Part shown: one piece after another, positions 1 to 64,000 of the stretch | How positions within the stretch are numbered: the first letter of the stretch is position 1 | Layout of the letters: the number at the start of each line of letters is the position of its first letter | Source: Mobula birostris | Lineage: Eukaryota | Direction of reading: 5' to 3' | DNA: 64,000 nt | Assembly (NCBI RefSeq): GCF_030028105.1 | Contig: NC_092393.1 | Coordinates: 9,614,012 to 9,678,011 of the forward strand | Position numbers and translations under genes: made by a program | Notes under the pieces: model-generated | Seen by the model: the letters and a program-made list of their open reading frames with translations, nothing else | The model's database searches: none | What the model was told of the DNA's origin: nothing

Positions 1-205
1 ACAGTATGACACAGGAGTGAAACAGACAACAAAATCCACCCCCTTGAGCACACACTGATTCAAAGGATAGACACAGAACATATAACACATCAGAGCAACA
101 GGCTGCATGGTCCAGCTGGTCCATGCCAGGATGAAAAGGGTTAAGAGGTCAGAATGAAAAGTATTTGAGAAGTGATGTTGGTGCCCTTGCTCTTGATCAT
201 CAGGG

Positions 206-211
206 TTTATT
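206..211 (-). terminator. Candidate polyadenylation signal AATAAA of the kinase 3' UTR
   Basis: TTTATT on plus, about 820 nt beyond the stop codon. The UTR may instead extend past the window edge. Confidence 0.25.
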
Positions 212-1025
212 CCTTTGCACTGAAACTACCTCATCACTTAACTTACCTAATTCTAGCAATGATCTAAATGTTACCTATTTTTGTTCGATGAAATATTAAC
301 TTCATTAGTGTTGTAAGATCAGCTTACTACTGGTTATTAAGTATGATGTTTAGACAGTTATCAGCTCACATGCTACCAGTGCCTGGGAAAGAGAGAGGAC
401 AAAAGCTGCTAGGCGCAAAATAAGGTTAACTTGAACTTTTAAAAATCTGAACCAATAAATTAGTGTTTGGAAATGGGAAGTCACAGTCACATTAGTGAAA
501 GGTGATTGTTGGTAAAGATGACTTGTGCAGAGTGTTCACTCCTTTCAGTGAACACTACCAAGCCCTTAGGAAGAAAAGCCATTTGAACAGAAGCAACTGC
601 CACAATCTTGTCAATGCACAGTGCCCTTGACATTTACTCGCGATATTTAATTGAAAAAGTGGATCGTTCTGCAGAAATCGATCTTAATCGGTTGAGATCT
701 TTGCAAAAGTCGTGCCTCGTTTCTTTGGACCCATGAGCCATTTCATCTCCTGATGTTAGTCACTGTGTCTCATGTGTCATCTTCCCTGACCCAAAGACAC
801 AAAGCAACTTAGCCACAAATGGTGAGAATCAGCTTAGGGTGAAGGCTTTGAAGATCAATAGTTCAGAGCGAGCCCCATTGGAGTTTGAGCCCCAGTTGAC
901 AGCTCACGATGACTCCCAAAGCAACAAACACTTGTTTCCTTCAGTAAGAATAAGTTCGTTACTCTGTAAGACATGTTGTTTGTCACACTTAAAAAGCAAC
1001 CACGACTCGGACATTTCAATGTCAG

Positions 1026-1811
1026 CTAGACACAGATCTCAATAGGTGTGGTGACCAGAATCCTGGTGTTGTTGCTCTCCCTTGATGCCCTCTCATAGCT
1101 GCTGTTAGATGAGAGGGAGCTGGACGTTGTCACAGACGTGAAACGCGAGGATGGAGTTTCCATGGAGATGCCATTCTTTGCAATGCTGCACACGGGAGAC
1201 AGACTCTGTTGCTTCATCCTGGCCACCAGGTCTTCCTCCGAGGAAGAGCTCCCATCAGCAATGCTGTTACTGCAATCTGTGTCTAGCATCCACCGATAAC
1301 TCAGGTACCTGAATATCTCCTTGACTGAGCACCTTCGCTCCGGTTCGATAGGCAGAAGTTTCCGGAACATGCGGAGAGCATCGTCGGTGAACCTCCTCCA
1401 CTGTGACGGCACATTAGACCCTCTGCGTTTTTGCCATCTCACAAATTCATCGTAGAATGAGTCTGAGAGGAGGGCTTTCTCCCAGGGGAAGTTCCCCGTG
1501 AGCATGCAGAAGAGTAGCACCCCGAAAGCCCAGACATCAATGCTGTACTCCACGGAGAAGCCCTCATGCTTGGAGGCATCGCAGAGCTCCGGAGCAGTGT
1601 AAGGGATGGTACCACTCACCCGCTTGACAGGAGTACCAGCCCGACGGGTCATTCCAAAATCTGACAGTTTGACCTTGCGGCACTCCTTGTCAAAGATGAG
1701 GATGTTCTCGGGCTTGATGTCACGGTGTACCAGCTTCCTACTGTGCAGATAGTCCAGAGCTAAAGCAACTTGGTGCACACAGCGTTTGGCAATTTGTTCA
1801 GGGAGACCAAC
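1026..1811 (-). CDS. bsk146: Kinase terminal coding exon (VGLPEQ...TPIEICV*)
   Basis: Acceptor ctctcaaAG|GTT at 1813-1812. Encodes 261 codons plus TAG, covering the catalytic loop to the C-lobe and a Ser-rich tail. Confidence 0.95.
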
Positions 1812-4800
1812 CTTTGAGAGAATAATGAACACATATTGAAACCAGGCTTTATGTTGTGAAGTAAATTTTGACACAAGAACATTGGTTTGCCAGAACACAA
1901 CATTAGGACTGAGGTGCTTAGAGGGGGACCAGTTTTGTGCAGAAGCAGGGCCTTCAGCCCACTGAGTCTAGACTACTGAACACTCATTCACACTAATCCA
2001 AATTACTCCCAGTATTTATCTCCCACATTCTCAACATCTTACACTTCTAAACCCACCCCATTCCCCCCACTCCCATAATTTTACACTCAAATTACAGTGG
2101 CCAATTACTGCACAGCTTTGGAATGTCGGCAGAGGCAAACTGGAATACCCAGAGGAAACCCATGCATTCACAGAAAGTGCATACAAACCCCACACAGACA
2201 ACACCCGAGCTCAAGAATGAACATGGGTCTCTGCTTCTGTGAGCTGGCAACTCATCGAGCTTCACCACTCTACCTCCCAAGAAACAAAAGTAACAGATAC
2301 ATTGCTAAGTTAGGGGATCATGGAGAATCCCTTAAGGGCTTGAAGGAGAATCATAAAGGGTGAAAGATTCTCATAACAGAGAAGGTGTCAATTGAAGGGG
2401 GAATATACTCAAGCAAGGACTTTCAGTTGGATCAAAATGAAAATGTATTTGGTTAGAGGTCTTCAGACCCAGGGAGGATAAGAAATTGGGCTCTGGAAAG
2501 GGTCCAAAGGAGGTTCACAAGAATTGAAACCTCCCAGATACTGAAAGGCCTGAATAGTGCAGATGTGGAGAGAACGTTTCCATCAGTAGGAAAACCTAGG
2601 ATCTGAGGTACAGCCTCAGGATAAAATGACGTACCTTTAAAACTGAGATGAGGAGGAATTCTTTTTCTGCCAGAAGACGGTGAATGTGTGGAATTTATTG
2701 TCACAGAGAGCTGTAGCGGTTAAGTCATTGGGTGTATTTAAGGTAGATATTTATAGGTTATTGAATGGTTTAAGGGTTATGGGGAGAAGAAAGTAAAATG
2801 GGTTTAAAATAAAATCAGTCATCATTGAATGGTGGAGCAGACCTGATAGGTCAAATGGCCTAATTCTGTTTCTATATCTTATGGTCTGTGTTGGCACGTG
2901 GCCAAGTGGTTAAGGCATTCGTCTAGTGATTTGAAGGTTGCTAGTTCGAGCCTTGGCTGAGGCAGCATGTTGTGTCCTTGAGCAAGGCACTTAACCACAC
3001 ATTGCTCTGCGACGACACCAGTGCCAAGCTGTGTGGGTCCTAATGCCCTTCCCTTGGACAACATCGGTGGTGTTAGAGAGAGGAGACTTGCAGCATGGGC
3101 AACTGCTTGTCTTCCATACAACCTTGCCCAGGCCTGTGCCCTAGAAACCTTCCAAGGTACAAATCCATGGTCTCATGAAACTAATGGATATCTATAAAAA
3201 AAATCTTATGGTCTAAGTTTGAAATTAAGAAAGAGATGACTTTATAGCCAGGGAGATAGGACTGTTGATTTGACTGAAAGGAATTGGCAACAATTGAGCA
3301 AATTACAAAACTTTAAACATAACAAAAAAAAACTTTGATATATATCCACTTCCTCTCAATTTAATGAGCATCAATTTTAATTTTAACTAATTTTTGGCCT
3401 TTGTCTCAACGTAACTTTATTGAAGGTAATATCAAACACCTAAGTTTAAATTATCTTCTGCACTCTGGCCCCCATGTGCTAATCAATCACAGAAGTGCAG
3501 AGTTGCCTAGGCATGAAGTAAACCTTACAACAAAATAGCAATTAGGATAGATTAACCTCGACCTCCCACCCAATTCCCTCTACAAAAGTCTGCTGCCTGT
3601 ACCTGTAACTGGCGAGGCGGAGGTTAGAAATTATTGTGTCTTATGCGAGGGAGGATAGTGGGATAGTAGCAAATCTCTCAAATAACTGAAGGACATTACA
3701 GATAAGAAGGTCAAACACAACACAAAATGGGTTGTGTACCTGAGGCGGAATGATGTCAAACAGATCTCCTGCTGTAGCATATTCCTGGGCAAATACATAA
3801 TACTCATCGGTTTCAAAGGCGATACCAAACATGTCAATGATGAAAGGTGAGGCTGACAGATAAAGGGAGATGCTGTACTCTCTGAGGAAACTCTTCAGTT
3901 TGGTTGTCTTCTTCCTCAGGAACTTCAAAGCCATTTTTGTATCTGGAGCAAGGAAAAAAATACTTTTATCCATCATTCACATAAGACCTGGGGTTCTCAG
4001 CCTAATTACAATTTTTTCTCAATACTTTTTAAGATTTTTATGCTCCATTGGTGATTGAGGGGGTTAAATATGGGTCCAACTATGGAGTAACTAATGGTGT
4101 TATAGAAGTCTGTCACAGAAAAGTCAAAAAGACATTTGCAGCTTAGATCAGGTGAAGAGCAGGTTGTGGGCTATGTCAGCACTAAACAACCACCAGAAAT
4201 CATCCTATCCTTAATGGACTGTCACATCTGAAGTACTGCTGCAAGATTTTCAATACAATAGGGGTATTTTGCACTGTGGTATACTGCAAACACAAAAGAA
4301 TGCTAAAAGAGAGAAGAAAGAGCATTGATTTCTCTGACTTCCAGTAATTTCTGACTCCCCTTTCCTTCTCTCTTTTCCCATTCCTCATTACCCTCTCATC
4401 CCTCTTCTCCTTATCTGCCAATTACCTCCCTCTGGTTCCTTTCCTTTCTTCCATGGTCCACTATTAGGTTTCTCTGTCTTCAAACTATTTACCTCATCCA
4501 CTTATCCCCTCTCAGCTTCTTACTTCATTCCCTTCCTCTTCACCTGGTCTGCCTGCTTGTACTCCTTCCCCTCCTCCCACCTTCTGCCCCTTTCCTTTCA
4601 GTTCCAACAAAGGGTTTGATGAATGCAGGTATATTGCATTAACCGTATAACAATTACAGCATGGAAACAGGCCACCTTGGCCCTCCTAGTCCGTATCGAA
4701 CTCTTACTCTCACCTAGTTCCACCAACATGCACTCAGCCCATAACCCTCCATTCCTTTCCTGTCCATATAGCTGTCCAATTTAACTTTAAACGCCAACAT

Positions 4801-7800
4801 CGAACCTGCCTCAACCACTTCTGCTGGAAGCTTGTTCCACACAGCATTGTTCTAATACAACACCCAAAGCTTCCAACCGATGGTTTTAAAGGAGGTGGTG
4901 CAAAAGTAGTGGACACATTGGTTGAAATTTTCAGAAATGACTAAATTCAATGGAGGCACTGAAAGATTGGATCTTCCTTGTTCAAAAAAGACACAAGGCA
5001 GAGAACTGTAAGCCAGTTAGTTTTAACACCTATTGAAGGCAAAATGCTAGAGCCAAATAATCAAAGAAAAAATGGCAATTTCAGAAGGCTGAAAGCAGGT
5101 TGAAACTCTCTGGTCCAATATCCTGTGGTCTAGCAACTCACACCCCCTGGCATGCGTTGAATATGTAGTACAGTTCAGTAACAACTAATTTTAACTGAGA
5201 TCAAAATTTAATTAAAATCTGTACAAATCAGTATCCAATGTATCTACCAGTGCAACTCTTGCAACTGACATGTATCAGAACTCTCCAGTTCTGATTTCCC
5301 ACAGTGGTCCCATCATACTTACAAAGAAACATAAAAAATAGGTGCAGGAGTAGGCCATTCGGCCCTTCAAGCCTGCACCGCCATTCAGTGTGATCATGGC
5401 TGATCATCCAACTCAGAACCCTGTACCAGCCTTCCCTCCATACCCCCTGATCCCTTTAGCCACAAGGCCCATATCCAACTCCCTCTTAAATATAGCCAAT
5501 GAACTGGCCTCAACTGTTTTCCCGTTGCAGGGAATTCCACAGATTCACCACTCAGACAGATCTCCTGCTGAGGAAGGTGATTGGGGCTATTTCTGAGTTC
5601 CAGCACTGGTCAGGTCCCAAGGGTGCCAGACTACAGAGTTTCAACTTGTATAATCAAATCAGAGCAAGATTGTTTTGTGAAAGGTTTGTCAGAGAGAGTT
5701 GATAAAGAGTAACCTGTAGATGTAGAGTATTTAGATTTCAAAAAGGAATTTGACAAAATGCCACACAGAAACTAAGAGCCTAGGATGTTAGACGATGTGT
5801 ATTGACATACAAACATTGTAGATTGAAAACTAGCTATCACATAGGAAACAGAGTTTGAATAAATAGGCCTTTTCAGGCTGGGGGATGAGTTAAGGATCCC
5901 AAGAAGTGATTCTTGGTTCTCAGTTGCTTACTGTTTACATTAATGACCTGGAAAAGGGAACAAAATGCAAGGCTTCCAAGTTTGCCAGTGATGTAATAGG
6001 TGGACTGACATATTGCAACTCTCCACATAATGATTCTGCAATAACATATAGAGAGACTGAGTTAGAGTTTAACATGGGGAAGTGTGAAGTCATGCATTTT
6101 GACAAGTGGAATCAAAAGTCAGATTATTACCTAAATGGAAAGATGCTACAAATAATTACAGAGGGATCCTGTGTCTAGTATATGTATCAGTAAAGTTAGC
6201 AGGCAAGTTTAACAAGTCATAAGGCAGCCAAGTGGCATATTGGACTTCATTGTGAAGGTGCTGAAGTTTTAAAAATTGGGAGTAATAATTGGTGAGTGAT
6301 ACCAGAAATAAGGGAAGAATTTAGGCCCCCTTACCTACGAAAGAATATCGTGGTATCATGAAAGCCTAAAGGAGATTCAGCAGGTTAATGGGTTATCCTA
6401 CTGGTAAACAAATTTCTTGGAGTTTAGAAGAATGAGGGGTGACCTTAATCAAACTGATAAGATCCTAAGAAGCCTTGATAGAGGCAAATGTTGAAATGTT
6501 TCCACTTTAGTTATAGAGTAAAAGGCCTTTCAGTAAAAATGAGGCACATAGAAAATTCTTCTTTGGAATTAACTAGTGGAGAAATACCTGAGTTGATGAC
6601 AGATAGCTATTTGAAAGACTGAGGAATCGAGGGTTATGGGAAGCTGGGATAGAGGGAAGCTGAAGGCAGCATTGATCAGCCATGATCACATTGAATGGTG
6701 ATACCAAAGGGGTAAATTGATTTGCCTCAATCAGGGAGTTGCCTCCCTGATTATTTAATGGGATTGGTGCAAATGATTCCAAAGATGTCTGCAATTCTGT
6801 GTATCCACTGCTTGCTGAAGCAGCTCCCTGGGTCACAGGTCTTCCACTCAAATCTACTTAAAATTTTGATCCTATCAACTGTGTCTTGTTGCAGAAGATC
6901 TCTGCTGGAAATAACTGAGGTTGTTAGTATTCAATTAAAATGTCAGTAATGTTCTAAATGCAAACATGGACTATTGCTTCTCTCCCTAGCTCAAATCCTC
7001 TTTGTCTTAAGGTCTGTCTCAGAATCAATGGAGATTGATGGATCAGTTCCCTTCCACCACAAGTCTGCAGGCTTAACATTAACGTCCTTACAAACAACAC
7101 ATGTTTGTACAGAGCTTTTAATATGAGCAGATATTTCAATGTGCTTCAAATGAGTCAATTCAAACCAAAACTAGCATTGAGCAAAAGAAGGGGGCATTGG
7201 CATGGCTGACAAAAGAGCAGCTTTAAGGAAGAAGAGCAGCTGGAAGAAATTCCACAGTTCACTACCTACACAACTGGAAGCCTTGCCATTAATAGTGGAG
7301 CAATAGAAATGGGGTGTAGGAGAGGCCAAAGTCACAGGATCTGGGAAAGCTATTGAAGGATAAGGCAGGCTGAGAATCTGGAGCGGGGAGTGGAGAGATG
7401 TGAACAACAGAACAAGAAGAATACCAAAAAAATAATGGAGCAGATCCAACACGGTCCCCAGAAAGAACAGCATCAAAACTGCATTCTGTGCTCTTCTTGG
7501 TGGTAAGCAATTTCAGTATTCAAAGGAAGTACTGAGAACGGACTCTAGGGCAAGCAGAGATCTGAATACTGCAGTACTGCTTCCTACCCCTTGAGGGAGC
7601 TCAGAGACTACATCATTCCTTAGGAGGAAACAAACCTTTGATGAACCCTGAGCTCAGCTTGTGGTATAGATGTGCTCCCACTCAGTGGGGGGAGGGGGAG
7701 GGCAGGAGTAAATAACAATGGAGTGGAAGCATGGTTTCAGGCTGCTTTTCAAATTAGGGTCACCACCCTGAATCTCCAGCAATCAAAAATTAACCCTTAG

Positions 7801-10800
7801 GACTTTCTAATAAATGTTCTCAGGAGTAACATCACAGAAAGTATCAAATTATTCTTCCTCATTCTTATTGATAATTAACAAAATTAAAGTTTCAAAATAT
7901 TTCAGATGGAATGACAACCTGTTTAACTGGCTAGGCAGTTTGGAAATGGAAGGTTCCTGTCCAAAAACTCGGTCACACTCCCCAATCAGCAAATAGTCTA
8001 CACCTTTATTCCTTCTACTAAAGTGCATGACCATAAACTTCCCTATAGTGCATTCCATCTGGTACTTCTTTACCCATTCTCGTAATGTATCTAAGCCCTT
8101 CTGCAGACTCCCTCTTTCTCAACACTATTTGCCTCCTTCAGATATCTTTGTATTGTCTGCAAACTTGGCCAAAAAGCCCTCAATTCTGTCATCCAAATCA
8201 TTGACATACAATGTGAAAAGTAGCCATCACAAAGGCATTTGCGGCATTGATTGTGTGGATAGTCAGGGGCTTTTTCCCAGAGCTGAAATGGCTAGCACGA
8301 AAGGGCAGAGTTTTTTAAATTAATTTATTTATGAGTTTCTACAATATAACAGGAGAAAACCCACCAGCAAAAAAGAGATTTATACAGTGCAAAACAAACA
8401 TGACTAATATGCAATTCATAATAATAAAGAAAAAGCACCCAAAATAAAATCATATAAAGTTAGTATCCTCTGAGAGGGCATAGTTTTAAGGTGCTTGGAA
8501 GTAGGTACAGAGGAGATGTCAGGGGCAAGTTTTTTTACGCAGAGAGTGGTGAGTGTGTGGAATGGGCTGCCGGCGGCGGTGGTGGAGGCGGAAAGATAGG
8601 GTCTTTTAAGAGACTCCTGGACAGGTATATAGAGCTTAGAAAAGTAGAGGGCTATGGGTAAGTCCAGGTAGTTCTAAGGTAAGGGCATGTTCTGCACAGT
8701 TTTGTGGGCTGAAAGGCATGTATTGTGCTGTAGGTTTTCTATGTTTCTAATGCTGAGTATTCCCACCGTTCTCTGTTTTGTTTTCAGTACAATTCCTTTT
8801 TGGGTTCCCATCACAGAAACCTTTTTTGGTTTTTATACTTCTGGCTGATCCCTACAATCCTCTGCTGCGCAACCTTACCACTTTGTGATATTGGTGTCAC
8901 TCTCCACAAGGCCAGGGCTCAAACTCTCCAATATTCTAACTCCCTTAACCTTCCAGACTACCAAGGACCACATCATCAAGAAATCTTGGTGGTAGCAATG
9001 AGGGGCAGAAGACCAGTTCCTAAAGCAATGAAGTGCAAGTGATGTCTTGGGTACATAACAGAGAATGAGAGTGGAGATGCTTAGAATGAGATCAAGAAGA
9101 CAACAGCCCCATGAGAAGGAAAAGGACTCATACATTGTTGACAAATTCAAGATCAATTTGAAGTTATGGAGCCATATATTTATACAACATGTAAACAGGC
9201 CCTTTGGTCCAACAGTCCATGCCAACCAAGATGCCCATCCAAGCTATTTCCATTTGCCAGCACATGGCCCATAACCTTCTAAACTATGTTCAGGTCCAAT
9301 ATAGGGGCTTTGCTATTGCTTGCTTGGTGGGCGTGAGCATTGATGCTTCCTGCTGGAAAAGGCAGGAGGAGAGGGAGGATTGATGCTTTGCTGCTGCTTG
9401 TATGTGGGAAGGGCTTTGGGTTTTACCATTTTTTTCTATCATTTATTCTTTGGGGGTTTCTTCTGTTTTGTGGATGCCTGTGAGGAGTAAGTATTTCAGG
9501 TTGTATACTGTATATATTCTTTGATATTAACTTGAACTATTAAAAGTTGATATTGTACCTTACAGGGGAGTTACAAAATTACTTCAACAGAGCGTCATCA
9601 GAAACTGGCAAGTTAGATGTATGTAACCTGGGCTCAGAAAAGCTGACTAGTGTCAGTATAATTACTCCAAAAAATATGTGGCGGCCTTGCAAATTAAACA
9701 CAGACGACTTTCTGTGTCTAACGGATCAGTGGATTCAGTCCAGCTTAGTTAATGATTCAAGATTTGACATTTTGAACAATTAGGCAAGATTACCAAATTG
9801 AAGGAAATGGCCTCTTAAAAAATACAAAGGAATTTCCGCCAGTTCAGAAAGTTAATCTAAACTCTGAATACCAGCTGGCAGTGGGGGCTCCATTGTATAA
9901 GCAAGAGAGATGGGGAGGGTTGGTCTGTGTGTGAAGCCCACTGCAGTAAGAATCACAAGGATTTTGGCTCAAGGCAGCAAGGTGTGCCAGATGTAGAATG
10001 CAAGGGCACATGGGCAGAACGCCCCTGGATATAGGGCTAACCTGTGCAGAACATGCAGTGGAGCTCTGTCTCAGTGGGAGAGAGGAACAACTGCAGTCAT
10101 AGAGCAGTACCACACAGAAGCAGATCCTTCAACTCATCTAGTCCATGCTAGCTGGTCTTCTGCCTAGTCCCATCTACGTGTACTCTACCTGCAACCAGTA
10201 CTCCATAGTTCTCCATACCCTTTTCATCCATGTATATATCAAAACTTCTCTTAAATGTTATAATGAACTTGCATCTACCACCTCTGCTGGCAGTTTGTTT
10301 CACATATTCATCACCCTCTGAAAGACAAGGTTCCTCCTCAACTTCCCTTTAAACATCATAAAAAATGTGGAAATAAGGTTTGTATAACATTGAAGAAGAT
10401 CAGCAACATGAAGAGACTATTTTAAAGTGAGAAGAAGGAATAATAATTTAAATATCTATCAGAATGATCACACAGCCCCTGATTGCTTTACTATCAGGAG
10501 GATTATACATGACAAAGTTCAGGAAGATACCATGAACAAGAAGCAGAGTGAAGTTAAGAAGGTATGTCACCCTTGTAAGCATTAGGCAAATAACAAGTGT
10601 GCCTTTTGATCAACAAAAGGCAAGGCTCATCCATGATGGTGCTGGACTATGGCAACAGTTCAACAGGTCTAGAAAGCAAACTGTTTGAGAATATTGAAAG
10701 TGGATTGTAGAGTTGTACTCATCCTAAACACATAAAGCTCCTGCAATAACATAGAGATGTTGAGGGATACCTACACAAGCATCAAGTGCATAAAACTGAA

Positions 10801-13800
10801 TGTGCCAGTCTAATCTGCTGTGTGCATAGCCCAGTACATGTTTCAACACTCAAGTAGAAGAATTAAGCATTGTGAGGGCCATGGGGCATCAGTGACAGTA
10901 ATGGAGTTTCAAGGTAGTGGTAGATAAGACTGCTCAACTCTGCAGAAATTACAAAGTGGCTCCTAACACAGTAGGTGATCAATACTTCATTGCCCACATT
11001 TCGAGCATAATATGCCCATGTTAGCGGTCTCTGCTAATGAAGGGTTTCGGCCTGAAACGCCGACTGTACTTCTTCCTATAGATGCTGCCTGGACTGCTGC
11101 GTTCCACCAGCATTTTGTGTGTGTTACGCCCACCTTAATGTCATTGAAGAGAATCAATGTTACTTGACAAGTGACACATATCAATGTCCCATTTGGGATG
11201 AAGGTATCGCAAAATGTTCTCAGTAACAAAGGATAAGTTGTTGCAAAGGGTCCAGTGTTGTTGAGAATAACATGAAGAAGAAAGCCTTCAAGAGCGTGAT
11301 GCCATCTTTTAAACACTCCCTTGCTATAATACCAAGCATTTGAAAAAATAATTTCTCATAAAAGAAACTAATTTCTTTTGGTTTGTGATCAGATGAGAGG
11401 CTCACTTTCGGGAACTCTATGGTTCATGTTCTGAGTAGTATTGGTTTACTTTTTTATTGTTTGCACCAGTTGCTCTTTTATCACACATTGTATGTTTGTC
11501 AGTCTTTGCTGTGTGGGGTTTCTTGTGGATCATATTGAGTTTCTTTGTTTTGTGGATGCCTGTAAGGTGTATATGGTATACATATTTTAATAAAACACTT
11601 ACTTTGAATTTTTGAATCTTGAGAAGCATTGTGGAAGGTCAATAGAACATGTACTAGCTTACAACACTTTTGTGAAAACTACAGTACATGTGTAGAAACC
11701 AGGGACTCAGTTAAAAGAGGGAAGGTCATGTATTTTTCTGTTTAGCAATACAGTGCGAAGTAGGCCCTTCAGCCCTTCAAGACATGCTGCCCCAGGAACC
11801 CCACAACCTCAATTAACCCAGGCACTACTAATCTGTGAATCAGAGTTGGCAACCCCACTCTGAGACAGTTGTATGGATGAGAAGTTCAATAAAGAGGAAC
11901 AAGCAGCATTAGAAATTCTGATGTAAGGTTAATGAAATTAAACTGGATTTGCATTGGGTGAAATATTGGTTTTGACTTCTGCTTTCTTCATATTCTCTAT
12001 AATGCAAGCATCCCTTAACCCTACAAAAGCTAAATCAACTCTGATGTAATGGAATTGTTTGAGTAGAAGTTAAGGTCTAATTTCTCCATAGTGACTAAAG
12101 CTTTGCTCTATCAAAATTGAATCAATTTTTGTCCTTAAATTAAACCAGGAAATGCTGGACTCAAGTGCATTCAGCGTCTGTGTAAGAGGAAACAGAGTTA
12201 AGGTTTTAAGGTAAAGACCCTTCATTGGTGCTCAAAGCTGAAACATTAACATTTTTTGTTTTCATACGTACTGACTGACTGGTTTGAGTATTTCCACTAA
12301 CTGTTCTTTTTATTTCAGATTTCCAGTATCTTCAAGATTTTTGATGGAAATTATTCCTTATGGAAATTTGGAATTTATTTCACCAACCTTCCAAGCAGTG
12401 CATTCCACATTCGTGCAACTTGCTGAATTGCTTTCAAATTATTTTCTTGTTTGTCTCCTGAATTCTATCTACTCAATATACCTTTGGATGGCTCCCTCAG
12501 TTTTGGAAATCCTACCAATAGAAACTAAATATCCTGGGTGTGGCTGCCACTAGCTACTTTTCAGTTATAGAAACAGAACTTAATGCTGGCTGAGTCACTT
12601 GTTGGTGGCACAGGGCCAGATTGGTTAAGTATAGCCTACACCCATTCCCCAAAGAATTTTAGGAAATCAATTGGTTTATTATATTAATATTACAGTTTCA
12701 TAACAGCACACATATCTGAAATACCAGAGTTAAACTCACATTTTTGGATCAGTTTGGGTCTTGTAGGATGAACACAACTGATAGAGGTCAATTGGGCATC
12801 ATCTGGCAGCAAGGGGTGGTCTCAGGGGCACCATATTTCAGGTGCCACCTCCTCACTTTCAATGTACCAACACAGCCTTTGTTGACAATTAAGGCCTTAA
12901 ACTTTCATGGTATCAGTGATTCCTGCCCTCTGATGTTTCTAACACTGACTAACTACAGGGAGCACCTTAATGCTCTGGATTGATATCTCTAGAGATTCCT
13001 CCAAATCTTTTAGCAAGAAAAGCAAACCAATATCACTCTCCTCCCTTCCAGGACCAACATGCCCTGGACTGAATCCCTAATTACACTCAGTCAGCTCTTT
13101 AGGCAGGCCACATCACTCATACATCTGACACCAGACACCGTAATTTGGGCTCCATCTTGGGAAGAAATTATCTGGCAGAGAGAGGAAGATCAATTCCGCT
13201 CTGCTGTTGAGTATGGGGGATTGCTGGGATCTCAAGGCCAGGTTGGAGGCGGAACTTTTGGGATGGAGCTGACAACCTCAAGTCAGTGAAACTCTCAAAG
13301 TCCAACATAAATGGCATAAGGAGTGGAGAACCTCTTGATCTACCACTGACTTGCTCTGTCAGGTAGCTCCTGCCACACTGTTGGAGGACTGTGGCTCCCA
13401 CCTTGGCCTCACTGGCAGATCTTGGAACTGAAAATGGAGAGTGCAAGTGACACAGCTCCAATCTCCAAGGACTGTGTACAACTGGTTAGTAATAACCAAG
13501 GACTGTGTACAACTGGTTAATAATAACCACAAACAAGAGAAGATCTGCAGATGCTGGAAATCCGAGCAACACACACAAAATGCTGAAGGAACTCTGCAGA
13601 TCAGGCAGCATCTATGGAAAAGAGTACTGTACTCTTTTCCGTAGATCTGTGTGTTGGTTAGAAATAATATTCACTGAAATGTGTCTGATCTTTAGTGTAG
13701 CTACACTAAACCACCAAATCCATATTATACACTACTTCTGTGCAGAGACTGCGGTCCTTTAGCACTGCCACTTTGGAGCAAAGGTTTTCTAGAATTAGGC

Positions 13801-16800
13801 AAATTGAATGGGGTGGTACAGCGAGAGGGTGTCAGGATACTGGGACTGTTATTTCTCTCTCTTTTGAACAATGTGTGGGCTCAAGAAATGAGCACAAAAT
13901 CCACGCCACTGAGGGAGCATCAAAGGAGGTGTTCTAACAGTCTGTCATCTCAGGTGGAGGTAATCCATGGCCCAGTTCCTTCCCGCTCTGCTGGTTCACA
14001 CCCACCTCTCAACTCATCAGCATGGCCTGATCATTCTCATTCTGTTTGAGAGAATGAATTTTGCTGCTGCATTTATTGATCAAACACTTCTTTAGTTGCA
14101 CAGAGTTGCGAGGTTGTGCTGAGGTGCGAAAGTTATTTCCCATATCAGGCTGAAAAGCACTCCCTGTAGACATTCTACACAGTGTTGAAACACAATGGAC
14201 AGGCTGAGCCACAGAAACAAATGCTCACATACAATCTCACAACACGCACACATACTCCTGTAGTCTGCTCCTCTGTATTAATAGTCCCATTGTCAAGCTC
14301 TGATGTAACTCTCAAATAAATTCCTAAGAAACGCTCAGGATTTAGGGTCACATCTCCACCCAAGGTGTGGCCTCTCAACGTTCTAAATCTGGAACACTTG
14401 GGCTGTGTCAAAACATGCCAGCAGCCGATCTTAAACAGGTCGGTGTTGTTACAGCAAGGGATGAAACTGGTGCTGTCTCACCCAGGACAAAGTCAATGCA
14501 CAACCCTCAAAATAAAGGGGAATAGACAGAATGAGCAGAGCACTCCTGTGGCCATTCCCACCAATAATAAGTACATTCTTTTGGATACGGTTGATGGGGA
14601 CGACCTACCAGGAACAAGTTGCAGTGGTTGCGTCTCTGGCACTGAGACTGGACCCTCAGCTCAGAAGGGAAGGAGGGAAAAGAGGAGAGCAGTAGTGATA
14701 GGGGATTCGATAGTTAGGGGGACAGATAGGAGGTTCTGTGGAAGAGATTGGGATTTCCGGATGGTCTGTTGCCTCCCTGGTGCCAGGTCCATGATATCTC
14801 GGATCGAGTTCTCAGTATTTACAAGAGGGAGGGTGAGCAGCCGGATGTCGTGGTCCATGTAGGGACCAATGACGTGGGTAGGAAGAGTGAGGAGGTCCTG
14901 AAAGGTGGATTTAGGGAGTTAGGTGCCAAGTTAAAGGACAGGATCTCCAGGATAGCAATCTCAGGATTGTTACCAGTGCCATGTACAGGCGGGTTTAGAA
15001 ATAGTAAGATAGTGCAGATCAACACGTGGCTGAAGACATGGTGCAGGAGGGAGGGTTTCAGATTTATTGATAATTGGACAGTTTTCCAGGGAAGGTGGGG
15101 CCTGTTCCGGTGGGACGGTCTACATCTGAACTGAAGGGGGACAAATATTCTTGCAGGTAGGTTTGCTAGAGAGGCTCGGGTGGATTTAAACTAGATACAA
15201 GCGGGGGAGGGGAACCAGAATGTAGGAACAGATGTAGGGAAGAAGGAAGAAAAAGAAAATAGTAAAGTTGTTTGCACCGTTAGAGATAAACAGAGAGAAA
15301 GAGGTGGAAAATTTCTTAAATGCATTTATTTTAATGCTAGGAGCATTATAAGAAAGATGGATGAGCTTAAAAGCATGGATTGATACCTGGAAGTATGATA
15401 TGGTAGCTATTAGTGAAACATGGTTACAGGAGGGGTGTAATTGGCAACTGAATATTCCTGGATTTAATTGCTTCAGGTGTGATAGAACCGGAGGGAGAAG
15501 AGGGGAAGGTGTTGCATTGCTTGTCAGAGAAAATATTACAGCGTGCTCAGGCAGGATAGATTAGAGGGCTCATCTAGGGAGGCTATTTGGGTGGAATTGA
15601 GGAATGGGAAAAGTGTAGTAGCACTAATAAGGGTGTATTATAGACCACCAAATAGGGAGCGAGAATTGGAGGAGCAAATTTGTAAGGAGATAGCAGATAT
15701 TTGTAGTAAACACAAGATTGTGATTGTGGGAGATTTTAATTTTCCACACATAGACTGGGAAGCCCATACTGTAAAAGGGCTGGATGGTTTGGAGTTTGTA
15801 AAATGTGTGCAGGATAGTTTTTTGCAGCAATACATAGAGGTACCAACTAGAGAAGGGGCAGTGTTGGATCTCCTGTTAGGGAATGAGATAGGAATGAGGT
15901 ATGTGTTGGGGAGCACTTCGGGTCCAGTGATCACAATTACATTAGTTTCAATATAATTATGGAGAAGGATAGGTCTGGACCCAGGGTTGAGATTTTTAAT
16001 TGGAGAAAGGCTAACTTTGAGGAGATGCGAAAGGATTTAGAAGGAGTGGATTGGGACAAATTGTTTTATGGGAAGAATGTAATAGAGAAATGATGGTCAT
16101 TTAAAGGTGAAATTTTGAGAGTACAGAATCTTTATGTTCCTCTTAGGTTTAAAGTTTGAGAGAGCCATGGTTTTCAAGGGATATTGGAAACTTGGTTCAG
16201 AAAAAGAGAGATATCTACAATAAATATAGGCAGCATGGAGTAAGTGAGGTGCTCGAGGAATGTAAAGAGTGTAAAAAGAACCTTAAGAAAGAAATTAGAA
16301 AAGCTAAAAGAAGATATGAGGTTGCTTTGGCAAATAACGTGAAAATAAACCCCAAGGGTTTCTACCGTTATACCAATAGGAAAAGACTAGTGAGGGATAA
16401 AATTGGTCCCTTAGAGAATCAGAGTGGACAGCTATGTGTGGAGCCAAAAGAGATGGGGCAGATTCTGAACAATTTCTTTTCTTTGGTATTCACTAAGGAG
16501 AAGGATATTGAATTGTGTAGGATAAGGGAAACAGGTAGGGAAGTTATGGAAACTATGATGATTAAAAAAGAGGAAGTACTGGAGATTTTAAGGAATATAA
16601 AACTGGACAAGTCTCCGGGTCCTGACAGGATATTCCCCAGGACCTTGAGGGAAGTTAGTGTGGAAATAGCAGGGGCTCTGACAGAAATATTTCAAAAGTC
16701 ATTAGAAACGGGGATGGTGCCGGAGGATTGGCGTATTGCTCATGTTGTTCCATTGTTTAAAAAGGATTCTAAGAGTAAACCAAGCAATTATCGACCTGTG

Positions 16801-19800
16801 AGTTTGACGTCAGTGGTGGGTAAATTGATGGAAGGTGTTCTTAGAGATGGTATATATAATTATCTGGATAGACAGGGTCTGATTAGGAACAGTCAACTTG
16901 GATTTGTGCGTGGAAGGTCATGTTTGACAAATCTTATTGAATTTTTTGAAGAGGTTACTGGGAAAGTTGACGAGGGTAAAGCGGTGGATGTTGTCTATAT
17001 GGACTTCAGTAAGGCCTTTGACAAGGTTCCACACGGAAGGTTGGTTAGGAAGGTTCAATCATTAGGTATTAGGTATTAGATATTGAAGTAGTAAAATGGA
17101 TTCAGCAATGGCTGGATGGGAGACGCCAGAGAGTGGTGGTGGATAACTGTTTGTCAGATTGGAGGCCGGTGACTAGTGGTGTGCCTCAGGGATCTGTACT
17201 GGGTCCAATGTTGTTTGTCATATACACTAATGATCGGATGATGGGGTGGTAAATTGGATTAGTAAGTATGCAGATGATACTAAGATAGGTGGAGTTGTGG
17301 ATAATGAAGTAGGTATTCAAAGCTTGCACAGTGATTTAGGCCCGTTAGAAGAGTGGGCTGAAAGATGGCAGATGGAGTTTAATGCTGATAAACATGAGGT
17401 ACTACATTTTGGTAGGACTAATCAAAATAGGACATACATGGTAAATGGTAGGGCATTGAAGAATGCTGTAAAACAGAGGGATCTAGGAATAATGGTGCAT
17501 ATGGATATCTCATGTGGATAGGGTGGTGAAGAAAGCTTTTGGTATGCAGACCTTTATAAATCAGAGCATTGAGTATAGGAGTTGAGATGTAATGTTGAAA
17601 TTGTACAAGGCATTGGTGAGGCCAAATTTGGAGTATTGTGTACAGTTTTGGTCACCGAATTATAGGAAAGATGTCAACAAAATAGAGAAAGTACAGAGAA
17701 GATTTACTAGCATGCTACCTGGGTTTCATCACCTAAGTTACAGAGAAAGGTTGAATAAGTTGGGTCTTTATTCTTTGGAACGTAGAAGGTTGAGGGGGTA
17801 CTTGATAGAGGTGTTTAAAATTATGAGGGGGATAGATAGAGTTGACGTGGATAGGCTTTTTCCATTGAGAGTGGGGGAGATTTAAACAAGAGGACATGAG
17901 TTGAGAGTTAAAGGGCAAAAGTTTAGGGGTAACATGAGGGGGAACTTCTCTACTCAGAGAGTGGTAGCTGTGTGGAACGAGCAGAAGTGGTTGAGGCAGG
18001 TACGATGTTGTCATTTAAAGTTAAAATGGACAGCTATATGGACAGGAAAGGAATGGAGGGTTATGGGCTGAGTACAGGTCAGTGGGACTAGGTGAGAGTA
18101 AGAGTTCGGCACGGACTAGAAGGGCCGAGATGGCCTGTTTCCGTGCTGTAATTGATATATGGTTATATGGTTATAAACAGCTCAACCACTAAAGGCAGAA
18201 GATGCTCAAAGATCACCAAAGGTGACATCACCAAACTGGGACATGTTTTACCTTTGTATTAAGGACAGGGTGAAGGGCTTGCTTTTTATACACCAATGCA
18301 GCAAAAAATACAGTATCCCCAGTGGTTTACAGCTGATCACAAGTTTTTTAAAGCACCGTAATACTCGACTCAAGAATAGCTTCAGTCCCACAGTTATCAG
18401 ACTATTGGACGGACACATCTGAAATGGTAAAAGATGAACTCTTGATTTCTCCAATCAACCTCATCATGTACCTTGCATCTTACTGTTTGTAAGTACTGCA
18501 GTTTCTCTGTAACTGTAACACTAGATTCTGCATTCTGTTTAGTTTTTCACTGCCTCAGTATACTAAGAGTGGCAGGGTCTACTGTGTGTAGATAGTACAT
18601 AAACAAACTTTTGACATAAACCAACAGTAAGGCCAATAATTTGTACACAGCAAGGTCCACAAAGTCTTCTAATAATCCATTTCAGGGAGTATTTTTGAAG
18701 GATAAATATTGATCCTATCAGTATAGTGATATGAAATACAGGTTTTCCCCGCTATCCGAAAGTACAGCGTTCCTATGTAACCTTTCGTCAGCCGAAATGG
18801 CGTATAGCAAAGAAGTAATTACCATTAACTTATATGGGAAAAATTTTTGAGCATTCCCAGACCCAAAAAATAACCTACCAAATCATATCAAATAACACAT
18901 AAAACCTAAAATAACACTAACATATAGTAAAAGCAGAAATGATATGATAAATACACAACCTACATAAAGTAGAAATAATGTATGTACAGTGTAGTTTCAC
19001 TTAACCAGAATTGGGAAGACAGCGAGCACACTGGAAGGTTCACGCATTTTTCTATCGTACAGTTCTTTGTAAGCACTCAAATCATCCTGCAAACCTGCTC
19101 TAAGCCTACATGCCCTTTCAAAATTAAAGTCATACTTCTCTGCAACCATTACAGCACTGTCAATCGTAGTGAAAATTTCACACAGTTCAAAGCTATGGTG
19201 GCCTGGGACACGCTGCCTCTATAACGGCACACTGAACACTATTTTCGCTTTTCGCCAATCTCGCTGCTGGGGGTGCACGCTGCCTCTTTTCTGGCTTGCT
19301 GCAAAACAAACACTTTTTTCGTAAAAGCAAAAATCCTCTTCGGATTTCTTTTGGTTAGCGAAAACAGGTACTAATGTAGGTCTTTCGTAAAAGCAAAGTG
19401 GCGTAAAGTGATCTTTCAAAAAGCGGGGGATACCTGTAGATGTCTTCACATGAGAGGCTTTATTTAACACCTCACACAAAATTTGACAGCTCTGCTACCA
19501 TGACATGCTCAGTATAGCATAGGTCTCTGTATTAGGGAACATCAGTTGGGACCTGGCAAACTTTCAACAAACTTCCAGTCAAGATGGCGCCTGCATAAAA
19601 TGCTCCTTTGGTCAACATCTGGATAGATCATAAAACTATATATTTCACTTCTTTTATGTCTTTTACATTTGTTTTTAATTTTGGATGTGATACTGGAACT
19701 TTTGGAGCCTGTGCTTAGCTGTTTGGAGATCATTTGGGTGTTCCAGTGCTCTGCAGTCTCCAAGAGGATTCCAGAAGACAGAGGCAGTATGTGTGAACCT

Positions 19801-21336
19801 CATGATGAACTGCAGGAAGGGGCATGAGCCCATGTTTGATTCCGTTGCACCGATTAAAGCTTTCATCGTGCACGAATTAAAGTGATGAGGGAGATTGAAA
19901 CATTGAGGCGAATGTAGAAGGTGAGTGCTAGCTGCCTGCTTTTTGATCACTCTGGTACCAGAGAGGGGAGAGTCTGCCGCTTTGCCTGGAGAATGTTACC
20001 CAGGTTCTCTGCTTTTTGGATATGGACTTGAATTATAGACTTTTTTTCAGTCTTATAGTTTTTATATTCTGCATTTTTCACCCAGTCTTTCTCATTTGTT
20101 TTCTGAGGGGGGGCAGATTTGGGAGTTGACGTACATGTTCCATTTTGTTTGTTTTTTTCGTATGGGAGGAGGGATATGCCTGTGCCATTTTTGTTTGAGT
20201 TTTGTGTGGGGAGGGAAGATTTGGGGGTTGATGATCGTGCTGTCTTTCTTTTTTTTCTTGGTTTCATGGCTACCCAGAGAAGAAGAATTTCAGAGTTGTA
20301 TACTTTGATAATAAATGAACCTTTGAACCTTTAATGACAAAGACCTTGAAGGCACTGAAATTTGTTCCTGACCTTGTAATGAGAGCCTGTGCCACAACAG
20401 GTTCACCTGAACCGTTACCAAACCTAACACTAGAGCTGGAATCAGGAGCAGGTGTCCCACCATCCAGTCATAGAGGCTGTAGCTATACCTACACATTATG
20501 TCATGGGTTTGTTGTAATGCAGCACAGAAACAGGCCCTTCAGCTTAACTCGCCTGTACTGACATGGCTTTTCATATGAAAAGCATCTGATGGCTCTGCAC
20601 CTGTATTCACTGGATTTCAGAAGAATGAGGGATGACATACTTGGAACCTACTGAATGATGAAAGGCCTTGATTGAGTGGAGGATGTTTCCTATGGTGGGA
20701 GAATCTAAAACCAGAGGACACAGCCTCAGAATAGAAGGACATCATTTTAGAAGATGATGAAGAACTTTCTTAGCTAGAGAGTGATAATTCTGTGGAATTC
20801 ATTGCCACAGGCAGCTGTGCAGGCCAAGTCTTTATGTATATTTAAGGCAGAGGTTGATAGATATGGGGAAAAGGCAGGAGACTGGGGCTGAGGGGGAAAT
20901 GGATCAGCCATGATGAAATAGCAGTGCAACCTCGATGGGCCAATGGCCTAATTCTGCTCCTATATCTTACGGTGTCATAAATGAAGGTGAGCAGATTAAG
21001 GTTAGAGCATGGAGCATTCAAAATGATTGGTGATTTGTGGAGAAGATACCAGAGATTTTGGAGGATTGTGATTCAGCTCTGATGCTAGAGCTTGGTGCAT
21101 AGAAGTAGTTGCAGTATGAGTACAAGCTTCTGTTTACAGTGAAGAAGCAGCTACAATTATTACATACCTCTAACCTTATGGATGACCAGGTCCACCTTGC
21201 CATAGGTTCCTTTTCCCAGCTCTCTAATCACCTCATAGTACTTATTCACCTCCAGCCGTTCCAGGTTCTGAGCTGTGAGCAACTGGAGCTCCTCCAGAAC
21301 ATCGCTCGTTCCTCGGGTCATCAGTGAAGAATTCAT
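1026..21336 (-). CDS. bsk146: SBK1-family serine/threonine kinase (bsk146 / SBK1-like); spliced CDS join(21336..21168, 3942..3740, 1811..1026), 385 aa
   Basis: Three exons join in frame across GT-AG introns (phase 1, then phase 0). All kinase motifs are present: [36 protein letters not shown], and the C-terminal EICV typical of the SBK1 family. The segments [24 protein letters not shown] and [23 protein letters not shown] match my recollection of fish bsk146 better than SBK1 proper. Confidence 0.92.
1930..2275 (-). mobile_element. HE1/V-SINE-like SINE, degenerate
   Basis: Typical reverse-strand body (tttggaatgt...aaactggaatacccagaggaaacccatgca) with a CR1-like tail. A similar copy lies at ~58535-58800. 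Confidence 0.6.
2455..2887 (+). mobile_element. CR1 LINE 3' fragment
   Basis: Remnant of the [11 protein letters not shown] motif, a CR1 3' UTR and a tcttatggtct tail. Confidence 0.75.
2888..3202 (+). mobile_element. tRNA-derived SINE with a 12-bp flanking direct repeat
   Basis: A box TGGCCAAGTGG, B box GTTCGAGCC, core gtgtccttgagcaaggcacttaacc and an A-rich tail. Flanked by ATCTTATGGTCT at 2876-2887 and 3203-3214. Confidence 0.8.
3740..3942 (-). CDS. bsk146: Kinase internal coding exon, 203 nt (DTKMALK...DIIPPQ)
   Basis: Acceptor ttttttccttgctccAG|AT and donor CAG|GTACAC. The 203-nt length keeps frame with both neighbouring exons. Confidence 0.95.
4375..4618 (+). mobile_element. Penelope-like 3' pyrimidine-rich tail fragment
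   Basis: Resembles the reverse complement of 24830-25070 and ends in a decayed hammerhead start (cagttccaacaaagggttt). Confidence 0.55.
4640..4845 (-). mobile_element. CR1 3' end, same family as 14510-18175
   Basis: Near-identical reverse complement of ~17960-18165. Confidence 0.85.
4860..6720 (+). mobile_element. Old, heavily decayed CR1 ORF2 and 3' UTR, interrupted by a MITE
   Basis: Remnants of LDFQKAFDK, YINDL, SKFASD and [11 protein letters not shown]. Confidence 0.75.
5096..5648. mobile_element. Tc1/mariner (Tigger-like) MITE containing a nested CR1 3' end (~5326-5550, minus)
   Basis: Terminal inverted repeats CAGGTTGAAACTCT...AGAGTTTCAACTTG followed by TA; the left TA is degenerate. 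Confidence 0.55.
7980..8222 (-). mobile_element. CR1 RT fragment
   Basis: Minus strand reads [31 protein letters not shown]. Confidence 0.75.
8230..8750 (+). mobile_element. CR1 3' fragment interrupted by a 157-bp antisense poly(A) insertion (8315-8471)
   Basis: [16 protein letters not shown] remnant and tail ttttctatgtttcta. Same family as 37290-39430. Confidence 0.85.
10870..11290 (+). mobile_element. Decayed Ty3/Gypsy reverse-transcriptase relic
   Basis: Frames read [14 protein letters not shown] (compare RLCGDYKVTVN..DQYPLP), then [15 protein letters not shown] (compare LPFG..FQ..MD.LLQG). Split by a hammerhead-bearing unit at ~11030-11126. Confidence 0.5.
14510..18175 (+). mobile_element. 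Near full-length CR1 LINE (ORF1 SGNH esterase; ORF2 APE endonuclease plus RT), frameshifted, antisense to the kinase in an intron
   Basis: Esterase motifs [23 protein letters not shown]; endonuclease motifs AISETWL, YYRPP, VGDFNFP; RT motifs [32 protein letters not shown]; tail (TATATGGT)n. Confidence 0.95.
18739..19436. mobile_element. Tc1/mariner (pogo/Tigger-like) MITE, 698 bp
   Basis: TA|CAGGTTTTCCCCGCTATCCGAAAG ... CTTTCAAAAAGCGGGGGATACCTG|TA, with subterminal TTCGTAAAAGC repeats and no ORF. Confidence 0.85.
19572..20332 (+). mobile_element. Non-coding dispersed retroposon (~760 bp) with an AAGATGGCG head and a (TTGAACCT)n tail
   Basis: A reverse-complement copy lies at ~44830-45372, with related 3' ends at ~9290-9545, 11430-11615, 43755-44650, 51430-51690, 53210-53600 and 59580-59770. 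Confidence 0.7.
20575..20975 (+). mobile_element. CR1 3' fragment
   Basis: LYSL.FRRMR remnant and CR1 3' UTR ending aattctgctcctatatcttac. Confidence 0.75.
21168..21336 (-). CDS. bsk146: Kinase first coding exon ([56 protein letters not shown]); absent from the ORF track
   Basis: Start context GCGGCC-ATG at 21336, Gly-rich loop GKGTYG, donor AGAG|GTATGT at 21167. An upstream acceptor ttgttacAG places the exon start at 21355. Confidence 0.93.
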
Positions 21337-22444
21337 GGCCGCAGAAGGGCAAAAACTGTAACAAGATCAGCTCTGGCACTACTCTCAGATCCTTTGCCCT
21401 ATAGGGAGATGAAACAGTAAGTTCTCATCATTATCTCAAGGTTAAATTCAGAAACTTCATTTAAGCCAGAACAGAAGATCTAATCAACAACCCAAGCAGT
21501 GCTGTTCTCACATCATGGTGCTTCTCCCACATCAGACTTCTCAGAAGATGTGCTATCACTCATGCTTTATCATTATATTGTTCTGGTACATTTTATACAG
21601 AATTGAAGTACGTTGGTAAAACACAGCAGCACACAAAGTGAATGCCAAATAATGTTTGATCAGCCAATCATGGTGATATCTGCCTTCAATGTATGGTCCA
21701 TCTCATAAAGTACTTCCATGGTCTGTTAGTCAAATAATCCCTGTCCCTTAGTCCCATTGATACATGAACAAACAATTCTGGAAGAACCTAGACAGTCAAA
21801 CAGCATCTGTTGGAAAAGAAACCACTTTGCATTTCAGGTCAGAAACCTGAATCAAAACGTTGACCAGTTTCTTTTGGCTGAGTGTTTTCAATGTTTTCTG
21901 TTTTGGTTGCAGATTCCAACATTTACCATTTTATTTGTTTTCCATCACAGCTTACATGTCAGGAATATCCGATCATTAACGACAGGCAAGTCTAATGGCA
22001 TCTGCCCCATAGCACCCCGATAATCAATCACAGTAAAATCTGGCCAATATGTCAAAATATTGTCAAACACAATGGCATCTGTCCAGTGCATCTGGCCCAT
22101 CTGCCCTGAGTATTTGTTCCACTGATCCACAATTCTCTGCTAATCAAAGCTATAGTTTAAAAGAAGAAGCCTTCCATGACAGCTTAGGCAGGATTGAAAT
22201 GCTATTGGTTCTTCAGTGTGCTTGAAGTAGTTTCTTGCAAATGAAGTGTTGTAATCAAGGCCACCCTGCCACAAACACACACAGCAAATTCTTACTAACA
22301 GGGATGAGATACGAAACAGATAATGTGTGTTAGTAATGTTGGCTGTAGGAGAAATAGGTTTAGAATACTTAGAAATAACTTTATAGCTCCTCTACAAGAT
22401 AGGACTTGGGATTTTGTTTTACATTCACCTGACAGACATATATT

Positions 22445-22910
22445 TAAAATATCAGAATTGGATTTATTATCACCGAAAATTGACATGGAATTTGTTTTTT
22501 GTGGCAGCAGTACAGTGCAAGACAGTAAAAATTACTAAGATACATTAAAAATAAAATACATAAGTTAAGGAATAGTGAGGTAGTCTTCATGGGTTCGTGG
22601 ACCATTCAGAAAGTTGATGGCGGAGGAGAAGAAGCAATTCCTAAAATGTTGAGTGTGTGTTATCTGGCTCCTGTAACTTCTGATAGTATCAATAAGAAGA
22701 CATGTCCTGGATTGTGAGGATATTTAATGATGGATGCTGCCTTCTTGAGGCTTTTGAAGACGTCCTCAATGGTGGTGAATATTGTGCTCAGATTGAAGCT
22801 GGCTGAGTCTACAACTTTCTGCAGCCACTTGTGATTTAATTCCAGACGGGCACGCAACCAGTCCGTGGTACATGGTACATCTGTACTAATTTGTAACTTA
22901 CCAAAGACTC
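22445..22910 (-). mobile_element. Rex1/Babar-like LINE 3' fragment
   Basis: LQKVVDSA..I...KAASIIKYPHNPGH motif on minus. Confidence 0.7.
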
Positions 22911-23964
22911 CACCAAATTTAAGACAGGGCCTTCCAAGTTTATTGTTCTGTAAAAATGCATTGCAATGACATGCAAAGTTTTGGTGCTCAAGTCCATGGG
23001 GAGTGACATGAACCTGTAAACTTTCTAAATGGAGGAATGTTGAGAGTGCTACCAACTGTCGGACATGATCTTCATAATGTAACTGGACCATAAACGACGG
23101 AATTTTCATTTGTATAGTGCCTTATACCATCCAAGGGAAGCTCAAATTAGCTTATGGAGACTGAAGCCTAATGATATGTCATCTGTAAATTCCATTCATC
23201 ACACACTGAGGCACAATGAATAGATAACACTATTTCTTTCAGGGAGCACATCATCATTGATAATTAGATAGACATATATGGACAGCATAGTCATCACTGC
23301 ACATGACTTTACATATCAGTTTACATATCAACACAGATCAAATTAATTGAAGCAAAAATTTTAAATGCTGAGCAGATCAGGCAGCATCTGTGGAGAGAGG
23401 TAATTAATATTCTGGGGTCACTTTGATCAAACTTTACCATTCAGTTATCACACAGAACAAAAGACTATATAGAATATGCCAAGCAGTAGAATGGTAGAGC
23501 ATTAATTCTAATCAATTCTATCATCTTCACACCTTTTAATTAGCCCAGAGATACATGGGTTTCAGAGGCAGGGTTTTACCTGCTTGATTTGTACTTCTAG
23601 GCACTGTACTTTACTGAGTAAAGCTCCATTTTACTTCATTCCCCCTTGTAACTGACCCAAATATCTCACTGAGTAACTGGATCTGATGTGAAAGGACGAC
23701 CCATTTGAGTTCAAAAGAGTTTTGCCGCTAATGAACTACATTAAGAATGAATTTATGATGCTGTGTAGACAAATCAAGCAATTAACACAGCACACATTTC
23801 CTCAAATGGTCAATAAAGGTGTTTAATGATAACACTGGCCGTGAGAATGTTCTCAGCTCTTTAGTGGGATCAATTCATTGGTTTAACATTTCATTGAAAC
23901 ATTCCTACAGAGCAACCTCAGCACTACAGTGGAGCCTGAGCCACGTGCTCAAACTCCAGAGTAG

Positions 23965-26050
23965 TGGAATTATCATATGTACGAAGGTATAGTGAAAAAC
24001 ACGTCTTCCATACTGTTTATACAAATTAAATCATTATGCTCAGACAGTACAAGGTAAACAATAATAATGCAGAATAAAGCCACGGACACAGAGAAAATGC
24101 AGTGCAGATAAACAAAAAAGTGAAAGACAATAATGAGGTAGCTTTTGAGATCAAGAGCCCATCTTATTGCAACAGGGAACCATTTAATAGTCTTCTAACA
24201 GCAAGGAAGAAGCTTTCCTTGAGCCCAGTGGTATGTGCTTTCAGACTTCTGTATCTTCTGCTTGATGGGAGAGAGGAAAAAGAGAGAATGTCCTGGGTGG
24301 GTAGGGTATTTGGTTATGCTGGCTGCTTTACTGAAGCAGTGGGAAGTGCAGACAGAGTCCATAAAGGGAAGGCTGGTTTCTGTAATGTGATGAACTGTGT
24401 CCACAATTCTCTGCAGTTTTTTGTGGTCACAGACAGAGCAGTTGCCATACCAAGCTGTAATCATTCTAAGTTGGCAAGGGTTTACAAGTTCATGCCAAAT
24501 TTCTTTAGCCTCCTGAAGGAGAGGAATTGATGACATTCTTGGCTATGGCATCAACATGCACCAACTGGAGCAGGTGGTGTTCACCCTTAGGAACTTGAAG
24601 CTCTCAACCTCAATATCGTTCCTGTAGACAGGAGCATGTGTACCACTCTTCTTCCTGAAATCAAGAACTATCTCTTTTATTATGTTGATAGAGGGAAATG
24701 TTAAACATAAGAAATTCTGAAGATGCTGGAAATACAAAGCAACCAACACAAAATACTGAAGGAATTCAGCAGGTCAGCCAGCATCTATGGAAATTAATAA
24801 ATAGTTGATGTTTCTGGCCGAGACACTTCCCCAGGACTGGAAAAGAAAGGGGAAGTTTGGGGTGGGGGAAGGAGGATAGTTAGGTGATAGGTGAAGCCAG
24901 GTGGAAGGAAATGTAAAGGGCTGTAGAGGAAGAAAGCTGATAGGAGAGGAAAGTGGGCCATTGAAGAATAGGAAGGAAGAAGGGATCCTTTGTGGGGGGG
25001 GGAGGATGGTAGGCAGGTGACAAGACTTAAGAGGCTGCAGTGGGGAATAGAAGAAGGGGGGAAGGAGGGAATTTCTTGACTGGAAGGAGAATTCAATACT
25101 AATGTCATCAGGTTGGAGGCTACCCAGACATAATATGAGGTGTTGCTCCTGCACTCTGAGGGTGGCCACATTGTGGCACAAATGGAGGCCATGGACCAAC
25201 ATGTCAGAACGGGAATGGGAATCAGAATTAAAATGTTTGGCCACTGGGAAGTTCTGCTTCTGGTGTATGGAGTGGTGGTACTTGCCAAAGTGGTCCCCCA
25301 ATTTATGATGGGTCTCACCACTGTAGAGGTGGCTGCATCGGGAGCATCGGACACAATAGACAACTCCAGCTGATGCATAGGGGAAAAAAGACAAGATAAC
25401 CTGGTGTCATGACAAGGGAAATATTGTCATGACAACATGTTACTAAGCTCCCTATTTCCTTCCTGTACTTGCAGTATCAGTAATTGAGATATGCCTTCTA
25501 TGGTGGTACAAACTTGTGGATGGAATTAGTGCAGAATGTGGCCATGCATTCATGTACAGGAAGTAGAATAACAGGCTGAGGATACAACTTTGTGATGCAC
25601 CAGTGTTCAGAATAATCTTGGTGGAGGTGTTGCTGCCTATCCTTACTGGCTGTGGTCTGTTGGTCAGAAAGTCAAGGACTCAGTTGCAAAGGCAGGCTCC
25701 CATGGTCCAGAGCTGGGCAATGAGTTTCTTTGGAATTATAGTATTGAAGACTGAGCTGTAGCCAATAGACAGATAGTCTGATGTAGTTGTTTTTACTGTC
25801 CAGTGATGAGTGTAGGGTCAGGGAGACTGCAGTTAACACCTGCTCTGAACAGATTCTGGAAGCTATTAATGATAGTAGATGTCAGAGCTATTGGGCAGTT
25901 GTTGTTAAGGCAAGTTATCTTGGTTTTTCTTGGATATAATGATGATACTGGTCTTCTTAAAGTAGATGGGAACCATAGACTGAATCGGGGAGAGGTTAAC
26001 AATGTCTGCAAATATCCCTGCAAGCTGATCTGCACAAGATCTAAGGACAC
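23965..26050 (-). mobile_element. Rex1/Babar-like LINE fragments interrupted by a Penelope insertion
   Basis: ITCLNNNCPIALTS, YSSVFNTII, KEIVLDFRK, ITAWYGNCS and KAASITKYPTHPGH motifs. Confidence 0.75.
24705..25378 (-). mobile_element. Penelope-like element 3' part (GIY-YIG endonuclease, tail and degenerate hammerhead unit)
   Basis: GVVYCVRCSRCSHLYSGET...PVAKHFNS...EQHLILCLGSLQP. Confidence 0.9.
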
Positions 26051-28787
26051 TTAATGGCTCAAAGCCATAACATTGAGTCCCAGTTCAACGCGGTGCTACA
26101 GAGAAGCAATATATTACCAAAAGGTTCCCCAAGTAGCTTGTTAGAAACTGGTCCACCCCTGTTCCATCAGCCAATGTACTAGGGACCCAGAGAGGTCAAT
26201 GCAACATTGAAATTGAACTCTATATCTGGAAAAGTCGAGACAGTAACGAGCTTGTTGCAGTTTCCTACCAGCTGTTGAGAGTTGCTGTCATGATGTCCTG
26301 GCTAATGTGTGTGCGCTGACTGCTCCCGTTCACTGAGGTGGTTTCAGGGAGCCCACGTTGCCCTTTCATCTGTTGGCGACACCTCCCTTGCCAGCTAACG
26401 CTCTCACTTAACTAGATGACGTTTCAATGCAAAGGCAGAGAGCACGTTCCTCGGACACTCTCCATCATGCTTGTTTACAAGCTCTGGTACTTGCAAGGAT
26501 GAAGGTTCGTAAGCATTCTTACACCCCCTGGAGGTGAAACTCTCCTGTGCACGCCTCTCCGCTCTCCACAAGCATAATAAACGGCGGCAGGCTGGATTTC
26601 AGTCAGGAAGGGACCTTGATTTGGCGCTGAGGGCATCAGGTGTATACTTGGATCATTTTAGTTTGAAGAGCTCACAATCGCTCAAACATGACGGAATGTA
26701 AAATGCGAGCCAGATTCGGCCCATCTACTAACGAGGGAAGGCTGGAATCATCGTCTCTGCTCCCTTCCCCAGCGTCTCGCTCCCTCCCCCCTTCGTTCCC
26801 TCACCTGCATCAATCCACATCCCTCTTATTTTGACTGCTTTCTTCTATCCCTTTCTCTTTCTTCCCGTTTTCCACTTTCGCTTCTCTCTTCTTCACTCCT
26901 TGCTTTGAGTGAATCCTTTTCCCCCTATCCGGCTTTCTCTCCGTCTCCATTCATCGCCAATACTGCGTGATCAGCCTGCATGATGCGATTCACGTTGTAA
27001 TATCATACAGAGTTTCTTTAACACCGCTTTTTGTAAATAAAGCGTCGCCCGACAGAGACACAGAATATTAATTCTATTGACTATCCTGACTCCGCAGTTC
27101 TTATGACAACGATTTCAATACACGGGTCATAAAGGATTTTGCTCTCCATGGGTCATTTAACCATGCACTAGGAAATTTTTAAATAGGGGTTGCTGACTTT
27201 GAAGGACAAAGCTACTTTGTAAACCGGTGCAATCTAAACTGCGTCATTTAATCAAAATATTATTTAAGCCAACGGTGAAACGTTAAGGTGGATTTCCAGC
27301 ATCTGCTGATTTTCTCTTGTTTATGTGTACAATACATTCGTTTTAAGACATTTTATTTCTGAAACGTGCTTCATATGCATAGGCGACACAACGACACAAC
27401 AGGTTATTCGGCCCATTGCACCCCTGATAGCTTTCTGAAAGCCTATACAAATTCGTACTAAAATTGCAAAAACATTTACCCCTTTACTTCTTTTGAAAGT
27501 TACTAAATCTTCTTCCGCAGTCTTTGTGGCGGTGCGTTTCGGATACAACTCTGCTTTAAGAAAATACATCTCCGCCAAATATTCCAACAAGAATTCTTCA
27601 AGATACAAGTATATCGGCGATTACTTATTAAAATGAAGGTTGTTCAATATTCACTAATTTGGCAATGAATATTTAAGCAGCAAAGAACTGCCTGGGACAC
27701 AAACAATGACTGATCAACCAGGAAAATACAGCAATGGAGATGCTAGTCAAGGCTGGGCGCGGAGCGCGGTCACATAGATGATGGTATCAGGCAAGTGTAA
27801 TAGAAGGGCGGTGGGGTTCAGTGCAACCAACATCGGAGACCTTTCCAGACAGATCAGGGCAACTGTTAGGGGCGCTTAGCTATTATTGCACTGTAGCTAA
27901 AGCACTGAAGGAGAGACTCCCGTATTTGTCAGCCGTAACCCTCGTTACCGAGTAAACACACACCAAGTGCACCATCTGTCTAAACAGCTCTGAGCAGCAG
28001 CCTTTTATCTAAAGCAAAACCCACCTCACATCCGATTCTGACAGATCAGATCTGACAGATAAGGTAGATTTGTTTAAAGGTAGATTATTATTGTTGACAG
28101 CAAAATAAACCCCTTAAAATTCCAGCGAAAATGTGTCTTTCGAACCCATTGAGATCGCTTATTTCTCTTTATTTACGGAATAAACTCATCGCCTCTCCCA
28201 TCAAACGCTAAATAAAAATATTTTAACAAAAATCTCCCTAATTTTTTGTCGTTTATTCAAAGACTGCTTGAAGCGAGCTGTTTTCACGGCGCAGCAGACA
28301 AGGGATGTTATTTATCATCAGGATCCAGACACAACCTTCAGCTCGGATACAGTAAAAGAGCTTCGCTGCTGCAGATGTGCCAGCAGTTACCCTGCGTCCT
28401 TTCATTCCGCATTCCAGCCAATGCATTGACAGAGTTTACTGTCGACCGTGCATCCTGATCTTGTATATAGGAAAAGTCCAAATATTTGGATGCGTGCGTG
28501 CGTGTATTCTTGCGATTATAATCATAAATAGCAACTCTTCACTGACGTTAAATGCAGTTAAATTTTACACATAGGAGGAACAAAACCTGTAATTAATATA
28601 CACAGTTTTAGTTTAAAATCACGTACGTTTCCCATTGCAAGGTTAATCCTTGCATCGTTACTGTTATGGTTTGTAGCAAATTAGCTTAACAAATAAACAC
28701 TTTCTCGTGGCTGCCAGTGTCTTCTCCCGTTGGTTAATACTCTTACACGATTTAATTCTAAAACGGTGTAGTTGTGAAGCTCCTCAC

Positions 28788-29045
28788 CTTCCTGCAGAGA
28801 TCCCTGGTCACAGTGCAGCCCAGATGCAGGACAAGGATGCAATAGGCTGCGCCTGCCACAGCCTCTGATGGTAGCATTGACTTTCTTCTTTGTTTGGGAG
28901 TGCCCTCTGTTTCCTGCCTTTGGCTGCCCTTTGTAATGGTGTTATTCTTTTCTTTATCTCTCTCTTGTCCTGATGCAATTGCTGATCAGCTGAAATATTC
29001 AGGGTCCCATTCCTCCGCTTGTTATAACTCGCTACTCGCACTTGT
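28788..29045 (-). other. bsk146: Probable non-coding first exon (5' UTR) of the kinase gene
   Basis: Donor AAG|GTGAGG at 28787, directly downstream of a TATA-like box and CCAAT array in a CpG-rich, repeat-poor zone. The start site is estimated from the TATA position. Confidence 0.65.
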
Positions 29046-29064
29046 GCTCTCCTGTGTACCAGCT

Positions 29065-29255
29065 GAAGGGTATTTAAAGGGACCCAGAGCAGTGGCTGAC
29101 AGGCAATCCCGCCCAATACCAGCAGTGACCAATCAGAAGCGAGACACCGTGCCCGTCACCAATCACAATCGTGACATTATAACTATCGCCAATGGAAATC
29201 AAATTGTCAAAATACTTCCACCAATCACAGTCTAACTGGGATGAATCAATTGGCA
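29065..29255 (-). promoter_or_regulatory. Core/proximal promoter: TTTAAATA box, GC box, CCAAT array
   Basis: TATTTAAA at 29071-29078 (TTTAAATA on minus), CCCGCCC at 29108-29114, CCAAT at 29113, 29129, 29159, 29189 and 29221, and ATTGG at 29249. Confidence 0.75.
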
Positions 29256-31239
29256 GCAGAACTGACAGAGCGATAAGAATGCAGCACAATAAGCAGGGAG
29301 TATGCCGACGCTAAATGGGGTTCTTCACCTTCCGCCTCACGAGCTGGCCTGAAAAATTAGTGCAAAACCAAAATACTGCGGAAGTTGGAAAACCGAAACA
29401 ATAGGAGAAAACGCTGGAAATACCCAGCGGGTCAGGCAGCACTCGCGAGGAAACAAAGTATACATTTCACATTCGACGACCATTTCACCAGGGTCACCGA
29501 CCAGCATCCAGGCTGCTTAAAGCTGGAAACATGTTCGTGCTTCACGTCACGGCACGTAGACAAGGGCAAGTACACAGTGTGAAAAATCTATCAACCGCCA
29601 GATTGCATTATGGAATTGTGATTGAAACGTGCTCCCGAGTAAACTCGAACACTGTTTATTTGCTGTTTGCTCCAAAGCAGAACAGTGGATTCCCCGAGGC
29701 TAGCACACAATAGATGCAAATGCCACAGGCTGCAAGAAGAGTCGTATTATTTGAATGAACCGTCTGGTTACTTTATAGCCTCGTAATCGCTCCCTGGTAT
29801 CTGTTATTTTATTTATTATGCAAACAACATAACGCCATTTTAGTCGTTATTACACCTAGTACAGTCAGTATCACTATTATGTATTGTATTATATCTGGTC
29901 AGCATCTTTTTTTATAACTCATTCAGGCAGCCATGTTTGGACCCATTGCTTGCATCGTATCAAAACAGCAAAGGGAAATTCTGACAACCACACAATTGCA
30001 CTGCATGTGTGTGCAAAAATGCGGACCACTAATTTGCCAAGACTGAAGTTCCTTGCTTCTAAATACTCTGCAGAAAGATTCACTGCCACTAACTAGAATC
30101 AAAAGGAACAATAAAAGATAACATTCCTGTAACAATAGTTGCAGGATTATCCTACAATTAAAGAAAAGATTCCTTTGTTTGCTCCAACAGATTGTTAGCC
30201 TGAAGAGTGTATGAACTTGATTGTAGCCTGCTGAACAATTGTAGAGTGCTGAATGGAGTATTTCCATTTTATGCAATTCGATGACATTTAGGATTGCTCA
30301 GACTGAGTTGGATAGTTTGTTTTAAGCTTGTGATGTTATTTGTAAAGCATGATAGGAGAACTGCTACGGGAACTGTTAATTCCCGATTAATAGTTTGAAA
30401 TCTTACATCTACACCTACTTCCTATCACATTTTTTCCTTGGAAAAAAATGATCATAGGAACATAATAATGAGGAACCTGAGTAGGTTATTGAGCCCTTCA
30501 AGCCTGTTCTACCATGGATGGTCACAGCTAAGATGCCATTTTCCTGCATTATTCCTTAATATTCAGAAATCCAACTATCTTTGAATGATGTCATTATCCG
30601 AGTTACCATGATCTTCTGCAGTAGAGATTTTCAAAAATTCCCCACTATCAGCATGGATGATTTCTCCTCATCTCAGTGCTATCCCTATTTTGAGTCTGTG
30701 ACCCCAGTTTTTTTGTTGGATCTTCTCTGCATCTAACCTGTTCAGCCCTGTAAGAATTTTGTAGGCTTCAGTGAGGGCTCTTCTCATTCTCTCTCCGAGG
30801 ACTCAAGCTCAGTCTCTTTATATATGGTAAATCTGCCAACCCAACACTCAGTAGAGGGAATCTTCCTGTATGATAATTATATATATATTTTTATAGGTAA
30901 GGGCACAAATTACACACATTCTCCATGTTTGGACTCACCAGGGCTCCATATACTTGCAGTTAAACCTGTACACCTGCAGTTACACCTGTATTCAAATTCT
31001 CTTGCAGTAAGATTCTCTGCATATGTGGACAATCTGGCACATTCTCTCCATGACCTACTGAATAAGCAGTGGAACACCTTTTCAAACAAGCTCATTCTTT
31101 CCTACCAAATGCAATAAGCATATGCAACAGTTCATCTCTGTGCAACAGGAGAACATACATCATAGTACAGTAGAATTTGCTTTATTATTTTGTACATTAT
31201 TATTGTACATTATTGCACATTAAATCTAGTCAGCTCCAT

Positions 31240-31700
31240 CTTTGGCACTAGCCTACAAAGTACCTAGGACATCTTTAGGGAGCGGTGTCTCAGAAAGGCA
31301 GCATCCATCACTAAGGACCTCCAGCACCCAGGGCATGCCCTTTTCTCACTGTCACCTTCAGGTAGGAGATACAGAAGCCTGAAGGCACACACTCAGCGAT
31401 TCAGGAACAGCTTCTTCCCTTCTGCCATCGGATTCATAAATGGACATTGAAGCTTCGGACTTCTTTCTCACTTTTTTAATAAACAGTATTTCTGTTTTTG
31501 CACATTTAAAAAAATCTATTCAATATATGTAACTGTTACTTGTTTATTATTATGCTTTATTTTATTTATTATTTTTTTTTCTCTCTCTCTCTGCTAGATT
31601 ATGTCTTGCATTGAACTGCTAAGTGTGTTTTCGAATGTTGCTGTTATAATAAAAGAATTTCCTACTCGGGATCAATTAAGTATTTATTATTCTTATTAAT
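31240..31700 (+). mobile_element. Rex1-like LINE 3' end
   Basis: RCLRKAASITKDLQHPGHALFS...RFRNSFFPSA. Similar pieces at ~34800-35375 and 45375-45700. Confidence 0.75.
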
Positions 31701-31994
31701 TATAATAGAGAGGTTCTCAGATAGGCAGATACATGTGCAGAGAATGGAGAAATACGGACATTGTGTAGGCTGAAGGATTTAGTTTACTTAGGTATTTAAT
31801 TGAAATATTTTGGGCTGAAAGGCCTGTTCCTGTGCTGTACTGTTCAAAGTTCTAGTTTTCCAGTTAATAACGTCAGGCTTACAGGAAAATGATTTTTGTT
31901 TCCTTTCCTGAATAATGGGGTCACTCTTGTTTCTCATCAGTCCACAAGAATCATTCTAGAACCTATAGATCAACTCCATCATGTACTAGCCTCT

Positions 31995-32440
31995 GTAGTC
32001 ATAGTCATAGTCATACTTTATTGATCCCAGGGGGATATTGGTTTTCGTTACAGTTGCACCATAAATAATAAATAGTAATAGAACCATAAATTGTTAAATA
32101 GTAATATGTAAATTATGCCAGTAAATTATGAAATAAGTCCAGGACCAGCCTATCGGCACAGGGTGTCTGACCCTCCAAGGGAGGAGCTGTAAAGTTTGAT
32201 GGCCACAGGCAGGAATGACTTCCTATGATGCTCTGTGCTGCATCTTGGAGGAATGAGTCTCTGGCTGAATGTACTCCTGTGCCCACCCAGTACATTATGT
32301 AGGGGATGGGAGACATTGACCAAGATGGCATGCAACTTAGACAGCATCCTTTTTTCAGACACCACCGTGAGAGAGTCCAGTTCCATCCCCACAACATCAC
32401 TGGCCTTACGAATAAGTTTGTTGATTCTGTTGGTGTCTGC
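31995..32440 (-). mobile_element. Rex1/L2-like LINE 3' end with a (GACTAT)n tail
   Basis: RINKLIRKASDVVG...HPLH...KSFLPVAIKLY, with tagtca repeats at ~31996-32015. Confidence 0.75.
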
Positions 32441-33451
32441 TATCCAAGACATCTTCAAGGAGCAATGTCTTAGGATATTGATTATTGGGATTTATTTGTT
32501 TTCAGTCTCATCATCTTCTGTGGACTGATGCTTTTACTAATATTAATTCCTTCATTCACCTTGAACCCAAGATGCTTTGAATACAGTGCATAAACAGGAA
32601 CAGGTGGATGTTTTATACTTGGATTTGCAGGTGTTCAATAAGATGCCAAATAAAAGAGATCCATAAGTTAAGGATGCATGGAGTTGGGGGGGTAATGTAA
32701 TAGATTAGATTTAGATTTATTTCTCACATGTACTTTGAAATATATAGTGAAGTGCATCGTTTGCATTAACAGCGAACACACCCAAGGATATGATGGGAGC
32801 AAGTGTCACCACACATCCCTGCGTCAATATAGTATGCCCACAATGTTCAGCAGAACAGTGTAAGTAACGACAACAATGATGGAACAAAACAACAGCAAAA
32901 CAAATCCCTTTCCCACCCACCTCCCCATGCAGCCGCTCCCTCACACACACACACACACACAGATAGGACAGAATGTCTCCAGGCATTCAGTCCTTGGCTC
33001 CTGACTCAGAGTTGCAGACATTGGGCCTTGAACCTCAGGTCCCTGGTCATAACTAGCAGGCTCGACCTTTAGGCTTCTACTTCCAGATTCGCCAACTTCG
33101 GTCTTCAACCTTCAGGCTTTCTACCTGCAGACTTGCTGAACTCTGAACTTTGACCTTTGCCCTCTGGACTTTGCTGATCTTCGGGTATCAACTCCAGAAC
33201 TCACTGATCAAGGGTCTGACCTTTGATCCTAGTGACTTAGGGGTCACGGTCCCTCATTACTCCTGCCCATATGGATCTTTGCCTTGGACTCATCGACCTG
33301 GAGATTGCTGGTCTCCTCAATGCCTGCTGACCCGACACTTGAGATTGTTGATCTTCGACCACAAAGTGCTTCATGTCTTGACTTCTGGACTCCTAAGGAC
33401 CTCCGAGACCAGTGACATGAGTGAGCATGGATAAAGGATTGGCTGACTATT

Positions 33452-34735
33452 AAGACCATAAGATAATAGGAGCAGGAGTAGGCTATTCAGCCCATCAAGT
33501 CTGCTCCATCATTCAGTCATGGGCTGATCCAATGCTTCCATTCATCTCCACTCCCCCGCCTTCTCCCCATACCCTTTGATGCTCTGGCTAATCAAGAACC
33601 TATCTACCTTTGCCTTAAATAGACCAAATGACTTGGCCTCCACAGCCTCTCGTGGCAACGAATTCCACAGATTTACCACCGACTAAAGTAATTTCTCGAC
33701 AACTCTGTTCTAAATGGATGTCCTTCAATCCTGAAGTTGTGCCCGCTTGTCCTAGACTCCTCTACAATGGGGAACAACTTTGCCATATCTAATCTGTTCA
33801 GGCCTTTCAACATTCGAAATGTTTCTAAGAAATCCTCCCTCATTCTCCTGAACTCCAGGGAATACAGCCCAAGAGCTGCCAGACACTCCTCATACAGTAA
33901 CTTATTCATTCCTGAAATTATTCTTGTGAATCTTCTCTCAACCCTCTCCAATGTCTTTGTTCCCACTCTCTGTTTTCTGCTGATCAGCCAATGCTCCACC
34001 CATGCTAGTAGCTTCCCTGTAATTCCATGGGCTCTTATCTTGCTAAGCAGCCTTATGTGCGGCACCTTGTCAAAAGCCTTCTGAAAATTCAAGTACGCCA
34101 CATCTTTTAAGAGACTCCTGGATAGGTACATGGATCTTAGAAAAATAGAGGGCTATGGGTAACCCTAGGTAATTTTTAAGGTAAGGATATGTTTGGCACA
34201 GCTTTGTGGGGCCAAGGGTTTGTATTGTGCTGTAGGTTTTCTATGTTTCTACTACATCTCCTTTGTCTACCCTGCTTGTAATTTCCTCAGAACATTGCGG
34301 TAGGTGTGTCAGGCAGAATTATCCTTTCAGGAAACCATGCTGACTTTGGCCTATCATGTCATGTCACTCCAGGTACTCCGTAATTTCATCCCTAAAAATC
34401 GATTCCAACAACTTCCCAACTGTCAGGCTAACAGGTCTATAGTTTCCTTTCTGCTGACTCCCACCCTTCTTAAGTAGCTGAGTAATATTTGCAATTTTCC
34501 ATTCATCTGGTACAATGCCAGAATCTATCGATTCTTTAAAGGTTATTTTCAATGCCTCCGTAATCTTACCAGCTACTTCCTTCAGAACCCCAAGGTGCAT
34601 TCCACCAGGTCCAGGAGATTTATCCACCCTCAGACCATGAAGCTTCCTCAGCACCTTCTCAGTCACAATTTTCACTGCACATACTTCACTTCCCTGACAC
34701 TTCTGAATGTCCGGTATACTGCAGATAACTTCCAC
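33452..34735 (-). mobile_element. CR1 ORF2 fragment with an internal deletion and a nested plus-strand CR1 tail (~34103-34250)
   Basis: [25 protein letters not shown] and LERVERRFTR motifs. Confidence 0.85.
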
Positions 34736-34799
34736 TGCACCTGTGTACAATGTTCCTTCAGTCGAATCTTCTGGATAGATCATGAAACCATATAACATA

Positions 34800-35376
34800 T
34801 TTATGCTGCTATAAAGAAGGTAAGAGAGCAGCTATATTTCATTAGGAGTTAGAGTAGATTTGGTTTGTTAACTTAAACACTTGAAAACTTCTACAGATGT
34901 ACCATGGAGAGCATTCTGATTGGCTACATCACCGTCTAGTTGGGGGGGGGGACTACTGCACAAGATTGATGTAAGTTGCAGAAATATGTAAGATTAGTGA
35001 GCTCCATCATGTAGTATCCAAGACATCTTCAAGGAGCAGTGTCTTGGGAAGGCACCTGTCATTAAGGATCCCCATCGCCCAGGCCATGCCCTCTCCTCAT
35101 TGTTACCATCAGAAAGGAGGTACAGAAGCCTGAAGGCACACACTTGATGATTCAGCAGCAGCTTTGTCCCCTCTGCCATCCAATTTCTAAATGGACATTG
35201 AATCCGTGAACACTACCTCACTATTTTTTATTTGTTTTTGCGCTACTTATTTTAACTTAATTATTTAATAGACTTATGTACTTACTGTAATTCAATTTTT
35301 TTCTCTATATTTATCATGTATTGCCAAATTTCACAACATATACTGGTGATAATAAACCTGATTCTGATGCTGATTC
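34800..35376 (+). mobile_element. Rex1-like LINE 3' fragment
   Basis: NFYRCTMESIL..YIT and IKDPHRPGHALS motifs; tail aataaacctgattctgat. Confidence 0.75.
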
Positions 35377-35399
35377 TCCAGTTGGCACTTAATGCTGAA

Positions 35400-36375
35400 C
35401 AGTGTGCCAAGGTGTTGATGCTGGGCCCTCAACTGTTCACATTAACGATTTGGAAGAGGGGACCAACTGTAGCATATCTAAGTTGGCTGATGACACCTAA
35501 ATTGCGTGGTAAAGCAAATTATGCAGAGTACGCAGAGAGCTATAGATAAAATGAGTGGCAAGTGTTCAGCAGATGGAGTACAATATTTGTAAATGTGAGG
35601 TCATCCAATTTGAAAGGGAAAATAGAAGATTAGATTACTATTTAACTGGTGAAGGGTTACAGCATGGTGTTGTGCAGAGGGATTTGAAGGTGCTTGAGCA
35701 TTAATCACAGGTTTATAGGTGCAACAGATTGTCAAAATGACAAATGGAATGTTGGCCTTCGTTGCTGGAGAGATTGAATTTAAGAGCAGGGAAGTTATGC
35801 TGCATCTGTACCAGGTACTGCTGAGGCTGTGCAGGAAGCACCATATGCAGCTCTGGTCTCTTCACTTGAAAAAAGATGCATTGGCTTTACAGGCAATGCA
35901 GAGGAGATTCACAAGGACGATTCTGGAAATAATGGTGTTAACCCATGAGGAGAGATTGAATTGCCTGGAACTCTACTTGCTGGAATTGAGAAGAATGAGA
36001 GGGTATTTTACACAAACATAAAATTATAAAAGGCATAGATAAGATAGAGGCAGGAAAATTGTTTCCAGTGGCAAGTGAGATTAGATCTAGGGAGCAGAGC
36101 CTTGTGATTTATAAGAATACATTTAGGATGGAGATGAGGAGAAACTGCTTTTCCCAGAGAGTAGTGAATCACTAGAATTCTCTGTCCAGCAAAGCAATGG
36201 AGCTATCTCATTAAACATATTTAAAACAGATTTAGTAAGATTCATAGCTAGGGAATTAAGGATTACGGAGAAAAGGCAGATAGGGGGAACTGAGTCCACA
36301 GAAAGATCAGCCGTGGTGGAACAGGCTTGACAGGCCAGACAGTCGACTCGTGCTCCGAATTCTTTTATTCTTATT
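35400..36375 (+). mobile_element. Decayed CR1 RT and 3' UTR
   Basis: LGPQLF, ADDT.L and MQRRFTR remnants. Confidence 0.75.
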
Positions 36376-37289
36376 TCTAACAGGGTTTTCATGTCTTTTT
36401 CTGTGAGTACAAAGTATTTTTTTAAAACTTCACTGCCACTTCCTCAGTCACCATTATAAATTCTCCCATCACTGCTGGAAAGGTTCTGTATTTGCCACCA
36501 CTATCCCTTCCCTTTTTACATCAATGTAGGTGGCTCTTCCAATTCAGGTTTATATTTCTTATCAGTTTTCCTTCATATTTTATCTTCTCTTTTGGTATCA
36601 AAAGTCCTCCCTCGCTGAGATCTAAAATACTCCCAATTCTCAGTCCTACTACTATTTTCGGCAACTCTTTCTTGAATTTAATACTTTCTTTAATTTCTCC
36701 CATTAGCCTCAGATGCGCCGTTTCTCTGGCCGGGACTCTTTGTCTTAAATTAATCCTTTCTTATTATATCCTGTATTATTTCTTCAAATGTCCATTGGCT
36801 AACCAGTGCAATAATTTTGCATGAAGTTTCCCAATCAGTCACAACCAACCTCCCCGTACACCTCCATAGTTTCTATAGAACTATAGAATCATAGAACACT
36901 ACAGCACAGAAAACAGGCCATTCAGCCCTTCTAGTCTGTGCCGAAACTTTATTCCGCTAGTCCCATTGACCTGCACCCAGTCCATAACCCTCCAGACCTC
37001 TCCCATCTATGTATCTGTCCAATTTATTCTTAAAACTTAAGAGTGAGCCCGCATCTATCACGTCAGATGGCAGCTTGTTCCACACTCCCACCACTCTCTG
37101 AGTGAAGAAGTTCCCCCTAAACCTTTCCCCTTTCACCCTAAATGTAAATATATTTACATTTGGAAGCCCATTTATGGATTATATATTTTCAAGCTTATTG
37201 TAAAATCACATCACAATATAGTCAGTCTTTTCAAAAGTCACCATTCCAACACTGGAGAGAGATAGGAACAGACAAGTTAGAAAAGGGTT

Positions 37290-39432
37290 TAAGGGGAATT
37301 ATGAGGCTATCAGGCAAGGAACTGGAAGCTTAAATTGGAAACAGATGTTCTCAGGAAAAATGTATGGAAGACATGTGGCAAATGTTCAGGGGGATATTTG
37401 TGTGGAGTTCTGCATAGGTATGTCCAAAGGAGACAGGGAAGTTATGGTGGGGTACAGGAACTGTGGTGTGCAAAGGCTGTAATAAATCTAGTCAAGAAGA
37501 AAAGAAAAGCTTACAAAAGGTTCAGAGATCTAGGTAATGTTAGAGATCTAGAAGATTATAAGGCTAACAGGAAGGAGTTTAAGAAGGAAATTAGGAGAGC
37601 CAGAAGGGGCCATGAGAAGGCCTTGGCAGACAGGATTAAGGAAAACCTCAAGGCATTCTACAAGTATGTGAAGAGCAAGAGGATAAGACGTGAAAGAATA
37701 TGACCTATCAAGTGATGGTGGGAAAGTATGTATGGAAATGGAGGAAATACCAGAGGCAGTTAATGAATATTGTACTTCAGTCTTCACTGTGGAAAAGAAT
37801 CTTGGTGATTGTAGTGATGATTTGCAGCAGACAGAAAAGCTTGAGCATGTAGATATTAAGAAAGAAGATGTGCTGGAGCTTTTGGAAAGCATCAATTTGG
37901 ATAAGTCGCCAGGACCGGATGAGATGTACCCCAGGCCACTGTGGGAGGCGAGGGAGGAGATTGCTAAGCCTTTGGCGATGATCTTTGCATCATCAACGGG
38001 GACAGGAGAGGTTCTGGAGGATTGGAGGGTTGCGGATGTTGTTCCTTTATTCAAGAAAGGGAGTAGAGATAGCCCAGGAAATTATAGACCAGTGAGTCTT
38101 ACCTCAGTGGTTGGTAAGTTGATAGAGAAGATCCTGAGAGGCAGGATTCATGAACATTTGGAGAGGTATAATATGATTAGGAATAGTCAGCATGGCTTTG
38201 TCAAGGGGAGGTCGTGCCTTACGAGCCTGATTGCATTTTTGAGGATGTGACTAAACACATTGATGAAGGAAGAGCAGTAGATGTAGTGTATGTGGATTTC
38301 AGCAAGGCATTTGATTAGGTACCCCATGCAAGGCTTATTGAGAAAGTAAGGAGGCATGGGATACAAGGGGACATTGCTTTGTGGATCCAGAACTGGCTTG
38401 CCCACAGAAGGCAAAGAGTGGTTGTAAACGGGTCATATTCTGCACAGAAGTCGGCGACCAGTGGTGTGCCTCAGGGATCTGTTCTGGGACCCTTACTCTT
38501 CGTGATTTTTATAAATGACCTGGATGAGGACGTGGAGGGATGAGTTAGTACATTGCTGATGACACAAAGGTTGGAGGTGTTGTGGATAGTGTGGAGGGCT
38601 GTCAGAGGGTACAGTGGGACATTGATAGGAACTGGGCTGAGAAGTGGCAGATGGAGTTCAACCCAGATAAATGTGAAGTGGCTCATTTTGATGGCAGAAT
38701 ATAGTATTAATGGTAAGACTCTTGGCAGTGTGGAGGATCAGAGGGATCTTGGGGTCCGAGTCCATAGGACGCTCAAAGCAACTGAACAGGTTGACTCTGT
38801 GGTTAAGAAGGCGTATGGTATATTGGCCTTCATCAATTGTGGAATTGAATTTAGGAGCCGAGAGGTAATATTGCAGCTATATATGACCTTGGTCAGAACC
38901 CACTTAGAGTACTGTGCTCAGTTCTGGTCACCTCACTACGGGAAGGATGATAGAAAAGGTGCAGAGGAGATTTACAAGGATGTTGCCTGGAATGGGGAGC
39001 GTGCCTTATGAGAATACGTTGAGTGAACTCGGCCTTTTCTCCTTGGAGCGACGGAGGATGAAAGGTGACCTGATAGAGGTGTATAAGATGATGGGAGGCA
39101 TTGATCATGTGGATATTCAGAGGCTTTTTCCCAGAGCTGAAATGGTTGCCACAAGAAGATACAGGTTTAAGGTGCTGGGGAATTGGTACAGAGGAGATGT
39201 CAGAGGTATGTTTTTTACTCAGAGAGTGGTGAGTGCGTGGAATGGGCTGCCGGCAATGGTGGTGGAGGCGGATACGATAGGGTCTTTTAAGAGACTTTTG
39301 GATAGGTACATGGAGCTTAGAAAAATAGAGGGCTATAGGTAAGCCTAGTAATTTCTAGGCTTACATGTTCGGCACAACTTAGTGGGCCGAAGGGCCTGTA
39401 TTGTGCTGTAGGTTTTCCATGTTTCTATGTTT
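37290..39432 (+). mobile_element. 5'-truncated CR1 LINE (RT region and 3' UTR)
   Basis: [42 protein letters not shown]; tail catgtttctatg. Confidence 0.93.
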
Positions 39433-40037
39433 TTCTTACTACACAATAAAAGATATAAACTAGCCTTTTTTCCTAGTTGATACCTCAACATATTGATTTA
39501 AAAGCTATCTCATATACATTCCATGAATATGTCTTCATCACCAATATAAGTTTTTGAGTTGTCCAATCTATATGCAAGTTAAAGTCTCTAGTAATTATTG
39601 ATATTCCCATTGTTACAAGCCTCTAATTTCCTGATTAACAGTGTGCCCAATATCACAATCACTATTTGGTAGCCCAGAAATAATTCCCTGCAATGCTTTT
39701 TATCAGTTCAATGCAAACTGATTCTAATTCTACATCAAGATCCACTGAGCCAAGATCATTTCTCAACACAACTGTAATCTAATCCCTTACTAATAGCGCC
39801 ACAACCCTCTAACTTTTTGCCTTTGTTTACTAACTACTGAATATCCTTCAACATTTAACCAGTCCTGGTCACCCTCCAGAAAAGCTCCCATAATGGCAAT
39901 GAGATCATACCTGTTTAGTTCTGTTAGTGGCATCTGCCTGCTCTGAATACTGATCAGAGATGTAGTACTTCTAATTTTGCCATTCCAATATTTTTCCATA
40001 TATGGCTTATATGTTTCTGCTATTTGTTTTGCCTCCT

Positions 40038-41330
40038 CCTGGTACTATCACATCTGAAATCCTGTCTGCCCACTACCCTGGACCCCCATCAATTTGCCTG
40101 TGCACCAACACGTCAACAGAAGATGCCATCTCCACGGCACTTCACTCTGCCCTGCCCACCTGGACAGCCCCAACTCTTACGTCAGAATGCTGTTCATCGA
40201 CTTTAGTTCGGCATTCAATACTGTGATCCCCTCCAAGCTGATCGCCAAACTTTGCCAGCTTGGTATCAGCTCATCCCTCTGCAATTGGACCTTGGACTTT
40301 CTGACAAACAGACTCCAATCAGTTAAGTTAGACAACGTCTCCTCCTCCACTCTCATCCTGAACACCGGCGTGCCTCAAGGCTGTGTGCTGAGCTCTCTTT
40401 GGTACTCCCTTTTCACCTATGACTGCGTTCATGTACATGGTTCTAACTCCATAATCAAGTTCGCAGACGACACCACGGTGGCTGGCCTGATCAGAGGGAG
40501 TGACGAGACAGCTTACAGGGAGGAGATCCAGCACTTGGCCATGTGGTATGCCGACAACAACCTGGCCCTTAACACCCAGAAGGCCAAGGAGATCATTGCG
40601 GACTTCAGGCATACTAGGAGCCACACTCATGTCCCCATCTACATCAACGGAGTTGTAGTGGAGCGTGTATCAAATTCCTTGGTGTCCACATTTCCAAGGA
40701 TCTCACCTGGTCCCTGAACTCCTCCATCCTGATCAAAAAGGCGCAACAGCACCTTTATTTCCTGCGGAGCATCAAGAAAGCTCACCTCTGTCTCAGGATA
40801 CTGACAGACTTTTACTGCTGTACCATTGAGAGCATACTCACCAACTGCATCTCAGTGTGGTATGGCAATTGTCCCTTATCGGACCACAAAGCACACCAGC
40901 GTGTGGGGAAAACTGCCCAGCGGATTAGCAGCACCCAATTGCCCACCATTGAGAACATCTACCATAAACGCTGCCTGGGGAGGGCAAAAGCATTATCAAG
41001 GATGCATCTCACCCTAACCATGGACTTTTTACTCTCCTCCCATCTGGTAGGTGCTACAGGAGCCTCCGCTCCTGCACCAGCAGGCACAGGAAGAGCTTCT
41101 TCCCTGAGGCTGTGACGCTGCTGAATCTCACGTCACAGCGCTAAGCAGTATTGCACCCATATTGTACTGTCTCAGTACTTTTATATTTGTGTGCTGTAGC
41201 ATTTACTTTGTATTCACAGTTATTTTGTAAATAACACTATTCTTTGCATTTCTGGTTAGATGCTAGCTACATTTCATTGGCTTTATATCTGTACTCGGCA
41301 CAATGATAATAAAGTTGAATCTAATCTAAT
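40038..41330 (+). mobile_element. 5'-truncated Rex1/Babar-like LINE
   Basis: [28 protein letters not shown] and KFADDT motifs, then AATAAA and an (AATCT)n tail. Inserted in an older antisense CR1 relic. Confidence 0.9.
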
Positions 41331-42712
41331 CCTTCCATTCTCTCCTTGCTCAATCCCAAATGAGATTTCCACTCCCCAACCCCCAGCCAAACTGGTTTAA
41401 CCCTCTAACAAACCACCTCACCTCACATCAGGTTATTGGTCCTTGCCCAGTGGGGTGCAATCCACCTGATTTGTACAACTCCCACTTGCCCCTGAAGAGA
41501 CACCAAATCTCTTGTTCTTACACTATCTCATCTTTTTCTCTCTCCTCCTGTCCCAGCACTTGTTATTACATGTCACTGGGAGTACTGGCTGTCTGAATCT
41601 AATTATAATCTTCTACTGGTGGTCAGATCTCAGGTTAACATCTCCAGATTCCTTAGACTGTACTGGAGCAACTACCCAGCTCCTCCTCTCCCTATTTTCT
41701 GAACAGCTGCAGGCATTGCCAAAGGATGAATTTCAAATGCAAAGCATATTAACTATGCATGGGGGTTACCAATCCCCTAGGAATAGCCTAGAGTCTACAA
41801 AAATTAGTTAGCAAACCCAGGAGCAGGATCTGTTTTGAATTTTTCATTCAGTAGCTGAAAAATACTGAAGATTAGAACATAGCTCTTTGACAATTGAGAA
41901 TCAGTCAATTGAATTACAAGGAGTATGTTCAGCATGAAGCTGCTGTCATAAGGCAAGAGTACCATGTATTGGGCTATCTGCAGTTGGAGTGAATCTTTTG
42001 GAGCTGAGAGATAATGTGCTGGGACCTCCAGCATTATGTCCACCAATTGTACGTGAAGCTTGTCTGCACAATCTGAAGCAATTACCCTTGCCAACTAAAC
42101 ACTGTCTATGAATGACAAAGGAAGGATTTGAATGAACTTTTGTATATGCATGGAAGTTGTGATCTGTAAGTCATCCATGCTGGCTTGATTCTGTGCATCT
42201 AAAATTCATCGATGCTCCTCATTACAATAATAGCCACATTCAGTCACGTTATTTATTGCATCAATGCATATTCATGATATGACATTTCAACTGAAGCTAT
42301 TTGGTGCTTAAAGGAGGGCACTTCATAAAATATGCATATCCCCTGAAGACTGTCCCTAGATTAAGTGTTCTCCTCTGTACCTGCTTCCCTGTTCAGAGCT
42401 CTAGATTCTCCTGTAGCCGAGTACCTATCTTTCATACCTTGAGGATACTTAATTACTGAACTTCCACAGTTCTCTGGAATGGAGGATTCTAAAGACTCAC
42501 TGGCATCTTCTACTCAAGGAATCTTTCCAAGACAACCCCTCACCCCGGGAATCAGCCTAGCGAACCTCAGCTATATCACCTCTAAGTCAGGTTGATACTT
42601 CTTTAAATAAGGAGATCAAAATTAAGCACAGTCATCATAGGCCTGTAGATTTGCACTGGGCCTTCTTTCCTCTAACATGTCAACTCTTTGCAATAAAGGC
42701 TAACCTTTCACT

Positions 42713-43066
42713 TGATGAGATGATGAGATGATGAGAGGCATTGATCGTGTGGATAGCCAGAGGCTTTTTCCCGGGGCTTAAATGGGTAACACAAGAGCAC
42801 ACAGTTTTAAGGTGAATGGAAGCAGGTACGAGGAGATGTCAGGGGTAAGTTTTTTTTGCAGAGAGTGGTGAGTGCATGGAATGGGTTGCCGGCGATGATG
42901 GTAGAGGCGGATACGATGGGGTCTTTTTAAGAGACTCTTGGATAGGTACATGGAACTTAGAAAAAGAGGTCTATGGCTAACCCTAGGTAATTTCTAAAGT
43001 AAGTACATGTTCGGCAGAGCATTGTGGGCCGAAAGGCCTGTGTTGTGCTGTAGGTTTTCTATGTTT
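42713..43066 (+). mobile_element. CR1 3' end
   Basis: Same family as ~39085-39430; the 5' junction carries GATGAGAT three times. Confidence 0.85.
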
Positions 43067-45807
43067 TTATTTACTTGCTTAATTGCCTGCCTAATCTCCA
43101 CATTGACTTGCTGTGATTTTTATTTTTGGTACAGATTTTGGTTCAGATTTCTCAGAACATCATTTAATAAGATGACTCATTTTGAAGAAATATCTGCTTT
43201 TCAAGTCTTCCCTCTTAAGTGGACAACCTCACTTTTCTCCATTTTATACTCCATTACGTCACAATTTGTCTATTCAGTTAACTTATATAAACCCTTTTGC
43301 AGACACCATGCATCTTGTCTGGAAGTTTATTTTCTCCCTGGTTTAGTATCATAAACCAACCTGGACACATTACATTCAGTTCCTACAACAGACTCATTAA
43401 TCAAGATTGCAAACAACTAATGCCCAAGCATTGATCTTTATGATACTAGACCAGCCACAGCTTGCCAACCTGAAAATTATTAATTTAATCACTATCTTTT
43501 GTTATAAGACCATAAGATATAGGAGCAGAGGTAGGCCATTCGGCTCTTCAAATCTGCTCTGCCCTTCAACCATGGGCTGATTCAATTCTTCCAGTCATCC
43601 CCACTATCCTGCTTTCTCCCCATACCCTTTGATGTTTTCTGTGTGTGAACCAACCTTTATATACAGTACTCCTCTTTATCCGCATAAAGTCATAAGAATA
43701 GGAAGACCTGCTCAGGCATGTTCAAGTTCAAATTTTTTAAGAGGCAATACATACAGAGACAAAAAGCAAAGTTCAAAGTACAAAGTACACTTATCATCGA
43801 AGTATATATACTATATACAACCTTGAGATTTGCCTCCTTACAGGCAGCTACTAAAAAAAGAAACCCAATGGAACCAATTAAAAAATAGAAGACCACCAAA
43901 CACCCAATCCACAGAAAAAAAAAAATCATGCAAACAATAAAAGCAAATAACATTCAGAACTGAAGCTCATGAAGTGAGTCCACAGTCACAAAGCCAGTCA
44001 CAGCAGATCCAGGAGCCCGTTAGTTGCATGCCACAGCCTTAGTTCAAGCATGGAGATGAGTAAACCTCGTGGAGCAGCAAACTGAAGTGGCTTGTCCTTC
44101 ACCTCCAGCCCCAACGTGATCTTTTCAATCTAGCCCAGCATTTAAATCGTTCAAACCTCACTTTCAGACCCGGGCCCTACTGCTTTGATATGCTCTTAGA
44201 CCCATGCCCTACCACCTCAATTTTGCCATACCTGACTTTTTCAATTTGGCCCGATTCTTAAATTGATTAAACCTCGGGTCCTTTCTTGCTCTCAGGCCCA
44301 GGTCCGGGCCCTGTACCCTCGACTCTGCATTGTCTCTACTTGCCTCACCTCGGTTCTGTCACTTCGAATCGCTGCCAAGTCTGCTCCAGCAATGGATAAA
44401 TATCGGCCCTTTCCTCATTCTCATGACTGAGCCCTGTTACCTCAATTCAGCCTGTAATGCCACACTGCAAAAGTCCTGCACCTTCGAGACTTCAGTTCAC
44501 ACAAAAAAATGCCAGGTCATAACAGATCAAACTCAAAAGGATAGTTACAGGCTATTGATTGCAGTGATTGAGTCTGAGAAAAAGTGTGATTAATAGAGTG
44601 ATTTGTAGTTTTGTTTGCTACCAGCTGTGCATCACCAGCAGAGTCCATCCATGGCAAAACCATTGCTACAGAAATTAACTTCTTTTTCCAGCAGCATCAC
44701 ATACATTACAAATATGACACACATAAATTACATTAATTTACATGAACATAAATTAAACGTAACTTCCATTGGCAACAATGGTGACAAGGAGGCATACAGG
44801 AGTGAGTTAGATTGGCTGGCTGAATGGTGTCAAAGGTTCATTTATTATCAAAATATACAACTCTGAAATTCTTCTCCAGGTAGCAATGAAACAAAGAAAA
44901 GCAGCACAACCATCAACCCCCAAATCCCCCCTCCCTGTACCAAAAAAACAAAAACAGAACAGGCTTAAATCCCGTTCCCTGCACAGAGAAACAACAGCGA
45001 TCAGGCAAATACACAGAATATAAAAACTGCAGGACTGAAAAAAAGTCTGTAGTCCAAGTCCACATCCAAAAAACACAGAAAACCTGGATAGCATTCTCCG
45101 GGCACAGCGCCAGGCTCTCTCCTCTCTGGTAGTGTAGCAGAGCAATCCCACTAATTATCAAAAGGCAGGCAACCAGCATTCACCCTCTGCACTCGCCTCG
45201 ATGTTTCAATCTCCCTTGTCGCTTTAATCAGCGCACAATGGAAGCTTTAATTGGTGAAATGGAGTCAAATATCGGCTTGCACCCTGTCCCACAGCCTGCC
45301 TACCATGAGGTTTGCATACACTGCCTCTGTCTCCCAGAATCCTCTTGGAGACTGCAGAGTACTGAAGCACCCAAATCAGAATCAGGTTTATTATCACTGC
45401 CATGTGACGTGAAATTTGTTAACTTAGCAGCAGCAGTTCAATGCAATACATTGCAATGCGGAGAGAGAAAAAAAAATTTTAAAAAATAATAATAAAAAAA
45501 CAAGTAAATCAGTTACGTATATTGAATAGATTTTAAAGAATGTGCAAAAGCAGAAATATTAAAAAATATTAAAAAAGTGAGGTAGTGTCCAAAGCTTCAA
45601 TGTCCATTTAGGAATCAGATGACAGAGGGAAAGAAGCTGTTCCTGAATCGCCAAGTGTGTGCCTTCAGGCTTCTATATCTCCTACCTGGTGGTAACAATG
45701 AGAAATGGAGGCAAGGCTGAAAGGAGTTAGTTGATTCATATGCTTGTTTAAGGCTCGTGAAAACATCATCAAATCTCAGCTCCAATATATACTTTGCTGG
45801 ACTCATC

Positions 45808-48800
45808 AGACCATTAGATATAGGAACAGAATTTGGGCATTTGTCCCATCGAGTCTGCTCTGCCATTTCATCTTCCTACATGCCCTGACAAATTAACTAT
45901 CTATCAACCTCTGTCTTAAAGATATCCAATGATTTGGCCTCCACAGCCACCTGTGGCAACGAATTCCACAGATCAGCACTCTCTGGCTAAAGCAATTCCT
46001 CCTCATCTTTGTTCTAAATGAACATTCCTCTATTCTGGGGCTAGGCTATCTAGTCCTTGACTCACCCACCATATCAGACATCCTTTCCATATCCACTCTA
46101 TTAATGCCTTTCAACATTAGATGGAATTCAATAAGATCCCCCTAAATTTTCTGAATTCCAGTGAGTACAGGCCCAGAGCCTCAATTGGTCCTTATATGGT
46201 AACCTTTTCATCCCTGGAATCATTCTCACGAACCTTCTCTGAACTCTTTCCAATGTCAGTGCATCCATTCTTAGATAAGGGGCAAAAAACTGCTCACAAT
46301 GCACCAAGTGAGGCCTTAATAGTGCCTTATAAAGCCTCAGCATTACATCCCTTCTTATCTATTCTAGTCCTCTCCAAACGAATGCTAACATTGCATTTGC
46401 TTTCCTCACCACTGACCCAACCTGCCTTCATGAAGACTCCCAAGTCCTTTTGCATTTTCGTATTTTTCTCTCCATTTAGAAAATAGTCTGCTTTTTATTT
46501 CTTCTACCAAAATGCATGACCACGCACTTCCTGACTCTGTATTCCATCTGCCATTTCTTTTCCCATTTTCCTAATCTGTCTAAGTCCTTCTGCAGCCTCC
46601 CTGCTTCTTAAACATTACCTGCCCCTCTACCTATCTTCATAATGTCCGCAATGTCAGCAAACTTGGGCACAAACCCAACAATTCCGTCATCAAAAATTAT
46701 TGACATATAACGTAAAAAGAAGTAGTCCCAACACAGACCCCTGACGAACACCATTAGTCACTGGCAGTCAATATGTAAAGGCTCCCTTTATTCCCACTCT
46801 TTGCCTCCTACTAATCAGCCAATGCTCTATCCACACTAGTATCTTTCCTGTAATAGCATGGGCTCCTAACTTTATAAGCAGCCTCATGTGTGGCACCTTG
46901 TCAAAGGTTTTCTGAAAATCCAAGTACACAATGTCCACCAATTCTCCTTTGTCAATCTTGCTTGTAATTTCTTCAAAGAATTCCAACAAAATTGTTAGGC
47001 AAGATTTTCCCTTAAGGAAACCATGCTGACTTCAATCTATTTTATCATGTGCCTCCAAGCACCCTGCAACCACAACTGACTCCAACATCTTCCCAACCAC
47101 TAAGGTCTGACCTATAATTTTCTTTCTTCTACCTCTCTCCCTTGTTGAACAGTGGACTGACATTTTGCAATTTTCCAGTTCTCCAGAATGATGCCAGCAT
47201 TTATTGATTTTTGAAAGATCATTACTAATGCCTCCACAATTTCTCTCAGAACCTTGGGATGTATACCTGTAAATCTGGACATGTTGATTTATCTACCTTT
47301 AGACTTTTCAGTTTCCCAAGCACTTTCTCCCGAGTAAAGGCTGCTTCACTTATCTCTGCCCATTGACACCTTAGTTCTGGCATACTGCTAGTGTCTTCCA
47401 CAGTGAAGACTGTTGCAAAATACTTATTCAGTTTGTCCACCATTTCATTGTCCCCGATTACTACCTCTCCAGCATCATTTTCCAGTGGTCTAATATCTAC
47501 TCTCGCCTCTCTTTTACACTTTATGTATCTAAAGAAACTTTTGGTATCCTCTTTTATATTATTGACTAGCCTACCGCTTTTCCCTCCTTATGACTTTTTT
47601 CGTTGCCTTCTGTTGTTTTTTAAAAGCTTTGCAATCCTCTAACTTCCTACTAATATTTGCTCTATTATATAAGCTCTCGTTGCCCCCCCCCCCGCAAGGG
47701 TTCCTTTACCTTAAAGCTCTCTAATCAATTCCAGACGATTGCACAACACCCAATCCAGATTAGCTGATCCCCTAGTAGGCTCAACCACGAGCTGTTCAAG
47801 AAAGCCATCTTGTAGAAATTCTAGAAATTATCCCTTCTGAGATCCAACACCAAGCCTTTCCCATCTCTAATCATAATTAGTAGCTCACATCCTGGTTACT
47901 ATTCAGGGGCCTGTATATAACTTCCATCAGTGTCTTTTGACTTTGTGGTTTCTTAACTCTACTCAGAAAGATTCTACATCTTCTGATCCTATGTCATCTT
48001 GTCCTAAGGATTTGATTTCATTTCTAACCAACAGAACCACCCCACCCCTTCAGCCTACCTGCCTGTCCTTTTGAAACAACGTGTATCCTTGGATGTTAAG
48101 CTCCCAACTATAATCATCTTTCAGCCATGACTCAGCGATGCCTATAGCATAACTGTACTACACATTCATCTAATTTATTCTGTATACCGCGTGCATTCCA
48201 ATATAACACCTTCAGTCCTCTATTCATCACCCTTTTCGATTTTGTCCCTCGTTTACACTGCAACTCATTCCATTGACTGCAATTTTTCCCTGTTATCAAC
48301 CTCTCTTTGCCTCTGTTTGTAAACCAACTACCTCTCAGTCCTATCACCCTGGTTCCCATCTCCCTGCCAAATTATTTTAACCCCTCCCAAACAGCTCTAG
48401 CACACCTGCCCACAAGGATACTGGTCCCTTTTGTACAGGTCGTACCTTCAAGAGATCTTAATGATCCAGAATTATGAATCCTTGCCCCCTGCACCAATTC
48501 CTCAGCCACACATTTATCTGCCAAATGCTCCAATTCTTACCCTCATTGGCACTTGGCACGTGGCACCAGGAGTAACCAGAGATTACTACCCTGATGGTCC
48601 TATTTTTTAGTTTTCTACCTAGCTCTCTAAAATTTGTCTTCCAGACCCCCTCACCTTTCCTACCTATGTCATTGGAGCCAATGTGTTCCAAGACTGCTCC
48701 CCCTCCCTCTTTAGAATGCCATGGACCTGATCTGAGACATGGCACCTGGGAGGCAACATACCATCTCGGTGTCTCTATCACGTCCACAGAATCTCACCTC

Positions 48801-49345
48801 TGTTCCTCTAACTATGGAATCTCCAATCATCACTGCAGTCCTCTTTTACTGCCCCCACCCCCCCGCCACCATTCTGAGCCATAGTACCAAAGACCCAATC
48901 ACTGCATCTCCCCCTTGGTGGGTCGTCCTCTCCAACAGTATCCAAAAAGTACACTTATTATTGAAGGGAATGGCTGCAGGGGTACTTTGTACTAGCTGCA
49001 AATTTCCCTTCCTTTTTCTGACAGTCTCTCAATTACCTTCTCCTTCAACCTAGGGGTGACCTCTTCCCTGTAGCTCCTGTCATCACTTCCTCAGTCTCCT
49101 GGATGAGCTGAAGTCATTGAGCTGCAGTTCCAGTTCCTTAAAACATTCTCTAAGGAGCTGTAACTCGGTTAACCTGGTGCAGATGTGGTTATCTGGGAGG
49201 TCTTCCAGAATTCCCACATCTTACATGAAGATCATAACACTGCCCCTGGAGTCATTCTCACTATACTCTAACAGATGAGGAATGAAGAATAAAGACGAAG
49301 AAGAAACTTACCAGATACTTGCCTCACCCTAGCCTGATAAGCCTA
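45808..49345 (-). mobile_element. Near full-length decayed CR1 LINE (esterase ORF1 and ORF2)
   Basis: HIGSNDIG..VVISG (esterase), YWNARGI (endonuclease start), [21 protein letters not shown] and a CR1 3' UTR. Confidence 0.9.
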
Positions 49346-50068
49346 AGCCAAAGACTCCTCACTCTAACACTGGCCCACTCAATGTCCACCCCATTTGCCC
49401 CAACTGTAGTTTTATTCATGCTTGCTAACAAATCCCATTCTCTGATTGGCTGCAGTTCAAACTCTGAAAATTGCCACAATGCGCACTTTTTTCATCTTCA
49501 ATTGTGGACCTATGTGAAGTCGCCTCTTCCTATCATGCTCCTGTACACTGATTAGGTGCATTCAGACTTATTTACCACTCCATATGGTACACTCCAATAC
49601 TCATCTAACAGTAATCTCTATCAGCAACTGTTCACCTCTCCTCGAACTCGTCACACACTCCACAGATCCATACCCACACCTCTCAGCTCAATGTATGTGG
49701 GGGTGGTGGGAAAAATAACTGTTCTTCCTTCCAAATATCCCTGCCCAGCGTCTGACACTATACCCTGGACAAGCGGAGAGCATTTATTCATGTTCCTGTC
49801 TTGTGTTTTGGAGATAATGGAAAGGCCTTAGGGTGTCAGGAGCTGAGCTGCTCTCAGCAGGATGCTTGTCCTTTGACCTGCTCTTTTCATAGAGAAGTAC
49901 AGCACAGAAACAAACCCTTCATCCCATTTAGTCTATGCTGAAACTATTTAAACTGCTTGCTCCCATCAACCTACACTAAGACCATAGCCCTCCATATCCC
50001 TACTATCCAACATTTAACTTCTCTTAAATGTTGAAATCGAGCTCACATGTACCACTTGTGCTGGCAGC

Positions 50069-50587
50069 TGTCAGGACCTCCAGTTAAACTCTGTCTTTTT
50101 GTGTGTTTTCCCCCTAGCCATCAGTCTGTGGTTTTGTATTGCCATGTGCTCTTGTTTGTTTTCATGCCCCATGTGCTCCTGTCCCTGCTCCTGCTCTACT
50201 CCGGCCCCTGTGTTACTGAGTACTCCACCTCTCACCTGTTTCTCATTATTACCCATTTCGCTGCCACTTCTGTCTTGTTGTTCTCCACCTATCATCTGCC
50301 TCTCTGTTTATTGCCCGGTGTATTTTAGTCCCGTGTTTTCACCTGTTTGTTGCCAGATTGTACCAGTGAATTTTCTTGAGCCTTTACAGCATTCGTATCT
50401 GTACTCTGTCCGTCTGAATATCAACTCTGCCTGTTTCCTGATTCTGGTTTTTGGATTTCTCTGGATGTTTTGATCTCTGCCTGAACTTTGGTGCCGACTT
50501 TGTTTGCACCTCGGGATCTGTTACTCAATTAATATTGTGTGCGCAGTACTGGCTCTATGATTGGATCCCTGCTCCAGCATCCTGACA
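50069..50587. mobile_element. Solo LTR (519 bp) inserted in an antisense CR1 3' fragment (~49888-51030)
   Basis: Termini TGTCAGGA...TCCTGACA (perfect 8-bp inverted ends, TG..CA). The CR1 sequence resumes on the far side, and the flanks GCAGC/GTAAC may be a decayed TSD. Confidence 0.75.
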
Positions 50588-51694
50588 GTAACTCATTCCA
50601 CACTCTCACAATCTCCCTCTAAGTGAAGAAGTTTCCCCTCACATTTCCAACTTCCCACCTTTCCCCCTTCAGCCATGACCTCAGGCTGTAGTCCCACCCA
50701 AGCTCTGTGGAAAAAGCCTGCTTGCATTTAGCATTTAGACTATGAAGACACGTAGTCTTCTTTTATTGTCATTTAGTAATGCATGCATTAAGAAATGATA
50801 CAATATTTTATCTATACCCTTCACATTTTTGTATACCTCTATCAAATCTCTTAATCTTCCATGTTATAAAGAATACAGTACTTACTTATTCAATCTGTCC
50901 TTATAAATCAGGTCCTCCAGACCCAACAACATTCTTGTGAATTTTCTCTGCACTCTTTCAACCTTGCCTACATCTTTCCCGTAGGTAGGTGACCAAAACT
51001 GCACACAATACTCCAAATCAGGCTTCGCCAAGAAGCCAAGTTATTTAAGTGGTGGGTACAAAAGATTCTGCAGATGTTGGATATCTCTAATAACACATAC
51101 AAAATGCTGGAAGAACTCAATAAGGCAGCATTTCTGAAAGGAAATAAACAGTTGTTTTTGGCCTGATATATCGAGTGTTTAGTTCCTTCCTACTGACCTA
51201 CTGATTTCCTCCAGCATTTTTCATTTATGAGGTTAGTCTATTTGAGTTTCTGGTCAATGGTGATATCCCCAGAGTATTGATGATGGAAAAGCTGGCAATG
51301 GCTATGCTATTGAGTGTCAAAAGTTAGGTGGTCAAATTCTCTTTTGCTGGGGATGCAGTCCATTGAATGTTCTTGAGACCTAGTCAAATTCAAGAATAGA
51401 CTGCTTCATTGGCTGAACATTGTTCAAAGTATGAATTCAAAGTAAATTTATTATCTGTTCATATACGTCACTATATAAAATGCTGAAGTTTATTTTCTTG
51501 TGGGCATTCATGTTAATCCAACACAACAGAATCAATGAAAGACCATACCCAAGAGGGCAGACAAACAATACACAAAAGACAATAAACTGTGTAAACACAA
51601 AGGAAAAACAAATAATTAAATAAATAAGCAATAAATATAAAGAACACGAGATGAAGAGTTGTTTGAAGTGAGTCCATAGGTTGTGGAAATCATC

Positions 51695-51985
51695 ACACAC
51701 ACTGGAAATCACCAGATACACTGGCCTATCACACACACACTGGAAATCACCACATACATTGGACCATCACACACACTGGAAATCATCACATACACTGGTC
51801 CATCACACACACACTGGAAACCACCACATACATTGAACCATCACCACCGACAATGGTCCATCACACACACTGAAATCACCACATATACTGGACCATCACG
51901 CACACTGGGAATCACCACTGACACTGGACCATCACGCACACTAGAAAACCCACCACACACACTGGAAATCACTGCACATCTAGTC
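51695..51985. repeat. Minisatellite with a ~36-38 bp bipartite unit (CACACTGGAAATCACCACATA + CACTGGACCATCACA), decaying out to ~52560
   Basis: Direct tandem repetition is visible. Confidence 0.85.
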
Positions 51986-53589
51986 ACCACCATAAAACAC
52001 AACTCCATTGATCACACCGCACACCCTTGACGTTATGTAAGACACTGAACTTCACCATGATTCACTGGACATCACTGGATATCACTGAAAGGCAACAGAC
52101 ATCACCATAAACATTCAACATCACAGTTAGCAGAACCACAACACACTGTGAACCACTGTGGCACTTTTTTCATCACAGCCATATGCAGAACAATGCCACC
52201 ATGTAAGGATATCACTGCCATGCACAATAACATACTCGCGGACTCCACATCATTGCACATTCTAAGCATCACTGCCAGACATTGCACGGAGCCACCATCC
52301 AATGGACATCATTGTTACGTACTGGTTTTCACACTGATACACTGGGCATCACTACACTGTACATCAAGGCCATGCACTGGAGAGCACATTACTGACCAGC
52401 AATGGTGGTAATGGCTATTCTCTGGATATCACCAGTAAGGACTTAAGAGCACACTGGGAACACTGAACATTACTGCAATGTACTAGGCATCACTGGCACA
52501 CACTCAGTACCCTTCCATGTTCTGGACTGCATGGCCATGTTCTGGACACCTGTGGCATGGGACATTATAGGCCAATACAGTATGTTACAGAATTGTCAGA
52601 CATTGGATTTCTTTTAGGGGGTTACAGAAAAGGGCAATAGGTATTATTCAAATAAGACCAACCAGGCTTTAAAAATAAAAGTAAAGAAAAAGCAGTAATT
52701 GATTTTGAAATTAAAAGGTGTGTACAGAGTCCAGGCTGCTTTTTCAAAGCAGGGTACTGGCAGCACAAAAATGTGGTTTATAAGATGATGTGAAAATGCC
52801 TTGTTCTTGTCTGCATCAGCTAAGCATAAGATGATGGGGCACATATAGTTGTTACTTTGCACCCTTCTTCCAGAGGTTGGGGGGGGGGGGGGGTGCTACC
52901 AGACCAGACTAAATATTCTCACTTATCAGATCAAACTTGGTCATAGGAAAACTTGCCCTATTAATAATTCAGATATTTGTGCACTCAGAGAGTCAGCCCA
53001 CACAATCTTAACCTTGGATGTCTGGGATCTCTGAACTCAAAAATGCTTAGATCATCCGTGTGAACTACTTTGTCCCAACAAAGATATTTGAACCTTCAGA
53101 GGTGTATTGTCAAATGCAGCATGCTTCCGTTGTAAATAAGTCCTTTAATGGGACTATTTGTCAGGCACAAGATATTGAAGCATTTCAGTTTGAAATTGCA
53201 TTGAATCAATGTTCAAAGTAAATGTATTATCAAGGTACATATAAATCACCATATACAACCCTGAGATTCATTTTCTTACAGGCATTCATAGTAGAAGTAG
53301 GAAATGGCAAGCCAGTTCTGTAGAAAAATCTGCCAAAAACTATCATATCATACAACACAGTACATAATGATTCACAATAGAACAAAGAAATACAATAGGT
53401 TCAATGAAAAACTACACACAAAGACTGACAAGCAACCAATGTGCAAAAGACTAACTGTGCAAATAATAAAAAAACGAACAACTAAATAAGTAGTACTGAG
53501 AACATGAGTTGTAGAGCTCTTCAAATTGAGTCCATAGGTTGTGGAATCAGTTCAGAGTCAAGGTGATTCCACACTGGTTCAGGAGCCCG

Positions 53590-53870
53590 GTGGTTGAAGG
53601 TTAATAACTATTCCTAAACATCTTTTATAAGCCTACCAATTACCACGGTTAACTTCACTATACTTCTTCCCAGCCTGTCTCCTGTAAAAACGCTATTCCC
53701 TTTTTCCAGTTCCTTTGTCTCCATCGTATCTATTCTCAGGATGTGGCTTTTCTTTCCAGGACATTGGAGGTGTCCTCCTTTTTCAAAGAACGATGTTTTC
53801 CTTACTCCATCATTAAAACTGCCCTCATCTGCATCTCCTCCATTTCCTGAACATCCACACTCACCCCATC
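53590..53870 (+). mobile_element. Penelope-like internal fragment
   Basis: Similar to ~56770-57005 (DIFYKPT, CKNAIPFSQF). Confidence 0.75.
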
Positions 53871-53874
53871 TTCT

Positions 53875-54245
53875 CACACTGAACATCATCACCACACACT
53901 GGAATATCATCACCTTAAACCAAACACCATCACCACACACTGGAATATCATCACTCTACACCAAACACCATCACCACACACTGGAATATCATCACCTTAC
54001 ACCAAACACCATCATACACTGGAACATCATGACTTTACAGCAAACACCATCATCACACACTGGAATATCATCACCTTACACCGAATACCATCACCACACG
54101 CTGGAATATCATCATCTTACACTGAACACCATCACCACACACTGGAATAACATCACCTTACACCAAACACCATCACCACACACTGGAATATCATCACCTT
54201 ACACTGAACACTTCCACTCCCATCACCGTCATACATTGGATATCA
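53875..54245. repeat. 41-bp minisatellite (CACACTGGAATATCATCACCTTACACCAAACACCATCACCA), about 8-9 copies
   Basis: The GGAAT/GGAAC anchor recurs at 53901, 53942, 53983, 54021, 54062, 54103, 54144 and 54185. Confidence 0.9.
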
Positions 54246-55356
54246 CATTGTGCAATTTAATGTTACAAACAGTGTGACAGATGTATTAAGTAAGATTAAA
54301 TTACATCCAAATGGACTCCTGCAGTGCTTAAAGCCTGTGTAGCACAGAATAAATTCCTATACTGTAGATATTCTCTATATGTACTAACAGGCTAGACATG
54401 TTGCAGTTTTGAAGCACAATGAAGCAACCAAATGCCTTCTGTGTATTTCTGACCTTTGTGTTTAATATGCAGATATACCAATTGAAATTGGCAATTAAGC
54501 TAATGCAAGTTGCAATCGCAAGATGACTATTTGCAATTGAAATCTTGACCATGTTGGCATCTGCAGTGCAGAGAGGTGATGAATATAACCCAGCATCTGG
54601 GATACACTGTTTTTGACTCTCCGCATACAAAACCACCGTGATAATCTATCAAAGCATCTTGTGTCAGCACCATATCTTGTACATTTTACCAACAGAAGTT
54701 TTACATTCTTGTTAATAATGAGGGAAATGCCAATACAAGCTTGTAAAAGTAAAATTACACTAAGTACATCTACTTGTCTGTAACAATGCTGATGCACCCT
54801 TCTGTCACATTGTTCTTGATATTTATGAAAATTGATTAAAAGCTTCCTCCTTATTTCCATTTTTCTTTGATGTGGGAATTGGCAGATCTCTGTATCTGGG
54901 TTCCTAATAGCCTTTAAAATGAATATGGAAGTTTGGCACTATCAGACAGTTCAACCTGTTAATCTCAGAGCTCTAGCACCTCTGCATCACACCACCATGC
55001 CACTGTAAACTCCTATTCCCTTCTCAATTTTCTTCTCAGTCACTTCTATGCTAGTTGTTACAATTGCTCCACATGACCATGAATTCCAGTTCCTGACCTG
55101 AAAGTAGAAATTTCTTGTCACACAGATCTGTGGAAGGAGAAACAGTGTCATTGCTTCATGTCAGCGACCTTACATCAGAGCTAACCAGCTGAGTGTTTCC
55201 AGAATTTTCTGTTGTTATATCAGATTTCCAGCCTCTGCAGTGATTTTTATTTTCATTTCCAATTTCTTACCACATTCTGAATTCCCGACTGTATTTGTTA
55301 CTGCCTCTCTTACAATCACGAATTTGAGCTTTGGTTCATATATCATCTCTTCTTTT

Positions 55357-55881
55357 CATAGAAACATAGAAAATCGGTGCAGGAGTAGGCCATTCGGCCC
55401 TTCGAGCCTGCACCACCATTCAGTATGATCATGGTTGATCATCCAACTCAGAACCCTGTACCAGCCTTCCCACCATACCCCCTGATCCCTTTAGCCACGA
55501 GGGCCATATCTAACTCCCTCTTAAATATAGCCAATGTACTGGCCTCAACTGCTTCCTGTGGCAGAGAATTCCACAGATTCACCACTCTCTGAGTGAAGAA
55601 GTTTTTCCTAATCTCAGTCCTAAAAGGCTTCCCCTTTATCCTCAAACTGTGACCCCTTGTTCTGGACTTCCCCAACATCGGCAACAATCTTCCTGCATCT
55701 AGCCTGTCCAATCCCTTTAGGATTTTATACATTTCAATCAGATCCCCCCTCAATCTTCTAAATTCCAACGAGTACAAGCCCAGTTCATCCAGTCTTTCTT
55801 CATATGAAAGCCCTGCCATCCCAGGAATCAATCTGGTGAACCTTCTTTGTACTCCCTCTATGGCAAGGATGTCTTTCCTCA
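55357..55881 (-). mobile_element. Young CR1 3' fragment with an intact ORF2 C-terminus
   Basis: RKDILAIEGVQRRFTRLIPG...[14 protein letters not shown] without disruption; same 3' end as ~5326-5550. Confidence 0.9.
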
Positions 55882-56297
55882 AGTGTTAACAAGGATGATT
55901 CCAGGAATGAAAGGGTTATCATACGAGGAACATTTGATGGCTCTGGGTCTGTACTCACTGTAATTCTGAAGGATAAGGAGGGATCTCATTGAAACCTTTC
56001 AAATGTTGAAAGGCCTAGACGAAGTAGATGTGGAAAAGATGCTTCCCATGGTGGGAGAGTCTAGGACAATAGGGCATAGCGTCAGGATAGAAGGGCGCCC
56101 TTTCAAAACAGAGGTGCAGAGAAATTTCTTTTGCCAAAGGGTGGTGAATTTGTGAAATTTGTTGCCAAATGCAACTGTGGAGGCCAGGTCGTTGGGTGTA
56201 TTTAAGGCAGAGATTGACAGGTTGTTGATTGGATATCGCATCAAAGGTTACAGGGAGAAGGCCGGGAACTGGGGTTGAGCAGGAGATAGAAAAAATG

Positions 56298-57925
56298 TAA
56301 ACACAAAATAATCTGCAGATGCTGTGATCAAAGCAACACACTTGGTACACTGGATGAACTCAGCAGGTCGGGCAGCAGCAGTAGCATCAGTTAGAAACAA
56401 TGAGTCGACGTTTCGGGCCGGAATCCTTTGTCAGGACTGAAGAATGAAAGATGGAGAAGGATTTGAAGAATGCTTGTAGCTTCAGTTGAAAGACAAAGGG
56501 AGTTTATTGAGACCCAGCTACGCCTGCCTCTTCGTTGGTTATGTGGAACAGCCTGTGCTCCAAACCTATTCTGGTACTGCTCCTCAACTTTTCCTTCGGT
56601 ACATTGACGACAACATTGGTGCTGCCTCCTGCACCCATGCTGAGCTCGTCAATTTCATCGACTTTACTTCAAACTTCCACCCAGCCCTCAAATTCAATTT
56701 CTCTATCTCGGACACTTCTCTCCCCTTTCTCGATGTCTCAGTCTCCATCTCTGGAGACAGACTGTCCACTGACATCTTCTACAAGCCCACTGACTTTCAT
56801 AACTACCTCGACTATACCTCTTCCCACCCCGCCACATGCAAAAATGCCATTCCCTATCCCCAGTTCTCTGTCACATCTGCTCAGAGGATGAAGCTTTCCG
56901 TTCCAGGACATCTCAAATGTCCTCTTTCTTTAAGGATCGTGGTTTCCCTTCTACCGTCATCAATGATGCCCTCACCCGCATCTCCTCCATTTCCCGCACT
57001 TCGGCCCTCAACCCATCCTCCCGCAACCACAACAGTGACAGAGTTCCCCTTGTCCTTACCTACCACCCCACCAGCCTCCAGATCCAGCACATTATCCTCT
57101 GCAACTTCTGCCACCTTCAACAGGACCCCACCACTAAGCCCATCTTTCCCTCTCCACTTTCCACAGGGATCGGTCCCTCCGCGACTCCATTATGCGCACG
57201 TCTATCCCCACTGATCTCCCACCCGGCACTTATCCCTGTAAGCGTAAGTGCTACACCTGTCCCTACACCTCATCTCTTGCAACCATTCAGAGCCCCAAAC
57301 AGTCCTTCCAGGTGAGACAACACTTCACTTGTGAGTCTGTTGGGGTCATCTATTGCATCCGGTGCTCCCGGTGCGGCCTCCTCTACATCGGTGAAACCCG
57401 ACACAGATTGGGGGACTGCTTCGTCAAGCACCTCCACTCTGTCCGCCACAATAGACAGGATCTCCCGGTAGCCACCCACTTCAACTCTGCTTTCCATTCA
57501 GATATGTCCATACATCACCTCCTCTACTGCCATGATGAGGCTAAACTCAGGTTGGAGGAGCAACACCTTATATACCGTCTAGGTAGTCTCCAGCCCCTTG
57601 GTATGAACATAGAATTCTCCAACTTCCAGTAATCCCCTCCCCCTCCCTTCCTCTATCCCTATGCCACTCTACCCCCTCCCCCAGCTCCCTCATGGTTCCG
57701 CCTCCTCCTTCTACTACCCATTGTTTTGAGGGCTATGACCTCAATGCTTCCCCTCCCCCACCCCTTTGTCTTTCAAATTACTGGTCTTTCAACTGAAGCT
57801 ACAAGCATTCTTCAAATCCTTCCCCATCTTTCATTCTTCAGTCCTGACGAAGGGTTCCGGCCCGAAACGTCGACTCATCGTTTCTAACTGATGCTGCCCG
57901 ACCTGCTGAGTTCATCCAGCGTACT
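56298..57925 (+). mobile_element. Penelope-like element: truncated RT plus GIY-YIG endonuclease, inverted pseudo-LTR ends, 13-bp TSD
   Basis: RT motifs YACLFVGYVEQ..FLRYIDD and GIY-YIG motif VIYCIRCSRCGLLYIGET. Inverted arms at ~56345-56494 and ~57784-57924. GATAGAAAAAATG flanks at 56285-56297 and 57926-57938. Confidence 0.95.
57840..57875 (+). ncRNA. Minimal type I hammerhead ribozyme motif in the Penelope pseudo-LTR
   Basis: AGTC-CTGACGA-A-GGGT(TCCG)GCCC-GAAAC-GTC^GACT: stem I AGTC/GACT, conserved core, palindromic ACGT stem III. Confidence 0.8.
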
Positions 57926-58299
57926 GATAGAAAAAATGATCAGCCATGATTGAATGGCAAAGCAGACTCGACGGGCCAGATGGCCTAATTTTGCTCCTAT
58001 GTCTTATGGTCTTATTAAAGATGATGATCGAATCACAATGTTGGAGTGAAAATCAACAATCCTGGAAATTTGACAGTCACCATATTTTATATAACCCACT
58101 GGGTACAGAGTAGAAATGACCAGCAGAGATTCAATGGGACTTTGTTTCAACAATACAAAATACTTCTGTAGTTTAAATGAGCTAACAAATAGAAAAGTAA
58201 ATGTAGGGATCCAAATTCAAACAATTATTTACGAAATGACATGTTATATAAATATACTTGATCACCTTTGTAATATACATCTCTTTAGAATAATGGCAC

Positions 58300-58505
58300 T
58301 GTTTCTGATACTCTGTGCATTTGTTTCTGGTTGTGTGTTTCTTTGTGGTTTGTATATACGTATGTATTTGTGTATTTGTGTCTGCATGTGTTTGTTTTGT
58401 TAATGGGCATGTTTGCGTGTGTATGTGATTTTCTGCATTTGTATGTGTATTTATGTTGCCACGTATGGTTTGCATGGACATGTTTCTTTGTGTTTACTTG
58501 CATGC
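58300..58505. repeat. Degenerate (TG)/(TGTT)-rich low-complexity tract
   Basis: Base composition. Confidence 0.7.
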
Positions 58506-59902
58506 TTAGGAACTACCTATCTACCTATTTATTTATTTAGAGATACAGCACAGACCAAGCCCTTCCAGTCCATTGAGCCATAATGCCCAGCAACCCACCT
58601 ATGTAAACCTAGATGATTTACAGTGAACAACCAACCTACTAACTGGTACATCTTTGGAATATGGGAGGAAACTAGAGCACCCAGAGAAAGCCCATGCGTT
58701 TACAGGGAGAACTTCCAAACCCCTTACAGGCAGCATCAGAATTGAACTCTGAACTCTGACACCCCGAGGTGTGATAGAGTTGTGCTACCATGGCACCCTA
58801 TACTCCAACCGTATGGAAATTCAGTTTCCTCGGCTGTGTTGAGTCAGCTCATCATGGCCAATACTCTATCTGTGCTTCAATGCTTGATGAAAATAATGTT
58901 TAGCTTTGATGAGGTTCACTGTCAAACAATATCCTAACATTTGCCATTGAAGTGAACACATGGTTTTGAGACAATAGAGAGTGAAAAATCTCAGCAGGAG
59001 AGATGGAGAAGAAGCAAATGAGAACCTTACTTATTATTGGATTACAACCAAAGTTCAAAACATTGCGGTCATTCTCTGGTACCATATCCATTAGGTTTGA
59101 TTGGACACACTCTCCATACCTTTGCCTGTTTAGTGATAAAGGTAAAGTTATAAGTGATGAATTAATGATTCACCCATTCTGGTCAGTCCTTCAGTGGCTA
59201 CACACTATACAGGGGTGGGCATTTGTCATCCTATTTCTTTCATTACTGAATCAGAATCCAGAAATTTCTTACCTGGTAGGATGGAGGGAATAAGCTTGTC
59301 ACACAGTTCAAGATGATAGCTCACCAGCACCTTCTAACAGGTAACTATGGATGAGCAATCAATGTTGGCGTTTTTACTAACATTTAGATCCCCAAAAGCT
59401 AGTTACTCAGAATTACATAATTTCAACTCAAACAGTTTGGATACCACGATATAGTAAATGGGTGCTGGATACTGTTGTGAAATGGGGTTTCACTGGAGCA
59501 TTAATACAACCAGCCTTGCGTGGAAATGCAGAAGGCACAAGGGATCCTTATGGACTTCAGTGTGATTTCTGCATGGTGACTTCAAGATTCAGGATTCATT
59601 TATTATAAAGAATGTATAAAGCATACGAATTTGAAGTTTGCTTGCTCACAGGTAGCCACAAAGCAAGAAACCCAAAAGAATCCAATTAAAGAAAAGATAA
59701 AAATGAAAGACCAACACTTGATGCACAAGAGAAAGAGAAAAAAATACAAATCAAGCAAACAATTTAAGTGAACCACAGAGAGATCTTACCTGTTTGGTGA
59801 CAGGACAACTATTTATTTTGAGAGACTGGAGAGTTTTGACTGGTAGAAGGGAGGGAGCCAAAGGTTGTGGGACATGTCAGCACCAAATGACCTCCCTGTG
59901 CT

Positions 59903-59938
59903 AGTCCTGACGAAGGGTCTTGGCCTGAAACGTCGACT
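59903..59938 (+). ncRNA. Minimal hammerhead motif heading a solo Penelope pseudo-LTR unit (~59900-60035)
   Basis: AGTC-CTGACGA-AGGGTCTTGGCCT-GAAAC-GTC^GACT; the core is intact and stem II closes with a G-U pair. Confidence 0.7.
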
Positions 59939-60957
59939 GTACCTCTTCCTAGAGATGCTGCCTGGCCTGCTGCGTTCACCAGCAACTTTGATGTGTGTTG
60001 CCTGAATTTCCAGCATCTGCAGAATTCCTGTTGTTTTCCCTGTGTCAGGACCTATTTTGCTTACATAGAGAGGTTATTATCAGTAGGATCTCTAAGGTAG
60101 TAATCTTTGGTTTAGTTCTACTGAGGCACTTTGATAGAAGTTGAAAGGAAGGCTTGATATGCTCTAGGCTCTGGAGCAGGAGACATCTGTTCAAGATAGA
60201 CCTTAGTAGGACAGGGAATGATGTCCTTAACAGGAAGTTTGAACCCTTTCCTAGTTGGAAAGGGTTCAACCTATGTTGGTATGGAAATGGAAACCAGTAT
60301 TTAGTAGTTGAAAAGGTGGTTCACAAAGGAACTGGAGTGTTAGATCAAATGAATAAAGTAAGTATGTTGCAGATGGGAAGAAAATAAGAGACGGAATGAC
60401 GAATATAAAAGCAGCTCTAGAATGCTTGCCTGTAAATTCATTAAGTTTGGAGAATAACACTGGTGAGCTTCAGGCACAATTAACCAAATGGGTTATGATG
60501 TAGTTGCAGTAACTAAAACATGGCTCTGTATGACACCTCCCTGAATACAAAGTAATCTCAATAGACTGGGAAGGAGAAATGGGAGGGAGGGTGTCAATAC
60601 AAATGAAGGAAGATGTGTCAGAGAGGTGGGGCGAATAATCTGTTTGGTTAGCATTGATGTGCAGGAAGGAAGTCATCACACCACTGGGGACATTGTATTG
60701 GTCAGCAAATAGAAATAAAGGAGAAAATCTGCAGGGAAGTTACAGAATTGGGCAGTAAATTAGCCTTATCTCAATTAATCAATTACAGAGCACATTCCTG
60801 GAAGTGCTACTCTACGTTGCCACTAGCCCTACCACTGAATTGGCAATAAGATCAATATTGTTGAAGCTGCACTCATTTGGACAAGTGGAAAATATTCTCT
60901 CTCCTGACCTCAGCCTTTTAGATGGTGGAGAGACTTTGTGGAGTAAGGAAATGAGTT

Positions 60958-62672
60958 AGGGAAAATTCCAAGGCATTCTACAAGTATGTGCAGAGCTAGA
61001 GGATAAGTCGTGAAAGAATAGGACCTATCAAGTGTGACAATGGGAAAGTGTGTATGGAACCGGAGGAAATAGCAGAGGTACTTAGTGAATACTTTACTTC
61101 AGTATTCACTATGGAAAAGGATCTTGGTGATTGTAGTGATGACTTGCAGTGGACTGAAAAGCTTGAGTATGTAGATATTAAGAAAGAGGATGTGCTGGAG
61201 CTTTTGGAAAGCATCAAGTTGGATAAGTCGCTGGGACCGGACGAGATGTACCCCAGGCTACTGTGGGAGGTGAGGGAGGAGATTGCCGAGTCTCTGGCGA
61301 TGATCTTTGCATCATCCATGGGGACGGGAAAGGTTCTGGAGGATTGGAGGGTTGCGGATATTGTTCCTTTATTCAAGAAAGGATTCATGAACATTTGGAG
61401 AGGTATAACATAATTAGGAAAAGACAGCATGGCTTTGCCAAGGGCAGATCCTGCCTTACGAGCCTGATTGAATTTTTTGAGGATGTGACTAAGCACATTG
61501 ATGAAGGAAAAGCAGTAGATGTAGTGTTTATTGATTTCAGCGAGGCATTTGATTAGGTACCCCATGCAAGGCTGATTGAGAAAGTAAGGAGGCATGGGAT
61601 CCAAGGGGACATTGCTTTGTGGATCCAGAACTGGCTTGCCCACAGAAGGCACAGAGTGGTTGTAAATGGGTCATATTCTGCACAGAAGTTGGTGAGCAGT
61701 GGTGTGCCTCAGGGATCTGCTCTGGGACCCTTACTCTTCATGATTTTTATAAATGACCTGGGTGAGGAAGTGGAGGGATAGGTTAGTACGTTTGCTGATT
61801 ACACAAAGGTTGGAGGTGTTGCGGATAGTGTGCAGGGCTGTTAGAGGTTACAGCGGGACATTGATCGGATGCAAAACTGGGCTGAGAAGTGGCAGATGGA
61901 GTTCAACCCAGATAAGTGTGAAGTGGTTCATTTTGGTAGGTCAAATATGATGGCAGAATATAGAATTAATGGTAAGACTCTTGGCAGTGTGGAGGATCAG
62001 AGGAATCTTGGGGTCCGAGTCCATAGGATGCTCAAAGCAGCTGCACAGGTTGACTGTGGTTAAGAAGGCATACGGTGTATTGGCCTTCATCAATCGTAGG
62101 ATTGAATTTAGGAGCCGAGAGGTAACGTTGCAGCTTTATAGGACCCACTTGGAGTACTGTGCTCAGTTCTGGTCGCCTCACTACAGGAAAGATGTGGAAA
62201 CCATAGAAAGGGTGCAGAGGAGATTTACAAGGATGTTGCCTGGACTGGGGAACATGCCTTATTAAAACAGGTTAAGTGAACTCGGCCTTTTCTCCTTGGA
62301 GCGGCGGAGGATGAGAGGTGACCTGATAGCGGTGTAGAAGATGATGAGAGGCACTGATCGTGTGGGTAGTCAGAGTTTTTTTCCCCAGGGCTGAAATGGT
62401 TGCCACAACAGGACACAGGTTTAAGGTGCTGGAGAGTAGGTACAGAGGAGATATCAAGGGTAAGATTTTTACGCAGGGAGTGGTGAGTGTGTGCCAGCAA
62501 TGGTGGTGGAGGCAGGTATGATAGGATCTTTTAAGGGACTTTTGGATAGGTACATGGAGCTTAGAAAAATAGAGGGCTATGTATAAGCCTAGTACATGGG
62601 TAGGGACATGTTTGGCACAACTTTGTGGGTTGAAGGGCCTATATTGTGCTTTAGGATTACTATGTTTCTATG
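60958..62672 (+). mobile_element. 5'-truncated CR1 LINE, same subfamily as 37290-39432, with an internal deletion near 61380
   Basis: Closely similar RT region; the [20 protein letters not shown] segment is missing. Confidence 0.93.
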
Positions 62673-62879
62673 AAATACCAAGGGAAGGTGTCTCCAGTGT
62701 GAATCAGGCTGAAGAAAAGAAGGTGAGAGGGAAGATGAAAAGGAAAACAAGATGAACAAAGAGAAAGGATGAAAAGAAAATGGTGGTTTACATAAAAGAG
62801 AATCTCAAAGTCTTCTATCCTCTGCTCAGTAGGTGATTCTACCAGAAGGGATGGAGCCACTAAGGTTGAGGAAGGTGGC

Positions 62880-64000
62880 TGATACATACGATGGAAGATT
62901 TGGACACACTATCTAATGAGTATTTTACCAAGGAAGAGAGTGAAATTAAAATCTCAGTTACAGGGTTAGTGGAAGGGGAGATGTCATGGAGATAATGGAT
63001 AAAGTGACAGTTGACAAAGAGAAGGCTGACACCAAGAAAGTCTGACTTAGCTTAATTTAAGCAACCCACATGGTCCACTGGGCATGTAGCCCAAGTTGAG
63101 GAGAAGGGTGGGGTGCAGACTGCACTTCCCTAATCCCTTAAGCCCTCTTGGTTCAATAGTTCTTGAAACAGCTTTGTTCAAAACAGGAATGTGTAAGGAC
63201 AAGCTAGGCAGTGAAAGGCAATCCACTGAACCTCACCTGTGGGGATTCTTTTAGGAACAATAACTAGGAATGGATCAGTAATGGCATGGAGAGGACTGAG
63301 TTAGTGTTGGAAAGCCAGCACAGTTGTTAAGGGAAAAATGTGCTTGCTTATCCTAAACCAATGTTTGGATAAGCTAACAGAGAAGGCTGATGAAGGAAAC
63401 ATTGCATTACAGATGAACATAGAAAGAAAAAAACATTTACATTCATGTAGCAATATAACCTGAAAGCACTTTACCATCATACTGGAAGTGACAAGATCAT
63501 GGTGTAGGAAATGTGGCATTTGGAAAATTCCCACCAGGAGGACTAGATGGCAAAAATGACGTCCAGGGCATTGAAGTCAGCTGCAGTTGGGAGGGGGAAT
63601 TGGCTGAAAGTCAAAAAGCACAGAGTGGTGGTAAACTGTTGTTTCTCAGGTGGGAGGACAGTGGACAGTGGTGCTTTCCAAAGGTCATTCCATGGCACTA
63701 CCAACGTGATACATGTTATGACATAGGCAAGGTAATGTTTCCAAATTGGGGATGGAACAAAACTTGAAAGAATGGAGAGCTGTAAGGAGGATCATAGGAG
63801 ACTGACACACTAGATGAATGACAAAGCCAAGTGGCACATGGAATTTACTAGAGATAAGTGTGAAATAATACACTTTGGCAGAATGAATGAAAGGACAATG
63901 TGGAGTGAATGAACTATTTAAAAGGGTGTGAAGGAGTAGGGGCACTGGGATGTACAAAGTCTTTCAACGTGGTAGCATATGTTGAAGTATATTGAATCCT
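62880..64000 (+). mobile_element. Very old CR1 ORF2 remnants
   Basis: Scattered remnants (FTKEE, CL..L..C, NWL..QKAQ.VV, KCEIIHFGR). Confidence 0.55.

What the first reader, a model, noticed from the sequence alone, without database searches (positions are those of the whole stretch)
21242..29010. ATF4-like uORF switch in the predicted 5' leader of the bsk146 kinase
Seen in sequence: the predicted exon 1 contains exactly two AUGs. uORF1 (29010-28999) is only 3 codons, ATG GGA CCC TGA, in a strong context (GGA-ATG-G). After a 121-nt spacer, uORF2 starts at 28877 and runs 30 codons to the donor at 28788. If spliced to the acceptor at 21355 it passes the kinase AUG out of frame (19 nt of exon 2 precede the AUG) and stops at TAA 21244-21242, giving 67 aa. 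Established: a 3-codon reinitiation uORF followed by an inhibitory uORF overlapping the main CDS is the ATF4/ATF5 delayed-reinitiation design that responds to eIF2-alpha phosphorylation. Inference: this kinase may be translationally induced by the integrated stress response, which I do not know to be described. Caveat: the uORF2 AUG context is weak (TCA-ATG-C), so leaky scanning may dominate.
Basis: partly seen in the sequence, partly recalled or inferred. Interest (0 to 1): 0.7.

Follow-up and report, generated by a model that had tools for sequence, protein, structure and literature searches.

The report
Repressive uORFs in shark kinase leader
The mRNA leader of a shark or ray kinase gene (bsk146, SBK1-like) holds two short upstream reading frames that likely just turn down kinase production; transcript-type contigs show a different splice from the one first proposed, and a stress-triggered ATF4-like switch remains an untested possibility.

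Summary
Spliced contigs from 4 of 5 organisms laid join 28788 to 21398; the fifth joins it to an extra exon at 26975; none shown uses 21355. uORF2 is therefore 51 codons in the +1 frame and its stop overlaps the kinase start as AUGA (4 nt), not 67 codons running 95 nt into the gene. 'Exactly two AUGs' holds only for this lineage: 4 of 4 other organisms have a third AUG at 28989 with a drifting frame. uORF1 and the uORF2 AUG are unchanged in them, which is what a ~90% conserved leader gives by chance (P about 0.43). A bony-fish copy likely has no overlap. An ATF4-like layout arises in 3.5% of random two-AUG leaders. One oddity remains: the 90 nt after the second AUG are unusually conserved and predicted to fold. 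Best reading: ordinary repressive multi-uORF leader (0.6); ATF4-like stress switch 0.15. No stress data exist here.

The parts
29071..29078 (-). TATA-like box; GC box at 29114 and five ATTGG (inverted CCAAT) boxes at 29117-29225 upstream; start site inferred near 29045-29060
   Evidence: motif scan; contig 5' ends
28788..29045 (-). exon 1 (untranslated for the kinase); 5' end approximate
   Evidence: contigs of 5 of 5 runs laid end their match at the donor after 28788
28999..29010 (-). uORF1, 3 codons plus stop, strong context; last sense codon is proline
   Evidence: start and stop show no listed change in 4 of 4 other organisms, one codon-2 change in X14
28987..28989 (-). CUG here, AUG in 4 of 4 other organisms (third uAUG, 9 nt after the uORF1 stop, weak context)
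   Evidence: row 28989; modelled ORF lengths 11, 61, 19, 86 codons
28788..28877 (-). uORF2, exon-1 part (30 codons), weak AUG context; conserved block with predicted hairpin 28871-28791
26805..26975 (-). alternative 171-nt exon; if included uORF2 ends inside it (46 codons) and four more uAUGs appear
   Evidence: X7 contig joins exon 1 to it; donor predicted, not seen spliced
21399..21400 (-). acceptor AG actually used (first exon base 21398)
   Evidence: X1, X4, X8, X14
21333..21398 (-). uORF2, exon-2 part (21 codons plus stop); the stop 21335-21333 overlaps the kinase AUG 21336-21334
21168..21336 (-). kinase coding part of exon 2
   Evidence: start matches homologues; 87% to zebrafish BSK146 over 47 aa
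3740..3942 (-). kinase exon 3
1026..1811 (-). kinase exon 4 to stop; whole protein 385 aa, 95% identical to P0002

Best explanation
This is the spliced 5' leader of the cartilaginous-fish bsk146 (SBK1-like) kinase gene, holding a 3-codon uORF and a 51-codon uORF whose stop overlaps the kinase start, and these likely act as ordinary, constant dampers of kinase synthesis rather than as a stress switch. Shown: the exon junction, the frames, the AUG contexts. Inferred: most scanning ribosomes start at the strong uORF1; some resume scanning over the weakly folded spacer; a part start at the weak second AUG, perhaps helped by a predicted hairpin beginning 7-13 nt behind it, and are lost at the AUGA stop because they have no distance in which to pick up initiator tRNA; the rest leak to the kinase AUG, whose context is good. 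Termination 165 nt upstream of the next junction would also expose the mRNA to nonsense-mediated decay (rule recalled, untested).
For: Junction 28788-21398 in 4 of 5 organisms. Layout drifts: third uAUG in 4 of 4 relatives with modelled ORFs of 11-86 codons in three frames, an alternative exon in X7, all three frames closed before the AUG in bony-fish locus L005 at its best acceptor. ATF4-like layout by chance in 3.5% of two-AUG and 6.5% of three-AUG leaders; AUGA is 45% of chance overlaps here. Overlapping uORFs are about 14% of uAUGs across eukaryotes (PMC7889888, passages). In human cells 10 mRNAs were called resistant while 8% of other expressed mRNAs had translated uORFs, 'a poor predictor' (PMC4383229, passages). 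No peptide constraint: 3 of 3 variable sites at codon positions 1-2, no homologue of the peptide.
Against: The 90 nt of uORF2 in exon 1 are more conserved than the spacer (3 of 90 against 16 of 121 variable sites, Fisher p 0.014; 0 of 8 listed indel rows) and than X8's silent coding sites (2 of 90 against at least 6 per 56 codons, p about 0.003), so something there is under selection. uORF1 and both AUGs persist in 5 of 5 organisms. The spacing fits delayed reinitiation. The leader has few AUGs (2 against a shuffle mean of 6.5), so those kept may matter. No translation data exist for any step.
Confidence: 0.6

Rival explanations
1. The uORFs are largely incidental. uORF1 allows reinitiation, the weak second AUG is mostly skipped, and the conserved block reflects splicing signals, promoter-proximal DNA elements or RNA structure.
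For: Weak context at 28877. P that the 9 key letters stay unchanged at this leader's 9% variability is about 0.43. The conserved block starts about 30 nt upstream of the AUG (no listed substitution 28851-28906), so it is not co-terminal with uORF2.
Against: A strong-context uAUG usually represses; overlapping uORFs are under stronger purifying selection than others (PMC7889888 passage), so one kept in 5 of 5 organisms is likely not inert.
Confidence: 0.2
2. ATF4-like delayed reinitiation: after uORF1, ribosomes normally restart at uORF2 (recognition helped by a downstream hairpin) and end at AUGA; when eIF2-alpha is phosphorylated they pass it and start at the kinase AUG 152 nt on.
For: 3-codon uORF1 in strong context with A/U-rich bases after its stop, 121-nt weakly folded spacer (-13.6 kcal/mol), uORF2 still covering the start, no indel listed in uORF2 in any run. 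Predicted hairpin behind the weak AUG (z -1.9 on hand-picked bounds); a downstream stem-loop can raise use of a poor AUG (PMC5972666 passage). A third AUG 9 nt after uORF1 would likely be passed by reinitiating subunits.
Against: Overlap only 4 nt and in the +1 frame; human ATF4 uORF2 is 60 codons in the -1 frame (PMC11058473 Introduction). Weak uORF2 context. uORF1 ends in a proline codon, which in yeast GCN4 marks the poorly reinitiating uORFs (PMC5972666 passage; yeast only). Whole-uORF2 folding is not unusual (z -0.63), no compensatory change seen. Likely absent in L005. Human SBK1 was not resistant to arsenite (TE fold 0.17, Z -0.39, 24 control reads; PMC4383229 supplement row), though it is probably the paralogue (recalled, not tested).
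Confidence: 0.15
3. Stop-start coupling: ribosomes ending uORF2 at AUGA restart on the kinase AUG, as in caliciviruses and influenza B.
For: AUGA overlap is the viral arrangement (PMC10275272 passage); a hairpin across the junction ends 6 nt before the AUG.
Against: No UGGGA core within 40-90 nt of the stop (nearest UGGG 98 nt away, followed by C; definition from PMC5972666). AUGA follows automatically from the A after the kinase AUG and is 45% of chance overlaps. X8 weakens the junction hairpin.
Confidence: 0.05

Closest known systems
ATF4 / ATF5 two-uORF leaders (delayed reinitiation)
   Same: 3-codon first uORF, spacer of about 100 nt, longer second uORF out of frame that covers the main start (PMC5972666 passage; PMC11058473 Introduction).
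   Different: Overlap 4 nt in the +1 frame instead of a deep -1 overlap; weak second AUG; third uAUG in relatives; alternative exon; no sign of conservation in bony fish; induction untested.
Ordinary vertebrate leaders with a non-overlapping and an overlapping uORF
   Same: Same parts; overlapping uORFs are about 14% of uAUGs (PMC7889888); no peptide constraint.
   Different: The 90 nt after the second AUG are more conserved than silent coding sites in the organisms seen.
TURBS termination-reinitiation (caliciviruses, influenza B)
   Same: AUGA stop-start overlap (PMC10275272).
   Different: No UGGGA motif at the required distance; cellular mRNA with a short upstream ORF.
Zebrafish BSK146 / SBK1-like kinases
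   Same: 73% identity over exon 4, 87% over 47 aa of exon 2; same start.
   Different: A second own-genome gene (L003) is only 49% like BSK146 in exon 2 and is probably the SBK1 proper (inferred); no tetrapod name among the 120 of 701 hits listed.

Membership tests
ATF4/ATF5-type delayed reinitiation leader | very short 5' uORF in a context that captures scanning ribosomes, inside the transcript | tested here: met
   3 codons, purine -3, G +4; 4 of 5 contigs extend upstream of it
ATF4/ATF5-type delayed reinitiation leader | second, longer uORF overlapping the main ORF out of frame | tested here: met
   51 codons, but only an AUGA overlap in the +1 frame; lost if the 26975 exon is included
ATF4/ATF5-type delayed reinitiation leader | uORF2 efficiently recognised and inhibitory without stress | tested here: inconclusive
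   weak context; predicted hairpin might compensate; no translation data
ATF4/ATF5-type delayed reinitiation leader | uORF pair conserved over long evolutionary distance | tested here: inconclusive
   kept in 5 of 5 close organisms, chance about 0.43; extra uAUG in 4 of 4; likely no overlap in 1 of 1 bony-fish locus, acceptor predicted only
ATF4/ATF5-type delayed reinitiation leader | main ORF induced by eIF2-alpha phosphorylation, needing uORF1 | not testable with these tools
   needs reporters or ribosome profiling
TURBS termination-reinitiation | stop and start overlapping or adjacent | tested here: met
   AUGA at 21336-21333
TURBS termination-reinitiation | UGGGA core 40-90 nt upstream of the stop | tested here: not met
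   only UGGGA lies 285 nt upstream
Conserved-peptide uORF | peptide conserved, silent changes in excess | tested here: not met
   3 of 3 variable sites in the exon-1 part change the residue; no homologue among proteins of 23-74 aa (weak, short uORFs are rarely called)
BSK146 / SBK1-like kinases (the main gene) | best similarity to BSK146-type proteins, same start and length | tested here: met

The most novel reading that the evidence does not exclude
Cartilaginous fishes put the neural kinase BSK146 under integrated-stress-response control with a compact ATF4-like switch: a strong 3-codon uORF, and a hairpin-assisted weak second AUG whose frame is held free of indels so that it ends exactly on the kinase start (AUGA).
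Probability: 0.15. Interest if true: 0.6.

Novelty: new member of a known kind. Interest (0 to 1): 0.2.

Why it matters
As an ordinary repressive leader it matters little: it corrects the gene model and adds one more uORF-dampened signalling gene. If it were stress-induced it would add to the few known delayed-reinitiation mRNAs, link a kinase needed for early neural development in zebrafish (PMC8421397 passage) to the stress response, and test whether a 4-nt AUGA overlap can do the job of ATF4's long overlap. I found no paper on uORFs of this gene: SBK1 + upstream open reading + kinase, 0 papers; bsk146, 7 papers, none on translation by title or abstract start of the 6 listed; SBK1 + integrated stress response, 1 unrelated paper by listing. 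Subscription papers are not covered.

Tried and rejected
The run search listed no holder on record as RNA; the 14 'RNA?' labels are guesses and X1 was flagged probably DNA; I treat the five laid contigs as transcript-derived because they skip a GT..AG intron. I laid 5 of 20 listed runs, one per organism. Contigs give no strand, start or level. Exon-1 DNA search in the own genome: 1 match, itself. Repeats near the leader: nothing relevant. uORF2 peptide search: no candidate. Folding of 28788-28906: z -0.71; no covariation. GSG1-family synteny: copies on C28 (6.6 Mb away) and C11 (48 Mb from L003), not decisive for orthology. Metagenome scan: 9 loci from 494 candidates; L005 is the BSK146 type, L006 a paralogue, the other 7 are distant kinase matches, not used; L005 showed no exon-1 similarity. 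Earlier findings of this scan: nothing in 3 look-ups. The original Vattem and Wek paper was not held. Coverage gap between exon 1 and contigs at about 29130-29700 in four runs: a hole proves nothing. Script slips: one search ended the alternative exon and began exon 3 one base off; one search corrects the first, and no counted uORF reaches exon 3.

Full report
Gene. The minus strand holds a four-exon kinase gene: coding exons 21336-21168, 3942-3740 and 1811-1026 give 385 aa, 95% identical to P0002. Exon 4 hits whale shark (95%), basking shark (93%) and zebrafish 'Brain specific kinase 146' (73%) among 701 hits, 120 listed. The AUG at 21336 is the start shared by homologues. Exon 2 is 87% like zebrafish BSK146 over 47 aa, while a second own-genome gene (L003) is 49%.

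Observation. uORF1 (29010-28999), the spacer of 121 nt, the weak AUG at 28877 and the donor after 28788 are as stated. A TATA-like box at 29078, a GC box and five inverted CCAAT boxes lie upstream, and contigs reach 29060 (X14), about 29041 (X8), 29021 (X1) and 29020 (X7), so uORF1 is within at least some transcripts; the AUG at 29177 lies upstream of the TATA-like box.

The splice differs. I laid 5 of the 20 runs listed, one per organism. X1 (0 differences from the window), X4 and X8 join 28788 to 21398; X14's loose end is exon 2 from the same place; X7 joins exon 1 to an exon starting at 26975. None shown uses 21355. These are assembled contigs labelled RNA by guess; they drop rare forms, and the joint table was cut. 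With 21398, uORF2 is 51 codons in the +1 frame and its stop (21335-21333) overlaps the kinase AUG.

Conservation. In 4 of 4 other organisms no change is listed at the uORF1 start or stop or at the second AUG. With 20 of 223 leader sites variable, the chance of that is about 0.43, so it says little. All four carry a third AUG at 28989 where the window has CUG; modelled from the listed differences it opens 11, 61, 19 or 86 codons in three frames, in X8 in frame with uORF2. Some differing letters were counted but not listed (X7 2, X14 3, X8 8), so these lengths are approximate; exon 2 was seen whole to the AUG only in X1, X4 and X8 (no gaps), for 30 letters in X14 and not in X7. Against my reading: the exon-1 part of uORF2 has 3 of 90 variable sites against 16 of 121 in the spacer (p 0.014) and 0 of the 8 indel rows, and X8 differs at 2 of 90 there against at least 6 silent changes in 56 codons (p about 0.003). 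The spacer is purine-rich and slippage-prone, and 3 to 7 independent indel events give P(0 in 90 nt) of 0.11 to 0.005. All three variable sites change the residue, and no protein matches the peptide, so the constraint is not on a peptide. A long hairpin is predicted from 7-13 nt behind the AUG; two variable sites fall in its loop, the third breaks a pair but suits an alternative local stem. Folding is not exceptional: z -0.71, -0.63 for all of uORF2, about -1.9 for each of two hand-picked hairpins.

Bony fish. One BSK146-type genomic locus, L005 (78%), has stops in all three frames between its best acceptor (1630) and the AUG, and no AUG there; two weaker acceptors would leave two frames open. 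So the overlap is likely, not certainly, absent there; n = 1.

Chance. With two AUGs placed at random in this leader, 3.5% of 39,500 trials give a first uORF of at most 5 codons and an overlapping uORF at least 50 nt on; 0.5% also have a strong first context; three AUGs give 6.5% and 0.9% of 38,544. AUGA ends 45% of the overlaps because an A follows the kinase AUG. Plain dinucleotide shuffles gave 10.9% of 20,000 but with 6.5 AUGs on average. Over thousands of uORF-bearing genes, tens to hundreds of such leaders are expected by chance (inference).

Mechanism. Most likely (0.6) the uORFs lower kinase output at all times: capture at uORF1, partial reinitiation, loss of a share at uORF2 ending on AUGA, leak to the kinase AUG, with possible nonsense-mediated decay since the stop lies 165 nt before the next junction (rule recalled). 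Rivals: incidental uORFs (0.2), ATF4-like delayed reinitiation (0.15), stop-start coupling (0.05; no UGGGA core within 40-90 nt). All translation steps are inferred.

Known systems. ATF4 has a 3-codon uORF1 and a 60-codon uORF2 overlapping in the -1 frame, well conserved (PMC11058473: Introduction whole and passages; PMC5972666: passages). In PMC4383229 (passages) 10 mRNAs were resistant while 8% of other expressed mRNAs had translated uORFs; its supplement row for human SBK1 shows no resistance on few reads, and that gene is probably the paralogue (recalled). PMC7889888 (passages) gives the 14% share of overlapping uORFs; PMC10275272 (passages) the viral AUGA cases; PMC8421397 (passages) the zebrafish knockdown. 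Searches found nothing on this leader; searches were seen as listings only. The leader resembles ATF4 in outline; membership cannot be claimed because the defining feature, induction, is untested and conservation is inconclusive.

Verdict. Observation partly confirmed, junction corrected; new member of a known kind; interest 0.2. The boldest open reading, a compact stress switch ending on AUGA, has probability 0.15.

Noticed in passing
window 26805-26975 (-): GC-rich stretch in intron 1 used as an exon after exon 1 in X7; a separate X4 contig (26690-26918) runs across its predicted donor. Inclusion would end uORF2 early and add four uAUGs, one ending at the AUGA.
   Followed up: partly
window about 29130-29700: Contigs from 4 of 4 runs cover this stretch upstream of the promoter boxes, separated from exon 1; with five CCAAT-type boxes between, this may be a divergent transcript. 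Strand unknown.
   Followed up: partly
window 28796-28788 with 21398-21340 (-): A predicted 15-17 bp stem forms only after splicing at 21398 and ends about 6 nt before the kinase AUG (z -1.97, hand-picked bounds); weakened in X8.
   Followed up: partly
L005:829-1128 (+): An exon resembling the cysteine-rich region of insulin/IGF receptors (likeness recalled) lies about 500 nt upstream of bsk146 exon 2 on the same strand in the bony-fish locus; its three own-genome matches are on other contigs. Possible nested gene.
   Followed up: partly
homologues P0001-P0120: Residue 2 is S (71), T (11) or N (8) in 90 proteins starting at the shared Met, compatible with an A after the AUG throughout; no tetrapod name among the 120 listed hits, so the gene may be lost in tetrapods.
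   Followed up: no
window 14300-17900, 33700-34800, 37300-39400, 40000-41100, 46100-48900, 56400-57900, 61000-62700: Broken LINE-type reverse transcriptase and other retroelement-like frames fill the introns and flanks (likeness from my own knowledge).
   Followed up: no
window 51680-52030 and 53618-54277: Long low-complexity, repeat-like open frames rich in His/Thr, probably tandem repeats.
   Followed up: no
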